A DNA stretch of 64,000 nt from Candidatus Pacearchaeota archaeon (GTDB taxonomy: Bacteria; Patescibacteriota; Minisyncoccia; Minisyncoccales; UBA5738). The stretch covers positions 22,777 to 86,776 of the forward strand of contig DAOSDI010000001.1 of the NCBI GenBank assembly GCA_035362275.1, read 5' to 3'. Below the pieces are notes generated by a model. The model had not been told where the DNA came from. It ran no database searches and worked only from the letters and a program-made list of their open reading frames with translations. The translations under genes were made by a program, and so were the position numbers. Below, piece by piece: positions 1 to 64,000 of this stretch; within the stretch, counting starts at the first letter, position 1, and the number at the start of each line of letters is the position of its first letter.

Positions 1-267
1 ATGAAAAAACCAGGGATTTTAATTCCCTTGCCCGAAGCCGCCCAAAACCATCAAGTGAAAAACGCCTACGCTTATGCCCGGACCGGTGCCGCGCTGGTGA
101 TGGAAGAAGGAAATTTTACGCGCCATTTGTTTTTAGAGAAAATCAATGATTTGTTCGCAACACCGGAATCCACGGCGGCGATGGCGGAAGCCGCGGCGCA
201 ATTTGCTCGGCCGATGGCGGGAGAAACGATCGCGGATTATATCGCAAAATATGTCTCTCAACGATAA
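1..267 (+). CDS. murG: C-terminal end of MurG-like undecaprenyl-PP-MurNAc-pentapeptide GlcNAc transferase (5' partial, continues upstream of the window)
   Basis: The translation aligns by eye with the MurG C-terminal region (LP...PFQ / ...AGAA...E... / anchoring C-terminus). The ORF runs off the window start. Confidence 0.6.
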   Translation: MKKPGILIPLPEAAQNHQVKNAYAYARTGAALVMEEGNFTRHLFLEKINDLFATPESTAAMAEAAAQFARPMAGETIADYIAKYVSQR

Positions 268-292
268 TTAACGCAGTGTTTTTGAAAATGCC

Positions 293-1861
293 ATGAGCGA
301 AAACAATAAGGAAAATCAGAACATGACTGCGCCGGTGCGCGTGAGGATGCCGCCGTCCCCGACGGGATTTATGCATGTCGGAACCCTGCGGATGGCGCTT
401 TTTAACTATATTTTTGCCAAGCAGAAAGGGGGCAAGACGGTTTTGCGTTTGGAGGACACCGATTGCCAACGCTCAAAAAAAGAATTTGCCGATGATATTT
501 TGGACGGATTGAAGTGGCTGGGTTTGAGTTGGGATGAGGGTCCGTTTTATCAGTCGCAGAGAGGGGAAATATACAAGCGTTATTTGCAAAAATTAATTGA
601 CGAAAATAAAGCATATTATTGTTTTTGCTCGCAAGAGGAGCTTGAAGCTCAAAAACAATATCAAATGTCGCGCGGAGAAGCGCCAATTTATTCGGGGGGT
701 TGCGCCGGGCTTGCGCCGGAAGAAGCGTGCGCGCGGATTGCTCGCGGCGATAAATTTGTGGTGCGTTTCCGCACCGAAAGAAAAAAAATCAAATTCAACG
801 ATTTGGTGCGCGGGGAAATAGAATTTGACGGATCTTTGATCGGTGATTTTGTGATTGCCAAGGATTTTGAGAACGCGCTTTACAACTTTACCGTGGTGGT
901 TGATGATTTTGAAATGGGAATCACTCACGTGATTCGCGGCGAAGATCATATTTCCAACACCCCCAAACAAATTCTTATTCAGGAGGCATTGGGGCTATTC
1001 CGGCCGGAATACGCGCATTTGCCGATAATTATGGGCGCCGATCGGAGCAAGCTTTCCAAGCGCCATGGCGCGGTTGGCGTTACCGAATACCGCCGGCAAG
1101 GATATCTTCCCGAAGCGCTGATCAATTTTACGGCGTTTTTGGGCTGGAATCCGGGAACGGAAAAGGAAATTTATTCAATGCCGGAATTAATCCGCGATTT
1201 TTCTTTTGCCAAAGTGCAGAAAGGGGGAGCAGTGTTTAATCCGGTGCGGCTGGATTATTTGAATTCCTGTTATATCAAAAACCGCACTCCGGGCGATCTG
1301 GCCAGACTCTGTCTGCCATATTTTGTTTCCGCCGGTTATTTGAGCGAGGAAAAATCCGCCTCCGGGACCGTTTATAAAAATCCGCGGACGGGGGAGAGGA
1401 TCGAGGATGAATTTATTGAAAAAATTGTTGCCTATCAGCAGTCTCGCTTGAAAAAATTATCCGAGATCGCTGAAGCGTCGGGATATTTTTTTCTGTCCGA
1501 ATTATCCTATGAAAAAGAACTGCTGAAATGGAAAGATGCTTCTTTTGCCGAAACCAAGCTCGCTCTTGACAAATTAAAAATTATATTTGGAAATATAAAA
1601 GCGGGGGATTGGAAGCGGCAAAACTTGGAGGAGGCGGTCTTGCCGCAAATTGCCGATTTTAATTTGTCGGTCGGAAAACCGGAAAAAGATCGCGGTTATT
1701 TGCTGTGGCCTTTGCGCGTGGCGCTTTGCGGGCAAAAAATGTCAATCGGGCCGTTTGAGATGGCGGACGTTTTGGGCAAGGAAAAAACCGCCAAAAGGAT
1801 TGACGCCGCCATTGAAATGTTAAATGGTTCAATATGTGCGCCGACTTTATTCAATCAATAA
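293..1861 (+). CDS. gltX: glutamyl-tRNA synthetase (class I aaRS)
   Basis: PSPTGFMHVGT (HIGH-type motif), KLSKR (KMSKS-type motif), 522 aa, typical GluRS architecture. Confidence 0.9.
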   Translation: MSENNKENQNMTAPVRVRMPPSPTGFMHVGTLRMALFNYIFAKQKGGKTVLRLEDTDCQRSKKEFADDILDGLKWLGLSWDEGPFYQSQRGEIYKRYLQKLIDENKAYYCFCSQEELEAQKQYQMSRGEAPIYSGGCAGLAPEEACARIARGDKFVVRFRTERKKIKFNDLVRGEIEFDGSLIGDFVIAKDFENALYNFTVVVDDFEMGITHVIRGEDHISNTPKQILIQEALGLFRPEYAHLPIIMGADRSKLSKRHGAVGVTEYRRQGYLPEALINFTAFLGWNPGTEKEIYSMPELIRDFSFAKVQKGGAVFNPVRLDYLNSCYIKNRTPGDLARLCLPYFVSAGYLSEEKSASGTVYKNPRTGERIEDEFIEKIVAYQQSRLKKLSEIAEASGYFFLSELSYEKELLKWKDASFAETKLALDKLKIIFGNIKAGDWKRQNLEEAVLPQIADFNLSVGKPEKDRGYLLWPLRVALCGQKMSIGPFEMADVLGKEKTAKRIDAAIEMLNGSICAPTLFNQ

Positions 1862-2136
1862 TGCTGGGAATCGTTAAATTGCTGTTTTTGGCGGGGTTGG
1901 TGGTCTTGGGCATCGTTTTGTTGCCGCAAAATTGGGTGGACGAGACAAAGGACGCGTTTGCCGGCGCAAAAAATTATTTGTCCAAAACGCTTGAGGAAAA
2001 AACGCCGGAAGTCAAGGAGAGTGTTGTTTTGCAGGCGGAAGAAACAAAAAAGGAGGCAGGAACCCTTTATGATAAATTCAAGGAAGAAAAATGGCCGGGA
2101 ATCAGGGATTGGCTCGTTGAAAAATTCATTTATTAG
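1834..2136 (+). CDS. small hypothetical membrane protein
   Basis: ORF with an N-terminal hydrophobic segment (LGIVKLLFLAGLVVLGIVLL). No recognisable domain. Confidence 0.3.
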   Translation: MCADFIQSIMLGIVKLLFLAGLVVLGIVLLPQNWVDETKDAFAGAKNYLSKTLEEKTPEVKESVVLQAEETKKEAGTLYDKFKEEKWPGIRDWLVEKFIY

Positions 2137-2459
2137 TTTTTGCCGGGGCGAGGAGGAATTGGCCGCGGCCGGGCTCGTTCGTCGGTATATTAAATGTCGC
2201 ACAATCAAGGTTAATGGACGTTAACATCGGGATTTTGGCCGATTGGCGGCATTTGGGCGGATTTTGTGATTTTTGAGGGTTGCTTGCTGTTTTCTTGATG
2301 AGGGTTTGCCGGAAGCCTTCCCTGCCGGAAAGTTTGTTGTTTTTTTGAAAATTTTTCAATTTTTTATTTTTTAATATAATTTCGGAATTTTATTTTTTTT
2401 ATTTTCCTTTTTTATTCTATTTTGCCATAATTAGCGTTCCCCGTTTAATTCCAAAACCA

Positions 2460-3434
2460 ATGAATAACTCCGACAAACCCGTCATTGCCCATATCCCCGA
2501 TTTTCTTGATTATTGCGAGATTGAAAAAGGGCTCTCGGAAAACACCCAAATAAATTACCGCCGGTACCTGCAAAAATTCATCAATTGGCTCAAATCCCAA
2601 AAAAAGGAGCAGATTTTGCCCCACGAACTGTCCGCCGACGATGTTTGGGCATATCGGGTGCATTTATCCCGTTTTATTGACCCGCAGGGCGGCAATTTGT
2701 CCAAGGCCACCCAAAACTACTACCTGATCGCTTTGCGCGCCTTGTTGGGCTATTTTACGGCCAAGGATATTGTTGCTTTGCCGGCGGACAAGATTAAACT
2801 GCCCAAAGATGCGCGAAAGGAAAAAACCGTCAAATTTCTGAATTTGGAACAGATTGAAAAGCTTTTGCTGGCACCCGATGAAGGTACCGCCGCGGGGGTC
2901 CGTGACCGCGCGATTTTGGAAACGCTGTTTTCCACCGGATTGAGAATTGCCGAATTGGTAAATTTGAATCGCGAGCAATTCGCAAATTTGCAGGAAAACA
3001 AAGAACTTGAACTGGGGATTATCGGCAAGGGCAAATATCCGCGCACGGTTTATTTTTCCGCCCGCGCCTTGGGATGGATTAAAAAATATTTAAAAATCCG
3101 CGATGAAATCTGCGAAAAGGAAGAAAAAGCGCTGTTTGTCAATTTTCGGGCGCACAAGAACGCCCCGCGGCGGTTGACCGCCCGGTCGATTGAACGAATG
3201 GTGAAAATCTGCGCGATTGGTGCCAGTGTGCCGCTGTTTACCACGCCGCACACCTTGCGCCATTCCATGGCCACCGATCTTTTGGCGCAGGGCGCGGATT
3301 TGCGCGCCATTCAGGAATTTTTGGGGCATCGCAGTATTATGACCACGCAAATCTACACTCACGTGACCAATAAACGTTTGCGCGACATCCACCGCCAATT
3401 CCATAGCGGCCGGCATCTAAAAAACGAGCATTGA
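2460..3434 (+). CDS. tyrosine site-specific recombinase, XerC/XerD-like
   Basis: C-terminal catalytic signature HTLRHSMATDLL...LGHRSIMTTQIYTHV (R-H-R-Y recombinase box). 324 aa. Confidence 0.85.
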   Translation: MNNSDKPVIAHIPDFLDYCEIEKGLSENTQINYRRYLQKFINWLKSQKKEQILPHELSADDVWAYRVHLSRFIDPQGGNLSKATQNYYLIALRALLGYFTAKDIVALPADKIKLPKDARKEKTVKFLNLEQIEKLLLAPDEGTAAGVRDRAILETLFSTGLRIAELVNLNREQFANLQENKELELGIIGKGKYPRTVYFSARALGWIKKYLKIRDEICEKEEKALFVNFRAHKNAPRRLTARSIERMVKICAIGASVPLFTTPHTLRHSMATDLLAQGADLRAIQEFLGHRSIMTTQIYTHVTNKRLRDIHRQFHSGRHLKNEH

Positions 3435-3508
3435 TTAATCCTTGATTGTCAAAGATTAAAGATTAAACCCGCCTTTGTTGAGAGGGTCTTTTAATGTCGC
3501 ACAATATT

Positions 3509-4141
3509 TTATTCAAATTCCACGGGGACAATCAGTTGGTTGTTGTGTTCGGAAAGTCCCGACGGATTATCTTTTTGCAAAATCAAGGTGCCGGCGGTCG
3601 TTGGCGGGGCCGTGAATTCAAACGTGGCCAGAAATTCAACAAAATCCTCGGTCATCCAATCGCTTTGCGCGGCGGCAGTGCCATTTGCCAGTTCATTGCC
3701 GTTTTCATCCATTAATTTTACCGGGAAAGATGCTTCAAAAAACCAGTTGCCGCGAGCTTTGCCGCTGATGATGAGCGGGCTGGCGATTTTTGCGTTCGGC
3801 CGCGGTGAATAGATCATTATCAAGTCGGCCAATTCCATTTCGTTGCCAATGTTTTGCGTGAATATTTTTCCGTCCGGAGTGGAACATCTTGCCGGATAAA
3901 TTTCCTCCACTGGATTGCCGCCGGCAACGCATTCTTGAAAATTTTTAATTCCGTTTTCTTCATTTTTGTTTTCTTCGGTCTTGACCGGCTCAATGGTTGC
4001 CGTACTTGAACGGTTTGCCGTTTTACCGGACATTACCGGCACCTTTGAGGATTGATATTGCACGAAAACAATCACTGCCCCGGTAAGCACAACTCCGATC
4101 ACCGAAATAATGGCCAATGCCATAATTTCTTTTTGATTCAT
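3509..4141 (-). CDS. membrane-anchored Gmad2/GerMN-like immunoglobulin-like domain protein
   Basis: N-terminal TM helix. The C-terminal region (GKARGNWFFEASFPVKLMDENG...ILQKDNPSGLSE...IVPVEFE) resembles the Gmad2 Ig-like domain. Confidence 0.5.
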   Translation of the reverse strand: MNQKEIMALAIISVIGVVLTGAVIVFVQYQSSKVPVMSGKTANRSSTATIEPVKTEENKNEENGIKNFQECVAGGNPVEEIYPARCSTPDGKIFTQNIGNEMELADLIMIYSPRPNAKIASPLIISGKARGNWFFEASFPVKLMDENGNELANGTAAAQSDWMTEDFVEFLATFEFTAPPTTAGTLILQKDNPSGLSEHNNQLIVPVEFE

Positions 4142-4163
4142 ATGTTTTAAATCCTAAACTTTT

Positions 4164-5231
4164 TTACGCGTTGGCTTTGATTTCGATCACATCGCCGTCT
4201 TTAACAACATACTCCTTGCCTTCGGTGCGCAAAAGCCCTTTTTCCCGGGCCGGGGAAAAGCCGCCGGCGTTAAGCAAATCTTGCCAATTGATCACTTCGG
4301 CGCGGATGAATTTTTTTTCAAAATCGGTGTGGATGACGCCGCCGGCTTTCGGGGCGGCATTTCCCTTTTTTAGCGTCCAGGCGCGGGTTTCATCCGGTCC
4401 GGTGGTGAAAAAAGTGATTAGTTCCAAAAGCTCGTAGGATTTTTTTATCAGCAAATCCAGATTTTCCCCCGAAGGCAGATTGAAATCTTCTTTTTCCGCG
4501 TCGGTGAGGCCTTCGCCGTCGCTTTCCCCCAAGATGTCAATCACGATATGCGGCAATTTTTCTCTTTCAAATTTTTCGGCGATATCCTTTCCGATTTCAT
4601 CGGGTTTGCCGTTTAAAACATAAAGGCGCGGCTTCATTGTGAGCAGTTGCAGGCGGTTGACATTCTTTTTTTCCTCCTCGGTGAATTCAGCTTCGGACAA
4701 TATTTTTCCCGCTTCCAAAAATGATTTCGCTTTTTGCAGGGCCTGCATTTCTTCTTTGGCGCCGGGCTTGTTGCCGCGCACTTCGCTTTCCACGGATTCA
4801 AGCCGCTTTGACGCCGTTTCCAAATCCTTTAGCGCCAATTCGGTGTCCAAGATTTCTTTGTCGCGCCAAGGATCAATTGAGTCCTGCGTATTGATGATTT
4901 TTTCGTTGCCAAAAGCGCGCAAAATATATAAAATTGCGTCGGTCTCCCGGATATTCTGCAAAAATTTATTGCCCAGACCCTCCCCTTGCGCGGCGCCCTT
5001 TACCAGCCCGGCGATGTCCACAAATTCTACCGTGGCATAGATTTTTTTTGCCGATTTGGTCAATTCCGCCAGCCGGTCAACGCGCTTGTCGGCAACCGGC
5101 ACCACGCCGATATTCGGCTCAATGGTGCAAAACGGATAGTTGGCGCATTCAGCCTGTTTTTTGGTGATGGCTTTGAATAATGTGGATTTGCCCACGTTGG
5201 GCAGGCCCACGATGCCCACATGAAGACTCAT
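4164..5231 (-). CDS. ychF: ribosome-binding ATPase YchF (Obg-family GTPase)
   Basis: MSLHVGIVGLPNVGKSTLF N-terminus and a TGS-like C-terminus. 355 aa. Confidence 0.9.
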   Translation of the reverse strand: MSLHVGIVGLPNVGKSTLFKAITKKQAECANYPFCTIEPNIGVVPVADKRVDRLAELTKSAKKIYATVEFVDIAGLVKGAAQGEGLGNKFLQNIRETDAILYILRAFGNEKIINTQDSIDPWRDKEILDTELALKDLETASKRLESVESEVRGNKPGAKEEMQALQKAKSFLEAGKILSEAEFTEEEKKNVNRLQLLTMKPRLYVLNGKPDEIGKDIAEKFEREKLPHIVIDILGESDGEGLTDAEKEDFNLPSGENLDLLIKKSYELLELITFFTTGPDETRAWTLKKGNAAPKAGGVIHTDFEKKFIRAEVINWQDLLNAGGFSPAREKGLLRTEGKEYVVKDGDVIEIKANA

Positions 5232-5371
5232 AAATTTTCAATTTTCAATTTTCAATTTCCATTGAATTTTCAATGAAACAATTTTCAATTAAAAACAAAT
5301 AACAATAATGCTTGATTATTGTCCGTTTTCGCCCAAAATTCAAGCCAAATCACGGATGTTCTCTCAATTTA

Positions 5372-5830
5372 TTAAACGGTTTCGCAGTTTTTGGATAAAT
5401 TGCCGTTGATTTTTTCAATCCAGCAAATGTCAATGCGGCGTTTCAAAACGCCGATAAAAACTCCCAAATCATAACCCAAATTGCCGGCGACCGCGTCTTG
5501 CAGTTTTTTTATGTCCAAACGCGCCGCCAAGCTGTCTTTGCCGCCTTTTTTGATTTCAAAAATTATGCAATTGTTCGGGCTTAATCTTTTGTGAATGATA
5601 ATATCCGGCCGGATTTTATCTCCTGCGCCGTTCTTTTTGGCGGTTAATAAATTGCGGCTGTATTCGCAATCAACATTCAGTTCGCGGAACAAATTTCCCA
5701 AATATACCGCGATCCGATGGCTGATTGCCGCCTCGTAAATATTAACCTTCAAAAGTGCGGCACGGTCAAGCGCCTTGAATTCCCGCACCGCTTCCCTGAT
5801 TTTTTCCTTGGCGTCTTGAATTTGTATCAT
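5372..5830 (-). CDS. hypothetical protein
   Basis: 152-aa ORF with no recognisable motif. A restriction-endonuclease-like fold is possible but unsupported. Confidence 0.35.
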   Translation of the reverse strand: MIQIQDAKEKIREAVREFKALDRAALLKVNIYEAAISHRIAVYLGNLFRELNVDCEYSRNLLTAKKNGAGDKIRPDIIIHKRLSPNNCIIFEIKKGGKDSLAARLDIKKLQDAVAGNLGYDLGVFIGVLKRRIDICWIEKINGNLSKNCETV

Positions 5831-5944
5831 TGTTTTTGATTTAAAAAATGATTCGCCTATTCTTGATTATGGCGCGTGCCAACCAAAAATTCAATGGGAA
5901 AAATTAAAAAACAGAGGTTCAACCCCTGTTTTTTGGTTTTTTAA

Positions 5945-6286
5945 TTATTTGACGGTTTTGTATTGGTCCGGCGACCAGGCGGGGGCGCAGGGCATAAAGA
6001 TTTCCATATTGCCCTGCCAATAAAATTTTTCGCCGGGATTTATCAAGACCAAATCGCCGGCGCCAATTTCATATTCTTTGTCTTCCACGGCCAATTTTCC
6101 CGAACCCGAAATGATATAGCCCATTTCCTTGCAAACTTCATTGGCCGCCCAGCCTTTGTCGGGATAGCGTCCCGAAAGTTTGATCACCGCGCCGTTGATA
6201 TCGCGATCGGTTGTCGGATATTCAAACGCAACGCAAGATTCGCCGTTTTTGAACTCCTTCCTTTGATTTTTGAAAATTATTTGCAT
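5945..6286 (-). CDS. cupin-domain protein
   Basis: A small beta-barrel cupin-like sequence (GEKFYWQG...). 113 aa. Confidence 0.5.
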   Translation of the reverse strand: MQIIFKNQRKEFKNGESCVAFEYPTTDRDINGAVIKLSGRYPDKGWAANEVCKEMGYIISGSGKLAVEDKEYEIGAGDLVLINPGEKFYWQGNMEIFMPCAPAWSPDQYKTVK

Positions 6287-6831
6287 ATTATTTTCTCAAT
6301 TCTGCCGATTCCAGCGACTGTATTCGCATCTTTTGAAATCAGGCGCGCTTCTTCAAAAGTTTTCCATCCGATTTCATGGAATTCCTTTTGCAATAAATTT
6401 TTATCCGGCGCGAAACTTTTTGAATCTTGCGGCAAAAAGAACCAAATATCATAATGAATTTTACATAACCTTCCGGCAGGATTATTTTCAACTTTTGTTA
6501 TTGTCAGCAATTCCGGTTTTATGCCATTGGTAATCTTTATCTCAATCCCCCATTCCTCCTTAATCTCTCGCTCCAAGGTTTCATAAGGGGATTCATTTTT
6601 TTCCATATGTCCGCCGTTGAAAAGCCATAATCCGGATTTTTTGTGATGGCCGATAAATACCAATTTATTTTGCGGATCGTAAGCAGGAAAATAAACACAA
6701 AAATGCGAAAAAGGATTTTTGTCCTTGCCAAATTCTCTTTCGTTGATTCTTGCCGCAAATTCATTTTTTGTTTTGTTTGCGGCGAAGGTTTCATTTGTTA
6801 TTTTTTGGAGCAGTTGACTTAATGTTTCCAT
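6277..6831 (-). CDS. NUDIX hydrolase
   Basis: NUDIX box GGHMEKNESPYETLEREIKEEWGIE (GX5EX7REUXEEXGU). Confidence 0.7.
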   Translation of the reverse strand: METLSQLLQKITNETFAANKTKNEFAARINEREFGKDKNPFSHFCVYFPAYDPQNKLVFIGHHKKSGLWLFNGGHMEKNESPYETLEREIKEEWGIEIKITNGIKPELLTITKVENNPAGRLCKIHYDIWFFLPQDSKSFAPDKNLLQKEFHEIGWKTFEEARLISKDANTVAGIGRIEKIICK

Positions 6832-6833
6832 TA

Positions 6834-7613
6834 TTATTGCAAATCAATAACGGTGCCGGCGGGCTTGCCTTCCAGGGCGTCTTTGAAATGTTTTAAGTCC
6901 ACAATTTGGCAGACGATGCCGGTTTTTGCCGCCTCCATCAATTCAAGGTATTTTTGCTTCATTCCGCCGGTGACATCGGCGGCGGTGCTTCCCGAAAGGC
7001 ATTTTTGAATATCTTGATAATTTTTGCGATTGATTTTGGGAATCAGCCGCGCGGTTTTATCCGTTTTGGGGTTGGCGGTGAAAATTCCTTCCACATCGCT
7101 CACCTCAATGATTTTCTCGGCCCCCATCTTTTTGGCAATATAAGGGGTGATTTGATCTCCCGAAAGAATTGCCGATCCCCAAGCTTTGTCAAACGCTGGT
7201 ACGCCGTAGGCGACTGGCACCATTTTCAGGCGCAAAAGCCCTCCCATAGTTTCCGTGGCCATTGATACCAATCGTCCTCGTTCCAAGACCGCGTGGCTTG
7301 ACGCTTGCGCCGGAAATGCGGGTACGCCTTTCTTGATCAGTCGATTGCAAACCATGCAATTCAAATCGTTTTGCAATTTTTGGGTTTTGGCAAAAGCGAG
7401 AATTTGTTTTTCGCTGATGACGCTTTTATCAATGCCGGTTTGCTTCACCAAGGGATGGCCGAAAGATCCTACGCCGTGCACCAAAATATAAGATTCTTTG
7501 AAGCCTTTTAGTAAACTGCCGAGCTTATTGATGTTTCCGGCATTGATTTTTGGTTTTTTGCTTTCTTTTTTGGTGATTACCGAGCCGCCGATTTTGATGA
7601 TAGTGAGAGGCAT
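6834..7613 (-). CDS. amino-acid-kinase family protein, likely isopentenyl phosphate kinase
   Basis: N-terminus IIKIGGSVITKK and a His-containing glycine loop VHGVGSFGH, both characteristic of isopentenyl phosphate kinase. 259 aa. Adjacent to uppS. Confidence 0.55.
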   Translation of the reverse strand: MPLTIIKIGGSVITKKESKKPKINAGNINKLGSLLKGFKESYILVHGVGSFGHPLVKQTGIDKSVISEKQILAFAKTQKLQNDLNCMVCNRLIKKGVPAFPAQASSHAVLERGRLVSMATETMGGLLRLKMVPVAYGVPAFDKAWGSAILSGDQITPYIAKKMGAEKIIEVSDVEGIFTANPKTDKTARLIPKINRKNYQDIQKCLSGSTAADVTGGMKQKYLELMEAAKTGIVCQIVDLKHFKDALEGKPAGTVIDLQ

Positions 7614-7678
7614 AATGATAAAATCAAAATTAAAAAATCAAAAATGAAAATTAACTTCAAATCAAAAATTTTGGAAAA

Positions 7679-8371
7679 TTATTTGCCGAAGCGCCGTTGG
7701 CGCGATGCATATTCCGCCAGTGCCGCGTCAAGGTCATTTTCGCCAAAATCCGGCCAATATTTTTTCACAAACAGAAATTCCGAATAGGCCGCTTGCCACA
7801 ATAAAAATCCGGACAGCCGCTGTTCCCCGCCGGTGCGGATGATCAAATCCACATCCGAAGTCCAAAGATTATCTTTAACGGTGTCCTCGGTGATTTTATC
7901 CGGATCAATCCCCTTTTTGACGATTTTTTTGATTGCGTCCACTAATTCCGCCCGCCCTCCGTAGCTGAGAGCCAAGTTTAACGTCATGCCGGTTTTGTTT
8001 TTTGTTTCCGATTCTATTTTTTCTATTTGATCTTTGATGTCGCGGGCGAATTTTTCTTTCTGGCCAAGGATATTGATTTTGACGTTTTTTTCATTGAATT
8101 TCCCAAAATAATCCGATAGCGATTTTCTGAAAATATCCATTAAATAATCAACCTCTTCCTTGGAACGATGCCAATTTTCGGTTGAAAAACAAAAAAGCGT
8201 GAGTGTTTTAATTCCTCTGTCTTGAGCCGCTTGTATGATTAGTTTAACATTTTCAAAGCCTTTGTGATGGCCCTCCAGTGTTGGCAGGCTGTGTTCTTTG
8301 GCCCAGCGGCGGTTGCCATCAAGAATAATTCCCAAATGCCGGGGCGGATTTTTTTGGTTTTTCATTATCAA
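7679..8371 (-). CDS. uppS: undecaprenyl diphosphate synthase (cis-prenyltransferase)
   Basis: HLGIILDGNRRWAKE signature, 230 aa. Confidence 0.9.
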   Translation of the reverse strand: MIMKNQKNPPRHLGIILDGNRRWAKEHSLPTLEGHHKGFENVKLIIQAAQDRGIKTLTLFCFSTENWHRSKEEVDYLMDIFRKSLSDYFGKFNEKNVKINILGQKEKFARDIKDQIEKIESETKNKTGMTLNLALSYGGRAELVDAIKKIVKKGIDPDKITEDTVKDNLWTSDVDLIIRTGGEQRLSGFLLWQAAYSEFLFVKKYWPDFGENDLDAALAEYASRQRRFGK

Positions 8372-8373
8372 AA

Positions 8374-9372
8374 TTAAATTTTTCGATTGAATTTCAACAG
8401 ATAATCGCCGTCAAGATTGATGTTTTGCGGAATGATCCACGGAAAATGAAATCCGGCGGTATAGGCGCAGAATTTGGCCGCTTTTCCTGCCATTATCCTC
8501 AAATTAAAAAAGCGCGCAGCGTCTTTCCTGTATTGTAGGAAATCGGGGAAATTTTTCAAGAGGATGCCGGCTTGCGTCAAATTCCAGATAACTCCCCCGC
8601 CCGACCAGGGTTTGGTGAGACCCGAAGCATCGCCGCAGAGCGTGATTTTGGCATTCTCCGGAATGGCCAGTCCTTGCGGGATGATCGCCGATTTTAAATT
8701 TTTCAGCTTTAAATTTCTTTGGGCGGCAAAATCATCAAAGAGTTTGCGCGCCGTTTCGGGTTTTTCCATTATTCCCCATTCAACATCTTCGCCGCGCGGG
8801 ATTTGCCACAGAAATCCGTTTTTTGTTGCCCAAGTTTCCACGAAATCCGAGCTATCCCGCTTTTGTTCAAATCCTTGTATTCCCAGCTGGAATGACAAAT
8901 GAAAAGGGTCCGACCCTTTTTTAAAAAGGGTCCGACCCTTTTTAAAAGCAAGGTAGTTTCGCGTGGGCGAAAGGGCGCCGTCGGCGCCGATGACGCGATC
9001 ATATTCGGAAAACAGTTTCTCCAGCTTGGCGGGATCAATATTTTGGCCGGTGCGGATGTTGGCGCCCGCTTGCGTTGCCAGTGCGCCGGCAAGCAAATCC
9101 AACTGCGCGTGGTCAATGACGGAAAATCGCGGGCGAAATTTTATCCGTATCGTTCTTTTGGGAAAATTGATGATGCAAGAACCGATTTGATTGGTTTCAA
9201 GTTGTCGCGCTTCGGGAAAAAAATCAAAAAGCCGCGCCGAAAACAGCCCCGAACAGCATTGCTTGCCGATGGTTTTTTTCTTTTCAAAAACAAAAACCTC
9301 ATTCCCCTTTTGCGCCAAATTTTTTGCCAAATAGAGCCCGCAAACCCCGGCCCCGACAATCGCAATTTTCAT
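8374..9372 (-). CDS. FAD-dependent geranylgeranyl reductase family oxidoreductase
   Basis: N-terminal Rossmann motif MKIAIVGAGVCGLYLA...VFVFEKK. 332 aa. Contains an internal 22-bp tandem palindromic repeat. Confidence 0.65.
   Translation of the reverse strand: MKIAIVGAGVCGLYLAKNLAQKGNEVFVFEKKKTIGKQCCSGLFSARLFDFFPEARQLETNQIGSCIINFPKRTIRIKFRPRFSVIDHAQLDLLAGALATQAGANIRTGQNIDPAKLEKLFSEYDRVIGADGALSPTRNYLAFKKGRTLFKKGSDPFHLSFQLGIQGFEQKRDSSDFVETWATKNGFLWQIPRGEDVEWGIMEKPETARKLFDDFAAQRNLKLKNLKSAIIPQGLAIPENAKITLCGDASGLTKPWSGGGVIWNLTQAGILLKNFPDFLQYRKDAARFFNLRIMAGKAAKFCAYTAGFHFPWIIPQNINLDGDYLLKFNRKI
8902..8947. repeat. tandem duplication (two copies, period 22 bp) of the hairpin-forming unit aaaagggtccgaccctttt, inside the reductase CDS
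   Basis: Two copies of aaaagggtccgaccctttt read directly, each an inverted repeat aaaaggg/ccctttt. They encode KKGRTLF-KKGSDPF. Confidence 0.8.
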
Positions 9373-9437
9373 ATAGCCCCATCATAGCGCAACAATCAAA
9401 ACTTGACAAAAAATATAATTTATGTTTAATAAATCTT

Positions 9438-9728
9438 ATGGCGAGTATTTCGGATATAGCCAATATTGCCATGACTATCGTTGTTTATTTTTTTATAATT
9501 GCAATGATAGATTGGTGGGTAACGTCGAAAAAAATTTGGAATTTAGCGAGGATACTATTGGTTTCGTGCACATATTTCATGTTGGTACTCGTGATTTCCA
9601 TGTGTTTGGGTTTCGCAACCGTATTTTGGCAAGTTGCGTTGGGGTACGTTGCGTATTTTGCGTTTATCGTGTATTTTGGGCCAGCCCTTTTTGATGATAG
9701 CGATAATTACAGATTCTCTCGCTATTGA
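9438..9728 (+). CDS. hypothetical small membrane protein
   Basis: Hydrophobic ORF with no homology signal. Lies in a low-complexity AT-rich region. Confidence 0.25.
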   Translation: MASISDIANIAMTIVVYFFIIAMIDWWVTSKKIWNLARILLVSCTYFMLVLVISMCLGFATVFWQVALGYVAYFAFIVYFGPALFDDSDNYRFSRY

Positions 9729-10147
9729 CAGAACGATTAATTAATGATATATTGCAAAAGCAAAGGAGGTGAGAAAACGGCTGGAGAGAAGAGTAGGTCT
9801 CTTCTTGTTGCAATGGTTGCAATTGATTTGCAAAAAATCATGCGCGATTTTGCAAGAAGAGAGGGCAGGCTTTTAGAGCTTGCGGGAGTAAATATGAAAG
9901 ATCGAGAATTTGTTCTTGATCTTGTAATCGATGCCTGCAACCTCATGAGGCGTGCCGCAAATGAAGGAAAAGAAGAGTGAGTATGTTAGAGATAATTTTG
10001 ATCATCCCTAATCCTCTGTTCCGGACGATTAGGCGCAATGATTAAAGAATAAGAACTCTGACTCCATCATTCTTCCTTGGGGGAAAAATGCTTGATTCAA
10101 AGTGTTTCGCCCTCTTTTTTTTGACAAAAGGCAAGGGCTTGATAATA

Positions 10148-10190
10148 ACTGTAGCCCGTAAACTCCAGCTCCGACGATCGCAATTTTCAT
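10148..10190 (-). pseudogene. remnant of an FAD-oxidoreductase N-terminus (MKIAIVGAGVYGL), a partial duplicate of the 8374-9372 gene start
   Basis: atgaaaattgcgatcgtcggagctggagtttacgggctac on the minus strand closely matches the start of the reductase gene. No ORF continues from it. Confidence 0.5.
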
Positions 10191-10673
10191 TGACTTTATT
10201 TTATAAATTGATAGTATCGCTTAAACGGCTGTTTAACAAATCAAGGAGGATTCTTGATGGATTGGAAAAGGATTCAATATTGGTACTATAGAAACTGGCG
10301 ATGGATGTTTGATATTTTATTTTGGGTAATAATGCTTGTGGCATTTGCTATTCTGCTTTCTTTGCCACGTGATGAATGCAATATCTATGTTGGGCTTGCC
10401 ATTCTTGGGCCGGCAGTTGTTTTCGGACTGGCGATTGGAAATATTATGTCGTGGTTGGCGGAGCGTTTTATGTAATTATGACGCTGATTATCGATGGCAT
10501 CTTAAATATAATCGTGGCGAAAGGCTGTAGCCCTCTTTTTTTTGACAAAAGGCAAGATTTGCGCTATGAATTAAATGTTGTTTGGAATAAATTAATTTTA
10601 GATTTGACTTGCGAATTTGTTGAGGATTGACCTCAAAATGCAAATTCCCGAGGTCAAACCTCCACAAATTATT

Positions 10674-10958
10674 ATGGCAAAATCAAAAAACACCGGCGGG
10701 ACAAAATTGGGCCGCGATCCGCGGCCGAAATATCTGGGCGTGAAGCTCTATGCGGGGCAGGCGGCCAAAATCGGAAGCGTGATCGTGCGCCAGCGCGGTT
10801 CGGAAATCTTGCCGGGCAAAAATGTGAAAATGGGCAAGGACGACACTCTCTATGCGATCGCCGAGGGCACCGTTGCTTACCGCGAAATCCGCAAAAAATC
10901 GTTTTCCGGCACTCAAAGAAAGGCCAAAGTGGCGGAAGTCGTAGGCACCGGAAAATAA
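10674..10958 (+). CDS. rpmA: 50S ribosomal protein L27
   Basis: MAKSKNTGGTKLGRDPRPKYLGVKLYAGQ...VRQRGSEILPGKNV matches the L27 consensus. Confidence 0.9.
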   Translation: MAKSKNTGGTKLGRDPRPKYLGVKLYAGQAAKIGSVIVRQRGSEILPGKNVKMGKDDTLYAIAEGTVAYREIRKKSFSGTQRKAKVAEVVGTGK

Positions 10959-11006
10959 TTCGTTTTTCCAAGTTTTCTAATTTTTCAAAAAACACTTGAC
11001 GATAGT

Positions 11007-11042
11007 CAAGTGTTTTTTATTGGCGTTTTTGGCCAATTATCA
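11007..11042. terminator. putative bidirectional rho-independent terminator between rpmA and pyrG
   Basis: Hairpin acacttgac-gatag-gtcaagtgt flanked by an A-run and a T-run. Confidence 0.55.
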
Positions 11043-11100
11043 ATTATCAGTTTTCAAATAAAATCCGAATGTGGTTTTAATATTTGGACTTGTTCAAGAT

Positions 11101-12729
11101 TTATGGTTTGTGATTTTTTATTGCAACTTTGATGAATTCGCGGAAAAGGGGGTGGGGTCTTTGCGGGCGGGATTTGAATTCCGGATGGAACTGCGCCGCC
11201 ATAAAAAACGGATGATCGGACAGCTCAACAATTTCGGCCAATTTTTTTTGCGGATTATTGCCGGAAATCATCAACCCGCCATCTTCCAAGATTTTGCGGT
11301 AATCGTTGTTCAGTTCATAACGGTGGCGGTGGCGTTCGGAAATCATTTTTTGCCGATAGGCATCATAGGCGCGGGTGCCCGGCGTTAATTCGCAATCATA
11401 AGCACCCAAGCGCATCGTGGCGCCCATCTTCTTGTTTTTAACCAGCGCTTTTTGCTCGGGCATCAGATCAATCACCGGTTCGGCGGTTTTCGGATCAAAT
11501 TCCGTGGAGGTGGCCGATTTTATCCCGCAGACATGCCGGGCGAATTCAATGGTTGCCAACTGCATCCCCAAGCACAACCCCAAAAACGGGATTTTATTCT
11601 TGCGGCAATATTCAATTGCCATAATCTTGCCTTCGATTCCACGACTGCCGAATCCTCCCGGAACAATGATTCCGCCATATTCATCCAGCTCCTTTAAGTT
11701 CTTCGCATCCTTTTCATAATTTTCGGCGGACAGCCAAACGATCTCCGGCTTTTTTTTGAAAAACCACGCCGCGTGTTTGACGGCCTCAATCACGGAAATG
11801 TAGGAATCAATCAATGTGAATTTTCCCGATTCAAAATATTTGCCGACGATGCCGACCTTCACCGGATCCGCGGACGAACGAATGGTATCCACAAATTTCT
11901 CCCAGTCTCCCAGATTCCTTTTTTTGGGTCTTATTTTCAATTTCAGCAGAATCCTTTCTCCCAGATGATCGTTGGCGAAATTTAACGGTACTTCATAAAC
12001 GCTGGCGGCGTCGGGGGCGGAAATGACATCCTTGGGATCAACGTTGCAAAAAATGGAAATTTTTTGTTTGCGCGGCGCGTCAATGGGCTGGCTGGCGCGG
12101 CCGATGATGAAATCCGGCTGGATGCCCGCGCCGTTTAATAATTTGCAGGCGCTTTGCACCGGCTTGGTTTTCATTTCCCCCACCGTCGCCGGAATGGGCA
12201 GATAACCGACCAAAACGAACAACACGCTTCCGGGGTTTTCCAGTTTCATCATCCGGGCGGCTTCCAAAAACAGCATATTTTGATATTCGCCCACAGTACC
12301 GCCGATCTCCACAATGGTGAAATCCGCCGCCGCGGTTTTTGCCGCGGTTTTGATGCGCCGGATCACTTCATTGGGGATATCGGGCACCACTTCCACGCAT
12401 TTGCCGTTGTATTCCAGATTTCGTTCGCGGTTGATCACCGACAAATAGACCCGCCCGGTGGTGGCATAGTTGTTTGCGCTCAAATTCTCGTCCAGAAATC
12501 TTTCGTAATTGCCCACATCCTGATCGCATTCGGTGCCGTCGTCGGTGACAAAAACTTCTCCGTGCTCAACCGGATTCATCGTGCCGGCATCAACATTGAT
12601 ATAGGGATCAAATTTTACCGCGGTGACCGAAAATCCTTTGCTTTTTAAAATTTTACCGATGGAGGCGGCGGTGATTCCCTTGCCGATGGAAGACATTACC
12701 CCTCCGGTGACGAAAATATATTTTGTCAT
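11101..12729 (-). CDS. pyrG: CTP synthase
   Basis: MTKYIFVTGGVMSSIGKGI N-terminus and a glutamine amidotransferase C-terminus (GLCLGMQ). 542 aa. Confidence 0.95.
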   Translation of the reverse strand: MTKYIFVTGGVMSSIGKGITAASIGKILKSKGFSVTAVKFDPYINVDAGTMNPVEHGEVFVTDDGTECDQDVGNYERFLDENLSANNYATTGRVYLSVINRERNLEYNGKCVEVVPDIPNEVIRRIKTAAKTAAADFTIVEIGGTVGEYQNMLFLEAARMMKLENPGSVLFVLVGYLPIPATVGEMKTKPVQSACKLLNGAGIQPDFIIGRASQPIDAPRKQKISIFCNVDPKDVISAPDAASVYEVPLNFANDHLGERILLKLKIRPKKRNLGDWEKFVDTIRSSADPVKVGIVGKYFESGKFTLIDSYISVIEAVKHAAWFFKKKPEIVWLSAENYEKDAKNLKELDEYGGIIVPGGFGSRGIEGKIMAIEYCRKNKIPFLGLCLGMQLATIEFARHVCGIKSATSTEFDPKTAEPVIDLMPEQKALVKNKKMGATMRLGAYDCELTPGTRAYDAYRQKMISERHRHRYELNNDYRKILEDGGLMISGNNPQKKLAEIVELSDHPFFMAAQFHPEFKSRPQRPHPLFREFIKVAIKNHKP

Positions 12730-12785
12730 AAAAAATTAAAAATTTATTAAAACGAAACGCCCCGTTTTTGACGGGGCGCAAAAAA

Positions 12786-13235
12786 TCATTCCGGTTCGGC
12801 GGTAACGGTTATCTTGATTTCGGCTTCCAGATTGTGCGGGAAATTGATCTTCACCCGCCAGTCGCCCAGCTCTTTTATCGGCTCCTTAAGGTCAATCTGC
12901 TTCTTGTCGGCATCAATTCCATTTTCCTTGAGAAGCTCGGCGATTTTTGAAGAATTGACCGATTCAAACAATTGGTCTTTTTCGCCGGTTTTGACTTTCA
13001 TAACAAATTCCCGACCATCAAGCGCGCTCACCTTTTTTTGAATTTCAATCAGCTCCTTTTCTTCATTCTTGGCGGCGATTTCGCGCTGGGTTTGCGCCCA
13101 AATCAAAGCGTTTTTTGTGGCGGGCTGCACCATTTTTTTCGGTAAAAGATGGTTTTTGGCGAATCCGTCGGCAACTTCTTTCACTTCAAATTTCTTTCCC
13201 AATTTCTCAATATCTTGCAGTAATATGACCTTCAT
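12786..13235 (-). CDS. rplI: 50S ribosomal protein L9
   Basis: MKVILLQDIEKLGKKFEVKEVADGFAKNHLLP, 149 aa. Confidence 0.9.
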   Translation of the reverse strand: MKVILLQDIEKLGKKFEVKEVADGFAKNHLLPKKMVQPATKNALIWAQTQREIAAKNEEKELIEIQKKVSALDGREFVMKVKTGEKDQLFESVNSSKIAELLKENGIDADKKQIDLKEPIKELGDWRVKINFPHNLEAEIKITVTAEPE

Positions 13236-13334
13236 AATAATAAGTTTAATTTTTAATTTTAATGGTTCGGTTTATTTGCCATCAATCATGAGCGCACCGA
13301 AAGGTTGTTTTTTTTATCTTCTGATTTTTATATT

Positions 13335-14537
13335 CTACTTTATATCTTTGATAATTTCAATGGCCTTTTCCAATTGAGGGTCTTTTTCGTTTTCTTCGTC
13401 TTCGGCGCTGATCTTGATTTCGGCATCCGGTGTCAATCCTTTTTCACTAATCTGTTCTCCGTTGGGCGTGAGCCATTTGGCGATGGTCACTTTCAAAGAA
13501 GCGCCTTCCGCCAGAGGCACCAGTTCCTGCACCGATCCTTTGCCGAAAGATTGCGCCCCGACGATTTTGACTTGGCGGTTGTCGCGCAGGGCGCCGGCGA
13601 GGATTTCCGAGGCGGATGCCGACCCTCCATTAATGATTACCACGACGGGATATTTTTCCAACAGCGCCGGACCGGCGGATTTGTGTTCGGTTTCGGGAAT
13701 GCCTTCGCCAAAACTTTCGCGGGTGATGACATCACCTTTTTTGACGAACCATCCGGCAATGTCTTGCGCCACCGAAAGATAACCGCCCGGATTGTTGCGC
13801 AAATCCAAAACAATCGCTTTTGCCGGGCTGTTGATGATGTCAATTGCCGCGGCCTTGAAATCGCCGCTCGCTTTCTCGGTGAATTGATAGAGCTTGATAT
13901 GAGCAATGTCGCCGTCTTTTAATTCCCAATCCAGAGAGGGAACCTTGATTACGTCCCGCGTGATCTCAAAATCGCGGGTTTCTTTCCATTCTTCCCGGAA
14001 TATCGTAAGTTTTACTTGGCTTCCTTTCGGACCGCGGATGAGATTTACCGCTTCATCGCTGGTGATGCCGGCGGTGGATTCGCCGTTGATTTGCGTGATG
14101 AAATCTCCGGCGCGGATATCGGCCTCTTTTGCCGGAGAATTTTCCAGCGGCGCGATCACGCACAGCCGGTTTTCCTTGATGCCGATCTCCATTCCCACGC
14201 CTTCAAACGATCCGGAGGTGTCTTCCAAAAACTTTTTTGAATCTTCGGGATTGAAAAACGCGGTGTAAGGATCTTCCAGCGCCGCCACCATTCCCGAAAT
14301 CGCGCCATAGATCATTTTTTGATGGTCAATTTGGCCTTTGTCCACGAAGTTATCCTCCAAGGCGTGCCACGTTTGCCAAAAAAGGGACATATCCGCGTCG
14401 GCGGGCGGCAATTTTGGGCAACTGGAAGTTGCGGTCCAATTGCCGATGGCAAAACTTGCCAGCGCGGTGACGGCGATCAAAAATCCCCAAAAATCGCGGC
14501 CTTCCCTCTTTTTGTTTTCAGTATTAAAAATTTCCAT
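13335..14537 (-). CDS. ctpA: carboxy-terminal processing protease (S41 peptidase)
   Basis: PDZ region plus the S41 catalytic segment GSASASEILAGALRDN. N-terminal signal/TM. Confidence 0.85.
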   Translation of the reverse strand: MEIFNTENKKREGRDFWGFLIAVTALASFAIGNWTATSSCPKLPPADADMSLFWQTWHALEDNFVDKGQIDHQKMIYGAISGMVAALEDPYTAFFNPEDSKKFLEDTSGSFEGVGMEIGIKENRLCVIAPLENSPAKEADIRAGDFITQINGESTAGITSDEAVNLIRGPKGSQVKLTIFREEWKETRDFEITRDVIKVPSLDWELKDGDIAHIKLYQFTEKASGDFKAAAIDIINSPAKAIVLDLRNNPGGYLSVAQDIAGWFVKKGDVITRESFGEGIPETEHKSAGPALLEKYPVVVIINGGSASASEILAGALRDNRQVKIVGAQSFGKGSVQELVPLAEGASLKVTIAKWLTPNGEQISEKGLTPDAEIKISAEDEENEKDPQLEKAIEIIKDIK

Positions 14538-14805
14538 ATTGAAATCACATTTAGAAACCGCGCCAAAAGTGCGAAAATTAAGGAATCAAACGATTTCAAT
14601 GATTTCCATCGCCAGTGCGGGTTTATCGCGTGATGCGAATAAAAAGTTTTCTTGAATTTTTTCAAACAAATCCAATCTACACCATAAATTCCGCTATCGC
14701 AAGAGCGCGCGCCATTTGGGGGCGTAATTTGTGATTTTTATCTTCCGCAATTTTGTGTTATGGTTTCTCATTATATATGCGACGCAGGCTAATACAATAA
14801 AAAAT

Positions 14806-15144
14806 ATGGCAAAAACCACAATTGAGTATGGCGATTTTGAAAAATTGGATTTGCGCGTCGGCAAGGTTCTGGCGGCAAATGAACCCGAATGGAGCAATAA
14901 ATTGATTGAGATGAAGGTTGATTTCGGATCCGAGATCGGAGAAAGAACGATTTTTGCGGGATTGCGCAAATTCGTGAATTTTACGGATTTGGTCGGCAAC
15001 AAATATGTTTTTATCGTTAATCTGGCCGAACGCAAACTGGGCGAGGGCATAAGTCAGGGAATGATGCTGGCGGCCGGCGGCGAATCAACTCACCTTCCTC
15101 TGTGCGTTGACGATGCGATTACCGAGGGGGCAAGCATCGGATAA
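14806..15144 (+). CDS. tRNA-binding domain protein (CsaA/Trbp111-like OB fold)
   Basis: DLRVGKVLAANEPEWSNKLIEMKVDFG... matches the EMAP/MetRS C-terminus-type tRNA-binding domain. Confidence 0.65.
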   Translation: MAKTTIEYGDFEKLDLRVGKVLAANEPEWSNKLIEMKVDFGSEIGERTIFAGLRKFVNFTDLVGNKYVFIVNLAERKLGEGISQGMMLAAGGESTHLPLCVDDAITEGASIG

Positions 15145-15168
15145 AAAAATAAATTTGAATAAAAGTGT

Positions 15169-15207
15169 GAAAAAACACGCCGTCTGCAAACGGCGTATTT
15201 TTTTGGG
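15169..15207. terminator. putative bidirectional intrinsic terminator
   Basis: aaaaaacacgccgtctgcaaacggcgtattttttt: GC stem acgccgt/acggcgt with a T7 tail. Confidence 0.6.
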
Positions 15208-15255
15208 TTGTTAAATGCTTGAATTTTATCAGATAATCTGCTAATCTGCCGGCGG

Positions 15256-15522
15256 TCAAAAACCGTTGTTTTTGCTATGGTTTTCGTCGGAGAAGTCTTT
15301 TTCAATCTCTTTGAATTCGTTTTCCAGCTTGTCCAATTTATCTTTGCTGGATTTTATCAGCGCGGCGGCGGTTTTCACTTTTTCCAATCCTGTCTCCACG
15401 TCCAATTCTTCTTGGCCGGAAAACCACGCCGAAATCTCGGCAAGTTCTTTTAGATTCTCGCTCAAGCTTTTTTGATTCGGCGGCGTTTGCGCGCCGGGGC
15501 TAGTTTTCTTTTTCTCGGCCAT
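15256..15522 (-). CDS. xseB: exodeoxyribonuclease VII small subunit
   Basis: Small acidic coiled-coil protein immediately downstream of, and overlapping, xseA. ...LEKVKTAAALIKSSKDKLDKLENE. Confidence 0.7.
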   Translation of the reverse strand: MAEKKKTSPGAQTPPNQKSLSENLKELAEISAWFSGQEELDVETGLEKVKTAAALIKSSKDKLDKLENEFKEIEKDFSDENHSKNNGF

Positions 15523-16726
15523 ATACTTTTTTTATTTGTGAGTTGATTATACCATCCGACAAAACAATGTCCATATCGTCGCCGGCTTTTGCGTCGCCGG
15601 CGCGCTTGATGATTGTGCCGTTAATCTTGGCGATGCAATATCCCAACCGCAGTTGCCGCGCGGGATCGCGGGCGGCGATCAATTCCTGGAAATGGGCGAT
15701 TTTTTCGGCGGCGTCGGCAAGGCTGTTTTTGATTTTTGCCATTGCCGTTTGGGCCGTGTCTTGAATTTGGCGGTCTATCCTTTGCAGGATGAATTTGAAA
15801 TTTGCCAGAATGGCGGCATATTCTTTCAAACGAAAATTTTTTTGCGCCAGCGCGTTTTTATATCCCTGAAACGAGATTGCCGCGTAGCGATCCAGCGCGC
15901 GGGGAATTTCCTGCCATGATTGAGTGAGCAGGTTTGCCGCGGCGGTGGGCGTGGAGCACATCGCGTCGGCGGCCATTGCCGCCAGCGGCACATCTTTGTC
16001 GTGCCCGATGGCGGCAATTACCGGCGCGGGGAACGCGGCGATGCGGCGCACGATGGTTTCGTTGTTAAACGCCATCATTGCTTCCAGCGAGCCGCCGCCG
16101 CGCATAATTATCAAAACATCAATCTGCCGCGATTTGAAAGTGTCAATTGACGCCAGCAAGTCCCCGACCGCCAGCTGGCCTTCCACGCGCGAATCAATGA
16201 ATTCAATCTGAAACCCGAATTTGCCGATATTGTTCAAAAAATCATGGATTACCGCGCCTTGCTTGGCGGTGATGATGCCGATTTTGCGGCAATATCGGGG
16301 AATGGCGCGCTTTTTCTCCGGCGCGAAAATCCCTTCGCTTTCAAGTTTTTTCAATAATTTGTCATAGGCGGCTTTTAACGCTCCCTCGCCGGCCAATTCA
16401 ATCGCGTCGCAGATAAACGACAGCCGGCCGGAAGGCGGATAGATTTCGCAATGCCCCGAAGCGATGATTTTCATTCCAACTCTTAACTGAATTCCAAAAA
16501 GATCCGCCCGCGACTTCCAGAGAGCGCAACTCATCACCGCGCCGCCGTTCTCATCTTTCAATGAAAAATAAATATGCCCCGTGGGGCCGGGCTTGGCTTC
16601 GCTCACTTCGCCGATGATTTTGGCTGTCAGCGGCTTGATGCGCGAATTAAGCTGTTCAACAAACTTGCCGACCGTCAACGGTCCGGCCTCAAAAAAGTTT
16701 TTCTGTTTAACATCCTCAAATTCCAT
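15500..16726 (-). CDS. xseA: exodeoxyribonuclease VII large subunit
   Basis: OB-fold N-terminus GHIYFSLKDENGGAVMSCALW plus a catalytic core. 408 aa. Confidence 0.9.
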   Translation of the reverse strand: MEFEDVKQKNFFEAGPLTVGKFVEQLNSRIKPLTAKIIGEVSEAKPGPTGHIYFSLKDENGGAVMSCALWKSRADLFGIQLRVGMKIIASGHCEIYPPSGRLSFICDAIELAGEGALKAAYDKLLKKLESEGIFAPEKKRAIPRYCRKIGIITAKQGAVIHDFLNNIGKFGFQIEFIDSRVEGQLAVGDLLASIDTFKSRQIDVLIIMRGGGSLEAMMAFNNETIVRRIAAFPAPVIAAIGHDKDVPLAAMAADAMCSTPTAAANLLTQSWQEIPRALDRYAAISFQGYKNALAQKNFRLKEYAAILANFKFILQRIDRQIQDTAQTAMAKIKNSLADAAEKIAHFQELIAARDPARQLRLGYCIAKINGTIIKRAGDAKAGDDMDIVLSDGIINSQIKKVYGREKEN

Positions 16727-16807
16727 AGATTCCTGATTTTTAGCGATATTGCCATTATAGCACCAACCGCATTTGTATAAAAAAGGACCGAGAATATTAT
16801 CTTGGTC

Positions 16808-17227
16808 CTACTGTATTTCCCTTATCTCAAATTTCTTTCTTGTCCAGAGAATTAAAAATAATACAAAGATCAAAAAAGAGATCAAAAGGAAATAGTTTAA
16901 ATCGACAAGAACTTGCCAATTATTTATTATTTCCGTCATTATTTCTGATATTGCTTGACGGAAATAATAAGCCAGAGCGACAATAGATATCACCCCTATT
17001 ATCACTAGGGTATCATCAAAGTGCTCTCCGGGCATTCTTATGTACTTTACGGTCAGCACCATTATTCTTGCTATGCTGTATAATGCAAGCAATATTGCGA
17101 TTACCAGAAGACTTGCTCTGATGATTTTCGCATCAAAGTTGTTTGCTATTGCTTGCAATATTGCGGCAAAAAAAATAGCCGTTGCCCCTATGAAGAAAAT
17201 AGAGGGATAATATTTTAGCCCCTTCAT
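16808..17227 (-). CDS. hypothetical integral membrane protein
   Basis: Four predicted TM helices, no motif. Confidence 0.35.
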   Translation of the reverse strand: MKGLKYYPSIFFIGATAIFFAAILQAIANNFDAKIIRASLLVIAILLALYSIARIMVLTVKYIRMPGEHFDDTLVIIGVISIVALAYYFRQAISEIMTEIINNWQVLVDLNYFLLISFLIFVLFLILWTRKKFEIREIQ

Positions 17228-17345
17228 TTTTTAAACCTCCTGCTATTCTTATAGATTAAAATTCTATTTTGTAAAGATTGGGAATATAAAATGATCGCGA
17301 GGGTTAAGAATTGATTGTGAATTAGTAATTACCGATTATTGGTCA

Positions 17346-17840
17346 CTAATCACAATGCCAGTCAACGCGGGATTCTTTGGTGGCGATGTCAATCACGCAA
17401 ACGGCGGCGCAATTTTTGCGGTAGGCAAGGATGCCGATTTCCCACGCGCCGCCGGTTTCGTTGCAGGAATGTTCGTCTTTGGCGCTGCCTTCCCAGGCGC
17501 ATTTGCCGGCGCCAAAAAGATGGCGGGCTTCATAGATATTCATTGTTTTGCCGTTCGGCGCGGCGCAGGTTTCAATTTCAACAAACACCAAATCATTGCT
17601 CACGATACAGCGGCGGTTGGGTTTTTCGCCGGCCACTTCTTTGCCGGCAGAAACGCATTCTTCAAAAGTGGCAATGGTGGAAGTGGCGTTTTGGCCGTTT
17701 TCGGCGGTGGTTGTCGCCGCCGGATTTTCGTTTTCCAACGCGGCGGGCGGCAATTTTGAAAAACGGCGCGATTCCCAAATCCCGGCAAAAATCAGCGCGG
17801 CAATCGCAACGGTTAAAATCAACAAATATGTTTTTTTCAT
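17346..17840 (-). CDS. hypothetical secreted/membrane-anchored Cys-containing protein (paralogous motif with the 3509-4141 product)
   Basis: N-terminal TM. Shares the motif FEECVSAG...RC with FQECVAGG...RC in the 3509-4141 protein. Confidence 0.35.
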   Translation of the reverse strand: MKKTYLLILTVAIAALIFAGIWESRRFSKLPPAALENENPAATTTAENGQNATSTIATFEECVSAGKEVAGEKPNRRCIVSNDLVFVEIETCAAPNGKTMNIYEARHLFGAGKCAWEGSAKDEHSCNETGGAWEIGILAYRKNCAAVCVIDIATKESRVDWHCD

Positions 17841-17844
17841 TTTT

Positions 17845-18939
17845 TCATTTTACTTGAATTTCAATTGAATTCTTCGGCGTTCGGCTCAAAATTTCCGCCT
17901 TGCCGTTTTTCATCCGGCACAAATCTTCAATGCGGATTCCGCCCCAACCGGGGTGATATAATCCGGGTTCAACGGTGAAAACCATATTGTTCTCCAGCAT
18001 CCCTTGGCCTTTTGGGGAAAGATTGGGCAGTTCGTGGATGTCAATGCCCACACCGTGCCCCAAGCCATGGGTGAAAAATTCATCTTCTCCGGCGGCGGCA
18101 AAATTATTGACGGCGTTTTCAAAAATCTGCACGGGTAATGCGCCTGCCTTGCATTCGGCAATCGCTTTTTGCTGGGTTTGTAAAACGAGGCTGTAAAGAT
18201 TCTTGTATTTTGCCGGCGCCTTGCCCACAAAAACCATCCGGGTCATATCCGCGTCATAATTTTTATATCGCGCCCCGATATCAATCACCACCATCTCCCC
18301 CGCCTTTATCTTCTTGTTTGACCCCTCGTAGTGCGGATCCGCCGAGTTCTTCCCGCTGGCCACGATCGGATCAAACGCGATTCCCGTGGCCCCAAATCCG
18401 TTCATTATTTCAATTGTTTTTTGCTTTAAATAAATTTCGGCAACTCCGGGTTTGATCAATTTCAGCAATTCGGCAAATGTTTTGTCGGTAATCGCCGCGG
18501 CTTTTTTTATTAAAGCGATTTCTCCGGCGCTTTTTATGCCGCGTGTTTGCTCTACTATATCCGCGAAAGGCATAAATTTTTTCCCCGCGAGTAATTTTTT
18601 AAAGTTTTCATATTTGGCATAACTGAATTGGTGGCTTTCAAAGCCGATTTTTTCTGAATTTTTTAAAATATCAACAATTATTTTTCCAAAACCGGCGCTT
18701 TTATCCGCCAGGCGAATATTTCTTTGCGGTATTTTTTTCCGAATTTGTTTTAAATGGAAATTTGTTCCGATAAAATAGAAATTATTTTTTAGGATTACCA
18801 GATAAAAAGTATTTTTTATTAAGTTATCAACCACGCCGGTCAGGTAATAATTGTTCGCGTTACCATTTACGATAAAAGCATCCAATTCTTCGTTTTTGAT
18901 GGCTTTTTGTATTATTTTTATTCTTTCGAGCGATGCCAT
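17845..18939 (-). CDS. pepP: Xaa-Pro aminopeptidase (M24B family)
   Basis: HGLGHGVGIDIHELP metal-binding signature and pita-bread fold motifs. 364 aa. Confidence 0.85.
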   Translation of the reverse strand: MASLERIKIIQKAIKNEELDAFIVNGNANNYYLTGVVDNLIKNTFYLVILKNNFYFIGTNFHLKQIRKKIPQRNIRLADKSAGFGKIIVDILKNSEKIGFESHQFSYAKYENFKKLLAGKKFMPFADIVEQTRGIKSAGEIALIKKAAAITDKTFAELLKLIKPGVAEIYLKQKTIEIMNGFGATGIAFDPIVASGKNSADPHYEGSNKKIKAGEMVVIDIGARYKNYDADMTRMVFVGKAPAKYKNLYSLVLQTQQKAIAECKAGALPVQIFENAVNNFAAAGEDEFFTHGLGHGVGIDIHELPNLSPKGQGMLENNMVFTVEPGLYHPGWGGIRIEDLCRMKNGKAEILSRTPKNSIEIQVK

Positions 18940-19003
18940 AAATTTACTTTTTGCTTAAAATGAGTTAATTTCAAGAATAACACGATTAAATACTACCACA
19001 ACT

Positions 19004-20425
19004 ATGGATAAAAACGAACAAACCGAGCCGAATTTGATGTTTGAAAAGAAATTCGCGTTTGATATTTGGGACGATGCCACGACCAAAAAATGTTTTGATT
19101 TTTGCGAGGGTTACAAAGAATTTTTAAGCGCTTGCAAAACCGAAAGGCAAACAGTGGAAGCCGTAAAAAACATTGCCGCCGCCGCCGGATTTGCTTCCTT
19201 GGAACATATTGATTCCGGAAGTAACGATACGATCGCGGCGCACAAGGTATATTCAATCAATCGCGGCAAGTCAATCGTTTTGGCAAGGCGCGGCAAAAAA
19301 CCGATAAAGAATGGCGCGCGGATAATTTTGGCGCACATTGATTCTCCCCGCTTGGATTTGAAAGTCAGGCCGATATTTGAAAGCGAGCATCTTGCCTTTC
19401 TCAAAACTCATTATTACGGCGGCATAAAAAAATATCAATGGACCGCATTGCCATTGTCCGTGCACGGGAAAATTATCAAGGAAAACGGTGAAGCGATTGA
19501 TATTTCCATCGGCGAAGATCCGGGAGATCCGATTTTTATGATTACCGATTTGTTGCCCCATTTGTCAAAAAATCAGCTTGAGAAAAAACTTGAAGACGCG
19601 ATTACCGCCGAAAGTTTGAATGTGATTTCGGCCGGGATGGGAACAAAAAACAAGGACGATAAAGATTCGGTCAAAAAGAATCTGCTGAAATTGCTTAATC
19701 AGAAATACGGCATTTGTGAGGAAGACTTTGTTTCGGCGGACTTGGAATTGGTGCCGGCCGGATCCGCGCGCGATCTGGGTTTTGACCGAAGCTTGATTGC
19801 CGCCTACGGGCACGATGACCGCGTTTGCGCTTGGACGGCCCTGCGGGCATTCTTGGAAACCGCGGACGGCGAATATCCGTCAATTCTGGTGCTGACCGAC
19901 AATGAGGAAACCGGCAGTGAAGGTGCCACGGGAGCAAATTCAAATTATATCGCGGACTTTGTGAGCGAATTGGTCTTTCTGGAAACCAAAGAACACGACG
20001 AGAATGTTTTGCGCGACGCTTTTTCAAAAAGCAAAGCAATTTCCGCCGATGTTACCGCGGGCTTTGATCCGGACTACGCGGATGTTTTTGATCCGCTGAA
20101 TACCGCGCGCATCGGTGCCGGCGTGGCGATAGAGAAACATACGGGATATCGAGGGAAATATGAAACCAGTGAAGCGACCGCCGAATATACCGCGTTCATC
20201 CGAAAAGCAATGAATCAAAACGATATCGTTTGGCAGACCGGCGGGATGGGAAAGGTTGATGCCGGCGGCGGCGGTACCATCGCGATGCAATTGGCGCGCT
20301 TGAATATGGATATTGTTGATTTTGGCGTTCCTTTGCTGTCAATGCACGCGCCGTTTGAGATCGCCAGCAAGGCCGATATTTATTCGGCGTATTTGGCTTA
20401 TAAGGCTTTCTATGAAAGCAAATAA
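19004..20425 (+). CDS. M18-family aminopeptidase (aspartyl aminopeptidase-like)
   Basis: DNEETGSEGATGA segment and overall length and pattern typical of M18/M42 aminopeptidases. 473 aa. Confidence 0.7.
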   Translation: MDKNEQTEPNLMFEKKFAFDIWDDATTKKCFDFCEGYKEFLSACKTERQTVEAVKNIAAAAGFASLEHIDSGSNDTIAAHKVYSINRGKSIVLARRGKKPIKNGARIILAHIDSPRLDLKVRPIFESEHLAFLKTHYYGGIKKYQWTALPLSVHGKIIKENGEAIDISIGEDPGDPIFMITDLLPHLSKNQLEKKLEDAITAESLNVISAGMGTKNKDDKDSVKKNLLKLLNQKYGICEEDFVSADLELVPAGSARDLGFDRSLIAAYGHDDRVCAWTALRAFLETADGEYPSILVLTDNEETGSEGATGANSNYIADFVSELVFLETKEHDENVLRDAFSKSKAISADVTAGFDPDYADVFDPLNTARIGAGVAIEKHTGYRGKYETSEATAEYTAFIRKAMNQNDIVWQTGGMGKVDAGGGGTIAMQLARLNMDIVDFGVPLLSMHAPFEIASKADIYSAYLAYKAFYESK

Positions 20426-20517
20426 AATACTTGATTTGCGATTGAAGATTTATGATTTACGGGTGGAGTATTATAATTCTATCCTGAATCATAAATCGTA
20501 TATCTTGAATCAAAAAA

Positions 20518-20925
20518 ATGAATTTTAAAATTATTGCGGGTTGGGTTTTGATCGTTGCGGGATTGGCGGTGATCGGTGCCGCGGTCAACGCCTCATACCG
20601 CTATTTCACGGCCAAGGCGGAATTTCCGGCGGTGTTTGAAATCTCGGCAAAAAATCCGGCGGGCGATTTGCCGTCGCAAGCCGGAATTGAAAATCTTTCG
20701 GCGGAGGAAGCACAGAATTATTTGCAAAATCAGATACAATATTCAATTAATCGCGCTTTGGTTGATATGCTTCCCGATGATGCGATTGCCAAAATGCTCA
20801 ACATTCTTTCGTGGTCAATCTTTGGCACATTTTTGATTTTCGCGGGCGGAAAAATTTCCTGGCTGGGCGTGCAGTTATTGTCCGTGAGAAATGAAAGCGC
20901 GCAAAAAACGAATCAACCAAGCTAG
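20518..20925 (+). CDS. hypothetical membrane protein
   Basis: Two hydrophobic segments at the N- and C-termini. No motif. Confidence 0.3.
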   Translation: MNFKIIAGWVLIVAGLAVIGAAVNASYRYFTAKAEFPAVFEISAKNPAGDLPSQAGIENLSAEEAQNYLQNQIQYSINRALVDMLPDDAIAKMLNILSWSIFGTFLIFAGGKISWLGVQLLSVRNESAQKTNQPS

Positions 20926-20944
20926 CGGTGGGGCGGGCGAAATA

Positions 20945-21592
20945 TCAGCTTCCCTGCACCAGCGGCACGAATGCGAATCCTTCATAGCGGGTTTCGCTGA
21001 AAGTGTTGTTTTTGCTTTTTTCAATCTTTGCCAGCGCGTTTTGCACCGGCGCCACGATCGTGCCGCCGGTTTTCAGTTGCGCTTCCCACGCCGGCGGAAC
21101 GCTCGGTGCGGCCGCGGATGCCAAAATCCGGTCGTAAGGCGCTTGCGGCAAATACCCTTTTGATCCGTCGCCGATCACGCATTGGACGGTGCGGTTTTTA
21201 ACGAAACCGTATTTGGCGATGTTTTCTTTGCCGAATTCGGCCAGCGGCTTTATCCTTTCAATCGCCACCACTTTTCCCCGCGCGCCGTTTTGCGAAACGA
21301 TGTGCGCCAAAAGCGCGCCGGTCCATCCCGATCCGTAGCCGATGTCCATAATTTTATCGCCCGGACGGGGTTGCAGAAGCTCCAGCATAAACGCCACGGT
21401 TGCCGGCTGGGAAATGGTTTGCGCGAATCCGATGGCAACGGCCTCATCCATTTCGGCCGCGATGCGCCGGTGCGGCAAATCCGGGGGCAAAAAGTCTTTT
21501 CTCTTGATCGCGCGAAACGCCGCGATAATCCGCGGAGTTTTCAAATAGCCCGCATTGATCAAATCGTCAATTAATGCCATAAATTTTGCCAA
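20945..21592 (-). CDS. pcm: protein-L-isoaspartate O-methyltransferase
   Basis: ISQPATVAFMLELL and DIGYGSGW SAM-binding motifs. 215 aa. Confidence 0.85.
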   Translation of the reverse strand: MAKFMALIDDLINAGYLKTPRIIAAFRAIKRKDFLPPDLPHRRIAAEMDEAVAIGFAQTISQPATVAFMLELLQPRPGDKIMDIGYGSGWTGALLAHIVSQNGARGKVVAIERIKPLAEFGKENIAKYGFVKNRTVQCVIGDGSKGYLPQAPYDRILASAAAPSVPPAWEAQLKTGGTIVAPVQNALAKIEKSKNNTFSETRYEGFAFVPLVQGS

Positions 21593-21597
21593 AAAGC

Positions 21598-21625
21598 GCC
21601 CGAAAGGCGCCTTTTGCGGTTAAAC
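21598..21625. terminator. putative intrinsic terminator downstream of the serpin gene
   Basis: aagcgcccgaaaggcgcctttt: stem gcgcc/ggcgc with T-runs on both sides. Confidence 0.55.
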
Positions 21626-21664
21626 GATTATGTCCGGATGTTTTTATGGGCATAATGCCATATA

Positions 21665-23077
21665 TTATTTTGTCGGGTCGTTGACTTTTCCCATAAACAA
21701 GATCGCGCCGGTTTGGTTGTGGACGATGGCGAAAATAAACGGCCGGTCGGCGTTGAAAATTTTTGCTTGCGGCGGTTCCATTACCGCGGGCGCTTGCATT
21801 GCCACTCCCGTGGCCGCGGCGGCCTCGGTCCCTTCTTCGTAGACATCAACATAGGCCTTATGGATCACCAAGCCGATATAAAGATTTTCCGGTGTTTTTG
21901 TTTTGTCATACATTCCGGAAAAATCGGCATTCGCATCGTCAAACGCGGTGGGCATTCCCATTTTTGCCAGCGTTTGGTTCATATTATATGATGTGTCAAA
22001 TTTGAATTTCGGCAAAAACACATTTACCAATTCGTTTTTTAAAGATTTTTTAACATTACCCAGACCGGCGGCCGCCAATTCTTTTTCCGCGGCCTCAATT
22101 TTACCGTTTTCGGGCAAAACGACGATCATTGACAAATCGCTGTCTTCATAGGGCAATTCCAGCGCTTGATAGTCGGCGGTTTGGGCATATCCGAAATCAT
22201 CTTTGATGTTCATCATCCGGCATTTGGTTTTTGCGCCGGTTGATGCGGTGAAATCTTTTTCCTGAGTCAGCATTTCTTCAAACGGGGTCGCCCACTTGCC
22301 TTTGAAATAAACCGCGTTGGTCAAAACCAATCTTGTCAACGGATTGAGCGTTCCCGCCGCGAATAATTCCGGAATTTTTTGCGCGGTTTTGCCGCTCACC
22401 CATTCATTGATGGTTTTGCGGGAATTTTCCGTGTCGCCGGCAAAATCCAAATTGGCGGCTTTGCCGTGATAATAGGTTTCCGCGGTTTTTAAATAATTTT
22501 GGTCAAACGGATAATCCGTTTGCGCCCAGAGCGCGTTGGCGGTGGAAAGCCGGTAGTTCGCGTTTTGCGGGTTTATCTGTTCATAAAGCTTGGCAAACGA
22601 TCCGATGCGCGCGGCGTTGTCTTCGGGAAAATGAAACACCGATCGCATTTCTGCGGCGGTTTTTCCGCGCGCGCCCTCGTATGTCATTTGCAGGGCCGAC
22701 GATATGCTGTGGGGCGAGAAAAAGAGATTCTCGTCCGTGTTTTTATATTCGCCGTATAGTTCAAGCGCGAATTGATTGGCGGCGTTTACGATCGGGGATG
22801 AATCTTGTCCGGTCTCGTATTCAACAAATGTCTCCGGCGAAGCAACGGACCCTTCCGCCTCCGGGATTGTTTCCCCGTCCCCTTCATTTTCGTTCGCCAG
22901 ATTTTCGTCCAAAAGTTCGGGACTTGCGGAAAAATTAATTTCCGGCATATCAATATTTTCCGGCGGCGCGGAATAAAAACGGTAGGCATACCAGCCGGCG
23001 CCGATTGCCGCGGCGATCGCCAATATTAACACGATCAATATGGCCAATATCGCGCTTCCTTTTTGATTGTTTTTCAT
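21665..23077 (-). CDS. serpin (serine protease inhibitor) with an N-terminal membrane anchor
   Basis: C-terminal serpin signature FNADRPFIFAIVHNQTGAILFMGKVNDP with a reactive-centre-loop region upstream. N-terminal TM helix. Confidence 0.85.
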   Translation of the reverse strand: MKNNQKGSAILAILIVLILAIAAAIGAGWYAYRFYSAPPENIDMPEINFSASPELLDENLANENEGDGETIPEAEGSVASPETFVEYETGQDSSPIVNAANQFALELYGEYKNTDENLFFSPHSISSALQMTYEGARGKTAAEMRSVFHFPEDNAARIGSFAKLYEQINPQNANYRLSTANALWAQTDYPFDQNYLKTAETYYHGKAANLDFAGDTENSRKTINEWVSGKTAQKIPELFAAGTLNPLTRLVLTNAVYFKGKWATPFEEMLTQEKDFTASTGAKTKCRMMNIKDDFGYAQTADYQALELPYEDSDLSMIVVLPENGKIEAAEKELAAAGLGNVKKSLKNELVNVFLPKFKFDTSYNMNQTLAKMGMPTAFDDANADFSGMYDKTKTPENLYIGLVIHKAYVDVYEEGTEAAAATGVAMQAPAVMEPPQAKIFNADRPFIFAIVHNQTGAILFMGKVNDPTK

Positions 23078-23221
23078 AATTTGTCCGCTCGTCGCGGAAC
23101 GGTTATTTACATCGCGCCATCAATTGAAATCAATAAATTCCTTGGATTAACGCCGAAGGCGCGGTTCTCAAACGCGATCTCAATGTTTCTTATTTTAAAG
23201 ATAACATAATCGGCGGAAAAA

Positions 23222-24946
23222 TCACCAGCCCCCGCCGCCTCCTCCCCCGCCGCCTCCGCCGACTCCGCCCCCGCCGTGCGCTCCCGAAGAAGTGCCGGTA
23301 TTGGCCGCGATACCGGCGGAGATTGAATTTATTTGCGAAGCAAAGCTATCGGCGTTGAATCCGTTGGCAAAACTGCCGGCATACCAGGCCGGATGGTAAT
23401 TGGCAAAATATTCCTTGCCGTAGATATCCTCCATTTTTTTGGCCCAAAGTTTGGCGATGCCGAAAACGATCGCATAGGGCAAAAATTTTTCAAAAATATT
23501 TTCTTTTTCGTGGAATCGCGTCCGGTATTTTTCGGCGGTTTCCATATACAGTTTGAAGCCCTTGATGCGCCAATTTAATTGGGCGCCTTTTGGCGTGCGC
23601 TTGGGCATCAATAAGCCGAAAATCAATACCACGGCGGCCGAAATTCCAAAAGCGATGATGGCAAATAAATTTTCCGTGCCGGCGCCGGCAAAGGCGGCGA
23701 AGATTAAAATAACCGCCAAAACCAAAAATATCCCTTTAAGCGTTAATCCGCTTGAATGGATAAATTGTTTTTGTTTCAGATTGTTTATTGCGGTTTTTTT
23801 GATCTCCGGCAATTCTTTGTAAAATTCATTTTTCAATTTTGACAGTAAAATTTCTTGTCTTTGGCCGAATAATTTTTTAAGCAATAATTCTTCGGTTTCG
23901 TTTAGCGGAGGATGGTCGTTGTCCCGAACCCGTTCCAGACGGAAATTCTGTTGGCCGAATATGCCTTGTTTGGGAATTTCTTCAATGATGATATATTTTT
24001 TAACCGCCAGATCAATGATTGTTGCCGTGATCAGTTTGTCGCCAAAACTTCCGTTTTGCGCCAACAAGCCGACTTCTATGGGGGTTAGATTATCGGGAAT
24101 TTCAAATTCGGGAATCACGGTTTTGTCAACGCGCGGGTCTTTGCCGTATTTATTCCAGATCAAAAACGAAACGATAAAAAGAAACAGCGGGATTAAAAAC
24201 CACAAATAACCGCCGTAGAGTTCAAAAAAACTCGGTTGATAGGGAGCGATTATGCCCTTGGGAAACGTGATTGATGCGGTGATTCCCTGCCGCGGAGACA
24301 GCGTTTGCGTTGAGGCGACGCGCAAAATATTGTCACCGGTCCATTGATGATCGGCCGCGGAATTTTCTTTTTCGCCGAGATCGCCGCCATAAAGATAAAT
24401 CTCGGAATTTTCTTTGTTTATTCCTTGAGGGAAAATAATGTCTGCCGTGAATTTATCAATATCAATTTCCCAAAATTCGCCGCTTAAATTCCAATATAAT
24501 TCGTCAAAATCGAAATTGCCGCCGCGGACGGCGTTTTTAACCAAATAAGTTATTTTGTAATAATTTTCGCCGGTGGTGATTTTGGCGGAATCGCCGATTT
24601 TCCAAGCGACGGTATGGTTGAAATTATCTTTGGTTTCGGAATATTTAATCGGTTGACCGTCAAAATCCGTGATTGAAATCAATTTCACGGGAGCTTTAAC
24701 GGTTCCTTTTTCGGTTTTTGTTTCAAGCGGCACCACGCGGAAAATTCCGTGCTTGTCGGGCAAATCGCCGCAATCGGCAACAATCTTTTCTTCCACCAAT
24801 AAAGATGAATCGGTGTTGACCGTTATCGTTGACTGAAAATCCTTAATGTACCAATCGGTAATTTGGCTTGCTTCCCTTGCTCCCGCCGGATGGGGCAATG
24901 TTAAAAACATCGCTAAAACAATTAAAATTTGGTAGAAATTTTTCAT
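23222..24946 (-). CDS. DUF2207-like membrane protein with a C-terminal poly-Gly tail
   Basis: Signal peptide, large extracellular domain, two to three TM helices and a C-terminal GGGGVGGGGGGGGGGGW typical of the DUF2207 architecture. Confidence 0.55.
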   Translation of the reverse strand: MKNFYQILIVLAMFLTLPHPAGAREASQITDWYIKDFQSTITVNTDSSLLVEEKIVADCGDLPDKHGIFRVVPLETKTEKGTVKAPVKLISITDFDGQPIKYSETKDNFNHTVAWKIGDSAKITTGENYYKITYLVKNAVRGGNFDFDELYWNLSGEFWEIDIDKFTADIIFPQGINKENSEIYLYGGDLGEKENSAADHQWTGDNILRVASTQTLSPRQGITASITFPKGIIAPYQPSFFELYGGYLWFLIPLFLFIVSFLIWNKYGKDPRVDKTVIPEFEIPDNLTPIEVGLLAQNGSFGDKLITATIIDLAVKKYIIIEEIPKQGIFGQQNFRLERVRDNDHPPLNETEELLLKKLFGQRQEILLSKLKNEFYKELPEIKKTAINNLKQKQFIHSSGLTLKGIFLVLAVILIFAAFAGAGTENLFAIIAFGISAAVVLIFGLLMPKRTPKGAQLNWRIKGFKLYMETAEKYRTRFHEKENIFEKFLPYAIVFGIAKLWAKKMEDIYGKEYFANYHPAWYAGSFANGFNADSFASQINSISAGIAANTGTSSGAHGGGGVGGGGGGGGGGGW

Positions 24947-24947
24947 A

Positions 24948-25544
24948 TTAATTTTTCAGAATGCCGACAGTTGGATAACCCGACAGTATCTGTTTGCTGT
25001 GTTCGTCGTAAAATTCGGCGGTGACATCATATCCGGCCGAACAGCCGCGGTGTTGGCCGTTTATGAATAACGCGCTTACATCATAGACAATATTGTCCAC
25101 GGCAATGTATGCGGGTTGGTTGTTTTTGCCGTTGTATTCTGCCAGTTCCGCGGCGGTGAAAGTTTTTTCCGCCGCGGCGTTGCCGGCGTTATTTTCCGCG
25201 GCGGGCATGCCTTCAACCGCCGCCGGTTTTTGGTAAAAAAATCCGATGTAAGCGAATATAACGATAAATCCCGAATAAATTAAAACCAGCGAAGCCAAGG
25301 ATGCGGAATTCCATTTGCGCCACCGCACCAGCGATAAACGAATTGCAAAAAACGTGTGGATGGAAAACGCGATCAGGCCGATGGGGGTTAGAATATTTGA
25401 ATGCAGATTGGATGCCAGCCGTTCATCAATTATCCCTTTGGTCATTCCATAGCCGCTGATGAAAAAAAGAATGATCGTCGCCAAAAGCGTCCACGCCGCG
25501 GCGCGGTCAATTTTTACCTGCCAGCATTGAAAATTTTTATTCAT
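24948..25544 (-). CDS. membrane protein with a C-terminal cytochrome b5-like heme/steroid-binding domain
   Basis: N-terminal TMs. C-terminus ...ELAEYNGKNNQPAYIAVDNIVYDVS...GQHRG is b5-like. Confidence 0.45.
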   Translation of the reverse strand: MNKNFQCWQVKIDRAAAWTLLATIILFFISGYGMTKGIIDERLASNLHSNILTPIGLIAFSIHTFFAIRLSLVRWRKWNSASLASLVLIYSGFIVIFAYIGFFYQKPAAVEGMPAAENNAGNAAAEKTFTAAELAEYNGKNNQPAYIAVDNIVYDVSALFINGQHRGCSAGYDVTAEFYDEHSKQILSGYPTVGILKN

Positions 25545-25681
25545 TTTTTAAATTGATTGCTTTTTGTCATTCTAGCAAAAAATCGCGCTTCGCGCGATAT
25601 GGTTTGCATATAAAATTATCACCGGATTGAGCAAGCGATCTTGAAGCGGGGGCTTCGGGACATTTTGGCGGCCGGATAAAA

Positions 25682-27466
25682 TCATTCAATGAAGCCGGAA
25701 GATTGCAGGCGCCAGAGTTTGCGATAGATGCCGTCTTTTTTGCGAATCAGGGATTGGTGGGAACCTTGTTCAATGATCGTGCCGCCTTTTAACACCACCA
25801 CGCGGTCCATTTTGCGGATGGTGCTCAGGCGGTGTGCGATGGCGATCACGGTTTGGTCTTTCATCAAGGCGTCAAGCGCGTCTTGAATAAGCGCCTCGGA
25901 CTTTGAGTCCAAAGATGAGGTCGCCTCGTCCAAGATCAGGATCGGTGCGTGTTTCAGAATCGCCCGGGCGATGGCCACTCGTTGGCGTTCGCCTCCGGAA
26001 AGTTTAACGCCCCGCTCGCCCACCATTGTTTGGTATCCGGCGGGCATTTTTTGGACGAATTTGTCGCAATGCGCCATTTGCGCGGCGGCGATTACATCTT
26101 CATCGGACGCTTCCGGCCGGCCGTAGCGGATATTTTCCAAAATTGAACGATGGAACAAAACCGGATCCTGCGGTACCAGAGAAATGTTTTTCCTTAAACT
26201 TTCCTGGGTGATTTCGCGAATATCGTTGCCGTCAATCAATATCCGGCCGCCGGTCGGTTCAAAAAGACGCAATAACAGGCCGGTGAGAGTGGTCTTCCCC
26301 GCGCCCGACGATCCCACGATGGCCACCTGCTCGCCTGAATTGATGGACAGATCAAAATTTTTTAAAATTATCCGGTCGTCTTGAAAACCGAAAACGATGT
26401 TTTCAAAATCAATTTTACCCTTGACGCCCGCCAAAATTTTTGCCCCGGGAAAGTCTTTGATTTGATGGGGGGTTTCCAAAATTTCCACCATTTCTTTGGA
26501 ATCCGCTATCGCTTGATATATCCCGCGAAACATCCGGTTCACCCCCCAAAGCTGGTGGGAAATGCCGATGACGTATGTTTGCACCAAAACGAAGGTACCG
26601 ATAAACGCCTGTCCGGATTGCCAGAGCAAAACGGTGTAATAAAAGGCGGCAAATTCCACAATGATAATTAAAAAATGCTGGGTAATATTGGCGGCGTTTG
26701 AAAGTTGCCAGGTAGTGATCGTTTTTTGCGCCTGATCGTCGGAAACTTTTTTAAAGTCGCTTGATTCGGAACGATAGCTGTTAAAAAGCTTGACCGAAAT
26801 ATAATTGACGATATTGTCGGAAAGAAATCCGGTGGTTTTTGAATCTGCCGCCGCGCGGGCCACATCATATTTAATCTTCCAGCGCGAGAAAATAAAATTG
26901 GCGGCAATGACCAAGAGCGACCAGATTATGATGACCAATGCGATAGGCGGCGCCAGAAACGCGGTAACCGCAATGGATCCCAAAATATATATGGCGATGG
27001 GGATTAAATTAAAAACCAGATTGTCCATCAATATTTCAAACGCGTAAGCGAAACGGTTGACTTTTTGGACCAGGCTTCCGGTGAAATTGTTGACGAAAAA
27101 TTTACGCGAATGGAGCATCAGGTAATCAAATGATTTTTGTTTCAATCGTGCCATTATTTTGGCAGTCGCCAAACTCAAAGAAAAATGCGCGATCGCGGCA
27201 AACAGCCAATTGGCCAAATTGATTCCTGCGATGACGGCAATGATGCCGATTAAAACTTCCGCCGGCGCCGATTGGCCCAATTCGTCAAAAAACCGCTTGT
27301 AAAAAACCGGAATCGCCAGTTCAATCAACTGAAAAACGGTGAACGCGCCCACGCAGACCCAAAAAAGCCGCCGGTGCGGCAGAACGCCCTCCCAAAGATG
27401 GCCCAAAATCGTTTTCAGCGAGATTTGTTTTTTTTCCATTTTTTCGTTTTTCAATTCTGTTGCCAA
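25682..27466 (-). CDS. ABC exporter, fused permease/ATPase (MsbA-like)
   Basis: Six-TM N-terminal domain. Walker A GSSGAGKTT, signature LSGGERQR, Walker B ILILDEATS. Confidence 0.9.
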   Translation of the reverse strand: MATELKNEKMEKKQISLKTILGHLWEGVLPHRRLFWVCVGAFTVFQLIELAIPVFYKRFFDELGQSAPAEVLIGIIAVIAGINLANWLFAAIAHFSLSLATAKIMARLKQKSFDYLMLHSRKFFVNNFTGSLVQKVNRFAYAFEILMDNLVFNLIPIAIYILGSIAVTAFLAPPIALVIIIWSLLVIAANFIFSRWKIKYDVARAAADSKTTGFLSDNIVNYISVKLFNSYRSESSDFKKVSDDQAQKTITTWQLSNAANITQHFLIIIVEFAAFYYTVLLWQSGQAFIGTFVLVQTYVIGISHQLWGVNRMFRGIYQAIADSKEMVEILETPHQIKDFPGAKILAGVKGKIDFENIVFGFQDDRIILKNFDLSINSGEQVAIVGSSGAGKTTLTGLLLRLFEPTGGRILIDGNDIREITQESLRKNISLVPQDPVLFHRSILENIRYGRPEASDEDVIAAAQMAHCDKFVQKMPAGYQTMVGERGVKLSGGERQRVAIARAILKHAPILILDEATSSLDSKSEALIQDALDALMKDQTVIAIAHRLSTIRKMDRVVVLKGGTIIEQGSHQSLIRKKDGIYRKLWRLQSSGFIE

Positions 27467-27574
27467 TTATATCCTAACCTTTAAAGGGAAAATCCGCAAT
27501 TTTAGGTGCCGGCCGGTTTTGTTTTTTGGCGAAATATTTTTTTGCGGCTATAATTAAAAAGTCAGATATTTTTT

Positions 27575-28858
27575 TTGGATCATTGGATCAATGGAACGAT
27601 GAAGGCTCCCAACAAACTGCAAGCGACGATCAAAGCGATCCGCACCAAGCCCAAAACGCGCTTGGCGGTTTTTAAGAATTTGCTTTCCGCCCAACAGGCG
27701 CAAATTTGCCTGATCCTGAGCAAGCATTTGGTCTATGATCTTTTGAGCCGTTTGGAGGATTTGGAAGTTGCCGCGATTTTGGAAAATCTGGATCCCGACG
27801 AAGCGACCGACATTCTCCAGCTTTTTCCGGCGCCGAAAAGAACCGACCTTTTGGAAATATTGAGTTCGCGGATGAAGCACGCGGTGGAAAGGCTTTTGGG
27901 GTTTGACCCCAAAACGGCGGCGGGGCTGATGAATGTGGATTATATCCAAGTGGGCGAAAACGAAACCATTGCCGCAGTGGCCAGGCAATTCAAAATCCAC
28001 GAGAAACGCACCGGCCGATTGCCGGCGATTATCGTTTTAAGATCCGACGGCAAGCTGGCCGGATATTTGCCCGGCCACGAGTTGGGATTTGCGCAGTTGA
28101 AAGATAAGGCTAAAAAATATGCCCGCAGAATCGCCACTATCCGCCATTCGGCCACCCATGAAGAAGCGGTGGATCTTTTTCGCGCCTATCCTCATGCCAA
28201 AATCGCCGTGATCGGAGCGAACGATAACGTGATGGGCATCATCTATTCCGACGATATTGCCCGCATTCTGCGCGAACAGACGGCGGCGTCTTTGTATGAT
28301 TTTGCCGGCGTTTCCAAAGAAGAAAGCGTGTTCGGCAGTGCGCGGGAAAAAATAAAATTCCGCTATAAATGGCTGATCATTAACTTGGGCACTTCGTTTT
28401 TGGCGGCGTTTGTGGTGAGTATGTTTGACCAAACCATCGCCAAATATGTTTTGCTGGCGGTATATATGCCCATTATCGCGGGAATGGGCGGCAATGCCGG
28501 CACACAGGCAATGGCGGTGATGGTGCGCGGCATCACGCTCAAACAGATTGATTTTAAATCTTCTTTGGGCGCATTAAAAAACGAATTACTTTCCGGCCTT
28601 GCCAACGGCGCGATTAACGGCGCGTTGGTGGCGATGGTGATTTTACTTGTCAATCGCGATCCGTTATTGGCGTTAGTGCTGTTTTTGGCGATGATTGTCA
28701 ATTTGGTGGTGGCCGGAACGGCAGGCACCATGGCGCCGCTGTTGATGGCCAGATTGGGCAAGGACCCGGCATCGTCGGCAACGATTTTCATCACCACCGC
28801 CACCGACGTTTTGGGCTTTTTCGCTTTTCTTGGTCTGGCCGCCCTATTATTGCCCTGA
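27575..28858 (+). CDS. mgtE: magnesium transporter MgtE
   Basis: CBS region plus a TM domain with the MgtE signature MGGNAGTQAMAVMVRG. Confidence 0.9.
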   Translation: MDHWINGTMKAPNKLQATIKAIRTKPKTRLAVFKNLLSAQQAQICLILSKHLVYDLLSRLEDLEVAAILENLDPDEATDILQLFPAPKRTDLLEILSSRMKHAVERLLGFDPKTAAGLMNVDYIQVGENETIAAVARQFKIHEKRTGRLPAIIVLRSDGKLAGYLPGHELGFAQLKDKAKKYARRIATIRHSATHEEAVDLFRAYPHAKIAVIGANDNVMGIIYSDDIARILREQTAASLYDFAGVSKEESVFGSAREKIKFRYKWLIINLGTSFLAAFVVSMFDQTIAKYVLLAVYMPIIAGMGGNAGTQAMAVMVRGITLKQIDFKSSLGALKNELLSGLANGAINGALVAMVILLVNRDPLLALVLFLAMIVNLVVAGTAGTMAPLLMARLGKDPASSATIFITTATDVLGFFAFLGLAALLLP

Positions 28859-28910
28859 AAACAAAAGGCTTGATTCTTTTGGAGCAACCACCCACCGAAT
28901 CTAAAATAAA

Positions 28911-28962
28911 AAAGGTCTATCCCTTGTTACTGCGAGGGTTAGGCGCCTTAGACCTTTTTAAT
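28911..28962 (+). terminator. putative terminator or structured 3' element after mgtE
   Basis: aaaaggtcta...tagaccttttt long stem with an internal loop. Confidence 0.45.
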
Positions 28963-29236
28963 TCTGCGAAATATCATTGCTTTAATCAAAGCGGTTTCTT
29001 CCAAAATTTTGGGTTTGTATAAAAAAATGTGAAACTCAACTATAATGTTGTTTCACCTGCGGGGAATTTCCCCCGCCTTCTTCGCGTTCGCCAAGAGATT
29101 TTTTCTCATCTGTCTTGATGGGCAAAAGTATGCCCGCAATTTCCTCATCTTTATCCATTTTAAAACCACCGATTAGAAAATAACAGATAATTTTTATAAA
29201 CGCAATGAGGCGGAATGTTTTTGCGCGAGGATGGAG

Positions 29237-30640
29237 CTAAATTTCAAAGCTTTGGGAAAATTCGGGAATGTTGACGGTAATATTGGGAAGGGATTGTCGG
29301 GTGATTTGCGCAAAGGCTTCGGCTTGCGGCGTTTCGGCATGGACCAAAAACAAGTTTTTCAATCCCTTAATGCCCGCGGCGTAATTTAACAGATCTTCCC
29401 GGTCGGCGTGGGCGCTTAACTCGTTGAGCGCCGTTATTTTGGCGCGCACGTCGTGCCATCGGTCAAAAATCTTCACGGGGGTTTGCTTCTCCAAAATTTT
29501 TCTTCCCAGCGTGTTTTCCGCCTGAAATCCGGTGATTAAAACGATGTTATCGGTGTTGCCGATGCCGTTTTTCAAATGGTGCAGGATCCGGCCGCCTTCG
29601 CACATTCCCGATCCGGCGACAACGACAAACGGTCCGGATTTGCCGTTGAGCGATTTTGATTCCGCGGCGGATTGGACATATTTCAAGTTATTGAAATTGA
29701 AAGCGGCGTTTCCGTCATCGCCGAATTCCCTCCTGAAATCATCGTCAAAAAGATGGGCGTAGCGGGGGAAAATTTTGGTGATTTTATCTCCCAAAGGGGT
29801 GTCAATGTATATCGGCAGTTTGGGAATGGCTTTTTGCTTGATGAGCAAATGCAGGATATAAATCAGTTCCTGGGTTCTTCCCAGGGAAAACGCGGGGACG
29901 ATGATTTTGCTTTTCTTGCGCGCCGCGGTTTTGACAATATCTTTCACCTTTCCTAATACTTGCGGCATTGGTTGATGCGTGCGGTTGCCGTAGGTGCATT
30001 CCATTATCAAAGTTGGCGCGGTTTCTTGAATGCTTTCGGGGGCGCGCAATATCGGCAGTTCATCGCGCCCCAGATCGCCGGAAAACACCAAATTTTTAAC
30101 GTTGTTATTTTCGTTGATTTCCAGCGATATCGCCGCCGATCCCAAAATATGGCCGGCGTCATGGAATTTGAAGCGGATATTTTCATTTATTTTTGTCCAC
30201 TCGCCGCCCGAGGAAAAATAATCCACGGTTTTGAAACATTCAATCACCCGTTGCACATCCTCTTGGGTGTAAATGGGGGCAATCGGCTCTCTGCCGACAG
30301 GATGGGAATTGTAATATTCGCAATCGTGCTTTTGAATGTTGGCCGAGTCCAGCAGGATCAACTCGGCGATTTCGGCGGTGGCGGGAGTGCAGTAGATTTT
30401 TCCGGCAAAGCCGTTTTTCACCAATGTTGGCAACGATCCGCAATGATCCAAATGCGCGTGCGACAAAATTACGGCATTGATGTTTTTTGCCTCAAACGGA
30501 AGATGGCGGTTTTGTTGGTTGGCGTCGGTCCTTTTTCCTTGATAAAAACCGCAGTCAAGCAAAAGACCGAATCCTTGGGTTTCTATCAGATGTTTTGATC
30601 CGGTGACGTTTTTTGCCGCGCCCCCAAAAGTGATTTTCAT
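29237..30640 (-). CDS. MBL-fold beta-CASP ribonuclease (RNase J/CPSF family)
   Basis: HAHLDHCGSLP metallo-beta-lactamase motif with beta-CASP downstream motifs. The probable start is MKITFGG at 30640, rather than the longer ORF-track start at 30688. Confidence 0.8.
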   Translation of the reverse strand: MKITFGGAAKNVTGSKHLIETQGFGLLLDCGFYQGKRTDANQQNRHLPFEAKNINAVILSHAHLDHCGSLPTLVKNGFAGKIYCTPATAEIAELILLDSANIQKHDCEYYNSHPVGREPIAPIYTQEDVQRVIECFKTVDYFSSGGEWTKINENIRFKFHDAGHILGSAAISLEINENNNVKNLVFSGDLGRDELPILRAPESIQETAPTLIMECTYGNRTHQPMPQVLGKVKDIVKTAARKKSKIIVPAFSLGRTQELIYILHLLIKQKAIPKLPIYIDTPLGDKITKIFPRYAHLFDDDFRREFGDDGNAAFNFNNLKYVQSAAESKSLNGKSGPFVVVAGSGMCEGGRILHHLKNGIGNTDNIVLITGFQAENTLGRKILEKQTPVKIFDRWHDVRAKITALNELSAHADREDLLNYAAGIKGLKNLFLVHAETPQAEAFAQITRQSLPNITVNIPEFSQSFEI

Positions 30641-31557
30641 TTGAAGTATTGGAATAAAGCGTTGATGCCGGCCAGATTTTTTTGCCATTCAATGCTTTGG
30701 TGCGTGGCCAGTTCCACGGTGATGGCGGAAATGTGGATTGATGCCAGCCAGTCGGTGGCATCTCCCGAAACTTGATATTGGTCAAAAGTGTCTTTGGCCG
30801 GATATCCGGACGCCTTGGCGTAGGCGTTGAGAATCGCGCGGGTTTCATCGGACATATCCGCGTTGCACATTGAGCCGTAGACCGCGTTGGATTGGCTGTG
30901 CCAAAAAACGACCGCCGCCGGCTTGTTTTTCAAAACATAATCGCGCAACGCCGCGCTTTCCGGTTCCGAAAATGCCGCACTGCCGGCGTTCACCTCTTTT
31001 TGCCGCCAGATGCCTTTGGGTTGCCAATTGCAATCAAAGTTGCGGTTCAGGTCCACATTGTTGGCGTTGAAGCGTCCCGTCTCGTTGGTGCCGGCGGGAA
31101 TGTCGGCGGCGGCAAACCGTCCCTCTTTGCCGGCAATCTTGGCCAACCCGTCGGGATTGAGCGCGGGAATCACCGCCACCGACAAATTTTTTGGAACAAT
31201 TTCGGGATTTGTCTCCAGATAATCAATAAATTCCCAAGCCAAAAGCGCGCTGTTCCATTCATAGCCGCCGTGGATGGCGCCCGCAAAGACCAGCAATTTG
31301 CCGCCGTTGCCGAAACGATAGATTTCAATCGGGCGGTTTTGTGCCGAATAGCCGATAATTTCATATTCGGGGGCGGAGGTATCTTTGAGCTCCTTTGGCG
31401 GCAACGGTTCTTCGCCTTCAATTTCTTTCTTTATGGCGGGTGTTACCGATTCTGTTTTGATTCGGGTATTTTCAAACAATACCCATAAAATCGCGGCCAG
31501 CAAAATCGCGCAAATTCCGGCGGCGGCAGTCAATTGGCGGTTGGAAAAAGGTTTCAT
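30637..31557 (-). CDS. M14-family zinc carboxypeptidase-like protein (membrane-anchored)
   Basis: GAIHGGYEWNS and NVDLNRNFDCNWQ motifs (M14 Zn ligands / substrate arginine region). N-terminal TM. Confidence 0.65.
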   Translation of the reverse strand: MKPFSNRQLTAAAGICAILLAAILWVLFENTRIKTESVTPAIKKEIEGEEPLPPKELKDTSAPEYEIIGYSAQNRPIEIYRFGNGGKLLVFAGAIHGGYEWNSALLAWEFIDYLETNPEIVPKNLSVAVIPALNPDGLAKIAGKEGRFAAADIPAGTNETGRFNANNVDLNRNFDCNWQPKGIWRQKEVNAGSAAFSEPESAALRDYVLKNKPAAVVFWHSQSNAVYGSMCNADMSDETRAILNAYAKASGYPAKDTFDQYQVSGDATDWLASIHISAITVELATHQSIEWQKNLAGINALFQYFK

Positions 31558-32549
31558 TTGCCGTAATGATCAAGAATCGCCTTAATACCCGCCCAATTTT
31601 TATCCCATTCCTCGTCTTCGGATGTATTCAAAATTACGCTGATTGCCGGAACATTATTTTTGGCAAACCAATCCGTCATATCGCCGGAAATTTGGTAGGA
31701 TTCAAAATTCTTATAAGCCGGATAACCCGAGGCTTTGGCATAAAGATCGGTGATCGTTTGCGTTTCCGGAAGAATGCCATTGTTACAGCTTGACGAATAT
31801 ACTCCGCCGCCGGAACTATACCAAGCAACTACCGCGGCGATTGAATGGCTTTGCGCGTAATCGCGGACAGCTCTGCTTTCCGGTTCCGAAAATGCCGCAC
31901 TGCCGGCACTCACGGGTTTGTTTTGCCAAACGGCTTTGGGTTGCCAATTGCAATCAAAGTTGCGGTTCAGGTCCACATTGTTGGCGTTGAAGCGTCCTTC
32001 GGTTCTTATGTTCAGTTTTTCAGAATCGTCCAAGCTGTTGAACCGGCTTGCGTTATTCATAAAAACATAAGATCCGTCCGGATTCAAATTTTGGATTATC
32101 GTCACTTTAATGTTGGCGGGAATCAAGCTTGAATCCGAGAATAAATTATTTGCCAACTTTTCGGCCAAAAGCACCGTGTTAAATGAATACCCCCCATGAA
32201 TGCCCCCAATGAAAAGAATTTCTTTGGAGCCGTTGCCGTAGTGATTGGCGATTATTTCGGTTCCGCCCGCCGATTTGCCGATTAGGGTTTCTGGAGAATT
32301 ATGCGCTTCGTTTTGCGGCACTTCTTGGTCTTGGTTTTCTGCGACAACATCTTCGGCCGGCAAATCGTTTTCAACGTCTGGCGGCGTTTGGGTTTGCGAT
32401 TCTTCGGCCGGCATCGGATTTTGAGTTTCTTCGGGCGTTGATGCGAAACGATAGGCCAAGAAAACGAGCGCGGCAACGCAAACAACGGCAATAACGATAG
32501 AAACGATATTTTTCATATTTTTGATTTGATTATTTTTTTTATCGCTCAC
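31554..32549 (-). CDS. M14-family zinc carboxypeptidase-like protein, tandem paralog
   Basis: Same GGIHGGYSFNT and NVDLNRNFDCNWQ motifs. Shares 32-nt and 64-nt stretches identical to the neighbouring paralog. Confidence 0.65.
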   Translation of the reverse strand: MSDKKNNQIKNMKNIVSIVIAVVCVAALVFLAYRFASTPEETQNPMPAEESQTQTPPDVENDLPAEDVVAENQDQEVPQNEAHNSPETLIGKSAGGTEIIANHYGNGSKEILFIGGIHGGYSFNTVLLAEKLANNLFSDSSLIPANIKVTIIQNLNPDGSYVFMNNASRFNSLDDSEKLNIRTEGRFNANNVDLNRNFDCNWQPKAVWQNKPVSAGSAAFSEPESRAVRDYAQSHSIAAVVAWYSSGGGVYSSSCNNGILPETQTITDLYAKASGYPAYKNFESYQISGDMTDWFAKNNVPAISVILNTSEDEEWDKNWAGIKAILDHYGK

Positions 32550-32670
32550 ATAAGTATATCACAAAATCCAAAAAACCGGATTTTTACCGCAGTGCCGGGC
32601 AAAATCGCCATAATATGATGTAATTTTGGATTAAAATGTGGTAAAATTTCACAAAGCGAAATCAAAAAAT

Positions 32671-32913
32671 AAAATTATGGATAATCTGGGATATTTCTTT
32701 CTCTTCGTTTTGCTTGCGATAATTCTCACCTATTTTTTCCCCGCCATTGTGGCGGTTGCCCGCAAAAAAAGAAACTGGGGAGCAATTTTTGCCTTGAATC
32801 TGCTGGCGGGATGGACTTTTGTCGGGTGGATCGCGGCGCTGGTGTGGGCGCTCACTCACGATCACGGGGAAAACGGCAACAAACCAATGCCGCCCGCCGC
32901 CATTGACGGCTGA
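32671..32913 (+). CDS. small membrane protein of the superinfection-immunity (Imm_superinfect-like) family
   Basis: FFLFVLLAIILTYFFPAIVAVARKKRNWGAIFALNLLAGWTFVGWIAALVWAL matches the two-TM pattern of that family. Confidence 0.45.
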   Translation, partial: KIMDNLGYFFLFVLLAIILTYFFPAIVAVARKKRNWGAIFALNLLAGWTFVGWIAALVWALTHDHGENGNKPMPPAAIDG

Positions 32914-33043
32914 TTTGGCGTGATGCCCGACATTGCCGGCAAATATCAAACAAAAAACCCTGAGAGTAGCGGTATCAAATACCGCTACGATATCAGAAAA
33001 AAACAAAACGTCCCGACAGTTTCGGGACGTTTTATTTTTTGGA

Positions 33044-33241
33044 CTAGGCGCGCGCCACATTGACCGCCGCCGGTCCCTTTTCACCGTCAACAACTTCAAA
33101 TGTCACCGCATCGCCGACTTTGAGATCGGCATATTCCACGCCTCGCAATTCTTTGGAATGGAAAAACAAGTCTTTGGCTTCCCCTTCGCGGGAAATGAAT
33201 CCAAATCCTCTTTCCGTGAGAGTTTTGATTGTTCCGTTCAT
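33044..33241 (-). CDS. cold-shock protein (CspA family)
   Basis: MNGTIKTLTERGFGFISREGEAKDLFFH...: RNP1-like GFGFI motif. Confidence 0.85.
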   Translation of the reverse strand: MNGTIKTLTERGFGFISREGEAKDLFFHSKELRGVEYADLKVGDAVTFEVVDGEKGPAAVNVARA

Positions 33242-33477
33242 TTTTTTGTTGAATTTACGCACAACGGGAAACCGACCATTTTCCGTTTTCTAACTGTCTT
33301 AACACTATACACCATAACCCCTTTTTCTCCAAATTTCAGTCCCCGCCGGGCGTCGGAACACGCAACCCCAACGCCAAGATTTAATTCTTTGGCCGCCAAA
33401 ACCGCCAATTCGTGCAGTTTCTTGCAATTGGCGCACCCCGATCCGATAACCTCAATTGATGTGATCTTGTCCTCCAT
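33238..33477 (-). CDS. small thioredoxin-fold protein (redox-active disulfide protein 2 / Thioredoxin_3-like)
   Basis: EVIGSGCANCKK (CxxC) plus a GVM segment. Sits between arsR and the csp gene. The C-terminus diverges from typical family members. Confidence 0.45.
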   Translation of the reverse strand: MEDKITSIEVIGSGCANCKKLHELAVLAAKELNLGVGVACSDARRGLKFGEKGVMVYSVKTVRKRKMVGFPLCVNSTKK

Positions 33478-33495
33478 TTTTTTTGATTATTGGCA

Positions 33496-33527
33496 ATTAA
33501 CAATTAACAATTAACAATTAACAACAT
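33496..33527. repeat. microsatellite (caattaa) x ~4.5
   Basis: ggcaattaacaattaacaattaacaattaac read directly. Confidence 0.9.
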
Positions 33528-33566
33528 TCCGACATTCTTGAGAATGTTGGAATGTTTATTCACATG
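33527..33566. repeat. conserved hairpin element, copy 1 (acattccgacattcttgagaatgttggaatgtttatt)
   Basis: 12-bp stem cattccRacatt/aatgttggaatg, 6-nt loop, followed by tttatt. A second copy lies at 49226-49265 with 3 mismatches that preserve pairing. Confidence 0.7.
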
Positions 33567-33600
33567 CCAGAATGCCCCGGGGGCTTTGGCCCGGCGCGGT

Positions 33601-33903
33601 TTATTTGATTATTTTAAAAATATTTTCCGTTATCCTTTCTCCTTTTTCCGTCAGCGAATAATGAATCCAAGCTCCGTCTTTCCGTCCCTCGATCAATTCT
33701 GCTTTCTTCAATTTGTTCAAGTGGTGCGACACCAGATTTTGCGGCAAGCCAAGATGCTTGATGATCCGGCAGGCGCAATGTTCGCCGCCTTGCAAAATGC
33801 AAAGTATTTTAAGCCGGTTTTCTTGGGCCAATAACTTCAAAACCGCCGCGGCCGGCGCGAATTCTTCCTTGCGGCGGTTATTTTTGCAACATTCCGGTTT
33901 CAT
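33601..33903 (-). CDS. ArsR/SmtB-family transcriptional regulator
   Basis: Winged-HTH signature LAQENRLKILCIL...CACRI...LPQNLVSHHLNKLKKAELI. Confidence 0.8.
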   Translation of the reverse strand: MKPECCKNNRRKEEFAPAAAVLKLLAQENRLKILCILQGGEHCACRIIKHLGLPQNLVSHHLNKLKKAELIEGRKDGAWIHYSLTEKGERITENIFKIIK

Positions 33904-33953
33904 ATATCAATCTACATTGATATTTTATCCCGTTTAAAATGTTTGTCAAATTA

Positions 33954-33985
33954 AAAAAACGAAGCCCGCCGGCTTCCCGAAAAAT
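33954..33985 (-). terminator. rho-independent terminator for the minus-strand operon 37070->34210
   Basis: Minus strand reads cgggaagccggcgggcttcg followed by ttttttt. Confidence 0.65.
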
Positions 33986-34209
33986 AATAAAAATTGCCAC
34001 CTTCCCCCATTTCGCGCGGCAAACAACCCCCAACTCCCTCCCGCCTTTAACGAACCGCCAAATTTTCTTCGATTTTAGCACAACCATTCCTCGCGGAACC
34101 TTCAAAAACCAGAATTGACACCATTTTTATTTATTATCTCCAATTGTCAAAAAATAAAAACCGCATTTTAATGCGGAATTGAATCTAAAAAAGGGAAAGG
34201 ATATAACGC

Positions 34210-34407
34210 TCATAAATTATTTTGTATTCGATTTGGGATGCTATGCTTCGCGTTATATCCCGTTATGAGTGTTTTTAATTCTTCTTCGCCGATATCTCTT
34301 TCGAGTTCGGCAACCACAAGAAGAGCGGTTTGCAGGTCTCCAATAAAGACCGCTGATCTCATTAACGTTTCGTATAATGACCGCTTTGCTGGCGTAATAG
34401 TCCTCAT
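34210..34407 (-). CDS. hypothetical small protein (last gene of the candidate operon)
   Basis: 65-aa ORF, no motif. Confidence 0.25.
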   Translation of the reverse strand: MRTITPAKRSLYETLMRSAVFIGDLQTALLVVAELERDIGEEELKTLITGYNAKHSIPNRIQNNL

Positions 34408-34447
34408 ATAACCACCATAGTTCTATTAAGCCATAAACGATATTTTG

Positions 34448-34729
34448 TCAACAAAGAGAATAGATACAACCAAAAACCGCCAAAGACGATTTAAGTGCAT
34501 TTAACTTTTCGATTGAATTAATACGAATCGTGCAATCGTCAACTTCCACGCCTACGGAATAGCTGCCCTTTTGAGCCCATACATCTATCCGCGATTTTCG
34601 TCCGGGCCAAACTTGTTTTTCTGTCCGCGAATCATAGCCGAATCGTAAAAAGTAATCTTTAATAAGCCATTGTATCTGCGAATGGTGCGGCGTATGGATT
34701 TTTAACAGATCGGAAACTAAATAATTCAC
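34448..34729 (-). CDS. hypothetical protein
   Basis: 93-aa ORF, no motif. Could be a fragment of a larger gene. Confidence 0.25.
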   Translation of the reverse strand: MNYLVSDLLKIHTPHHSQIQWLIKDYFLRFGYDSRTEKQVWPGRKSRIDVWAQKGSYSVGVEVDDCTIRINSIEKLNALKSSLAVFGCIYSLC

Positions 34730-34749
34730 ATCACAAAAAATCTAGGAAT

Positions 34750-35502
34750 TTATTTTTTCTCCGTTCTCCTCTTAAATTCTTTCTTAATATCAGAATTATT
34801 GATAGGTTTCCTGAAGAAAAAACACTTAGCTTTGTTTTCTGCTGGAACAACGTAGTCAATTAAGCTTTTACCATCAGGCGTTCCGCAATGCACTTGATGC
34901 ACAAATTCTTTGCCGTATTTTTCTGAGTTGTTAAATTCGCAATAATATAAAATTTCATCTGTTTTTAATTGGAACCTGTGCGAATCCCCATGGCCAAAAA
35001 AATAAACCTCTTTTATGCTTTTATCTGCCATAATTTTTTCGATATCTTTGAAGCTTGCATTTGTATAGAAAGAAAAATCCTGTTTTCTGGATTTTATACA
35101 ACGAACTAATGCCTCTAATTCATCTTTCAAAAAATTAGTTCTAAGCCATCCTTCAAGCTTAAACCAATCTGTTTGCCCTAAGATTACAACAGTATGGGCG
35201 GGTATATTTTGCTTGAATTTTTTTAAATATTGTGTCGATAGGTAGTTATTTATCGGATATATAATTACCAATATTGGCGAAAAAAAGAACTGGATAAAGT
35301 CATAGCCAAAGTAAACTAATCCATAAATAATCACGAAAAAGAGATGAACAAAAATAACCGAAACGATTGCTTTCGTACTAAAGCCCTTAAGCAGTGGAGA
35401 TATTAAAGCGATAATATATGCAAAAAATAAAAAAATCCTAGAATCTGTCCTTAATAATATCTGTGCTAATATTCCTTTTGGTTTACCGTTAATCATTTGC
35501 AT
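34750..35502 (-). CDS. membrane-anchored protein with a C-terminal putative minimal caspase-like (His...Cys) domain
   Basis: Three N-terminal TM helices. C-terminal approx. 150 aa has VVILGQTDW (beta1-like), ...EVYFFGHGDSH (His-dyad-like) and VHCGTPDG (candidate Cys). This is a speculative assignment. Confidence 0.35.
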   Translation of the reverse strand: MQMINGKPKGILAQILLRTDSRIFLFFAYIIALISPLLKGFSTKAIVSVIFVHLFFVIIYGLVYFGYDFIQFFFSPILVIIYPINNYLSTQYLKKFKQNIPAHTVVILGQTDWFKLEGWLRTNFLKDELEALVRCIKSRKQDFSFYTNASFKDIEKIMADKSIKEVYFFGHGDSHRFQLKTDEILYYCEFNNSEKYGKEFVHQVHCGTPDGKSLIDYVVPAENKAKCFFFRKPINNSDIKKEFKRRTEKK

Positions 35503-35507
35503 AATAT

Positions 35508-36398
35508 TTAAACTTCATAGAATTTAACATTCTTTTCTTTCAGGAAATTTTTTATTATATCAACGTGAACGCAATTTCCTAGATGTAGAAACGGATGGTT
35601 AGATACTTTTTTAATTCTACCACCATCTCTAATTTCTTTTTCTTTTATGTCGAATCCTAGATGAAGATGGTGAGTCGATGATTGCATACCGTAAACAATT
35701 CCATTCTGATCAAATAATGGGCCACCGCTTTGACCCCTTAGTCCGGGAGTACTCATTTCAATGCCGTTTGGGGCTCCGGTTGTGCCCATGACTTTTCTTG
35801 TTATCATTCCTTCAATTGGAAAACGAGGAGTAATTTTTTGGCCTTGCTCTATCCATTCAATATCGTCTTTTTCTGCGTTGTATTCAAAATTAGAAAATTC
35901 TGGAAACGGAAAACCTAAGCGGCATAGAAACTTACCCTGCCTAATCAAAGAAGCATCCTTAAGAAAAGTTGCATAACCATTGTATAGAAGTTTTTGAAAT
36001 CCATTGAATTCGATAATCGCAATATCTTCGGTAGGGTGCATAATCATCTTAAAACCGCTTATGTTGTCAACACAATTCATAAAATGATTCTTAATTTGTA
36101 TGGTAGTTATAGGCTCGTATTTATATTTTTGCTCCAATTCTCTTAATTTTCTTCTGTATTTGCCTGCTTTTCCAGTTAAAGCATCTCTTTCTTTTTTAAA
36201 GCTTTGGAAATTATTATTTATTTGGTCGGATTGTGCAATCAAAATTGCAACATGCTTGCATGTAATTGCTTGGCCAAGTTCATTAACAAAAAAGAAGGTT
36301 GCCGCGCCAGGTATAACAATGTCGCTTCCATATTCCCGAGTAATAGTGTGTATCCCTCGGGTATAACCTGCTACTTTTTCAATTGCATCTGAGAACAT
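35508..36398 (-). CDS. cytoplasmic trypsin-like serine protease (Trypsin_2/S1-like)
   Basis: Catalytic triad context ITCKHVA (His), DIAIIEF (Asp), GQSGGPLF (Ser). No signal peptide. Confidence 0.65.
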   Translation of the reverse strand: MFSDAIEKVAGYTRGIHTITREYGSDIVIPGAATFFFVNELGQAITCKHVAILIAQSDQINNNFQSFKKERDALTGKAGKYRRKLRELEQKYKYEPITTIQIKNHFMNCVDNISGFKMIMHPTEDIAIIEFNGFQKLLYNGYATFLKDASLIRQGKFLCRLGFPFPEFSNFEYNAEKDDIEWIEQGQKITPRFPIEGMITRKVMGTTGAPNGIEMSTPGLRGQSGGPLFDQNGIVYGMQSSTHHLHLGFDIKEKEIRDGGRIKKVSNHPFLHLGNCVHVDIIKNFLKEKNVKFYEV

Positions 36399-36434
36399 TA
36401 TTTTGTAATTTATTTAATTTATTTGCCTTGTTTT

Positions 36435-37070
36435 TTATTTCATCGGCGGCTTTCCTAAATCAGTTAATTTTTCGTTCAACTTCTCCTTTTTCTTCTTTAA
36501 AATTTCCGGTTGCACAAAATAAAAATCAAATAAACCCTCCAGTATATCAAGATTCCATTCTGCTTCTCCGGGCTCCACTTCTGCTATTTCGCCAGTAGAT
36601 TTGCTTTTTGTCGGGTGTGCAGCAAAATTTCCTATATTTCTTACTGCGTCAATGCCTTCCGATAATTGTGTTGGTAATTTATTTGAGTTAATTATTTCTT
36701 CAATTTCCTTACTTAAATTATCGGGTTTAACTTTTGCTTTTTCACGCAATAAATTCTGCAGACAATGCCTACTTAATGCTGCACTTGCCTTTGGACTATC
36801 CATTAATATAAGGCAAGCTTCCGTATAATCTTGAGCAAATTCCGACGATACTTCTGTCGGCAATGGAGATCTTGATATAGATCTGGGCCTGACTAATTGC
36901 GAATATCCACGGTTATTCGTTAACCGAATAATATTTTTTTCGCAAGAAGGACACTTACAATAGCTCAAACTCCATTTTCCTTCGCAATCGTTAATTGTTA
37001 TATATCTCTCGGAAGTAACTAAATCTTCCCATTCATCGAAAAAACCTTCTAAACAATGAGGGCATTTCAT
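36435..37070 (-). CDS. zinc-ribbon + DUF4145/HEPN-like domain protein
   Basis: N-terminal CPHC...CKCPSC zinc ribbon. C-terminal AVRNIGNFAAHP matches the R-x-x-GN-x-AAH signature of DUF4145 (HEPN superfamily, Abi-like). Confidence 0.55.
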   Translation of the reverse strand: MKCPHCLEGFFDEWEDLVTSERYITINDCEGKWSLSYCKCPSCEKNIIRLTNNRGYSQLVRPRSISRSPLPTEVSSEFAQDYTEACLILMDSPKASAALSRHCLQNLLREKAKVKPDNLSKEIEEIINSNKLPTQLSEGIDAVRNIGNFAAHPTKSKSTGEIAEVEPGEAEWNLDILEGLFDFYFVQPEILKKKKEKLNEKLTDLGKPPMK

Positions 37071-37199
37071 ATTTTTTATTAAGTATAACTATTAATCTGA
37101 ACTTATTATACTATCAATTAGTATAGAACAAGAGTTAGAACAAGTCAAACTGTTCTTGACTAGCTTTTTATAAAGGGATTATAATAAACGTATAAAGAT

Positions 37200-37814
37200 A
37201 TGCAAAAAAAACTTCATCCCCTACAACAACAAATTCTTGATTTGTTGGTCGAAAATTCTGACGATCCCTTGACTATAAGAGAGATACAGGATGCCGTTGG
37301 TGCCTCATCAACAAGCGTCATCGCTCATCACTTAGCCCAGCTAGAAAAGAAGGGATATTTAAAGCGTAATCCATTTAATCCGAGAGATTATCAAGTCCTG
37401 AAAGGGGGGCCGGAAAAACAAGTTACTTACATTAATTTATACGGCCTAGCTCAATGCGGCCCTGACGGTGCGATTCTTGATGGAAATCCAATAGACAGGA
37501 TACCAATATCAACAAGGCTTCTTCCCTTCCCTTCGGAGGAAGCATTTATGGTAAAAGCCAAGGGAGACTCAATGGAACCTAAAATTAGCGAAGGTGATTT
37601 AGTGATTGTAAGAAAAACAAACGATGCGGATAATAACAGTATTGTTATTTGCGCGAATAAGGGTGAGGCTTTGATTAAAAAAATTAAGAAAGAAAAAGAC
37701 GATATTATCTTGATTTCAATTAATAGCGAGAAACACCAGCCATTCCTCGCTGATAGAGAAAGCTTTAAAATTGAGGGGGAGGTTAAAACGGTTATCACAA
37801 ACAAACTTCCTTAA
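37200..37814 (+). CDS. LexA-like repressor (HTH + S24 peptidase)
   Basis: Winged-HTH N-terminus and a C-terminal AKGDSMEPKISEGDLVIVRK (Ser...Lys dyad). The stop is 1 nt before the methyltransferase start. Confidence 0.75.
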   Translation: MQKKLHPLQQQILDLLVENSDDPLTIREIQDAVGASSTSVIAHHLAQLEKKGYLKRNPFNPRDYQVLKGGPEKQVTYINLYGLAQCGPDGAILDGNPIDRIPISTRLLPFPSEEAFMVKAKGDSMEPKISEGDLVIVRKTNDADNNSIVICANKGEALIKKIKKEKDDIILISINSEKHQPFLADRESFKIEGEVKTVITNKLP

Positions 37815-37815
37815 A

Positions 37816-39621
37816 ATGGAAACATTGAAAGCGTACAACATAATAGAATCAGTTAATAAATATCCAGAAGAAGCAAAAACAAAATTGCTCGACTTTTTCA
37901 TTAAAGAAAAACCGAGCAATTGGAATACGGTTTTTAATATAAATGATTTATTGAATAAATTAAATTACGATCAGGTAGTCGAACTCATAGGAATATTTCA
38001 TCAAAAATCAAAAGAACAAAAAAAAGTTGAACAAACCAACGAAAGAAAACATTTTGGAATTTACTATACAGATTACCAATTAGCTCGCTTTATCGTAAGG
38101 GAAACTATAAACCTTAGCCAGATTGATCCTGCTAGGGCTACCTTCTTAGAACCATGCTGCGGAAGCGGTAATTTCATTATTGCTTATTTAGATGAAGTAT
38201 TATCAAAACAAAAAAATATTAACAACGCCTTAGTACAAAAAATAATAGATAATATTTATTGTGCCGACATTGACGAAGAAGCAATCAGTATAACGAAAAA
38301 AATAATTCCGCAATATCTTAAAAAGAAGTACGCAGTTTCCATAAGCGTATCAGAAAAAAATTATTTCTCGGGAGATTTACTTTTCACAATTAAAAATGGG
38401 AATATTTCAAAAAATGATCCGAAAAAGATATTTAGGTTGCCCGATGGATTCGATATTGTCATAACCAATCCCCCTTATAAGCTTCTCAAAGCGAATTCAA
38501 ATAAATATGGCAATGGAGAGAATAAGGAGTTTATTGAAAATGTTGTTGATTATATTCGAAAAGAAAATATTTATTCTCTAAATGAAGGAACTTTAAATTA
38601 CTATAAACTCTTCGTCGAAGAAATCATTCTTAACTATACTAATAAAAACAGCCTCATCGGATTACTAATTCCCCGGACTATATTGAACGATAAACAGTCT
38701 GAAAAATTAAGAAATTATATTATCGCCAACAGTAGACTATCAACCATATACAACATACCGGAAAAAAACGACTTTTTCCCTGATGTTGCACAGTCTTTTT
38801 GTTTTTTCTCCATTGATAAGTCTAAAAAAGGTGAGGAAATATCAATAGTGGATGAAGTTAGTAACGCTGATGATTTAAATAAAAAACCTATTTCAATCAG
38901 TATTTCTCAAGCAAAGGAAATATCATCTTCGATAATTGTGGAATCTAATATTGGCGTTAAAATACTAAAGAAAATTCACGCAAATCCAAAACTCGCTTCC
39001 ATAACGCATATTGCTAATTTACGCGGAGAGCTAGATTTAACTTTGCATAAAAAATTTATCGCCGAATCGCCAACAAAATATCGTCTTATAAAAGGCGCAA
39101 ATATAAGGGAATTTTCGATTGAAGAACCTAATAATTATGTTAGCGATGATTTCCTAGGATTAATAAATGGAAAACATCATTACGTAATCAATTCAAGGAT
39201 TGTTTGTCAGCAAATTTCAAATATTAACTCTTCAAAACGCTTAAAGTTTGCATTTGTACAGCCTAATTATGTTTTAGGTAATTCCTGCAATTTCATAGCC
39301 TTGCAAATGTCCAATAGCCTTTTTAAAACAAAAGATGTTTCCCTCTACTATCTTTTGGGGATATTGAATTCTTTTTTAATGGATTGGCGTTTTAGGTTAT
39401 CGAATTCAAACAATCACGTTTCTAATTACGAACTTAATGATTTGCCGATTGTTGTAAATGGCAATAAAGGGATAATCGACAAAATCGAACGTATTTCTAA
39501 AGACCTAATAAAAAAACCTGATGATAGTTTAATGCGAGAAATGAACGATTTAACTTTGAAATTATACGGTTTAGATGATCAGGAAACTGCTTATATAAAC
39601 TCTCGCTACGTAAAAATATAA
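37816..39621 (+). CDS. N6-adenine DNA methyltransferase, gamma class (Eco57I/TaqI-like)
   Basis: Motif I EPCCGSGNFII precedes motif IV DIVITNPPYK. 600+ aa with a large target-recognition region. Confidence 0.8.
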   Translation: METLKAYNIIESVNKYPEEAKTKLLDFFIKEKPSNWNTVFNINDLLNKLNYDQVVELIGIFHQKSKEQKKVEQTNERKHFGIYYTDYQLARFIVRETINLSQIDPARATFLEPCCGSGNFIIAYLDEVLSKQKNINNALVQKIIDNIYCADIDEEAISITKKIIPQYLKKKYAVSISVSEKNYFSGDLLFTIKNGNISKNDPKKIFRLPDGFDIVITNPPYKLLKANSNKYGNGENKEFIENVVDYIRKENIYSLNEGTLNYYKLFVEEIILNYTNKNSLIGLLIPRTILNDKQSEKLRNYIIANSRLSTIYNIPEKNDFFPDVAQSFCFFSIDKSKKGEEISIVDEVSNADDLNKKPISISISQAKEISSSIIVESNIGVKILKKIHANPKLASITHIANLRGELDLTLHKKFIAESPTKYRLIKGANIREFSIEEPNNYVSDDFLGLINGKHHYVINSRIVCQQISNINSSKRLKFAFVQPNYVLGNSCNFIALQMSNSLFKTKDVSLYYLLGILNSFLMDWRFRLSNSNNHVSNYELNDLPIVVNGNKGIIDKIERISKDLIKKPDDSLMREMNDLTLKLYGLDDQETAYINSRYVKI

Positions 39622-39638
39622 ATTTTATTGAGATAGAC

Positions 39639-40760
39639 ATGGTATACAATCACATAACTTATTCTCTGAGTGAGCTGGATCTAAAAATGGTTCGTAGCGT
39701 GCCGCCTGGAGGAAATTGGAAAAATATACCCGAGGATATACCCTCCGAAAGGTTAAAACAAATTCGCAAAACTGGCGGGCGCACTACCCTGTACGGGAGA
39801 ATGGTATGGGAAAAACCGAGCTATACAATAACGACATATTTTAACAGGCCCGGAAATGGCACATATATCCACCCGGATTTTGACAGAGTTATCACTGCCA
39901 GAGAAGCGGCAAGGCTTCAATCTTTTCCCGATGACTTTATTTTTAAGGGGTCGAAAGGATCTTTTTGTGTTCAAATCGGAAATGCCGTTCCTCCGCTTTT
40001 ATCTTTTTCTTTCGCCGAAAAAATCAAAAAAGAAACCGGAGCAAAGAGATTGGTAGATTTATTTTGCGGTGCAGGTGGATTAAGCAAGGGTTTCGAATGG
40101 GCGGGTTTTGATATTATTGCTGCAAATGACAATTATCATGAAGCTTGCGAAACTTATAAAATCAATCATACACAAACTAAACTTGTCGAAGGCGACATAA
40201 CCGATAAGAAAATTAAAAATGCTTTATATGAGGCTATTGGCGATATTAAAGCTGATATTATCGTTGGGGGGCCGCCATGCCAAGGATTTTCGTATGCAGG
40301 AAAAAGATTTATAGATGATCCGCGCAATTTCTTATTTCGGGAATTTGTTGACGTAGTCAAGAAGGTAAAACCGTCTATTTTTCTTCTGGAAAATGTCGAA
40401 GGAATTATAACTAGCAATGAGGGAAAAACTTTCGAAAGCATCAAGGAGAGTTTTAAGGCATTGGGCTATAAATTAGCAGGAAAAAAAATTCACGCCGTTA
40501 CATACGGGGTTCCACAAAAGAGAAAACGTATTGTTTTGATCGGGGTCAAAAAAGGAAATCCTGAAAGTTTATTCCCTGATCCGGTGATAGAAGATGAAAA
40601 AAAATTTGTTTCAGTTAGAGATGCTATCGGCAACCTGCGAAGCCTACCGATTGGAGATATGATGGCAGATGAAAATCCTAATCCTGAAACAGACTATCAA
40701 AGGATGATGGCCGGATTGATGCACCCTAGAAAATTCATAAAAAATATTCGCGAGAATTAA
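39639..40760 (+). CDS. C5-cytosine DNA methyltransferase, circularly permuted (motifs IX-X before I-IV-VI-VIII)
   Basis: The N-terminal segment ...AREAARLQSFPDDFIFKGS...QIGNAVPPLL (motifs IX/X) precedes DLFCGAGGLS (I), GGPPCQGFS (IV), ENV (VI) and QKRKRIVLIG (VIII). Confidence 0.8.
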   Translation: MVYNHITYSLSELDLKMVRSVPPGGNWKNIPEDIPSERLKQIRKTGGRTTLYGRMVWEKPSYTITTYFNRPGNGTYIHPDFDRVITAREAARLQSFPDDFIFKGSKGSFCVQIGNAVPPLLSFSFAEKIKKETGAKRLVDLFCGAGGLSKGFEWAGFDIIAANDNYHEACETYKINHTQTKLVEGDITDKKIKNALYEAIGDIKADIIVGGPPCQGFSYAGKRFIDDPRNFLFREFVDVVKKVKPSIFLLENVEGIITSNEGKTFESIKESFKALGYKLAGKKIHAVTYGVPQKRKRIVLIGVKKGNPESLFPDPVIEDEKKFVSVRDAIGNLRSLPIGDMMADENPNPETDYQRMMAGLMHPRKFIKNIREN

Positions 40761-42145
40761 GATTGATCAAATTGCGTTTCCGCATCGTTCGCCAGCGAAA
40801 CAAATGCTTCCAAGATTTTTGAATCCGCCCTTTTAATATTTTTGGTTTCCAATACCAAAAGAATTTCACTAATAATTTTATCAATCGTTGGATTGTTCCA
40901 CTTTTTTTGGTTCCTATTTGCCTTATTTTTGTAATCAGCTAATGATTCAAACGCAACGCGGATACATCTGGTTGCATTTTTCTTTTTATTTGCGCTTGAT
41001 AACTCCTTGGGAATAATTTTCCCAGGGCCGGCTTTGGGATCAAATTCTTCAAATTTATAATCCCAAAATGAGTATTCAGGATGCAAAAAACACTTAAGAT
41101 AGTCATCAAAACCAGCCTCGCTAATCATTGAGAAGATGATCAGAATGTGATGAAGATTAGTTCTCATCAATTTGCTGAGCAGGAGAGCATCATCCTCTGT
41201 TTGAACTTTATTCTTTAATCTATCCCAAATTGATTTAGAGTGCCAAGAAATAACAATTTCGCCTGATTTCTCATCAGCTATGAGCTGCTTAACGTCGGAA
41301 AGCGTAATTCTGTTATTCTTTTTACTATTACAGTTTTTGCAAAGTGGATTAAACTTGGGACGATGTGTAAATCCTAGCGATATTGGGCCTATGTGATCTG
41401 CCGTCATTTTTCTTTCCTTGCCGCAATCTGGACATTTCATTAACGGAGCATACCCCTGATATTCGCCCATTAGGCGATTAGACAGATTCCAATTCCCATC
41501 AGCCCAATTCTCATACGCTCTACGATCTTGCGTGTACCGAGAAAGATTAGCTTTTAGCCGCCCTGTGTCTTCCTTGCTTCTGCAGCAACCATTGTAAGTA
41601 TGGAAACCATCAAGCCGATCTGGCGGATTGCTCATTACTCCCGGGCTAAGCCTAGATTGCCGGTTATTTTCAATAAAAGAAAGGATATCTTTATCATCAA
41701 CGTTAGCTGGTATATTAAATATTTTCCTTATTTTTGCATAACTATCCTTTGAGGTTTTATTAAGACGGCCAATTGTCTGACCTATGGTTTCTTGGTATGG
41801 TTTTAGCTTTAATTTTGAAAAAGCAGAATTAATCTTTTTAAGCGTATTTTTATTTGGATAAACATAGAAAATGCTTAATTTTTTTCCACAAATTTGGCAC
41901 GGTTTAAAACCGTGAAGTTCTTTCGGGTGTATGGCACGCGCAACGTCCGCTCGGTCATTAACGCCTAGTTCTTTTATCTTGCTATCCCACCATTTTGCAC
42001 GTTGCTTATCTGACGGAGAAACCCATTTAATCTTTCCGTTGCCGTTAAACTTATTCGGCATTGAGGCATAGTTTGGATGAGAAACTATTATCTTCATGTA
42101 GCCGGCAAATTTCCGATCCCAAGTCCGTTTAATTCTTTTAGCCAT
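40757..42145 (-). CDS. putative type IIS-like restriction endonuclease with an HNH-type active site
   Basis: Convergent with the two methyltransferases. CPDCGKERKMTADHIGPISLGF...NPLCKNCNSKKNN resembles the HNH motif (C-x2-C...DH...N...C-x2-C). Confidence 0.5.
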   Translation of the reverse strand: MAKRIKRTWDRKFAGYMKIIVSHPNYASMPNKFNGNGKIKWVSPSDKQRAKWWDSKIKELGVNDRADVARAIHPKELHGFKPCQICGKKLSIFYVYPNKNTLKKINSAFSKLKLKPYQETIGQTIGRLNKTSKDSYAKIRKIFNIPANVDDKDILSFIENNRQSRLSPGVMSNPPDRLDGFHTYNGCCRSKEDTGRLKANLSRYTQDRRAYENWADGNWNLSNRLMGEYQGYAPLMKCPDCGKERKMTADHIGPISLGFTHRPKFNPLCKNCNSKKNNRITLSDVKQLIADEKSGEIVISWHSKSIWDRLKNKVQTEDDALLLSKLMRTNLHHILIIFSMISEAGFDDYLKCFLHPEYSFWDYKFEEFDPKAGPGKIIPKELSSANKKKNATRCIRVAFESLADYKNKANRNQKKWNNPTIDKIISEILLVLETKNIKRADSKILEAFVSLANDAETQFDQS

Positions 42146-42148
42146 ATC

Positions 42149-42379
42149 TTATTCGATAAAAAAACTTAGATCCTTTTTATAAACCTTTGCAAAATCTTTG
42201 AGCTGAATTATATCAATCTTTCTTTGACCAGCTTCAATTTTCGAAACGTAAGATTGAGATTTCCCAATCAATTTTGCAACTTCGGCTTGGTCTAGATCGG
42301 CCTGAGCACGAGCTTGTTTCAACCTCCCTATTATTAATAAGTGATCTTTTGAATAAATAGTTTTCCCCATATTTAGCAT
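42149..42379 (-). CDS. XRE-family HTH controller (C-) protein upstream of the endonuclease gene
   Basis: LKQARAQADLDQAEVAKLIGKSQSYVSKIEAG HTH_3 motif. 76 aa. Sits immediately upstream of, and co-oriented with, the REase. Confidence 0.65.
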   Translation of the reverse strand: MLNMGKTIYSKDHLLIIGRLKQARAQADLDQAEVAKLIGKSQSYVSKIEAGQRKIDIIQLKDFAKVYKKDLSFFIE

Positions 42380-42394
42380 TTGTTATATATATGA

Positions 42395-42430
42395 TATATT
42401 CCATATTGTAATATTCCAAAATGGAATATA
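42395..42430. promoter_or_regulatory. putative C-box-like operator upstream of the controller gene
   Basis: Palindrome atattccaaaatggaatat plus an additional atattcca half-site, within about 50 bp upstream of the C gene. Confidence 0.4.
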
Positions 42431-42469
42431 GATATGCTTTTATACTTTATTTGACTATCATTACATTTA

Positions 42470-42503
42470 TAAAAAAGCGAAGCCTGCTGGCTTCGATTTA
42501 TAT
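42470..42503 (-). terminator. intrinsic-terminator-like hairpin (same motif as 33954-33985)
   Basis: Minus strand reads atcgaagccagcaggcttcg followed by ctttttt. Confidence 0.5.
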
Positions 42504-42936
42504 ATTTTAAATGCAAAATTATCCCCTTTTACCCCCCCACCTTGCGGCCAAAATGCGTTGGCCTGAGCCCAATTCGAGCCCGGCTGCCCCTTTGCGGGCG
42601 GAGTTTTTTGGCGCGCAAAAATGTTATGTTTAAATATAACATAAATATAACATTTTTATTTTCTTGAATAACCACATTCAACCTTGAAGCGCAGTCTTTG
42701 TCCGCAACACTTACTTTTTGAGATCAGGTAAACGAGCGAACAATTGACTAAAAGCAAATAATCCGATATAATAGCAATATGTTAATTATGATAATGTCAA
42801 ATTCGCGAGAGCCCATTGCGCAAACTGCTTGCGGGCCTTTTGTATTGTCATAATTTTTTTCATTTGGAATAAAATAATTTTGGCAATACGCCCCGCAAGC
42901 GGGGTTTTTGTTTTGCGTAAAATTAATTATTCTACT

Positions 42937-43352
42937 ATGAAATCCAAAAACAACTCGATTTTTCATCTAACGAGGCATCGTTCAGATGTCTCAATTGCCA
43001 TGAAATCATCTCAAACCAAGCATGGGGCACCAGCCATCGCAACCACTGCCCATTATGTCTTTGGTGCAAACATGTAGACTTGAAAACTCCGGGAGACCGG
43101 CGTTCCGAGTGCCAGGCAAGAATGAAACCGATTGGTTTAACAACAAAGACTAAGGGAGAATTAGCTATCGTTCACGAGTGTTTGAAATGCGGCAGATTAT
43201 CTTCAAATCGCATCGCCGGAGACGACGATCCGTATTCAATACTCTCCTTGCTTGATTTGCCGGTCCAAAACCGAAGAATTCCGATGCTGGCTCTGGAAGA
43301 CCGGGAGCAAGTATTAACAGCTTTGTTCGGTTATAATCATCCGGATATATAA
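42937..43352 (+). pseudogene. RNHCP-domain protein, reading frame broken at an A5 tract (42946-42950)
   Basis: Frame 0 encodes ...RCLNCHEIISNQAWGTSHRNHCPLCLWCKHVDLKTPGDRRSECQARMKPIG...DDD (RNHCP motif) but has no start. The only ATG (42937) is in frame 1 and reads MKSK. A6 instead of A5 gives the continuous protein MKSKKQLDFSSNEASFRCLNCHE... Confidence 0.55.
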
Positions 43353-43439
43353 CCAAGAAAAACCCACGAAAGTGGGTTTTTCTTTTGTTTTTTTTAAATC
43401 CAATTACCGCCGAGAATCGGTCGCCTGATTTAGCATAGG

Positions 43440-43640
43440 CATGCTGGCCGTCTGGGACGAAGTTGGTCGCGTAAAACTCGCTATGCTTGCCACGCGACTC
43501 GCGTAAAATATTACTTGAATTATATGAAATAAGTACTTCAAATGCCCGGCTGTTAAGCCGCGTGATGAGGAGTATGGCGACGAATTTTACGCGGCTACGG
43601 GCATTATGTAGCGTTAGAACCGCTATTCAACTAGACAATA
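43440..43640. repeat. GC-rich repeat element, copy 1 (segment A ggccgtctgggacgaagttgg ... segment B gttaagccgcgtgatgaggagtatggcgacgaattttacgcggct)
   Basis: The 45-nt segment B is identical, and the 21-nt segment A near-identical, to 48481-48545, where the two are adjacent in the opposite order (B then A). Confidence 0.75.
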
Positions 43641-43875
43641 ACACAAATAAATTTTATAAAATAAAGGCGGTTTGATATTATCTCACCGCAACGAATTGAT
43701 ATATTGGCTTTAAAGTCGTGTTGGTAGCTTGTCCCACCAATTGCATCCGGCTTGTGGCACAGAAGTATAACCCCAGTAGGTATCATTACCTTCAGCTGGA
43801 ACGGCAGGAATAAGCCAGCCGATTTGGTCACCTTCACCTTTTTTCATCATTTTTCCTGACACCATTTTTCTTACA

Positions 43876-45852
43876 TTATGACTGTTTCACCAATTCCATG
43901 TGGATTTTTTTTGCTTCCGGATCGGTTAATCCAACATACGAAATCCTAATAGTATATTTGATTTTATCTCCAGTACCAAAAGAATCTTTTATCTGTATGC
44001 TCCAAATTTTATCATTGCCGATCCTGTTCTTTATCGATTGAATATACTCATCCGGATTATCGTTAATTCCCAGTTCCACATTAATATCCAAAGGTACAAG
44101 TTTATTAGATAGCTCAACCACCGGATTCACCCCCCCGCCTTTTATCCCCAAAAGTTCATCAACATTTATTTCTGCGAAATAAGCATTCTTCGACGCAATA
44201 ACTTCCGGTTTTAATTTATAAATGACCCCGCATTTCTTCCCATTAACTTCAATCATCCAACAATTATGTCGGTTACTCACTTCCGGAATAATTTCCGGCT
44301 GCCTGTAAATTATATCCGTACGGCCCAACATCCGCACCACCCTCTCAACACTTGATTTAAATGAATCTAAAACCTTCCCATCACCGCAAACAAATAATCC
44401 TAAGCTTTCAAATTCGTGGAATCCTCCGTTGCTTTTACCAAAAACCTTCCCAATCTCAAATAAATTAATAATTTCGATATTCTTTTTTAAATACTCGCGC
44501 GCTTGCCGTAAAAGCCCGTTCAATAATGTCTGCCTCAATTCCGGATGATTCTCGTTTATGGCGTTCTCTGTTTCAATTGCTTCCCATGGTAAATAATTTG
44601 CTTTTTTGCTTTCGCCTCTTTCTGTTAACGGCAATGATAATATCTCGTCAAAACCGCAAGAACTCAAAATTTCCTGGATTTTTTGCGAAGCCAAAATACG
44701 TTTTGGCGTAATATCCGGGACAACTTCAAACAACGGCGGTTTATTAACGGGAATTTTATTGTATCCGTAAATCCTGATTACTTCTTCGTACAAATCCTGC
44801 GGATATGACAAATCGGTCCTATATGAAGGACAAACTACCGAATGAATATTATTTTCGCCGGTTTCTTCAACTTCAAATTCAAGCCTCTTCAATATATCCA
44901 ATCCAACCACAGGTGCAATTTCTATGCCTGCGTAAATTGTTGGCATCGTCACGTCAAACTTAATTGACTTGTTTACCTTTTTTATTGGATAATATTCGAA
45001 AATTTGCGAAACTAATTCGCCGCCACAAATATCTTTCAGCATACCTATCATCAAATCCATTGCGAATTCGGCTCCTTCCGTATCAAGATCTTTCTCCAAA
45101 CGATTACTTGCTTCGGTTGTAAGCTTTGTACTTCGCGAATCGCGCCTTATAGCCGCACCATTATAAACGGCCATCTCCGCTACAATATCGGTTGTATTTA
45201 AATCAATGGCCGCCGCCTGCCCTCCAATAATACCTGCCAGCGCTAAAATTTTCTCATCATCCCTGATTACCAATTCATTCTTCTGCAGTAGCTCAATTGC
45301 TGAACCATCCAAAGTGGTAATTTTTTCATTTTTCCGAGCATTTGACCATCTCAAAGTTCCATTCAATTTTTTGTTATCCAGCAAATGCGAAGGATAACCT
45401 GTAAAAATCATTATGTAATTTGAAATATCAACAAGCGCATTCTTGCTATTTATATCGTAAACTTCCAGAAATTCCTGAAGCCATTGCGGCGATTGCTGGT
45501 TTCTAACTCCTGACATCCGCAAGGCAATAATTCTTTTAATCCCGTTATTTTTTGCCTCAATTTTGATCGGTAAAACCGGCAATCCCTGCCTACCTTCAAC
45601 TTTTCTCCCGGATAAAATCATCTTTAACCCATAATAAGCAGCTACTTCCCGCGCAATTCCCAAAACTGAAAAACAATCCGCCCGATTTTGCCGTATTTCA
45701 AAACTTAAAAGATAATCTCTTTTGCCCTGATATTCTATTTCTTTAAAATCATCCATCATAAAACCGCAAAATGTCATCGCTTCGCCGATTTCTTTTGGTT
45801 TTGCTTTTAATCCCGGAATCAATTGTAATAATTGGCTATAAATTACTTTCAT
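43876..45852 (-). CDS. pheT: phenylalanyl-tRNA synthetase beta subunit
   Basis: B3/B4-like region ...SFEIRQNRADCFSVLGIAREVAAYYGL. Immediately downstream of, and overlapping, pheS. 658 aa. Confidence 0.75.
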   Translation of the reverse strand: MKVIYSQLLQLIPGLKAKPKEIGEAMTFCGFMMDDFKEIEYQGKRDYLLSFEIRQNRADCFSVLGIAREVAAYYGLKMILSGRKVEGRQGLPVLPIKIEAKNNGIKRIIALRMSGVRNQQSPQWLQEFLEVYDINSKNALVDISNYIMIFTGYPSHLLDNKKLNGTLRWSNARKNEKITTLDGSAIELLQKNELVIRDDEKILALAGIIGGQAAAIDLNTTDIVAEMAVYNGAAIRRDSRSTKLTTEASNRLEKDLDTEGAEFAMDLMIGMLKDICGGELVSQIFEYYPIKKVNKSIKFDVTMPTIYAGIEIAPVVGLDILKRLEFEVEETGENNIHSVVCPSYRTDLSYPQDLYEEVIRIYGYNKIPVNKPPLFEVVPDITPKRILASQKIQEILSSCGFDEILSLPLTERGESKKANYLPWEAIETENAINENHPELRQTLLNGLLRQAREYLKKNIEIINLFEIGKVFGKSNGGFHEFESLGLFVCGDGKVLDSFKSSVERVVRMLGRTDIIYRQPEIIPEVSNRHNCWMIEVNGKKCGVIYKLKPEVIASKNAYFAEINVDELLGIKGGGVNPVVELSNKLVPLDINVELGINDNPDEYIQSIKNRIGNDKIWSIQIKDSFGTGDKIKYTIRISYVGLTDPEAKKIHMELVKQS

Positions 45853-46870
45853 ATTCGTAATATTTGTAACCTAGATTGCCCCCTAAGAGAGTTCTGATAT
45901 CGGTAATATTGTATTTGGCCATCACCCATCTGTCCAAACCCAGCCCAAACGCAAATCCCATCCACTTGCCATTGTCGATTCCTGCCATTTCCATCACGCG
46001 CGGATGGATTATTCCTGCACCGCCCATCTCAATCCAGCCAATCCCTTTGCACAATGGGCATCCCCTGCCTTTGCAATTAAAACACTGCATATCCGGCCCA
46101 ACTCCCGGTTCAACCTCCGGATAGTATTTATTTCTGTACCTAGTCACCACGTCCCTGCCATACATCTTCTCGAAAATCATGTTCAAGGTACCGAATAAAT
46201 CTTTCAAGCTTAATCTTTCCAATACTGCGACTCCCTGATAATGATGAAAAATGAAATGATTGCTTTTGTTTACTTTTTCATTCCTGTAAACCCTGCCTGG
46301 TGAAACAATCTTAAAGGGCGGTTTATAATTTGCTAACGTTCTTGATTCGATTGAGGACGTCTGGGTTCTCAGCAAAATATTCGGTTCTTTAATATATATT
46401 GTATCCTGCATTCCCCGGGCCGGATGATCGTCCGGCACATTCAATCTTTTGAAGCAATATTCGTCTTCCTCAATCTCCCGTCCATCCATTATGCTGTAAC
46501 CCATCGACGTAAAAATCGCATTCATCTCATTGATTGTGTTGGTAATCGGATGCAAATGGCCGATCTTGGGAATTTTATATTCAAACCGTTCCGCGTCCTG
46601 GACCAATATCTTTTCCTGTACCGCCTGGCCGTTTTTGGAAAACCGAGCCTCCGCCTCTTGCACCCGACATTCAATGTCCCGAACATAGGCGTTTATTTCC
46701 TGCCCTATCCTTTTTCTTTCCTCCGACTCAAGATCCTTCATCTGGCTGAATATGCCGCTAATTTTTCCCTTCTTGCCTAAATATTGCGCCGAAAAAGCCT
46801 TCAGATCCTGAAGGCCGTTAATCTTATTTAGATCGGCTTCAACTTCCTGTTTTAATTCCGATAAATTCAT
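45836..46870 (-). CDS. pheS: phenylalanyl-tRNA synthetase alpha subunit, with a Cys-rich insertion
   Basis: Class II motif 2 (GRVYRNE) and motif 3 (GFAFGLGLDRWVMAKYNITDIRTL). Extra CFNCKGRGCPLCKG zinc-knuckle-like insert. Confidence 0.85.
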   Translation of the reverse strand: MNLSELKQEVEADLNKINGLQDLKAFSAQYLGKKGKISGIFSQMKDLESEERKRIGQEINAYVRDIECRVQEAEARFSKNGQAVQEKILVQDAERFEYKIPKIGHLHPITNTINEMNAIFTSMGYSIMDGREIEEDEYCFKRLNVPDDHPARGMQDTIYIKEPNILLRTQTSSIESRTLANYKPPFKIVSPGRVYRNEKVNKSNHFIFHHYQGVAVLERLSLKDLFGTLNMIFEKMYGRDVVTRYRNKYYPEVEPGVGPDMQCFNCKGRGCPLCKGIGWIEMGGAGIIHPRVMEMAGIDNGKWMGFAFGLGLDRWVMAKYNITDIRTLLGGNLGYKYYEYESNL

Positions 46871-47009
46871 AAATCAAAATCAACAAAAAATAATATCAGA
46901 TACAGCGAGTCCGGCATTAATTCTACCCGATTTAAGCAAATAATCAAGATTGACTGACCGCAAACTGACTCAAACGCCCAATAATTATGGGCCGGCTTCT
47001 TTTTGGATA

Positions 47010-48152
47010 TCAAATCTTTGAGTTTATTTCATTGATTGCAGATTCTCCAAGGTCTGCGAGCAATTCAAGGCAATGGAAATAACGATCTTCCAGTGAAAAC
47101 CCGTTTGTAAATCCTAGTTTTGAATCCAGATATTCAAGGCTCAACCCCTCATTCCTTAATTCTAAATATTTTTTAAAACTAACAGAAACAAGAACCTTGG
47201 CCAACATCAAATCATTCTCCGTAAGATTTGACGAATTCAGATAAAGCTCAGTAAGTCTTTGGACATAAGTCGCAATGCCTTTTTCCCAGGAATAGACCAA
47301 ACTTGAAAAAGATTTTGGCAAAAAATCGATGTTGTCATTTGCTCTCAAATCACCTTGTTCAAAAAAATATACGCGCTTTACTTCATTAACATCGGGATTC
47401 TTGATAAGAAAAGCCAAAGTTTCAAAATATTCATCCGGTGTTACATTTGAAAACGCCGCCGCATTTGTTTTGATCATCGTCAATGCTTCGACAAAAGTGT
47501 TAGCCGAAAAATAACTTTTTACGCTTGCTATGCTGGCTTGTCGGCCAATTAAAGTACTTATAAGTGCGGAATCTTCATCTTCTATAGTATTTTGCTGTTT
47601 TTCTGTTGCTTTTGCGCCAGTTTCTGCAAACGATTTTCCTACAAAATTTAGAACGATATAAGTTGCCTCCAATAAGGGCAGATTATCTTGCTGATGACAT
47701 TCTTTATCCCCATTTTTAAAATTATAAATGAATTCAACGGCATCTTTGACTTTTTTTGAAACCGATCCTTCATTCATAAAAAAATTGTAACTTTTTTGCC
47801 GGTTAGCGGTCATTCCATTGCGCAAATAGTAATAATGGATAAGGGGTGTGAGACCAAAATATATCGCTACTTCTTTTATTGATGCAGATGTGGTCTCGTT
47901 GGCGGGGTCAAAAACATTTAGCAGTCGGTAAAAATTTTCCTTAAGCCATCCAATACCGCCAGCCCGATAAAGAAAATCATGCCCAGGGATTGATCTTTCC
48001 TGGTAAGTCAGCCGTCCCGATAAAGTTTCGGAATTATTAAACATATTTGAAGCAAGAATATGATTTGGACATATTCTTTTCATGTAATCAAGTCGATTTA
48101 AAAGTGTGCCGTGAAAACCAATGTTAATTTTTTTCGAGGCACCATTTTCCAT
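47010..48152 (-). CDS. C-terminal part of a putative 475-aa nucleotidyltransferase-domain protein (frame broken at the T7/A7 tract 48128-48134)
   Basis: 380-aa ORF with no recognisable motif. An 8-A tract would fuse it in frame to the upstream 111-aa NTase-domain ORF. Confidence 0.4.
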   Translation of the reverse strand: MENGASKKINIGFHGTLLNRLDYMKRICPNHILASNMFNNSETLSGRLTYQERSIPGHDFLYRAGGIGWLKENFYRLLNVFDPANETTSASIKEVAIYFGLTPLIHYYYLRNGMTANRQKSYNFFMNEGSVSKKVKDAVEFIYNFKNGDKECHQQDNLPLLEATYIVLNFVGKSFAETGAKATEKQQNTIEDEDSALISTLIGRQASIASVKSYFSANTFVEALTMIKTNAAAFSNVTPDEYFETLAFLIKNPDVNEVKRVYFFEQGDLRANDNIDFLPKSFSSLVYSWEKGIATYVQRLTELYLNSSNLTENDLMLAKVLVSVSFKKYLELRNEGLSLEYLDSKLGFTNGFSLEDRYFHCLELLADLGESAINEINSKI

Positions 48153-48433
48153 GGCTTGTCCTTAATGCAATAATCAATTGCAGTATCCTTATTCTCTAAA
48201 CTTTCTGCTATTTTTCGAAATATTTCTTTAATCGCATCAAGATCTTTTTTGTTTAAAAAACTTTTATTTACATAAAAATGAATGTCGAAGTCCTGGTATT
48301 CTTTATTTTTAAAATTTTGGTTGTTCGCGGAACTTCCAATACAAAAAACCGCCTCGAGGCTTGGAATGTATTTTTTTAACGCCCATCCTTCCTCTGCAAA
48401 TCGGTGTTTAACGGACGAAATTATTTTTTCCAT
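48098..48433 (-). CDS. nucleotidyltransferase (Pol-beta superfamily) domain, N-terminal part of the same putative gene
   Basis: FCIGSSANNQNFKNKEYQDFDIHFYV matches the GS-x(9-14)-DxD NTase signature. Confidence 0.55.
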   Translation of the reverse strand: MEKIISSVKHRFAEEGWALKKYIPSLEAVFCIGSSANNQNFKNKEYQDFDIHFYVNKSFLNKKDLDAIKEIFRKIAESLENKDTAIDYCIKDKPWKMVPRKKLTLVFTAHF

Positions 48434-48476
48434 ACAATTTATTTATCAATTTAAAAAAAGAAACTGCTATGCGCTC

Positions 48477-48545
48477 CATGTTAAGCCGCGTGATGAGGAG
48501 TATGGCGACGAATTTTACGCGGCTGGCCGTCCGGGACGAAGTTGG
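48477..48545. repeat. GC-rich repeat element, copy 2 (B-A order)
   Basis: gttaagccgcgtgatgaggagtatggcgacgaattttacgcggct followed directly by ggccgtccgggacgaagttgg. Folds as two hairpins (agccgcgu/acgcggcu; gccgu/acggc). Confidence 0.75.
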
Positions 48546-48596
48546 AACGGCACTGCTATTGCAATTTTGAATTAAAATAAAAAAAGCTCCATTAAT

Positions 48597-48980
48597 TTAC
48601 GCTTTGTTCAGCGTACTTTCGCAACCTGAACATATCCTCGCGGTTGGAAATGCCGCCAGCCTCTCGGCGGGAATATCGCGGTCGCAATTTTCGCATTTTC
48701 CATATGTACCGTTCGCGATCTTGCCAAGCGCCACGTTGATATCGGATAATTTTTGTGCCAAGATCTTTGCGACAGCCAATTGCTTTCCGTATTCTTCGGA
48801 TTCGTCAGTTTTAGTTTCACGAGCTTCATGGCCCGTCTCGCTACCGCTGGAAGTGAACTTGCTTTGCCACTCGCTTGGATTTTTCTTGCTTTGGACGGCG
48901 ATTTTTGCCAGCTGGCTTGAAATTTGCCGCTTTTCGTTTTCGAGTTCGGACTTATATTTTTCCAACAATTGTTTTTCCAT
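48597..48980 (-). CDS. DksA/TraR-family C4 zinc-finger protein
   Basis: N-terminal coiled coil and C-terminal CENCDRDIPAERL...ARICSGCES (C4). Confidence 0.7.
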   Translation of the reverse strand: MEKQLLEKYKSELENEKRQISSQLAKIAVQSKKNPSEWQSKFTSSGSETGHEARETKTDESEEYGKQLAVAKILAQKLSDINVALGKIANGTYGKCENCDRDIPAERLAAFPTARICSGCESTLNKA

Positions 48981-49066
48981 TTTTTATATTTTAAAGTTTA
49001 AGTTTGTTAACATATACATCTTAACACAAAAACCGCTAATTCCTAAGCGGTTTTGCTAAAATTCCT

Positions 49067-49140
49067 TGGCTGCCGGACCTGGATTCGAACCAAGATAAAC
49101 GGAGTCAAAGTCCGTTGTCCTACCATTAGACGATCCGGCA
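49067..49140 (-). tRNA. tRNA-Gln (anticodon TTG), CCA encoded
   Basis: Manual fold. Acceptor TGCCGGA/TCCGGCA with U1-A72, D-arm GTCT/GGAC, anticodon stem ACGGA/TCCGT with loop CTTTGAC, T-loop TTCGAAT. Confidence 0.8.
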
Positions 49141-49225
49141 ATTTTACAAAACGGGTTTATTATAGCGCAAAAACAATAAAAATCAATAAAAGCAACAAAA
49201 AAAATTGGCGTTTTCCGGATAGCGG

Positions 49226-49265
49226 ACATTCCAACATTATTGAGAATGTTGGAATGTTTATTAAC
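49226..49265. repeat. conserved hairpin element, copy 2 (acattccaacattattgagaatgttggaatgtttatt)
   Basis: Perfect 12-bp stem. Same loop and tttatt tail as copy 1 at 33527-33566. Confidence 0.7.
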
Positions 49266-49398
49266 GACAGATGGTTTATTTTAATGTTCCGCAGAATATC
49301 AAAATGCTTTTTGGGGTGCAAACCAAAAATCAGGGGTTGAACCCCTGATTTTTGAATTTTACAATTCTTAAACGGTATTTTTTCGGTGCATCGCAAGA

Positions 49399-50517
49399 TT
49401 ACAGGGAGCAGGATTCAACAAGGGCGATTTCCAGAGGAAGTTGCGGGATGGGAGAATATTTGATCTTGCCTTGCGCTTCCAGGAAAATATCAATGATGTT
49501 TTTGATTTTTTCTTCGCCCATTGCCAGGGTTTGCGTCCGCAGGACTTCAAATTCTTCGTCGGTCAGGCCGGCAATCATTACGTTGTCGTTTTTTGCGTCT
49601 TTGGGACCGACAATTGCCAGAACGAGCGCGTGGCGCAAATAATTCAGCAAGCTTTTGCCATATTCGGCAACATCATAGCCTTTTTCAATGATTTCGTTTA
49701 GATGGCTCACCGCCGCCGCCGCGTTTTTTTCGGCAATAAACCGCGTTAATTCCGCGGCGGATTTGGTTTCGGTCATTCCCAGGAATTCGCGGATGTCGGC
49801 GGCGGCAATGGCGGATTTTTTTTGCGCCGCCAGCGTCAAGACCTGCCCCAACAGGCTTTCGGCGTCGCGCATTGAACCGCCGGCGGAAAGCGCAATCAAT
49901 TCCAGCGCGGCTTTCTCAACCTTGATTTTTTCGTTACTGGCCAGTTTTTGCAGGCGCCCGACCAGTTCGGGCAAAGACAGTTTGCGGAAATCAAACCGCT
50001 GGCAACGCGACATAATCGTGGGCAGGATTTTGTGCAGTTCGGTGGTGGCCAAAACGAAAATCGCGTGCGCCGGCGGCTCTTCCAAAGTTTTGAGCAGGGC
50101 GTTGGCCGCGTCTTTGGAAAGTTGGTGGCATTCGTCAATGATGAACACTTTGTATTTCATTTTTGCCGGCGCGAATTTGATGCCCTCGCGCAGTTCACGG
50201 ATGTCGTCAACGCCGCGGTGCGACGCCGCGTCAATTTCAATCAAGTCTATCGCCCGTCCGCTTTGGATTTCCGCGCAATTGGCGCACCGGTTGCAGGGCT
50301 CGCCGCTGTCTGCCGCGCGATTGAGACAATTGACCGCCTTGGCAATCACGCGCGCGGTGGTGGTTTTGCCGCAACCGCGCGGTCCGGAAAACAAATAGGC
50401 GTGGGCAACTTGCCCGCTTTTAATCTCGTTTTGGATGGTTTTGGTAACGTGTTCCTGTCCAATAACGTCGGCAAACGCCTGCGGCCGGTATTTGCGATAA
50501 AGCACTAAATTTTTCAT
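49399..50517 (-). CDS. dnaX: DNA polymerase III subunit gamma/tau (short form, 372 aa)
   Basis: YRPQAFADVIGQEHV and Walker A GPRGCGKTT AAA+ clamp-loader motifs, with a CxxC zinc module. Confidence 0.9.
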   Translation of the reverse strand: MKNLVLYRKYRPQAFADVIGQEHVTKTIQNEIKSGQVAHAYLFSGPRGCGKTTTARVIAKAVNCLNRAADSGEPCNRCANCAEIQSGRAIDLIEIDAASHRGVDDIRELREGIKFAPAKMKYKVFIIDECHQLSKDAANALLKTLEEPPAHAIFVLATTELHKILPTIMSRCQRFDFRKLSLPELVGRLQKLASNEKIKVEKAALELIALSAGGSMRDAESLLGQVLTLAAQKKSAIAAADIREFLGMTETKSAAELTRFIAEKNAAAAVSHLNEIIEKGYDVAEYGKSLLNYLRHALVLAIVGPKDAKNDNVMIAGLTDEEFEVLRTQTLAMGEEKIKNIIDIFLEAQGKIKYSPIPQLPLEIALVESCSL

Positions 50518-50737
50518 AAATATAGGTTAAAGTTATATCGATTTTTCAATTCTCAGCTTTGATTAAGTTTTTAATTATCATTTAAACAAACAAATTACAG
50601 TGTCTTGTCGCTATTTAAATCATTTGGCAAAATTCTATTGCGGATTCTCCGATTTTTGCCATTCTTTCCTCATGTTTATGTTTGCTTGATGATTGATTTA
50701 TTGTTAATTCAATGAAAATTGAAAACTGAAAACTGTA

Positions 50738-51397
50738 TTATTTTTTTTCAAACACCAAAATTTTGTAGCCGAAAAAGTTGAAGATGAAAACCGCCATTAT
50801 CGCGCCGATGCCGCCCAGATTCGCCCAAAGCTCGGCGCCGATTTCCCATTGCGGCCCGATTTGATTGACGATGACGTCGGCGATAAAAATATTGAGCGCC
50901 AATCCGGCAAGAGTGATGGCAAAGAATTTGCCGAATTCGCGTTTCAGATTTTGCCGGTTTTTGTTTTTAAACGCCCACAGTTTGTCGGGAAAATATTTCA
51001 GCGATGTGGCGGCGGCAAAAGATATTCCCTTGGCCGCATTGAAACCGGCGCCGGATGCCGCTCCGCTCAAAATCATAAAGAGGTTAAGCAGGGCCAGATC
51101 AAGTATCGCGGCCATCGCTCCCACCAGCAAAAATTTGGCCAACTGGTAAATTGCCGGAAACTTTTTGCCGATCAGAAACGCAATTTGCAGGCCGAGATCC
51201 GCAAGCAAAGGAAAAATGATCAACAAAAGCCATCGCCATCGGACGAAACTTTCCGCTATCAAGCCGCCCGAAGATTGTCCCAAAATATAATAAAAATAAA
51301 CCGCCACGCCGCCGCCGATACCCGCGGCAATGATTGCGTCATTTGCCTCCATTTTTGAATATTTTTCGTTTTTGGATGCCATTGCCGATTTTACCAC
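50738..51397 (-). CDS. GtrA-family membrane protein (polysaccharide synthesis associated)
   Basis: Four TM helices with the C-terminal pattern ...NFFGYKILVFEK typical of GtrA-like proteins. Confidence 0.55.
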   Translation of the reverse strand: MVKSAMASKNEKYSKMEANDAIIAAGIGGGVAVYFYYILGQSSGGLIAESFVRWRWLLLIIFPLLADLGLQIAFLIGKKFPAIYQLAKFLLVGAMAAILDLALLNLFMILSGAASGAGFNAAKGISFAAATSLKYFPDKLWAFKNKNRQNLKREFGKFFAITLAGLALNIFIADVIVNQIGPQWEIGAELWANLGGIGAIMAVFIFNFFGYKILVFEKK

Positions 51398-51634
51398 AGA
51401 TTGGCTTTCGCGGACATATTGACAAGGATGGGTTGGTTTTGTTATGCTGGAAGAGCAAGGCTATGAACAAGAAACTTCATTCAAAAAAACCGGCCGGTTT
51501 GTGTATGTTCCTCTCGTAAAGAGCGGCCGGTTTTGGTGAATTTGTTTGCAACAACGTATGCTACCGCGCCTCTCTTTACGGGAGGCGCGTTTCAATTTAA
51601 AAATTTAAAAATTAAAAAATTAAAAATAACAGTT

Positions 51635-52567
51635 ATGAAAATATTGGAAACAATCGGCAATACTCCGCTGGTGGAAATTGAAAAACTCAATCCCAACCCG
51701 AAAGTGAAAATCTATGCCAAATTGGAAGGCGCCAATCCCACCGGGTCAATCAAAGACCGCATCGCCTTGGCGATGATTGAACATGCCGAAAAGACCGGCG
51801 TGCTGAAAAAGGGGAAAACGATCATTGAGGCGACGAGCGGCAACACCGGCATCGGGATTGCCATGGTGGCGGCCATCAAAGGCTATAAGACGATGATCGT
51901 TCTGCCCGAATCAATGAGCGTGGAGCGGCAGAAAATGATACTGGCTTTCGGCGCCGAACTGATATTGGTCAAGCCGGAAATGTGGCGCGACGGCGCGGTG
52001 GCAATGATCAAAGAAATGGCCGCCAAAGACAAAAAATTGGTGATGCTCAACCAGTTTGACAACGAGCAGAACTGTTTGGCGCATTATTACACCACCGGCA
52101 AGGAAATTGCCAGGCAAGTTCCGGAAAAAATTGATTATTTGATCGCCGGACTGGGCACCGGCGGCACGATCACCGGCATCGCGCGCCGGCTGAGGGAAAA
52201 ACATCCCGCAATGCGCGTCATCGGCATCCAGCCCTATCTGGGTGAAAAAATAGAAGGATTGCGCTCGGTGAAATCCGGCGCGATTCCCAAAATTCTGGAG
52301 CCTTGCCTGCCCTGCGGCGACCATCGCAAAAGCCTGATTGACATCGTGATTGAAATTCACGAGAAGGACGCCGTCAAAACCGTCCGCGATCTGGCGGCAA
52401 AAGAAGGAATTTTTGTCGGGCAAAGCTCCGGCGCGGCGATGTTTGCCGCCGCCAAGTATGCCAAAAAAGCGGGAAAGGGAACGATTGTTACCGTCTTCCC
52501 CGACCGCGGGGAAAAATATTTGAGCACCGGAGTTTTTCTTCGTCAGAAAAACAACACTAAACCTTAA
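51635..52567 (+). CDS. PLP-dependent cysteine synthase family protein (CysK/CysM/CBS-like), paralog 1
   Basis: GNTPLVEIEKL...KLEGANPTGSIKDR (PLP-lysine motif) and the glycine loop GTGGTITG. Confidence 0.85.
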   Translation: MKILETIGNTPLVEIEKLNPNPKVKIYAKLEGANPTGSIKDRIALAMIEHAEKTGVLKKGKTIIEATSGNTGIGIAMVAAIKGYKTMIVLPESMSVERQKMILAFGAELILVKPEMWRDGAVAMIKEMAAKDKKLVMLNQFDNEQNCLAHYYTTGKEIARQVPEKIDYLIAGLGTGGTITGIARRLREKHPAMRVIGIQPYLGEKIEGLRSVKSGAIPKILEPCLPCGDHRKSLIDIVIEIHEKDAVKTVRDLAAKEGIFVGQSSGAAMFAAAKYAKKAGKGTIVTVFPDRGEKYLSTGVFLRQKNNTKP

Positions 52568-52575
52568 CAAATTCC

Positions 52576-53481
52576 ATGGACAATATTCTTGACACTATCG
52601 GCAGGACGCCGCTGGTGGAAATCAAAAAATTAAATCCCAATCCCGCCGTCAAAATCTTTGCCAAATTGGAAGGGTTCAATCCGGGCGGGTCAATGAAAGA
52701 TCGCGTGGCGCGGGCGCTGATTGATGATGCCGAAAGATCCGGCGCGCTGAAAAAAGGAAAAACGATCATTGAGGCAACCAATGGCAACACCGGCATCGGG
52801 ATTGCCATGGTGGCGGCCATCAAAGGCTATAAAACCATCATCGTGTCGCCGGAAAATGCCAACCGGGAAAGAAAAAAGATTATTGAGAGCTTCGGTGCGC
52901 AAGTGATTGAAGTGAAGCCCGAACTCTGGCGGCAAGGTGCGCTGGATCTGGTGGAGGAAATGGCGGCCAAGGACTCTTCATTGGTGGTTTTGGATAAATT
53001 TTCTGCCAAGCAAAATTGCGCGGTGCATTTTAACACCACCGGCAAAGAAATCGTCAAACAAACCGGCGGACAAATTGATTACTTCATTTCCTGCATCGGT
53101 ACCGGCGGGGCGATTTCGGGCATTGCCCGCCAACTGCGGCAAAATTGGCCGCAAGTGAGGGTGATCGGCATCCAGCCCAAGATTTGGGGCGCCGATTCTT
53201 CCATTGAGACCGGAATATTTCCGCCCATCCTGAACTCAAACCTGCCCTGCGGCGACCATGATAAAGTGATGGTGGACATTATCGTGGAGATCGGGCAAAC
53301 CGATGCCTTTCAGATGGCCGGAAGAATCATCCGGGAGGAAGGGATTTTTGCCGGCGCCAGCTCCGGCGCGGCGATGTTCACCGCCGCCGAATATGCCAAA
53401 AAGATGGAAAAGGGAACGATCGTCACCGTCTTCCCCGACCGCGGCGAGCATTATCTTGCCACGGAAATGTTCCAGAATTGA
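52576..53481 (+). CDS. PLP-dependent cysteine synthase family protein, paralog 2
   Basis: GRTPLVEIKKL...KLEGFNPGGSMKDR and GTGGAISG. Shares a roughly 50-nt stretch identical to paralog 1. Confidence 0.85.
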   Translation: MDNILDTIGRTPLVEIKKLNPNPAVKIFAKLEGFNPGGSMKDRVARALIDDAERSGALKKGKTIIEATNGNTGIGIAMVAAIKGYKTIIVSPENANRERKKIIESFGAQVIEVKPELWRQGALDLVEEMAAKDSSLVVLDKFSAKQNCAVHFNTTGKEIVKQTGGQIDYFISCIGTGGAISGIARQLRQNWPQVRVIGIQPKIWGADSSIETGIFPPILNSNLPCGDHDKVMVDIIVEIGQTDAFQMAGRIIREEGIFAGASSGAAMFTAAEYAKKMEKGTIVTVFPDRGEHYLATEMFQN

Positions 53482-53482
53482 A

Positions 53483-53515
53483 AAAACCGCATCGGCGCTA
53501 CCGATGCGGTTTTTT
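53483..53515. terminator. bidirectional intrinsic terminator
   Basis: aaaaaaccgcatcggcgctaccgatgcggtttttt: perfect 10-bp stem with A6 and T6 tails. Confidence 0.75.
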
Positions 53516-53527
53516 GTTTCCGTAAAA

Positions 53528-54214
53528 TTATTTTTCGGAGAGTTTGTCGCGCAATCCGCGAATGGCTTCCGCCGCGGCATCTTTGCCTCCCAAGCCGAAC
53601 GCCAAACCGAATGCCAGCGCGAACATTCCCACGAACCCGGTAATCACGGTGCTGATAATGGTTTCTGCCACGCCCAATTGGAGCAGGATTGCCATCACCG
53701 CGAAAGTATAGATTGCCGCGCGGACGATCGCTCCCAACAGGTTGCTGTATTTGATCTCCAATCTTTTCACCGACGCTTTGATGACCTTTTCCAAAATGTC
53801 GGCCACGATGATTGATACCACGAAAATCGCCGCGGCCACAATCACATTGGGCAACCACTCAAGCACGCGGGTCAAGAACACCGCAAACGCGCTTAATCCC
53901 AAAATTTCCACAAATATCTGCAAGAACACGATCACCAAAATCCATTTCAAAATCGCACCCAAAAATTCGGAAGGATGCACTTTGATTTCGGCGTTTTCCA
54001 GAGCGGCCTTCCAGCCGCTTTTTGAGAACAGCGAATCAAAATTGATCTTCTTGAGGATGTTGGCGGTGATCTTGCCCATTCCGGAAGCGATAATCCAGCC
54101 GATGCCGAAAACGATCAAGCCGATCGCCAATTTGGGCAAAAACAGCAGGGCGCCTTCCCAAACATTTTGGAGGGCCTGCAGAGTGATTGCCGACCAATCA
54201 TTGGTGATTGTCAT
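53528..54214 (-). CDS. membrane protein with conserved TM-helix repeats (MscS-associated TM_helix-like)
   Basis: Repeated amphipathic/TM segments. Resembles the 'conserved TM helix' repeat family. No firm motif. Confidence 0.4.
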   Translation of the reverse strand: MTITNDWSAITLQALQNVWEGALLFLPKLAIGLIVFGIGWIIASGMGKITANILKKINFDSLFSKSGWKAALENAEIKVHPSEFLGAILKWILVIVFLQIFVEILGLSAFAVFLTRVLEWLPNVIVAAAIFVVSIIVADILEKVIKASVKRLEIKYSNLLGAIVRAAIYTFAVMAILLQLGVAETIISTVITGFVGMFALAFGLAFGLGGKDAAAEAIRGLRDKLSEK

Positions 54215-54351
54215 ATTTTTTTGTTTTAAACTTATTTCTTAATATTATACCTCGCGCCCGACTTCGGCGCAATGACGGACCCGGAAAAGGCCCGGTTTTA
54301 TGCTTATATTATAATATAGATATTTATTGTTTGTCAAGACAGACGGAGATT

Positions 54352-54828
54352 TTACCATGATTTGCCGCCGATAAAATAGATGCAAATATCATCGCCGATA
54401 GGAGCCCGATTATGGGACGATATTGTTCCGTTGGGACCTCCGGAGCACACCGAGGTGTTCCATATTCCCGTTTCGCAAGACGTGGCGCAACTTGAACAAG
54501 GTTCGGGGCAACCATCGTAATAATAAGCATGGCCCCAAGGATCATCTCCGATTCCGGGAAGATAATCGGCCAGATAAGTTCTAAAATTCGCGGCGCTGTT
54601 TATGTTTCCCGGAGAAGGATATTTTCCGGTTCTCGCTTCCATCATCATAATTGCCCGGTATATCGCGCTGACTTCGGAGCGGGCTTTGGCGATCCTTGCG
54701 CTTTCCCTTATGCCTTGCGTGGCCACTAAAACCATTCCCGACAACGTGCCGATAATCGCGATCACCACCAACAATTCAATTAATGTAAAACCACTGTGAT
54801 CGTTTTTCTTTTTTTGAATAATCCCCAT
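54352..54828 (-). CDS. type IV pilin-like / pseudopilin (prepilin N-terminal methylation domain)
   Basis: GFTLIELLVVIAIIGTLSGMV class III signal / N-methylation motif. Confidence 0.75.
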   Translation of the reverse strand: MGIIQKKKNDHSGFTLIELLVVIAIIGTLSGMVLVATQGIRESARIAKARSEVSAIYRAIMMMEARTGKYPSPGNINSAANFRTYLADYLPGIGDDPWGHAYYYDGCPEPCSSCATSCETGIWNTSVCSGGPNGTISSHNRAPIGDDICIYFIGGKSW

Positions 54829-54935
54829 TATTCTTTGATCTGAAACTTTAAAAGACGATAAAAGGACATTCCCGATGATCGGCAAGTATTTTATTCAACT
54901 GTCAAACTCCCGGGGCTTCATTGTTCCAAAAACAT

Positions 54936-55011
54936 TGGTGGACCTTGCCGGATTTGAACCGGCGACCTCCTCATTGCAAATGAGGCGCTCTGCCAACTGA
55001 GCTAAAGGCCC
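54936..55011 (-). tRNA. tRNA-Ala (anticodon TGC), CCA encoded
   Basis: Manual fold. Acceptor GGGCCTT/AAGGTCC includes the G3-U70 alanine identity pair. Anticodon loop TTTGCAA, T-loop TTCAAAT. Confidence 0.85.
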
Positions 55012-55150
55012 AACGATTAGCATTGATTGCGGGACAATTAGCGGTCCCTCCAATACAAATACACAATAACAAAAAAGAGACAAAATGCAATGCGGTTAGC
55101 GCGTTGCTTTAATGGCCGGGCTTGCTATGATGGCGTAATAATCAAAATAA

Positions 55151-56464
55151 TTGAAAATTATGAAATTCAACCGTTGGGGCGTAGTGGCGGGGGCGTTGCT
55201 GATTCAGGTGAGTTTGGGGGCGATTTATATTTACAGCGTTTTCAAGCCGGCATTGAAAAATCATTTTCCCGATTGGTCAGCGACGGATTCAGCGCTTCCG
55301 GCACAGATCCTTTTGGCGGTGGGCGCGTTGAGCATGGTCATCGCGGGAAAAATACAGGACAAGATCGGACCCCAAAAAACCGCGATTGGCGGGGCGGTAA
55401 TTTTGCTTTTGGGGATGTATGTTGCGGCCAAAGCGCAAACTTTGGCGCAGTTTGTTTTTGGGTTTGGCGTTTTGGGCGGCCTTGGTATTTATGCGGCTTA
55501 TGTTTGTCCCATTGCCACTTGCGTCAAGTGGTTTCCGGACAAGCGCGGGTTGATCACCGGATTAGCGGTGGCGGGATTTGGGGCCGGCGGCTTGGTATTC
55601 GCGCCGCTGGCGGTTTATCTGATTGGCAAGATTGGCATTATGGCGGCGCTGTTTTACTTGGGCTTGATTTATTTTTTGGTAATTATCGCCGGAGCGCAAT
55701 TGATGCGCTTGCCGCCGGCGGGATATTGTCCCGCAGGCTGGATGCCGCCGGCGGCGGCCGATGGCCGGAAAGTTGATTACACGACCAAGGAAATGATTAA
55801 AACCTGCCGGTTTTGGATTTTATGGATTACTTATTTTATTGGTTGTACCGCCGGATTATTGGTGATAATGAATTTGGTGAATATCTGGCAAGCACAAGCC
55901 GCGTCCGGACTAACAAAGTTTTCCGAAATCATTACCGTGGCACAATTTTCGCAGATTTTGGCGCAGGGAACGCTGGCGGTGATGGCGGTTTCCATCTTCA
56001 ACAGCTTGGGGAGGATCGCGTGGGGACGGATTTCGGACAAAAACGGGCGGGAAAAAACTTTGGCGGCGGTATTCGCGCTGTGTGGAGTTATGCTGTTGGT
56101 TTTGGGAGGATTGAACAGTTTTTGGAGTTTTGTCGTTGCCGCATCCGCCATCGGTTTTTGCTTCGGTGGTTTTTTGGCGCTTTATCCGGCGATCACTGCG
56201 GATTATTTCGGTTCAAAAAATATTGGCGCCAATTACGGTCTGATGTTCTCGGCATACGGTGCCGGCGGTCTGCTCGGACCGTGGCTGGCGCCGAAGTTAA
56301 TGTCTGCCGCGCAAAATGTTCCCCATCAAACCGCCGCCGCGAATGGCCAAATCATCGTCAAATTGTTTGAAACCGGCAGTTATTCAACATCGTTTTTTCT
56401 TGCCGCAATTTTATGTTTCGTTGCGGTATTTTTGGTTTTGCGATTAAAAACAAAATCCTTTTAA
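55151..56464 (+). CDS. MFS transporter, oxalate/formate antiporter (OFA) family-like
   Basis: 12-TM MFS topology. N-terminus NRWGVVAGALLIQVSLGAIYIYSVF is typical of OFA members. Confidence 0.8.
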   Translation: MKIMKFNRWGVVAGALLIQVSLGAIYIYSVFKPALKNHFPDWSATDSALPAQILLAVGALSMVIAGKIQDKIGPQKTAIGGAVILLLGMYVAAKAQTLAQFVFGFGVLGGLGIYAAYVCPIATCVKWFPDKRGLITGLAVAGFGAGGLVFAPLAVYLIGKIGIMAALFYLGLIYFLVIIAGAQLMRLPPAGYCPAGWMPPAAADGRKVDYTTKEMIKTCRFWILWITYFIGCTAGLLVIMNLVNIWQAQAASGLTKFSEIITVAQFSQILAQGTLAVMAVSIFNSLGRIAWGRISDKNGREKTLAAVFALCGVMLLVLGGLNSFWSFVVAASAIGFCFGGFLALYPAITADYFGSKNIGANYGLMFSAYGAGGLLGPWLAPKLMSAAQNVPHQTAAANGQIIVKLFETGSYSTSFFLAAILCFVAVFLVLRLKTKSF

Positions 56465-56519
56465 CAGGATTTTGTTTTTAATCGCAATGACGCAGTCGGA
56501 TCGGAGTTTATCCCGATTT

Positions 56520-56900
56520 CAAGAGGGAGCCTCCGTCTTTCGCGATTCGTGAGCGGAAAATTTTAGCAAAAATTTTCATCAGGACGGCCGCTTGTCCCGA
56601 ATAAAGTGAAGGATCATGCCGCTTAATTGTGGGCGATGAAGGAACCCGCCTTCGTTGAAACTTCGGCGAGGCAAAGTCGGACCTTCGGCCTCCGTCTTTT
56701 GCGATTCGTGAGCGGAAATAATTTTATGTTCAAGTATTAGTTTTTTGGTGGGCGCGGAAGGAATCGGACCTTCGGCCTCCGTCTTATCAGGACGGCGTTA
56801 TACCACTTAACTACGCGCCCCTGCGCCCACCAAAGAACTATTAAATTGAAAATTATTTCATCAGGACGGCGTTATACCACTTAACTAATCGCCCGAAAAC
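56520..56900. repeat. cluster of degenerate partial tRNA copies and internal direct repeats around the tRNA-Ile gene
   Basis: A 5' tRNA half (GGGCGAT TA GTTAAGTGGTATAAC GCCGTCC TGATGA) lies at 56858-56899. An acceptor/T-arm fragment with complementary ATCGCCC lies at 56625-56653. An anticodon-arm fragment lies at 56577-56600. The plus-strand string cctccgtcttt[ct]gcgattcgtgagcggaaa occurs twice, at 56529 and 56687. Confidence 0.7.
56746..56820 (-). tRNA. tRNA-Ile (anticodon GAT), CCA encoded, atypical T-loop (C55)
   Basis: Manual fold. Acceptor GGGCGCG/CGCGCCC, D-arm GTTA/TAAC, anticodon stem CCGTC/GACGG with loop CTGATAA, T-arm GAAGG-TCCGATT-CCTTC. Confidence 0.6.
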
Positions 56901-56934
56901 CGAATGATCAACGGCCAAACAGTTTGTTTATAAC

Positions 56935-57534
56935 CTATTTTTTCTTTCTTTTCAAGACGCCGCCGGCAGATTTGTTTTGAACCTTTGATTTTGCCGTTTT
57001 CGTTTTTTTGGGGCGGGATGAGGAAAAATTGCCGATAATTATTTCCGGGTTGATTTTTTTGAGGCCGCCAGAAGTGATTTTCAGCGAAGCTTCATAGCTT
57101 CCCGAAGGCAGGATAATTTTGGGCGCTTCCAGCAATTTCTTGTCGCAAAAAACTTTCACGTTCCACAACCCGGCAAACGGCGGAATCGCGCCCGGGTCAA
57201 TGCCTTTGAAAGTTTCAACGATCGCTTTTTCCTTGGCAAAGGCGATTTTCTCGGTTTTTGCGAGCTTCTGCAGTTTTTCAATATCCAAATTCTTGTCGCT
57301 GCCCATCGCCGCCAACACCAATTCTTTGCCGATTTTAAGCGTCAAAACCTTTGCCACCGTGCCGGGTTTAATCTTCAAAGTTGCCGCTTTGTCAAACGCG
57401 GTATAGACCGTGCGGTGTCCGACCAATTCATATTTCGCGCCAACCTTCGCCAAAAACCCTTCCACCTTTTTGGGAACCTTTATTTTTTTTCCTGTTCCTG
57501 TTTTTGTATTGGGCTTGGATTTCATCTTCGTCAT
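56935..57534 (-). CDS. YbaK/ProX-like aminoacyl-tRNA deacylase domain protein with basic termini
   Basis: Central region HRTVYTAFDKAATLKIKPGTVAKVLTLKIG...GAIPPF resembles the YbaK editing domain. Lys-rich tails. Confidence 0.5.
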   Translation of the reverse strand: MTKMKSKPNTKTGTGKKIKVPKKVEGFLAKVGAKYELVGHRTVYTAFDKAATLKIKPGTVAKVLTLKIGKELVLAAMGSDKNLDIEKLQKLAKTEKIAFAKEKAIVETFKGIDPGAIPPFAGLWNVKVFCDKKLLEAPKIILPSGSYEASLKITSGGLKKINPEIIIGNFSSSRPKKTKTAKSKVQNKSAGGVLKRKKK

Positions 57535-57538
57535 TTTT

Positions 57539-57757
57539 TTAAGAATTGCGAAATTTGCTTTCAGGCAATTGCGATTGGCGCATTATTGAACGGAAAGTTC
57601 CGTAAAGAATTTCCTTGCCGTGAATCGGCACGATTGCCGTCAAATTCGCCGCGCCGCTTTTGCGATATTTGGCATGGCTACCATTTTGAGAAACAAAAAC
57701 GAAACCATTTTTCTCCAAAGTTTTGATAACTTTTTTTGTTTGTATCGGATTAGGCAT
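57539..57757 (-). CDS. hicA: HicA-like toxin (mRNA interferase)
   Basis: KVIKTLEKNGFVFVSQNGSHAKYRK...IVPIHGKEILYGTFRSIM. 72 aa. Confidence 0.7.
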   Translation of the reverse strand: MPNPIQTKKVIKTLEKNGFVFVSQNGSHAKYRKSGAANLTAIVPIHGKEILYGTFRSIMRQSQLPESKFRNS

Positions 57758-57968
57758 TGGTTAAAGTCAGCGAAAAAACATCCGGCCGTTCCACTTTATT
57801 GATTTGGGAAATATCTCGATCTTCAAAATACAATTCCAGCGCCTCTTTGAGGTTTTCCATCGCTTTTTTTTTGGTTGCGCCAAAACTGGCCACATCAACA
57901 TTGAGACATTGTGAAACATATTGCTTGCCTTCTTTCCAAACCGCGGCCTTTAAATTTACCCTTTTCAT
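57750..57968 (-). CDS. hicB: HicB-like antitoxin
   Basis: MKRVNLKAAVWKEGKQYVSQCLNVDVASFGATKKKAMENLKEALELYFED (UPF0150/HicB fold pattern). Overlaps hicA by 8 nt. Confidence 0.6.
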   Translation of the reverse strand: MKRVNLKAAVWKEGKQYVSQCLNVDVASFGATKKKAMENLKEALELYFEDRDISQINKVERPDVFSLTLTNA

Positions 57969-58114
57969 TGTTTTAATTTTATAACTAAGTTTTAATCTAT
58001 GGCTCCATCCTACCAAAATTCTCCTTCCCGTCAATTATTGTCATTGTTTATCCTATCGCTACCGGAACCGCATTCTTGCACCAAGCGCAATTATTTGCTA
58101 GATATTAACTATTC

Positions 58115-58186
58115 GGGGGTGTGGTGAAATTGGCATCACAAAGGTCTCCAAAACCTTCGTTTCAGGTTCAAGTCCTGGCACCCCCG
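58115..58186 (+). tRNA. tRNA-Trp (anticodon CCA)
   Basis: Manual fold. Acceptor GGGGGTG/CACCCCC, anticodon stem AAGGT/ACCTT with loop CTCCAAA, T-loop TTCAAGT, discriminator G. No encoded CCA. Confidence 0.8.
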
Positions 58187-58323
58187 CTTTCACCCGCCGA
58201 AGCGCTTTTTTTGAAACAAAAAAGCGCGAAGGCGAGCTTCGCCCCTTCGGCTCGGTTTCAGCAGGCGAGGCCCGCCAATTAGGTGACGAATTACTATTCG
58301 TCTGTCTATATTCGAAATCCAAA

Positions 58324-58563
58324 ATGCATTTCGTCTACATTCTAAAATGTGCCGATGGTGATTTGTATATCGGTTGCACGGAAAATATTGAAGAAAGATT
58401 GAATCGCCACAATACTGGGCAGGTACTGGCAACAAAAACAAGATTGCCGATCGAATTAATTTCATATTTTGCTATCCCCGAATAAATACAAATCCTTTGA
58501 ATTTGAAAAATATCTCAAATCCGGCTCCGGCCGCGCCTTCATCAAAAAGCACTTAGCTTGACC
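58324..58563 (+). pseudogene. GIY-YIG (YhbQ/UPF0213-like) small nuclease-domain protein, frame broken at a C4 tract (about 58473-58476)
   Basis: MHFVYILKCADGDLYIGCTENIEERLNRHNTGQ... stops after 53 codons. The +1 frame continues NKYKSFEFEKYLKSGSGRAFIKKHLA. Removing one C restores a roughly 79-aa protein. Confidence 0.5.
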
Positions 58564-58654
58564 AAAGATCAGATTTGGCGCTATTTTTTACAAAAAATCC
58601 GCAACGCGGATTTTTTGATATTCGGCGATTCGCCGTTCAACGCGACTCAGCGAT

Positions 58655-58816
58655 TCTATTTCTTGGCTTCCTTGTGTTTGGTGTGCTTTCTGCAAGTGTT
58701 GCAAAACTTTGACAATTCCAGCTTGCCTTCCATCGTTTTGGATTTGTGGCTGCGATAATTGATCTCTTTGCAAACCGGGCATGTCATTTTTACGAAAGGT
58801 TTCTTTTTTGTGGCCA
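58655..58816 (-). CDS. rpmG: 50S ribosomal protein L33 (zinc-ribbon type)
   Basis: MATKKKPFVKMTCPVCKEINYRSHKSKTMEGKLELSKFCNTCRKHTKHKEAKK. 53 aa, so below the ORF-track size cutoff. Confidence 0.8.
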
Positions 58817-58919
58817 TGTTTCAAATTAAAAAGTAAAAATGAAAAATTAAAAACGAAAACCGGTTTTTAATTTTTAATTGTCTTTTTTCCTTTTTAAATC
58901 TTAAATTTTAACTTTTATG

Positions 58920-58991
58920 AGCCCGAGAGAGGAGTTGAACCTCCGACCTACTCCTTACCATGGAGTTGCTCTGCCTCTGAGCTACCCGGGC
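58920..58991 (-). tRNA. tRNA-Thr (anticodon GGT)
   Basis: Manual fold. Acceptor GCCCGGG/CTCGGGC, D-arm GCTC/GAGC, anticodon stem ACTCC/GGAGT with loop ATGGTAA, T-loop TTCAACT. Confidence 0.8.
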
Positions 58992-59050
58992 GTTTCAATT
59001 TTGATTTTTCAATTTTAAATTTTTGTGTGGGCTGGGAGGGATTTGCACCC

Positions 59051-59132
59051 CCGAAGGCAGAGCCACCGCGTTTACAGCGCGGCCCCTTTGGCTACTTGGG
59101 TACCAACCCGTTGAAATGTCAAAAATCAAATT
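59051..59132 (-). tRNA. tRNA-Tyr (anticodon GTA), class II long variable arm, atypical T-loop (G55)
   Basis: Manual fold. Acceptor GGGTTGG/CCAGCCC, U8, D-arm CCC-AAGTAGCCAAA-GGG, anticodon stem CCGCG/CGCGG with loop CTGTAAA, 13-nt variable arm, T-arm GGGGG-TGCAAAT-CCCTC. Confidence 0.7.
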
Positions 59133-59467
59133 CAAATTCAAGTTCAAATATCAAAAGCCAAATACTGCGGCGCGCAAACAAAACCATTATACTTGTTTTT
59201 GGCAAAAAAACAAGCCATCGCCTAAAATTTGCTGACAAAATTTGCGACCGCAAAAAATGTAAGGAAATTTTCTTGATGTGTTTCTATAAAAAAATAAATT
59301 TTGTCAAATGCAAAAACACCCTTGCGGGTGCTTTGATTTCCACTTTGATTAAAGAATTACTTGAAGTCGCCTTGGACTTTCGAAAACCGGTTTATTAAAG
59401 ACGAACCGATAAGCGTCTTGAAGTTAAGAGAAGAATTCTCATCCCTCAACTAAAGCCGACACTCAAA

Positions 59468-61080
<1,613 letters not shown>

Positions 61081-61838
61081 AAGAGTCCAAGACAACTTCA
61101 AAAAATTCTTTCAGTGCGCGTTTTAATTTGCGCACCTTGCGTGCTTTTGTTAAAGCGCACGCGACTTTTGGCTCACGAAATATTTTTGTGGAAAATTAAA
61201 AATATTTCGCTATTCAATTTTGGAAGTTCTCGCCCCTCTGAAAGTTTGAAATTCAATGCTTGTTAAAAACAAACAAAAAATCATAATATCATACAATTTA
61301 TTATGACTTTTTTCTTGCGGTTAACTTTTTGCCAAAACGCTCACTTGCTTGGGCAACAACTGCAGGAGCAGATGCAAGTTTTGGGCGCCACTTTTTTCTT
61401 GTTGGTTTTTTTTGCAGGTGCTTTTTTGTCCGCCATGTTTTTGTATTAACTCGGCAACAATGACAGCTTACCTTTTTTTAAAATCAATGTCAAGGACTTG
61501 CGTTTCCTGTCAAATTTTTCCAAAACGGGTTGAAAAAATTTGAAAGAAAAAGGTGGAAAAATCCGCTATAATTATTATGCAAAAAAAAATAATTGTAGCA
61601 AGAATTAAAATCGAAATCCTTCTATTTCTTTTCCGCCTCATATTTTCATCTCCTATTCTCTGGAGAATAGGAGGCAATGAACAATTGTTATTATTATTGC
61701 TATTCCTAATGTTTTTTCCTCCCTTTCCGGCAGTTCCAAATGCCGGGCATAAGCAAGTGTATAGCCCAACCGCTTCCGATTGTCAATGGTTGTGTTTCCT
61801 CTTTGGTTTTGCTAGGATGGACAATCAAGAATTCCTTT

Positions 61839-63224
61839 ATGGCCGGCGACAATATTCCGGGAAAAATCCCGCCCCAAAATTTGGAGATTGAGCAATCGGT
61901 ATTGAGTTGCCTGATGCTGGATCACAACGCGATGAGCAAAGTGGCGGACGTTTTGTCGTCCGACGATTTTTACAAACACAATCATCGCACGATCTACGAA
62001 GTTTGTCGCGAGTTGTTTGAAAAGGGCGACCCGATTGATTTTTTGTCCGTTTCCAACCGTTTGAAAGAAAAGAGCGAATTGGAAGCGATCGGCGGCAGTG
62101 CTTATTTGACCGAACTGGTTAATCTGGTACCCAGCTTCGGACATGTGGCGTCCTATGCCCGGATCGTGCGCCACAAGCGGGTTTTGCGCGACCTAATCTC
62201 GGTGTCGCGCGATATTGAAATGCTTGGTTATGATGAAAGCGAAGATTTGGAAACGGTGCTGGACGCCGCGGAAAAGAAAATTTTCAATATCGCGCAAAAA
62301 GGAATTTCCCAGGAATTTACCGCCATCAAAGAAACCTTGCCGGACGCGTTTGACCGCATTGAACGATTGTCACAAGGGAGCGGCACGCGCGGCCTGCCCA
62401 CCGGTTTTGCCGACTTGGACAAAATGCTTTCGGGTTTGCAAAAATCCGATCTGGTGATTCTGGCGGCGCGGCCATCGTTGGGTAAGTCCACGCTGGCGTT
62501 GAATATCGCCGCCAATATCGCCGCCACGGAAAAAATTCCCGTGGGGGTGTTTTCGCTGGAAATGTCAAAAGACCAAATGGTGGATCGCTTGATTTCGGCC
62601 TATTCGGGGGTGGATTTGTGGAAAATCCGCACCGGCCGATTGCAAACCGAAGACTTTGAAAACATCCAGCGGGCGCTGGGAATTTTGGCGGAAATGCCGC
62701 TGTTTATTGATGATGTCGGCTCCCCGTCCGTTTTGCAGATGAAGGCGCTGTCGCGCCGCTTGCAGGCGGAAAACGGATTGGGATTATTGGTGATTGACTA
62801 CCTGCAATTGATGGAGCCGCTCAACCGCATGGCCAGCCCGGTGCAACAGGTTTCGGAAAATTCACGCGCCCTGAAAGGATTGGCGCGCGAACTCAATATC
62901 CCCATCCTTGTCCTATCCCAGCTGTCCCGGGCGGTGGAACAGCGCATCCCGCCGGTGCCCAAGCTGTCCGACCTCCGCGAATCCGGCGCCATTGAACAGG
63001 ACGCCGATGTGGTGATGTTTATCTACCGCGAGGATCGCTATCGCGAAAACAGCGAAAAGAAAGGCATTGCCGAAATCATTGTCGCCAAGCACCGCAACGG
63101 CCCGGTGGGCAAACAGAATCTTTTCTTTGACGAGCGCACCGTGTGCTTTAAAAACTACACCGAAGGCTACGAATACCAGGATCAGGGCCAATACGCGGCA
63201 AGCGAAGAACAACTGGGAATATAA
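61839..63224 (+). CDS. dnaB: replicative DNA helicase DnaB
   Basis: N-terminal DnaB domain (QNLEIEQSVLSCLMLD). Walker A ARPSLGKSTLALNIA and a RecA-like C-terminus. Confidence 0.9.
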   Translation: MAGDNIPGKIPPQNLEIEQSVLSCLMLDHNAMSKVADVLSSDDFYKHNHRTIYEVCRELFEKGDPIDFLSVSNRLKEKSELEAIGGSAYLTELVNLVPSFGHVASYARIVRHKRVLRDLISVSRDIEMLGYDESEDLETVLDAAEKKIFNIAQKGISQEFTAIKETLPDAFDRIERLSQGSGTRGLPTGFADLDKMLSGLQKSDLVILAARPSLGKSTLALNIAANIAATEKIPVGVFSLEMSKDQMVDRLISAYSGVDLWKIRTGRLQTEDFENIQRALGILAEMPLFIDDVGSPSVLQMKALSRRLQAENGLGLLVIDYLQLMEPLNRMASPVQQVSENSRALKGLARELNIPILVLSQLSRAVEQRIPPVPKLSDLRESGAIEQDADVVMFIYREDRYRENSEKKGIAEIIVAKHRNGPVGKQNLFFDERTVCFKNYTEGYEYQDQGQYAASEEQLGI

Positions 63225-63267
63225 AATCATTGATCATTGATAACTAAATCCAAACATACGCAAAAAG

Positions 63268-63294
63268 CGCGGTTCCCCCGCGCTTTTACGTTTG
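63268..63294. terminator. bidirectional intrinsic terminator between dnaB and the HEPN gene
   Basis: aaaaagcgcggttcccccgcgctttt. Confidence 0.6.
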
Positions 63295-63298
63295 GCTA

Positions 63299-63690
63299 TT
63301 ATTTTTTCGGATTTGTATTTTCGCTACTAATTCTATCAATAACGAAATTTTTAACTTTTTGCGCCGCCTCAAAAACGCTTTCCGCTTCTTCCCATGTCAG
63401 ATCAGGAATATCGGCAGGATAGCGATCAAGAACATAAAGCTTGCTTATCTCGCTCAATTTCGGATTATCAATCAATTTTGAAATTTCCGGCGTTAATGGT
63501 TCAAGCAAGTTGGCGATTCTGATCAAATCGTGAATTTTGGGATAATCCTGGTCATAAAAAACTAACAAGCCCTTGAGATATTTTTCCGCCATTTGTTGTG
63601 ATAACGCACCAACAACACTAGGCGCGCCGTCGCGGTGCTTCAAAATTGATTGGGCGCTTAATTCATCGTTTTGCGCTTTTTTTCATCCAT
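63299..63690 (-). pseudogene. HEPN-domain protein, frame broken at an A7/T7 tract (63677-63683); partner of the upstream MNT
   Basis: Frame f2 encodes ...SAQSILKHRDGAPSVVGALSQQMAEKYLKGLLV...HDLIRIANLL (HEPN-like helices) but lacks an ATG. ATG-MDEKK at 63690 is in another frame. One extra A gives MDEKKAQNDELSAQSILK.... Confidence 0.5.
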
Positions 63691-63717
63691 TCCTGCCAAA
63701 TTTTGTCCGCGGGCGGT

Positions 63718-64000
63718 TTATTTTGCATACAAAAGTTTTCCTTTATTTAAAATATTTGCCACAAATTGATCTCCCATCTCCTTTCTTTTTTTGACTTGAT
63801 CGGGAGTGTAGACCAAAAAATCCATCGCAAAATCGCGCCGCAAAAAAAGGCGATCCACGTCCACTATCCGTTTTAACATTGGATCGTCGGTTTTTTTGAT
63901 GATGAAAAAATCCAAATCGCTGTCTTTGTGCGGTTTCCCCCACGCGTAAGAACCGAAAAGAATGATTTTTTCCGGCCTGTATTCGGCAACAATCTTATCG
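63718..64000 (-). CDS. minimal nucleotidyltransferase (MNT), 5' partial at the window edge
   Basis: The minus-strand translation continues past the ORF-track start: ...KIILFGSYAWGKPHKDSDLDFFIIKK... (GS-x9-DxD). Confidence 0.6.
   Translation of the reverse strand, partial: DKIVAEYRPEKIILFGSYAWGKPHKDSDLDFFIIKKTDDPMLKRIVDVDRLFLRRDFAMDFLVYTPDQVKKRKEMGDQFVANILNKGKLLYAK

Follow-up and report, generated by a model that had tools for sequence, protein, structure and literature searches.

The five genes examined here are best read as the cargo end of an 8.1-kb mobile-element fragment in a bacterial (CPR-type) chromosome. That is, they form a mosaic of separately mobile genes and not one multi-gene machine (probability about 0.75). 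The mosaic reading is adopted because the three families concerned (A, B and C) are unlinked outside near-identical contigs. A mobile origin is supported by a block shared with another contig, where it lies beside mobility genes, by a shift in GC content and by a gene (D) that is cut at the block's edge. Judged by its sequence, gene A is homologous to RAZR (PD-T7-4), an anti-phage RNase already known as a single-gene system. The only new item of the cluster is gene C, which represents a previously undescribed small family.

The cluster and the block that carries it

As the original prediction had it, five co-directional minus-strand ORFs occupy positions 34210-37070 of the window (the whole 64,000-nt stretch of DNA analysed) with gaps of no more than 40 nt, namely 36, 5, 20 and 40 nt for A/B, B/C, C/D and D/E (Table 1). 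A hairpin does lie where a single terminator had been placed (33954-33985), although it is not the sole one, since another directly follows ORF E. No internal terminator was obvious within A-E. Given this tight packing in one orientation without an obvious internal terminator, the genes are probably co-transcribed. We propose that B and C share a transcript with RAZR only through recent juxtaposition; recent co-transcription can still yield functional coupling.

Table 1. Features of the cluster and its surroundings, in window positions
Feature	Position	Strand	Details
Second terminator-like hairpin	33961-33976	-	about 200 nt beyond hairpin 34161-34176
Terminator-like hairpin	34161-34176	-	CCGCATTAAAATGCGG, then a T-run; 34 nt past ORF E
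ORF E	34210-34407	-	65 aa; putative gene
ORF D	34448-34729	-	93 aa; GTG start; probable remnant
Horizontally shared low-GC block	34468-42603		8.1 kb; holds A-C, most of D, the repressor and the restriction-modification genes
ORF C	34750-35502	-	250 aa; membrane-anchored minimal CHAT/caspase-like protein
ORF B	35508-36398	-	296 aa; cytoplasmic S1 (chymotrypsin-fold) serine protease, HtrA/Deg-like
ORF A	36435-37070	-	211 aa; RAZR/PD-T7-4 homologue
Divergent promoter region, RAZR versus LexA-like gene	37071-37199		back-to-back -35/-10-like boxes
TATACTA-N5-TAGTATA	37107-37125		over the minus-strand -10; candidate repressor operator
Palindrome AGAACA-N8-TGTTCT	37137-37156		over the -35 boxes; candidate repressor operator
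LexA/CI-type S24 autocleaving repressor	37200-37814	+	Pfam Peptidase_S24 5.1e-24, LexA_DNA_bind 1.6e-12
N6-adenine methyltransferase (Eco57I/TaqI_C type)	37816-39621	+	Pfam; PADLOC MTase_II PDLC03237
C5-cytosine methyltransferase	39639-40760	+	Pfam; same fused PADLOC MTase_II model PDLC03237
Alw26I/Eco31I/Esp3I-family type IIS restriction endonuclease	40757-42145	-	RE_Alw26IDE 4.8e-125
HTH_3 controller protein	42149-42379	-	HTH_3 4.1e-15
GC-rich repeat, about 80 nt	42524-42603		block edge; three copies in L138, two inverted relative to the first

The block is 88.4% identical in nucleotide sequence to contig L138 over 8159 nt, and its GC content is 0.351 against 0.455 elsewhere in the window. 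In L138 the copy is flanked by a serine recombinase, a Replic_Relax (relaxase-like) protein and a TrwB/TraG-like coupling protein. Outside the block lie ORF E and the last 20 nt (the C-terminal codons) of ORF D, whose C-terminus departs from a 171-aa ORF of L138 exactly at the block end, 34468. ORF D has no Pfam match and was probably left as a truncated remnant at the edge of the block. No fetched locus yielded a homologue of ORF E, which is proposed to be host-side or spurious. The two small ORFs predicted to follow the third gene are present, D being cut and E lying beyond the block. At the other edge, the GC-rich repeat may be an element-end or recombination sequence. No convincing att-type direct repeats flank the island, no tRNA target lies nearby, and an Rfam scan of 33000-44000 returned sub-threshold chance matches only.

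The RAZR homologue and its defence neighbours

Protein A begins with a Cys4 zinc ribbon (C3-x2-C6 and C40-x2-C43) and carries the HEPN R-x7-H motif (RNIGNFAAH, R144 to H152) in its C-terminal DUF4145 domain. In the family alignment (A4), C6, C40, C43, R144 and H152 show no variation, C3 conservation being at least 90%. The zinc-ribbon and DUF4145/HEPN call for the first gene was therefore correct (Pfam DUF4145 at 5.9e-15, 55.5 bits against a 23.1-bit cut-off). The gene combination had been thought to match no named system; gene A alone does match one. The PADLOC PD-T7-4 model, which describes a one-gene system, matches residues 2-155 at 3e-21, and PDB entry 9y9c matches at 1.2e-8, with R144 and H152 aligned to R146 and H154, the catalytic residues of E. 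coli RAZR (PMC13017515).

RAZR (ring-activated zinc-finger RNase) of E. coli is a single-gene ZnF-HEPN RNase that oligomerises round ring-shaped phage proteins, cuts ssRNA and gives abortive-infection defence, a mechanism solved only in 2026 (PMC13017515). The two proteins are alike in having a Cys4 zinc ribbon followed by a DUF4145 HEPN domain within about 211-219 aa, and both are encoded by stand-alone genes of mobile DNA or defence islands. On the other hand, pairwise similarity can be detected in the linker and HEPN domain alone (residues 69-155, E 1.2e-8), the zinc-ribbon domain (the reader of the phage trigger) having diverged in gene A. Gene A also differs in its host, an ultra-small CPR-type bacterium, and in its setting, with two protease genes trailing in what is probably the same transcript and a LexA-type repressor gene in divergent orientation. 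Temperate Streptococcus phages also carry RAZR-like genes, within their lysogeny regions.

Gene A would be the defence effector of the cluster. By analogy with E. coli RAZR, its zinc ribbons would be expected to bind phage proteins that form rings, of the portal or recombinase type, and the protein to form a curved oligomer round the ring that places the HEPN R-x7-H sites for ssRNA cleavage. Translation would then halt and the infection abort, a partner protein being unneeded.

A restriction-modification system had been predicted to adjoin the cluster, and it is real: a type IIS endonuclease (RE_Alw26IDE 4.8e-125), m6A and m5C methyltransferases and an HTH controller are all present. As in the Alw26I/Eco31I/Esp3I systems, a RE_Alw26IDE endonuclease is combined with N6-adenine and C5-cytosine methyltransferases. 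Here, in contrast, the two methylases are separate genes (the best PADLOC model is a 1036-residue fusion), and they are coupled to a LexA-type repressor gene besides the usual HTH controller. What adjoins the RAZR module is a complete Alw26I-family type IIS system with its own controller. The predicted defence-island context is real. The surroundings are not especially housekeeping-poor as had been suggested, since pheT begins 1.7 kb from the restriction enzyme gene.

The repressor scores 112.1 against TIGR00498 (cut-off 110.95) and matches the phrog_4 repressor; it has a cleavage-site region (LAQC-GPDG) and the GDSM serine, and its stop codon lies 1 nt from the ATG of the N6-adenine methylase. 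Placed between the two modules, this LexA/CI-type self-cleaving protein would probably repress the back-to-back promoters that it shares with the RAZR transcript. The intergenic region is kept in L138 and in a further contig, L160; the three sequences are 95% identical, too alike for a conservation test of the candidate operators. The classical Gram-positive LexA box (GAAC-N4-GTTC) was considered and does not fit, because the spacer of the palindrome is N8.

Proteases B and C and the company they keep

The second gene had been described as a trypsin-like serine protease with an intact triad and no signal peptide, and so it is. Protein B has the double beta-barrel of the S1 chymotrypsin fold, and its triad (H49, D125 and S224, the last within GQSGGP) is invariant among 99 homologues. 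No signal peptide was found, the N-terminus (MFSDAIEKVAGYTRG) not being hydrophobic. The nearest structures are HtrA/Deg/MarP proteases. Compared with S1C enzymes of the HtrA/DegS/DegQ and MarP types, B lacks the PDZ domain (no Pfam match; the 296-aa chain ends in the protease barrel and one helix), the signal peptide or membrane anchor, and hence the extracytoplasmic location. It has in addition a helical hairpin of about 45 residues (48-91) directly past the catalytic His. B scores just under the threshold of Pfam Trypsin_2 and far from that of the NCBIfam MarP model (13.6 against 250 bits). It falls in a family of its own, uncharacterised and highly conserved, whose members have about 295 aa; over 570 Bacteroidota species records have it as a conserved chromosomal gene that stands alone. 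Elsewhere, the family would be occasional mobile-element cargo. A placement of the products in housekeeping families (e.g. HtrA) had been named as evidence against a defence operon; B is structurally nearest HtrA/Deg and has an ordinary chromosomal setting in Bacteroidota.

Protein C was predicted to combine three transmembrane helices with a domain of about 150 aa in a minimal caspase/CHAT-like His-Cys fold, and the fold prediction is borne out. Three hydrophobic helices (around residues 22-88) precede a soluble domain of about 150 aa with the caspase-haemoglobinase fold (CHAT/caspase, clan CD). Lysine and arginine counts flanking the helix bundle are high on both sides (3.7 and 4.1), a pattern compatible with two helices truly crossing the membrane and both termini lying in the cytoplasm. 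In the soluble domain, a strand at 165-169 is followed by G-H171-G and a strand at 200-204 by H-C206-G. H171 (GHG) and C206 (HC), the putative catalytic dyad, are the sole invariant columns of the family alignment (A6). These motifs hold across sequences down to 16% identity, and at the sequence level their invariance at such divergence implies selection for activity. C, a putative cysteine protease, most likely acts on its own.

Known models reach C only faintly. The protein itself does not reach the gathering score of Pfam CHAT or Peptidase_C14, although sub-threshold CHAT matches occur in 29 of 114 family members (best E 0.0018). No PADLOC model matches C, and the family profile found nothing among PDB sequences. 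The BFVD viral fold library gave weak matches only, some of them to caspases and metacaspases; the best (E 4.5e-4) are to uncharacterised phage proteins. The comparison set comprised SAVED-CHAT (8tl0), TPR-CHAT/Csx29 (7zoq, 7y9x), DdvA (8rot), caspases and metacaspases. With the CHAT/caspase proteins C shares a His-Gly past one beta strand and a Cys past the next parallel strand; with DdvA (a transmembrane anti-sigma factor), membrane anchoring; and with the CHAT proteases of CBASS and type III CRISPR loci, a place in defence-rich islands. C differs in being far smaller (four main strands and a hairpin in its ~150-aa domain, apparently without a p10-like half), in having no sensor domain (SAVED, TPR or anti-sigma) and in its N-terminal bundle of three hydrophobic helices, which is unique to it.

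The original prediction of a novel multi-gene system was tied beforehand to conserved co-occurrence in other genomes, which is absent; together with the identity of gene A as a known system, this leaves the claim unsupported. Outside the near-identical set, none of 87 B loci carries RAZR or C. Among them, 80 (the best genome matches, all from Bacteroidota and thus a biased sample; 55-62% identity) lie in housekeeping neighbourhoods with A, C, D and E absent within 7 kb, and seven more (65-73%) are without A and C. RAZR occurs at none of 57 C-family loci and B at one, in the near-identical contig L105, the metagenome contigs in these samples often being short. For RAZR itself, 14 homologue loci (40-70% identity) have varied, unrelated neighbours that never include B or C, as befits a single gene without a conserved partner. 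The A-B-C trio recurs only in L105, L138 and L160, all at 87% amino-acid identity or more. As a whole, the families amount to roughly 7,200 RAZR homologues, 3,700 B homologues and 235 C-family clusters.

These counts bear directly on the view that A, B and C, whether or not D and E belong, make up one abortive-infection system, with a protease either switching on or holding back the HEPN RNase, or with RNase and proteases as co-effectors of one trigger. Protease-plus-effector designs are common in defence, and the arrangement is suggestive: gaps of 5-40 nt in one orientation with hairpins only past ORF E, an A-B-C order kept in all three related contigs, and a weak match of B to the protease domain of PADLOC RT-Protease models. 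We nevertheless consider such a system very unlikely. Apart from the missing co-occurrence, RAZR of E. coli functions as one gene on its own (PMC13017515), D has been cut short, and the shared block does not reach E. RAZR is also intact in L138, where one frameshift interrupts B and another C; both lie within T-runs and could stem from sequencing errors, so they are weak evidence for dispensability. The comparative data leave some room for a lineage-specific cooperation of the three.

Slimmer still is the chance that B and C form a two-protease module of their own, one processing or activating the other, and sit downstream of RAZR by coincidence. The 5-nt gap suggests translational coupling, and the catalytic residues of both proteins are intact and invariant. 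Proteolytic cascades are also known in type III CRISPR-associated CHAT systems (8tl0 entry description). Yet B is absent from 56 of the 57 C loci and C from all 87 B loci outside the near-identical set, and B stands alone across its Bacteroidota records. Under the mosaic reading, the role of B would be independent of A and C.

A further possibility is that nothing beyond RAZR and the restriction-modification genes acts in defence, B being a passenger quality-control or regulatory protease, C a membrane-protein-processing peptidase or decaying passenger, and D and E remnants. The structural kinship and housekeeping contexts of B point this way, as do the truncation of D, the L138 frameshifts, and the lack of matches to B or C in phage records and to C among PADLOC models. 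We regard it as distinctly improbable, since B and C keep their catalytic motifs in the window, C also across its divergent family, and C genes recur among restriction-modification genes and repressors in variable islands, a pattern typical of defence/accessory genes. Only a few hundred sequence clusters make up the C family, most of them carrying the label Patescibacteria. Its neighbours over the 57 loci include ParB-type N6_N4 methylases (13 loci), HTH_Tnp-like genes (8), LexA-like repressors (7), and type I restriction-modification genes, namely HsdR (8), HsdM (5) and YgjP-like (6). The setting of the family is thus variable islands, rich in restriction-modification, of ultra-small prokaryotes.

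From this setting comes a speculative proposal, unlikely as it stands. The C protein may be a new type of free-standing effector, either immune or a mobile-element accessory: a membrane-anchored, minimal, p20-only caspase/CHAT protease of about 250 aa in the restriction-modification-rich variable islands of CPR bacteria and other ultra-small prokaryotes. Its task would be to detect infection or a perturbed membrane, upon which its proteolytic activity would kill or arrest the cell. In this lineage it might in addition have been recruited, with the S1 protease, to act alongside RAZR.

Implications for defence in ultra-small bacteria

The RAZR homologue extends this defence to ultra-small episymbiotic bacteria, whose phage defences are poorly known. 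It is seen here under apparent LexA/CI-type repressor control on a mobile element, together with a type IIS restriction-modification system. The cluster also holds a caution for genome scans: a tidy, tight 'operon' beside restriction-modification genes may consist of independent genes that came together recently as a mosaic. The C family, which is rare, compact and without a Pfam model, provides the one new lead. If active, C would be among the smallest caspase-fold proteases and would help to show what a caspase-type immune protease minimally requires and how such proteases arose.

Layout of the cluster and its mobile block

The cluster is a defence island of mosaic composition that originated from a mobile element, not the novel integrated protease-HEPN system of the original prediction, whose anatomical description was nonetheless correct. 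Its five minus-strand ORFs lie where they had been placed (table), with gaps of 36, 5, 20 and 40 nt (A-B, B-C, C-D and D-E). They encode a RAZR/PD-T7-4 homologue (A), an S1 serine protease (B), a CHAT/caspase-like membrane protein (C) and two small products (D and E). The hairpin previously cited as the single shared terminator exists (33961-33976), but it is the second of two, farther downstream than the one just past E. The predicted restriction-modification neighbour also proved real: it is a type IIS system of the Alw26I/Eco31I/Esp3I family in which separate genes encode the m6A and m5C methylases. Beyond the LexA-type gene come two methyltransferase genes, then a convergent restriction endonuclease gene with its HTH controller gene.

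Features of the cluster and its surroundings (window positions)
Feature	Position	Strand	Remarks
ORF A	36435-37070	minus	211 aa
ORF B	35508-36398	minus	296 aa
ORF C	34750-35502	minus	250 aa
ORF D	34448-34729	minus	93 aa, GTG start
ORF E	34210-34407	minus	65 aa
Terminator-like hairpin, then T-run	34161-34176		34 nt past E
Palindrome TATACTA-N5-TAGTATA	37107-37125		over minus-strand -10
Palindrome AGAACA-N8-TGTTCT	37137-37156		over -35 boxes
LexA-type S24 gene	37200-37814		divergent from A; 129-nt spacer in between
GC-rich repeat, ~80 nt	42524-42603		one edge of shared block
Small ORF with RNHCP domain	43080-43352		between island and pheT; Pfam 9.6e-16

The cluster belongs to a mobile block. BLASTN aligned window positions 34468-42603 with L138, a contig carrying a nearly identical cluster, in a single 8,159-nt alignment (88.4% identity), and the block has a GC content of 0.351 against 0.455 in the rest of the window. 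In L138 the block holds the controller, endonuclease, two methylases, LexA-like protein, RAZR, B, C and D, and is flanked by a large serine recombinase on one side and by Replic_Relax and a TrwB/TraG-type coupling protein on the other; mobility genes of these types are absent from the window. Homology ends 20 nt short of the D stop codon (the L138 counterpart of D has 171 aa), and E sits outside the shared block. The GC-rich repeat occurs three times in L138 (3646-3719, 15980-16056 and 16313-16351, two of them inverted), where its copies bracket a 12.4-kb segment with relaxase-like and coupling-protein genes. No Rfam family matches it, and it might be an oriT, a site of recombination or one end of the element. 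In L138 (9846-11507), frameshifts at T-runs split B into 52 + 244 aa and C into 148 + 98 aa; RAZR, LexA and the restriction-modification genes, by contrast, are all intact. This is a hint that B and C can be dispensed with, though the frameshifts may be sequencing errors in homopolymers and not genuine decay.

A distance of 1.7 kb separates the island from pheT (43876-45852). In another genome (L155), a RAZR homologue and its neighbours sit a few kb from pheT; insertions may recur at a hot spot near pheST in these bacteria. The RNHCP match is limited to 53 positions at the C-terminal end of the Pfam profile, and the ORF may be a fragment. Just outside the island (30637-32549), two tandem paralogous genes with N-terminal hydrophobic anchors share the motif RFNANNVDLNRNFDCNWQPK, which, judged by eye, resembles zinc carboxypeptidase (M14) motifs.

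Despite its NCBI label, the organism is a bacterium, because the window has a bacterial 16S rRNA gene (59473-61081; 1379 bits, bacterial SSU model); the encoded DnaX and LexA are also of bacterial type. NCBI holds identical proteins (HOI96934-HOI96937; window 34750-37814) under 'Candidatus Pacearchaeota archaeon', and the public record probably reflects wrong binning or classification of the contig.

A RAZR homologue beside a LexA-type repressor

The zinc ribbon and DUF4145/HEPN domain read from gene A were right (Pfam DUF4145, 5.9e-15; PDB 9y9c, 1.2e-8, pairing RNIGNFAAH with RIVGNQAVH). What was overlooked is that A by itself corresponds to a named system: it matches the PADLOC PD-T7-4 model (3e-21, residues 2-155) and PHROG 1305 (1.9e-27). 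RAZR, the new name of PD-T7-4, is a zinc-finger and DUF4145/HEPN protein that acts as a single gene, requires R146 and H154, and forms a 24-mer ring round ring-shaped phage proteins (Gp77, portal proteins); it cuts single-stranded RNA, which halts translation and aborts infection (PMC13017515). R144 and H152 of A are the counterparts of these residues and are invariant among 21 aligned relatives, as are zinc-ribbon cysteines C6, C40 and C43; the fourth, C3, is at least 90% conserved. A has every feature of RAZR/PD-T7-4 membership open to computational testing and is a homologue of this known, solved defence protein. In temperate Streptococcus phages, RAZR-like genes are located in the repressor/integrase region, which fits RAZR being a cargo gene of mobile elements and prophages. 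In the other genome with RAZR near pheT, the homologue is 65% identical and is accompanied by an integrase fragment and an HSDR_N_2 protein (L155 4943-10584 and L156 4004-9645).

The spacer between A and the LexA-type gene holds back-to-back promoter-like sites (minus strand, TTGACT-17-TATACT; plus strand, TTGACT-18-TATAAT). The LexA-like protein has LexA DNA-binding and S24 peptidase domains, scores narrowly above the LexA equivalog cut-off and also matches phage repressor PHROG 4. Where LexA has Ala-Gly at its cleavage site, it has Cys-Gly, the UmuD-type cleavage site. Its stop codon and the start ATG of the N6A methyltransferase gene are 1 nt apart (37200-37816), and so the methylases seem to share a transcript with a self-cleaving repressor, which exists besides the separate HTH controller gene upstream of the endonuclease. 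If the repressor cleaves itself upon DNA damage, as predicted, both divergent transcripts would be de-repressed.

A, B and C as separate families

Co-occurrence in other genomes, on which the operon hypothesis depended, went against it: the A-B-C order was found only in L138 and two other near-identical contigs (L105 and L160), each at 87% amino-acid identity or more. Among the best 80 Bacteroidota genome loci with B homologues (55-62% identity), the 7 kb around the gene never contained A, C, D or E; their neighbours are lineage-dependent (aminotransferase, Frr, pentose-phosphate genes and the like). Seven closer B loci (65-73%) lacked A and C nearby, some adjoining Fic, SocA, RadC or methylase genes, others a serine recombinase or housekeeping genes. 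B was present at one of 57 C-family metagenome loci (L105; B 94% and C 87% identical to the window) and RAZR at none. Neither B nor C lay near any of 14 RAZR homologues (40-70% identity), whose downstream genes all differ. Across these loci, the genes do not form a conserved unit.

As predicted, B is a trypsin-like serine protease with an intact triad (H49, D125 and S224, invariant in 99 homologues) and no signal peptide. It is an S1 protease forming a conserved family of its own (3,742 matches; at least 573 confirmed species-genome stretches), slightly under the Pfam Trypsin_2 cut-off (25.4 against 27.6 bits). Its confident AlphaFold model (pLDDT 92.8) has a helical-hairpin insertion after the catalytic His (residues 48-91). 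It falls outside the HtrA definition because it lacks a PDZ domain and is not exported. In one lineage (L141/L142; 2243-3487 and 6001-6894), a 70%-identical homologue adjoins a serine recombinase and has a serpin gene 2.5 kb away; protease and serpin occurring together on mobile DNA might offer a clue to how the protease is regulated.

C matched nothing in any sequence library searched. Its model nonetheless bears out the proposed minimal caspase/CHAT-like His-Cys fold: strand 165-169 leads into G-H171-G, and its parallel successor, strand 200-204, into H-C206-G. In an alignment of 34 family members, the most distant at 16% identity, the sole invariant columns are G170, H171, G172, H205 and C206. 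Weak Pfam CHAT matches occur in 29 of 114 members. C is indeed caspase/CHAT-like, with a clan CD fold and His/Cys dyad. The domain, of ~150 aa with a hairpin and four main strands, is unusually small. Three hydrophobic helices come before it, and the charge counts on either side of this bundle are compatible with more than one membrane topology. C is a new minimal, membrane-anchored clan CD variant, because it reaches neither the CHAT nor the C14 threshold of Pfam and has no sensor domain of any sort.

The family is rare (235 clusters in 1.84 billion representatives) and its members are named mostly as Patescibacteria; the Pacearchaeota label on some may be the same mistake. Neighbours vary across the 57 loci: ParB-type N6_N4 methylases (13), HsdR (8), HsdM (5), YgjP-like (6) and HTH_Tnp-like proteins (8), with LexA-like repressor genes less than 2 kb away at seven. 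Because restriction-modification neighbours recur and the His/Cys pair is invariant, family C is a reasonable, if long-odds, candidate for a stand-alone effector, and it is the most interesting item left over from the cluster.

Follow-up and report, generated by a model that had tools for sequence, protein, structure and literature searches.

A natural one-base poly-A polymorphism splits the gene for a member of an undescribed nucleotidyltransferase family in a Yanofskyibacterium-like Patescibacterium

The best structural matches of the protein described here are the aminoglycoside adenylyltransferases AadA/ANT(3'')(9) and AAD(9) (PDB 7uy4, 5luh, 6fzb, 4cs6 and 6sxj), which share with it an N-terminal Pol-beta nucleotidyltransferase (NTase) domain with a GS motif, a DxD motif and a third carboxylate, and a helical domain after it. 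Next in fold is the ANT(4') kanamycin nucleotidyltransferase (1kan and 6un8; E about 0.03, probability 0.97-0.98). The only sequence-level signal comes from the streptomycin adenylyltransferase ANT(6) (PF04439), through the motif hhhGS...(Y/F)QD(F/Y)DI(H/T)F, in which YQDFDIHF of our protein aligns with FQDYDITFF of ANT(6)-Ib; the ANT(6) structure (8vxb) is a poor overall match (E 0.15, TM 0.27). The minimal nucleotidyltransferases of MntA/HepT (MNT-HEPN) toxin-antitoxin pairs (6m6u, 7bxo and 8xeo) match the NTase core without reaching significance (E 0.08-0.3), and the CD-NTases (cGAS/DncV/CdnE) and OAS have only the Pol-beta superfamily catalytic motif in common with it. As to the split state of the gene, its likeness to phase-variable contingency loci and to the pseudogenes of reduced genomes lies in a one-base poly-A change early in the ORF, with both states present in natural populations.

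The gene lies in a window of 64,000 nucleotides, by which we mean the whole stretch of DNA analysed, and its host is a Yanofskyibacterium-like Patescibacterium. On balance, we consider it probable that this is one gene for a 474-aa NTase of an undescribed family, that the window carries a natural null allele of it, and that the intact enzyme acts as proposed below. The window copy itself would then be an ordinary broken accessory gene; of wider interest are the split, a true population polymorphism in a recently described methanogen parasite, and the family to which the intact protein belongs.

Two overlapping ORFs of one gene

The original prediction that a single Pol-beta-superfamily NTase gene is split by a one-base homopolymer frameshift agrees with the ORFs and with the run of seven A residues found in their overlap (Table 1). 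On the coding strand, the run reads CCTCG-AAAAAAA-TTAAC (zero frame CG A_AAA_AAA TTA), and insertion of one A yields an open frame of 474 aa, against approximately 475 aa predicted, with the junction ...PWKMVPRKK|INIGFHGTLLNRL..., which is the family consensus in alignments of 12 and of 38 homologues. The read-through foreseen for eight A residues exists in nature, as P0066, encoded with A8 in other strains, is identical to the fused 474-aa sequence. Homologues of the fused protein reach E = 1e-78 to 1e-208, and the signal of the gene is far above chance. Residues 1-102 of the 5′ ORF product, which is recorded on 27 contigs, are genuine, and its final 9 residues are in the wrong frame. The 3′ ORF starts at an out-of-frame ATG preceded at 6 nt by AAGGA, and both signals are products of the conserved K-D-K-P-W codons.

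Table 1. Coordinates of the NTase gene, its motifs and its neighbours in the window
Feature	Position	Strand	Remarks
Whole gene, null allele as best read	47010..48433	-	474-aa ANT/KNTase-like nucleotidyltransferase of an unmodelled family; adding one A gives the full frame
5′ ORF, 111 aa	48098..48433	-	Helix, GS motif, DFD, D92
3′ ORF, 380 aa	47010..48152	-	Genuine from I9, which is residue 103 of the intact protein
A7 tract, frameshift site	48128..48134	-	Overlap of the 111-aa and 380-aa ORFs
G33-S34 codons, hG[GS] motif of Pol-beta NTases	48332..48337	-	After strand 26-32 in the model
D48-F49-D50 codons, metal-binding DxD	48284..48292	-	Conservation and motif alignment with ANT(6)-Ib
D92 codon, probable third catalytic carboxylate	48158..48160	-	End of strand 84-90
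H108 codon, invariant	48111..48113	-	On strand 103-112, downstream of the frameshift
E396 codon, invariant in the family	47247..47249	-	GAG>GAT (E396D) in some A7 strains
T7 tract (AAT TTT TTT ATG)	47778..47784	-	T6 in one A7/E396D sublineage
C-terminal module, residues 272-474	47013..47621	-	Alpha/beta subdomain and helical bundle
pheS	45836-46870	-	Pfam; directly downstream
pheT	43876-45852	-	Pfam; downstream with pheS (block 43876..46870)
DksA/TraR zinc-finger gene	48597-48980		Pfam
B-A repeat upstream of the gene	48479..48545	-	A = 48479-48524, B = 48522-48545
Second B-A copy beyond pheT	A 43551-43596, B 43443-43466		

Our best reading is that A7 is a recent loss-of-function allele. One A would have been lost from an ancestral A8 run encoding the conserved R-K-K-I, so that translation would stop after residue 102 and 9 wrong residues, between D48/D50/D92 and H108. 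H108 thus falls beyond the frameshift, and the break divides the active-site sheet, of which strands 84-90 and 103-112 are both part in the model; the DxD motif is on strand 46-55. The A7 allele probably makes no active enzyme.

The two products might instead reassemble non-covalently into a functional two-piece enzyme, as both pieces have open frames, the split allele is frequent, and the 3′ ORF is equipped with an ATG and an AAGGA, for which reason a 380-aa fragment may still be made. We nevertheless consider such an enzyme very unlikely, because the cut separates neighbouring strands of the catalytic sheet, the gene is split at a different point in each of the three species, the start signals are by-products of coding for KDKPW, and further lesions accumulate.

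Little credence can likewise be given to programmed -1 ribosomal frameshifting or transcriptional slippage on A_AAA_AAA, by which the full-length enzyme would be made alongside the 111-aa product. CG A_AAA_AAA TTA does fit the pattern X_XXY_YYZ, with a -1 shift leading to ...PRKK-INIGFHGT, and in the split allele of the P0006 species (CAA AAG TAG) a -1 slip of tRNA-Lys before the stop would restore the consensus. However, no stimulatory structure was found 5-9 nt away (z = -1.26 for the fold of the region), the main hairpin encloses the slip site instead of lying downstream of it, and no Shine-Dalgarno-like stimulator is evident by eye at the usual distance upstream. Moreover, orthologues do not share the arrangement: all of those outside the split lineages are in frame, as are conspecific strains. 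The later lesions of A7 strains are also tolerated. A run of seven A residues is also short for efficient slippage of RNA polymerase. Because a -1 slip on the A7 heptamer gives exactly the consensus protein, low-level read-through may still occur in strains with our preferred loss-of-function allele.

Fold and family of the intact protein

The AF2 model of the 474-aa protein has a pLDDT of 89 and a pTM of 0.90. Foldseek searches of the PDB with this model retrieved AadA/ANT(3'')(9) and AAD(9) at E values of 4e-5 to 8e-4 with a probability of 1.00 and a TM (target) of 0.51-0.57 over about 295 columns, ANT(4') being next; the two-domain architecture of NTase and helical domain is superposable on the AadA type over about 295 columns at a TM (target) of 0.56. 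The model and the alignment show the hallmarks of the Pol-beta-like superfamily, namely the hG[GS] motif (here CIG33S34), the DxD motif with a third carboxylate, and an alpha-beta-alpha-beta-alpha-beta core. The catalytic signature had been correctly recognised, except that its spacing is G33-S34-x13-D48-F49-D50 and not x14. Across 38 sequences, G33, D48 and D50 are nearly invariant, and the conserved third acidic residue that had been sought is D92, with a conservation of 90% or more and E as the only substitute among aligned members that have an N-terminus. Residues 103-145 complete the NTase sheet in the model and residues 146-271 form an AadA-like helical domain, so that of the 360-aa C-terminal region once called unrecognisable, only residues 272-474 deserve the name.

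Curated AadA-type models (Pfam NTP_transf_2 / Adenyl_transf and the NCBIfam ANT families) gave no match at their cut-offs. Adenyl_transf (PF04439) scored 14.8 bits on the fused protein against a cut-off of 22, and over residues 27-58 only; NCBIfam returned 0 matches and PADLOC 0 families for the same sequence. Searches of NCBIfam with nine other members gave nothing useful; in distant members, ANT_9 scored about 14 bits against 340. A PDB sequence search with the fused protein returned noise only, and the family profile recovered only the ANT(6) motif (E 0.19). Sub-threshold Pfam signals among the 38 members were Adenyl_transf (7/38), Polbeta (5/38) and NTP_transf_2 (3/38).

It had been proposed that an NTase core followed by a large helical region would resemble cGAS/DncV-like (CD-NTase) or OAS-like signalling synthases, or class I CCA-adding enzymes, in this case without an effector. 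The model does place helical regions after an N-terminal Pol-beta NTase core, an MBL-fold hydrolase gene lies directly upstream of the NTase gene in one clade, and some MBL-fold hydrolases degrade cyclic nucleotides; in addition, tRNA-synthetase neighbourhoods would suit a tRNA-directed enzyme. The fold comparison spoke against both likenesses and in favour of AadA, AAD(9) and ANT(4'). CdnE structures (6e0m, 6e0o and 6wt9) were matched only at E 0.8-1.3 with a probability of 0.06-0.09, and OAS2 (9h1z) at E 0.18-0.24 with a probability of 0.08-0.09, an rmsd of 26 Å and no Pfam match. Neither class I nor class II CCA-adding enzymes appeared among the 50 PDB matches listed, and no CD-NTase, SMODS, OAS or CCA family of Pfam, including PolyA_pol and tRNA_NucTransf2, matched any of the 38 members. 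Neither the window nor any of about a dozen homologous loci showed an effector gene, and PADLOC found nothing, consistent with the earlier view that this is not a canonical CBASS operon. A housekeeping CCA enzyme would, moreover, be neither rare nor, as this gene seems to be, dispensable. We thus regard a signalling synthase or CCA-adding enzyme as highly improbable.

The protein favoured by these matches, an AadA-like NTase, differs from the AadA type in several respects. Its 474 aa compare with about 250-290 aa, the excess being a C-terminal module of about 200 residues. Its sequence identity to the solved enzymes is only 9-14%, and it has invariant motifs of its own, D(K/R)(P/H)WK, NIGxH, GGxGW and WExG...QRLxE. 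It is also encoded beside tRNA-synthetase genes rather than in a resistance-gene context. Modelled alone, the C-terminal module (pLDDT 93 in AF2) had no PDB match with E <= 0.001, the best being at E = 0.29; its invariant residues are D370, W383, E384, Q392, R393 and E396. The last helical bundle bears a faint likeness to HEPN-like proteins (1wol and 2hsb; TM (target) about 0.4, probability about 0.3), and by eye no R-x4-6-H HEPN motif is present in the conserved QRLxE segment; compared with MNT-HEPN pairs, the fused protein is four times larger and has no partner gene. An internal tandem repeat of NTase and helical bundle was unsupported (hhalign of the N-half against the C-half, probability 2.4%).

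Among 1.84 billion representatives, the family accounts for only 39 clusters, and neither Pfam nor NCBIfam has a model for it. Full-length homologues measure 465-497 aa, and short relatives of 263-284 aa, the two-domain size of the AadA type, consist of only the two AadA-like domains. The intact protein is a member of an undescribed nucleotidyltransferase family, very small, with a confidently predicted structure, an AadA-like core and an unmatched C-terminal module. Its charge is near neutral. Isoelectric points are scattered from 5.1 to 9.8 among members and are of no help toward the substrate.

A7 and A8 alleles and the state of the gene in other species

The frameshift is a natural and common polymorphism and not an assembly error, given that an identical protein is encoded with A8 and that both A7 and A8 recur. 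Within the species, the A8 form encoding P0066 is present on 23 contigs (at least 10 samples) and the A7 form on at least 23 contigs (at least 13 samples). Among the sequences compared, with tract lengths read from consensus assemblies, A7 is present in 14 (the window and 13 fetched loci: L001, L002, L020 and L031-L040) and A8 in 10 fetched loci (L021-L030), while L041 encodes the intact protein in a single frame. The A7 sequences come from Logan, MEGAHIT/ENA and NCBI MAGs, and the two alleles lie on backgrounds at least 99% identical. Both occur on MEGAHIT-style (k141) contigs, so the difference does not follow one assembler. It had been argued that seven A residues would make this a true pseudogene; seven are indeed real in at least 13 independent samples, but eight are equally real in others, the null allele being present in about half of the public assemblies.

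Some sequencing platforms are prone to errors in homopolymers, and the essential pheT is also disrupted in an old JGI assembly (L029) and in an NCBI MAG contig (L032), as might be expected if the true genome had eight A residues, an intact gene and a sequencing or assembly artefact at this site. Such an artefact is nevertheless extremely improbable, because A7 recurs across independent samples and several assemblers, it is linked to private SNPs such as 46337G/45542G/44935T (common to the window and L031), and the secondary lesions of A7 strains are understandable only in a gene that had been broken beforehand.

A more serious alternative is a phase-variable contingency gene, in which the A-run would slip between 8 (ON) and 7 (OFF) and both states would be kept because switching is advantageous, for example when the bacterium lives as a parasite of Methanothrix or is exposed to phages or antibiotics. 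Each tract length is frequent, with about 23 contigs, and the backgrounds are nearly identical; the two states have the same protein sequence, and the tract lies early in the ORF, as is typical of such switches. Moreover, A7 occurs on the core haplotype of all A8 contigs as well as on seven derived haplotypes, and in a four-gamete test the tract was incompatible with two distal sites. Recombination was, however, also seen among A7 haplotypes (sites 45129 x 44935) and can account for this incompatibility, which recurrent mutation would explain equally well. No listed sample contained both alleles.

Unlike the tracts of contingency loci, the run is not conserved among relatives. A8 occurs at the same codons in the orthologues P0003, P0004 and P0009, and A-rich RKK(I/M) codons are found in orthologues, but the tract is not kept in P0006 (CGC AAG AAA ATT), P0010 (AGG AAA AAG) or P0002 (A6). 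The gene has also been disrupted independently in two other species. In the P0006 species, a sister of the window species, the split allele has a one-base deletion about 25 codons upstream of the frameshift of the window species; judged against the protein of the intact allele P0071 (..FRKVAENFED..), this deletion suggests loss of the G of CGAAAAG, not a change in the length of an A-run. In the L017 species, the gene has two frameshifts.

Further lesions within the A7 lineage point in the same direction. L001 and L002 have T at 47247 and P0070 has D at residue 396, one of only six invariant residues in the C-terminal module, and a second frameshift, T7-to-T6, can be deduced from the proteins P0068 (ending ...SYNFL*) and P0070 (restarting MNEGS...), which both have a longest contig of 4941 nt and are assumed to share it, the T6 resting on these protein sequences. 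Together, the second frameshift and E396D would make the OFF state irreversible in these strains, and the secondary lesions suggest one-way decay. This argument has less force than it seems to have, since a conserved residue is altered in an intact allele too (R120I in P0069). Overall, we consider phase variation unlikely, though not negligible, and retain recent loss of function as the preferred reading: the cut separates D92 from H108 inside one sheet, intact alleles and orthologues exist, and further inactivating changes are present in an A7 sublineage, with none in the window copy.

Before this loss, the gene was under purifying selection until recently. Pairwise dN/dS is 0.12-0.18 with dS near saturation, and the value for the two split lineages (0.176) is close to that of the intact pair P0002-P0003 (0.178). 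Relaxed selection was not detected by these pairwise ratios, which are blind to recent events because dS is saturated, or by a count of private substitutions, which showed no decay in the window copy; its fused sequence has no private change at otherwise invariant columns. We infer that the host can do without the gene, which part of the population is in the course of losing. Annotation pipelines report two or more "hypothetical proteins" at the locus, and MAGs carrying the gene are labelled Endomicrobiaceae or Pacearchaeota.

Gene neighbourhood and candidate acceptor

Pfam searches agreed with the predicted neighbours, pheS on one side and a DksA/TraR gene on the other. The gene had been called solitary, a description at odds with its linkage to PheRS genes, which recurs in three different arrangements across divergent members. 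The P0006 species shares the pheS/pheT synteny of the window, L015 and L017 have the order pheT->NTase, and L047 has the order NTase->MTase->PheS-like. In other members, AspRS and LysRS genes lie two genes away. As wider scans gave 2 loci from GTDB species representatives and 8 from JGI metagenomes, these neighbourhood statistics rest on about 13 lineages, with the contexts of P0007, P0008 and P0013-P0035 left out. Nothing relevant on the "SrmL / PheS-related mystery ligase" of NCBIfam turned up in the literature.

By analogy with AadA and kanamycin nucleotidyltransferase, the intact protein would bind NTP-Mg2+ at the GS/DxD/D92 site and transfer NMP to a hydroxyl of an acceptor lodged between the NTase and helical domains, with the novel C-terminal module adding acceptor specificity. 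Activity and acceptor are both suggested by fold and neighbourhood only. Because genes for PheRS and for other tRNA synthetases are recurrent neighbours of the family, the likeliest acceptor is a component of aminoacyl-tRNA metabolism, which may be a tRNA, the synthetase or an aminoacyl-adenylate-like compound; this is the least certain step of the proposal. The adjacency to PheRS in three gene orders, with AspRS or LysRS nearby elsewhere, offers a testable lead in this direction. A bolder version, in which a tRNA-synthetase-linked NTase acting on tRNA(Phe), a synthetase or an aminoacyl-adenylate-like compound is switched on and off by A7/A8 slippage in an archaeon-parasitic Patescibacterium, seems to us unlikely. 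To our knowledge, no contingency locus has so far been described in the candidate phyla radiation, and this switch, if real, would be the first.

The GC-rich B-A repeat reported upstream of the gene is present, its A part ending 45 nt before the ATG of the NTase gene. It has no match in Rfam and is absent from the loci of other species, and shuffled sequences fold as well as it does, or nearly so (z -0.58 and -1.98). In all strains with a fetched locus that extends to both ends, this repeat and the second copy beyond pheT enclose the NTase-pheS-pheT block.

A single nucleotidyltransferase gene and its relatives

The minus-strand nucleotidyltransferase (NTase) gene was called in the window as two ORFs overlapping by 55 nt. 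Adding one A to the seven-A tract (A7) yielded an uninterrupted 474-aa frame (...KDKPWKMVPRKK-INIGFHGTLLNRL...), rather than the approx. 475 aa predicted. The product is identical, residue for residue, to P0066, a 474-aa protein that clusters with the 380-aa ORF at 90% identity, which bears out the original prediction of one NTase gene split by a homopolymer frameshift. P0066 is encoded on 23 contigs with the same synteny (DksA - gene - pheS - pheT), and all ten of its fetched loci carry eight A (A8); the identical intact protein is read in one frame on a 106-kb JGI contig (L041). In a search of 5.8 billion proteins, 12 relatives were found, 10 of them full length (465-497 aa, 36-68% identity), and their alignment has 54 invariant columns and the junction PRKK|INIGFHGT as consensus. 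The locus is one gene, and its genuine protein is the fused one. Its nucleotidyltransferase motif reads G33-S34-x13-D48-F-D50, correcting the spacing GS-x14-DFD. As described originally, the gene lies between pheS, followed by pheT, and a DksA/TraR zinc-finger gene, past which lies dnaX.

Features in the window (positions are window positions)
Feature	Position	Strand	Remarks
5′ ORF, 111 aa	48098-48433	-	ORF calling
3′ ORF, 380 aa	47010-48152	-	ORF calling
A7 tract	48128-48134	-	coding strand ...CCA TGG AAA ATG GTG CCT CGA AAA AAA TTA ACA...
T7 run	47778-47784		within the NTase gene
Repeats B-A, contiguous	48479-48545		upstream of NTase gene
Repeats A, ~90 nt, then B	43443-43596		beyond pheT
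Strain-variable island	39639-43352		past downstream repeat
Bacterial 16S rRNA gene	59473-61081		1609 nt
tRNA gene	56749-56820
35-nt repeat	56786-56894		copies 74 nt apart, 94% identity
31-nt repeat	56529-56718		copies 159 nt apart, 97%

Searched exhaustively with a profile, 1.84 billion representatives contained only 39 clusters of the family, whose members are named "hypothetical protein" by their sources in every case. Four short members (263-284 aa) consist of two AadA-like domains and nothing more, with sub-threshold Polbeta/NTP_transf_2 matches in three. Three distant, GC-rich members (P0040, at L018 1529-2758, P0037 and P0038) begin close to the conserved Met97, without the N-terminal 75-96 residues that hold the GS motif and DxD; P0040 also has a SAM methyltransferase domain in place of the C-terminus. 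All three have probably lost NTase catalysis or been repurposed.

Natural occurrence and status of the A7 allele

A7 is found in the window and in two Logan contigs 3-4 SNPs from it, in a contig of one GTDB representative MAG and in 10 more loci from ENA, NCBI and Logan, with 31 blocks in the index. That it arose as an assembly artefact is very unlikely, because MEGAHIT-style (k141) contigs hold both A7 and A8 and because A7 is linked to private SNPs, such as those common to the window and the homologous locus L031. The A7 allele is as real as A8. Single frameshifts in such data sets nevertheless call for caution: the essential pheT is seemingly split by a one-base insertion in an old JGI draft (L029 2759-4736) and by a 25-nt deletion in an NCBI MAG (GCA_028690525.1; L032 2797-4748), both probably assembly errors.

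Over 4.7 kb covering the NTase gene and pheST, 24 sequences showed ~13 SNP sites. All A8 contigs have one core haplotype in common; A7 shares it in L033 and L038 and is also found on seven derived haplotypes. Against two distal sites only, the tract failed the four-gamete test, and the A7 haplotypes failed it among themselves (45129 x 44935), indicating that recombination is active; recurrent mutation of the tract may also have occurred. None of the listed samples contained both alleles, a comparison in which consensus contigs would mask minor variants. A reversible contingency switch between A7 and A8 is conceivable, if rather unlikely.

The conserved R-K-K-(I/M) is carried by A-rich codons in orthologues, and A8 is present in P0003, P0004 and P0009, so A7 is a one-base deletion from the ancestral state. 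As the window copy shows no further damage, conforming at every column that is invariant elsewhere, and long-term dN/dS is 0.12-0.18, the frameshift is recent. We therefore consider A7 most likely to be a recent loss-of-function allele. Programmed recoding would keep the A7 gene functional, and the tract (CG A_AAA_AAA T) does have the form of a -1 slippery heptamer, but no stimulatory RNA structure lies downstream (z = -1.26) and the shift is not conserved, which makes this reading unlikely.

Within the A7 lineage, E396, one of six C-terminal-module residues invariant across 30 members, is changed to D in L001, L002 and P0070. P0068 and P0070 together suggest that one recorded contig also carries a T7-to-T6 change, which would leave the gene in three pieces. 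Independent disruptions occur in two other species. In the P0006 species, with P0071 as the intact allele, a one-base deletion lies ~25 codons upstream, and comparing the proteins suggests loss of a G and not an altered A-run length; the gene of the L017 species is broken by a 4-nt deletion together with a T-run shift.

Fold and enzyme class

The AlphaFold2 model built from the 12-sequence alignment is confident (pLDDT 89.2, pTM 0.90). Its NTase sheet comprises strands 26-32, 46-55, 84-90, 103-112 and 136-140; since 84-90 and 103-112 lie in one sheet, the frameshift after residue 102 parts D48, D50 and D92 from the invariant H108. The top Foldseek matches in the PDB were AadA/ANT(3'')(9) and AAD(9) (E 4e-5 to 8e-4, probability 1.00; target TM 0.51-0.57), the likeness being one of fold over ~295 columns, followed by ANT(4') and then small MNT antitoxins. 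The signalling-synthase reading (cGAS/DncV/OAS) was not supported, as OAS2 and CdnE appeared only at E >= 0.18 and probability <= 0.09; nor was a CCA-adding enzyme, the other comparison originally made, among the 50 PDB matches listed. At the sequence level, a sub-threshold ANT(6)-type motif was the sole signal, and PADLOC and NCBIfam returned zero matches.

Unlike AadA-like enzymes, the protein has an extra C-terminal module (residues 272-474). Modelled alone, it forms an alpha/beta subdomain and a helical bundle with confidence (pLDDT 93), matches nothing in the PDB (best E 0.29) and has no detectable similarity to the N-half. The C-terminal region described as unrecognisable is so for this module, but not for the AadA-like part preceding it. 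Overall, the window most likely carries a naturally occurring null allele of an accessory nucleotidyltransferase that is ANT/KNTase-like and belongs to no modelled family.

Synthetase linkage, flanking repeats and host

Although called solitary in the original prediction, the gene is linked to PheRS genes in three gene orders: gene-pheS-pheT in the window's species and the P0006 species (24-nt gap in the latter), pheT-gene in the P0009 and L017 species (27-nt gap), and, in L047, gene, overlapping SAM methyltransferase and monomeric PheS-type ligase, with a second convergent ligase paralogue. Neighbourhoods in P0002, P0003, P0004 and P0012 are unlike one another. Three independent arrangements with an adjoining PheRS gene in ~13 lineages would very seldom arise by chance (order 1e-4, a rough estimate from few loci and an assumed genome size), a recurrence that hints at an acceptor substrate in aminoacyl-tRNA metabolism. 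AspRS and class I LysRS lie two genes off in L013 and L019, respectively; an MBL-fold hydrolase is directly upstream of the family gene in L019, L044 and L046, and a SAM methyltransferase adjoins it in L014 and is fused to it in P0040. The L047 ligases (2625-4653) are 34% identical, have a mitochondrial-type tRNA-synt_2d + FDX-ACB architecture and score slightly under the NCBIfam cut-offs for "PheS-related mystery ligase SrmL" and pheS_mito; the L047 set may form a small cluster for biosynthesis or self-resistance. What deserves attention is the recurrent PheRS linkage, together with the C-terminal module that lacks a structural match; the locus itself is of modest interest, which confirmation of the PheRS link or of true phase variation would raise.

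The NTase-pheS-pheT block is flanked by two repeats, A (a 46-nt exact direct repeat) and B (24 nt), which occur in all strains whose fetched locus spans both ends and within whose A copy many short-read contigs end exactly. With no Rfam match and no convincing fold, they might mark the edge of an island or a site of recombination, or be the remains of a gene end. In L024 (5073-5548), from the same species, the A-B spacer past pheT is ~415 nt rather than ~90 nt and contains an 88-aa GIY-YIG endonuclease ORF, which points to an insertion of the homing-endonuclease type within the repeat element. The island in the window encodes an RNHCP-domain protein, an HTH controller, an Alw26I-type HNH restriction endonuclease and a C5 cytosine methyltransferase, whereas L022 (5700-12556) has NYN, MazE-like, N6/N4 methyltransferase and DUF87 genes instead.

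The window's DnaX is identical to entries of MAGs named Candidatus Yanofskybacteria bacterium (YFSK_3910) and Minisyncoccales bacterium, and a DksA at least 90% identical to the window's is annotated as Candidatus Yanofskyibacterium parasiticum, an obligate Methanothrix parasite from anaerobic bioreactors (PMC10936435); the NTase gene is not mentioned in that paper. The labels Endomicrobiaceae and Pacearchaeota on other MAGs with these proteins are probably binning or labelling errors. Identical locus proteins (HOI96944-HOI96949, MDD3065666-MDD3065670) stand in NCBI under four names, "Candidatus Pacearchaeota archaeon", "Endomicrobiaceae bacterium", "Minisyncoccales bacterium" and "Candidatus Yanofskybacteria bacterium", at least two of which must be wrong owing to mis-binning.

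Patescibacterial rRNA genes often contain insertions; the 16S rRNA gene in the window has ~75 extra bases relative to the 1533-position model. The two short repeats close to the tRNA gene may derive from partial duplication of a tRNA, perhaps left by integration.
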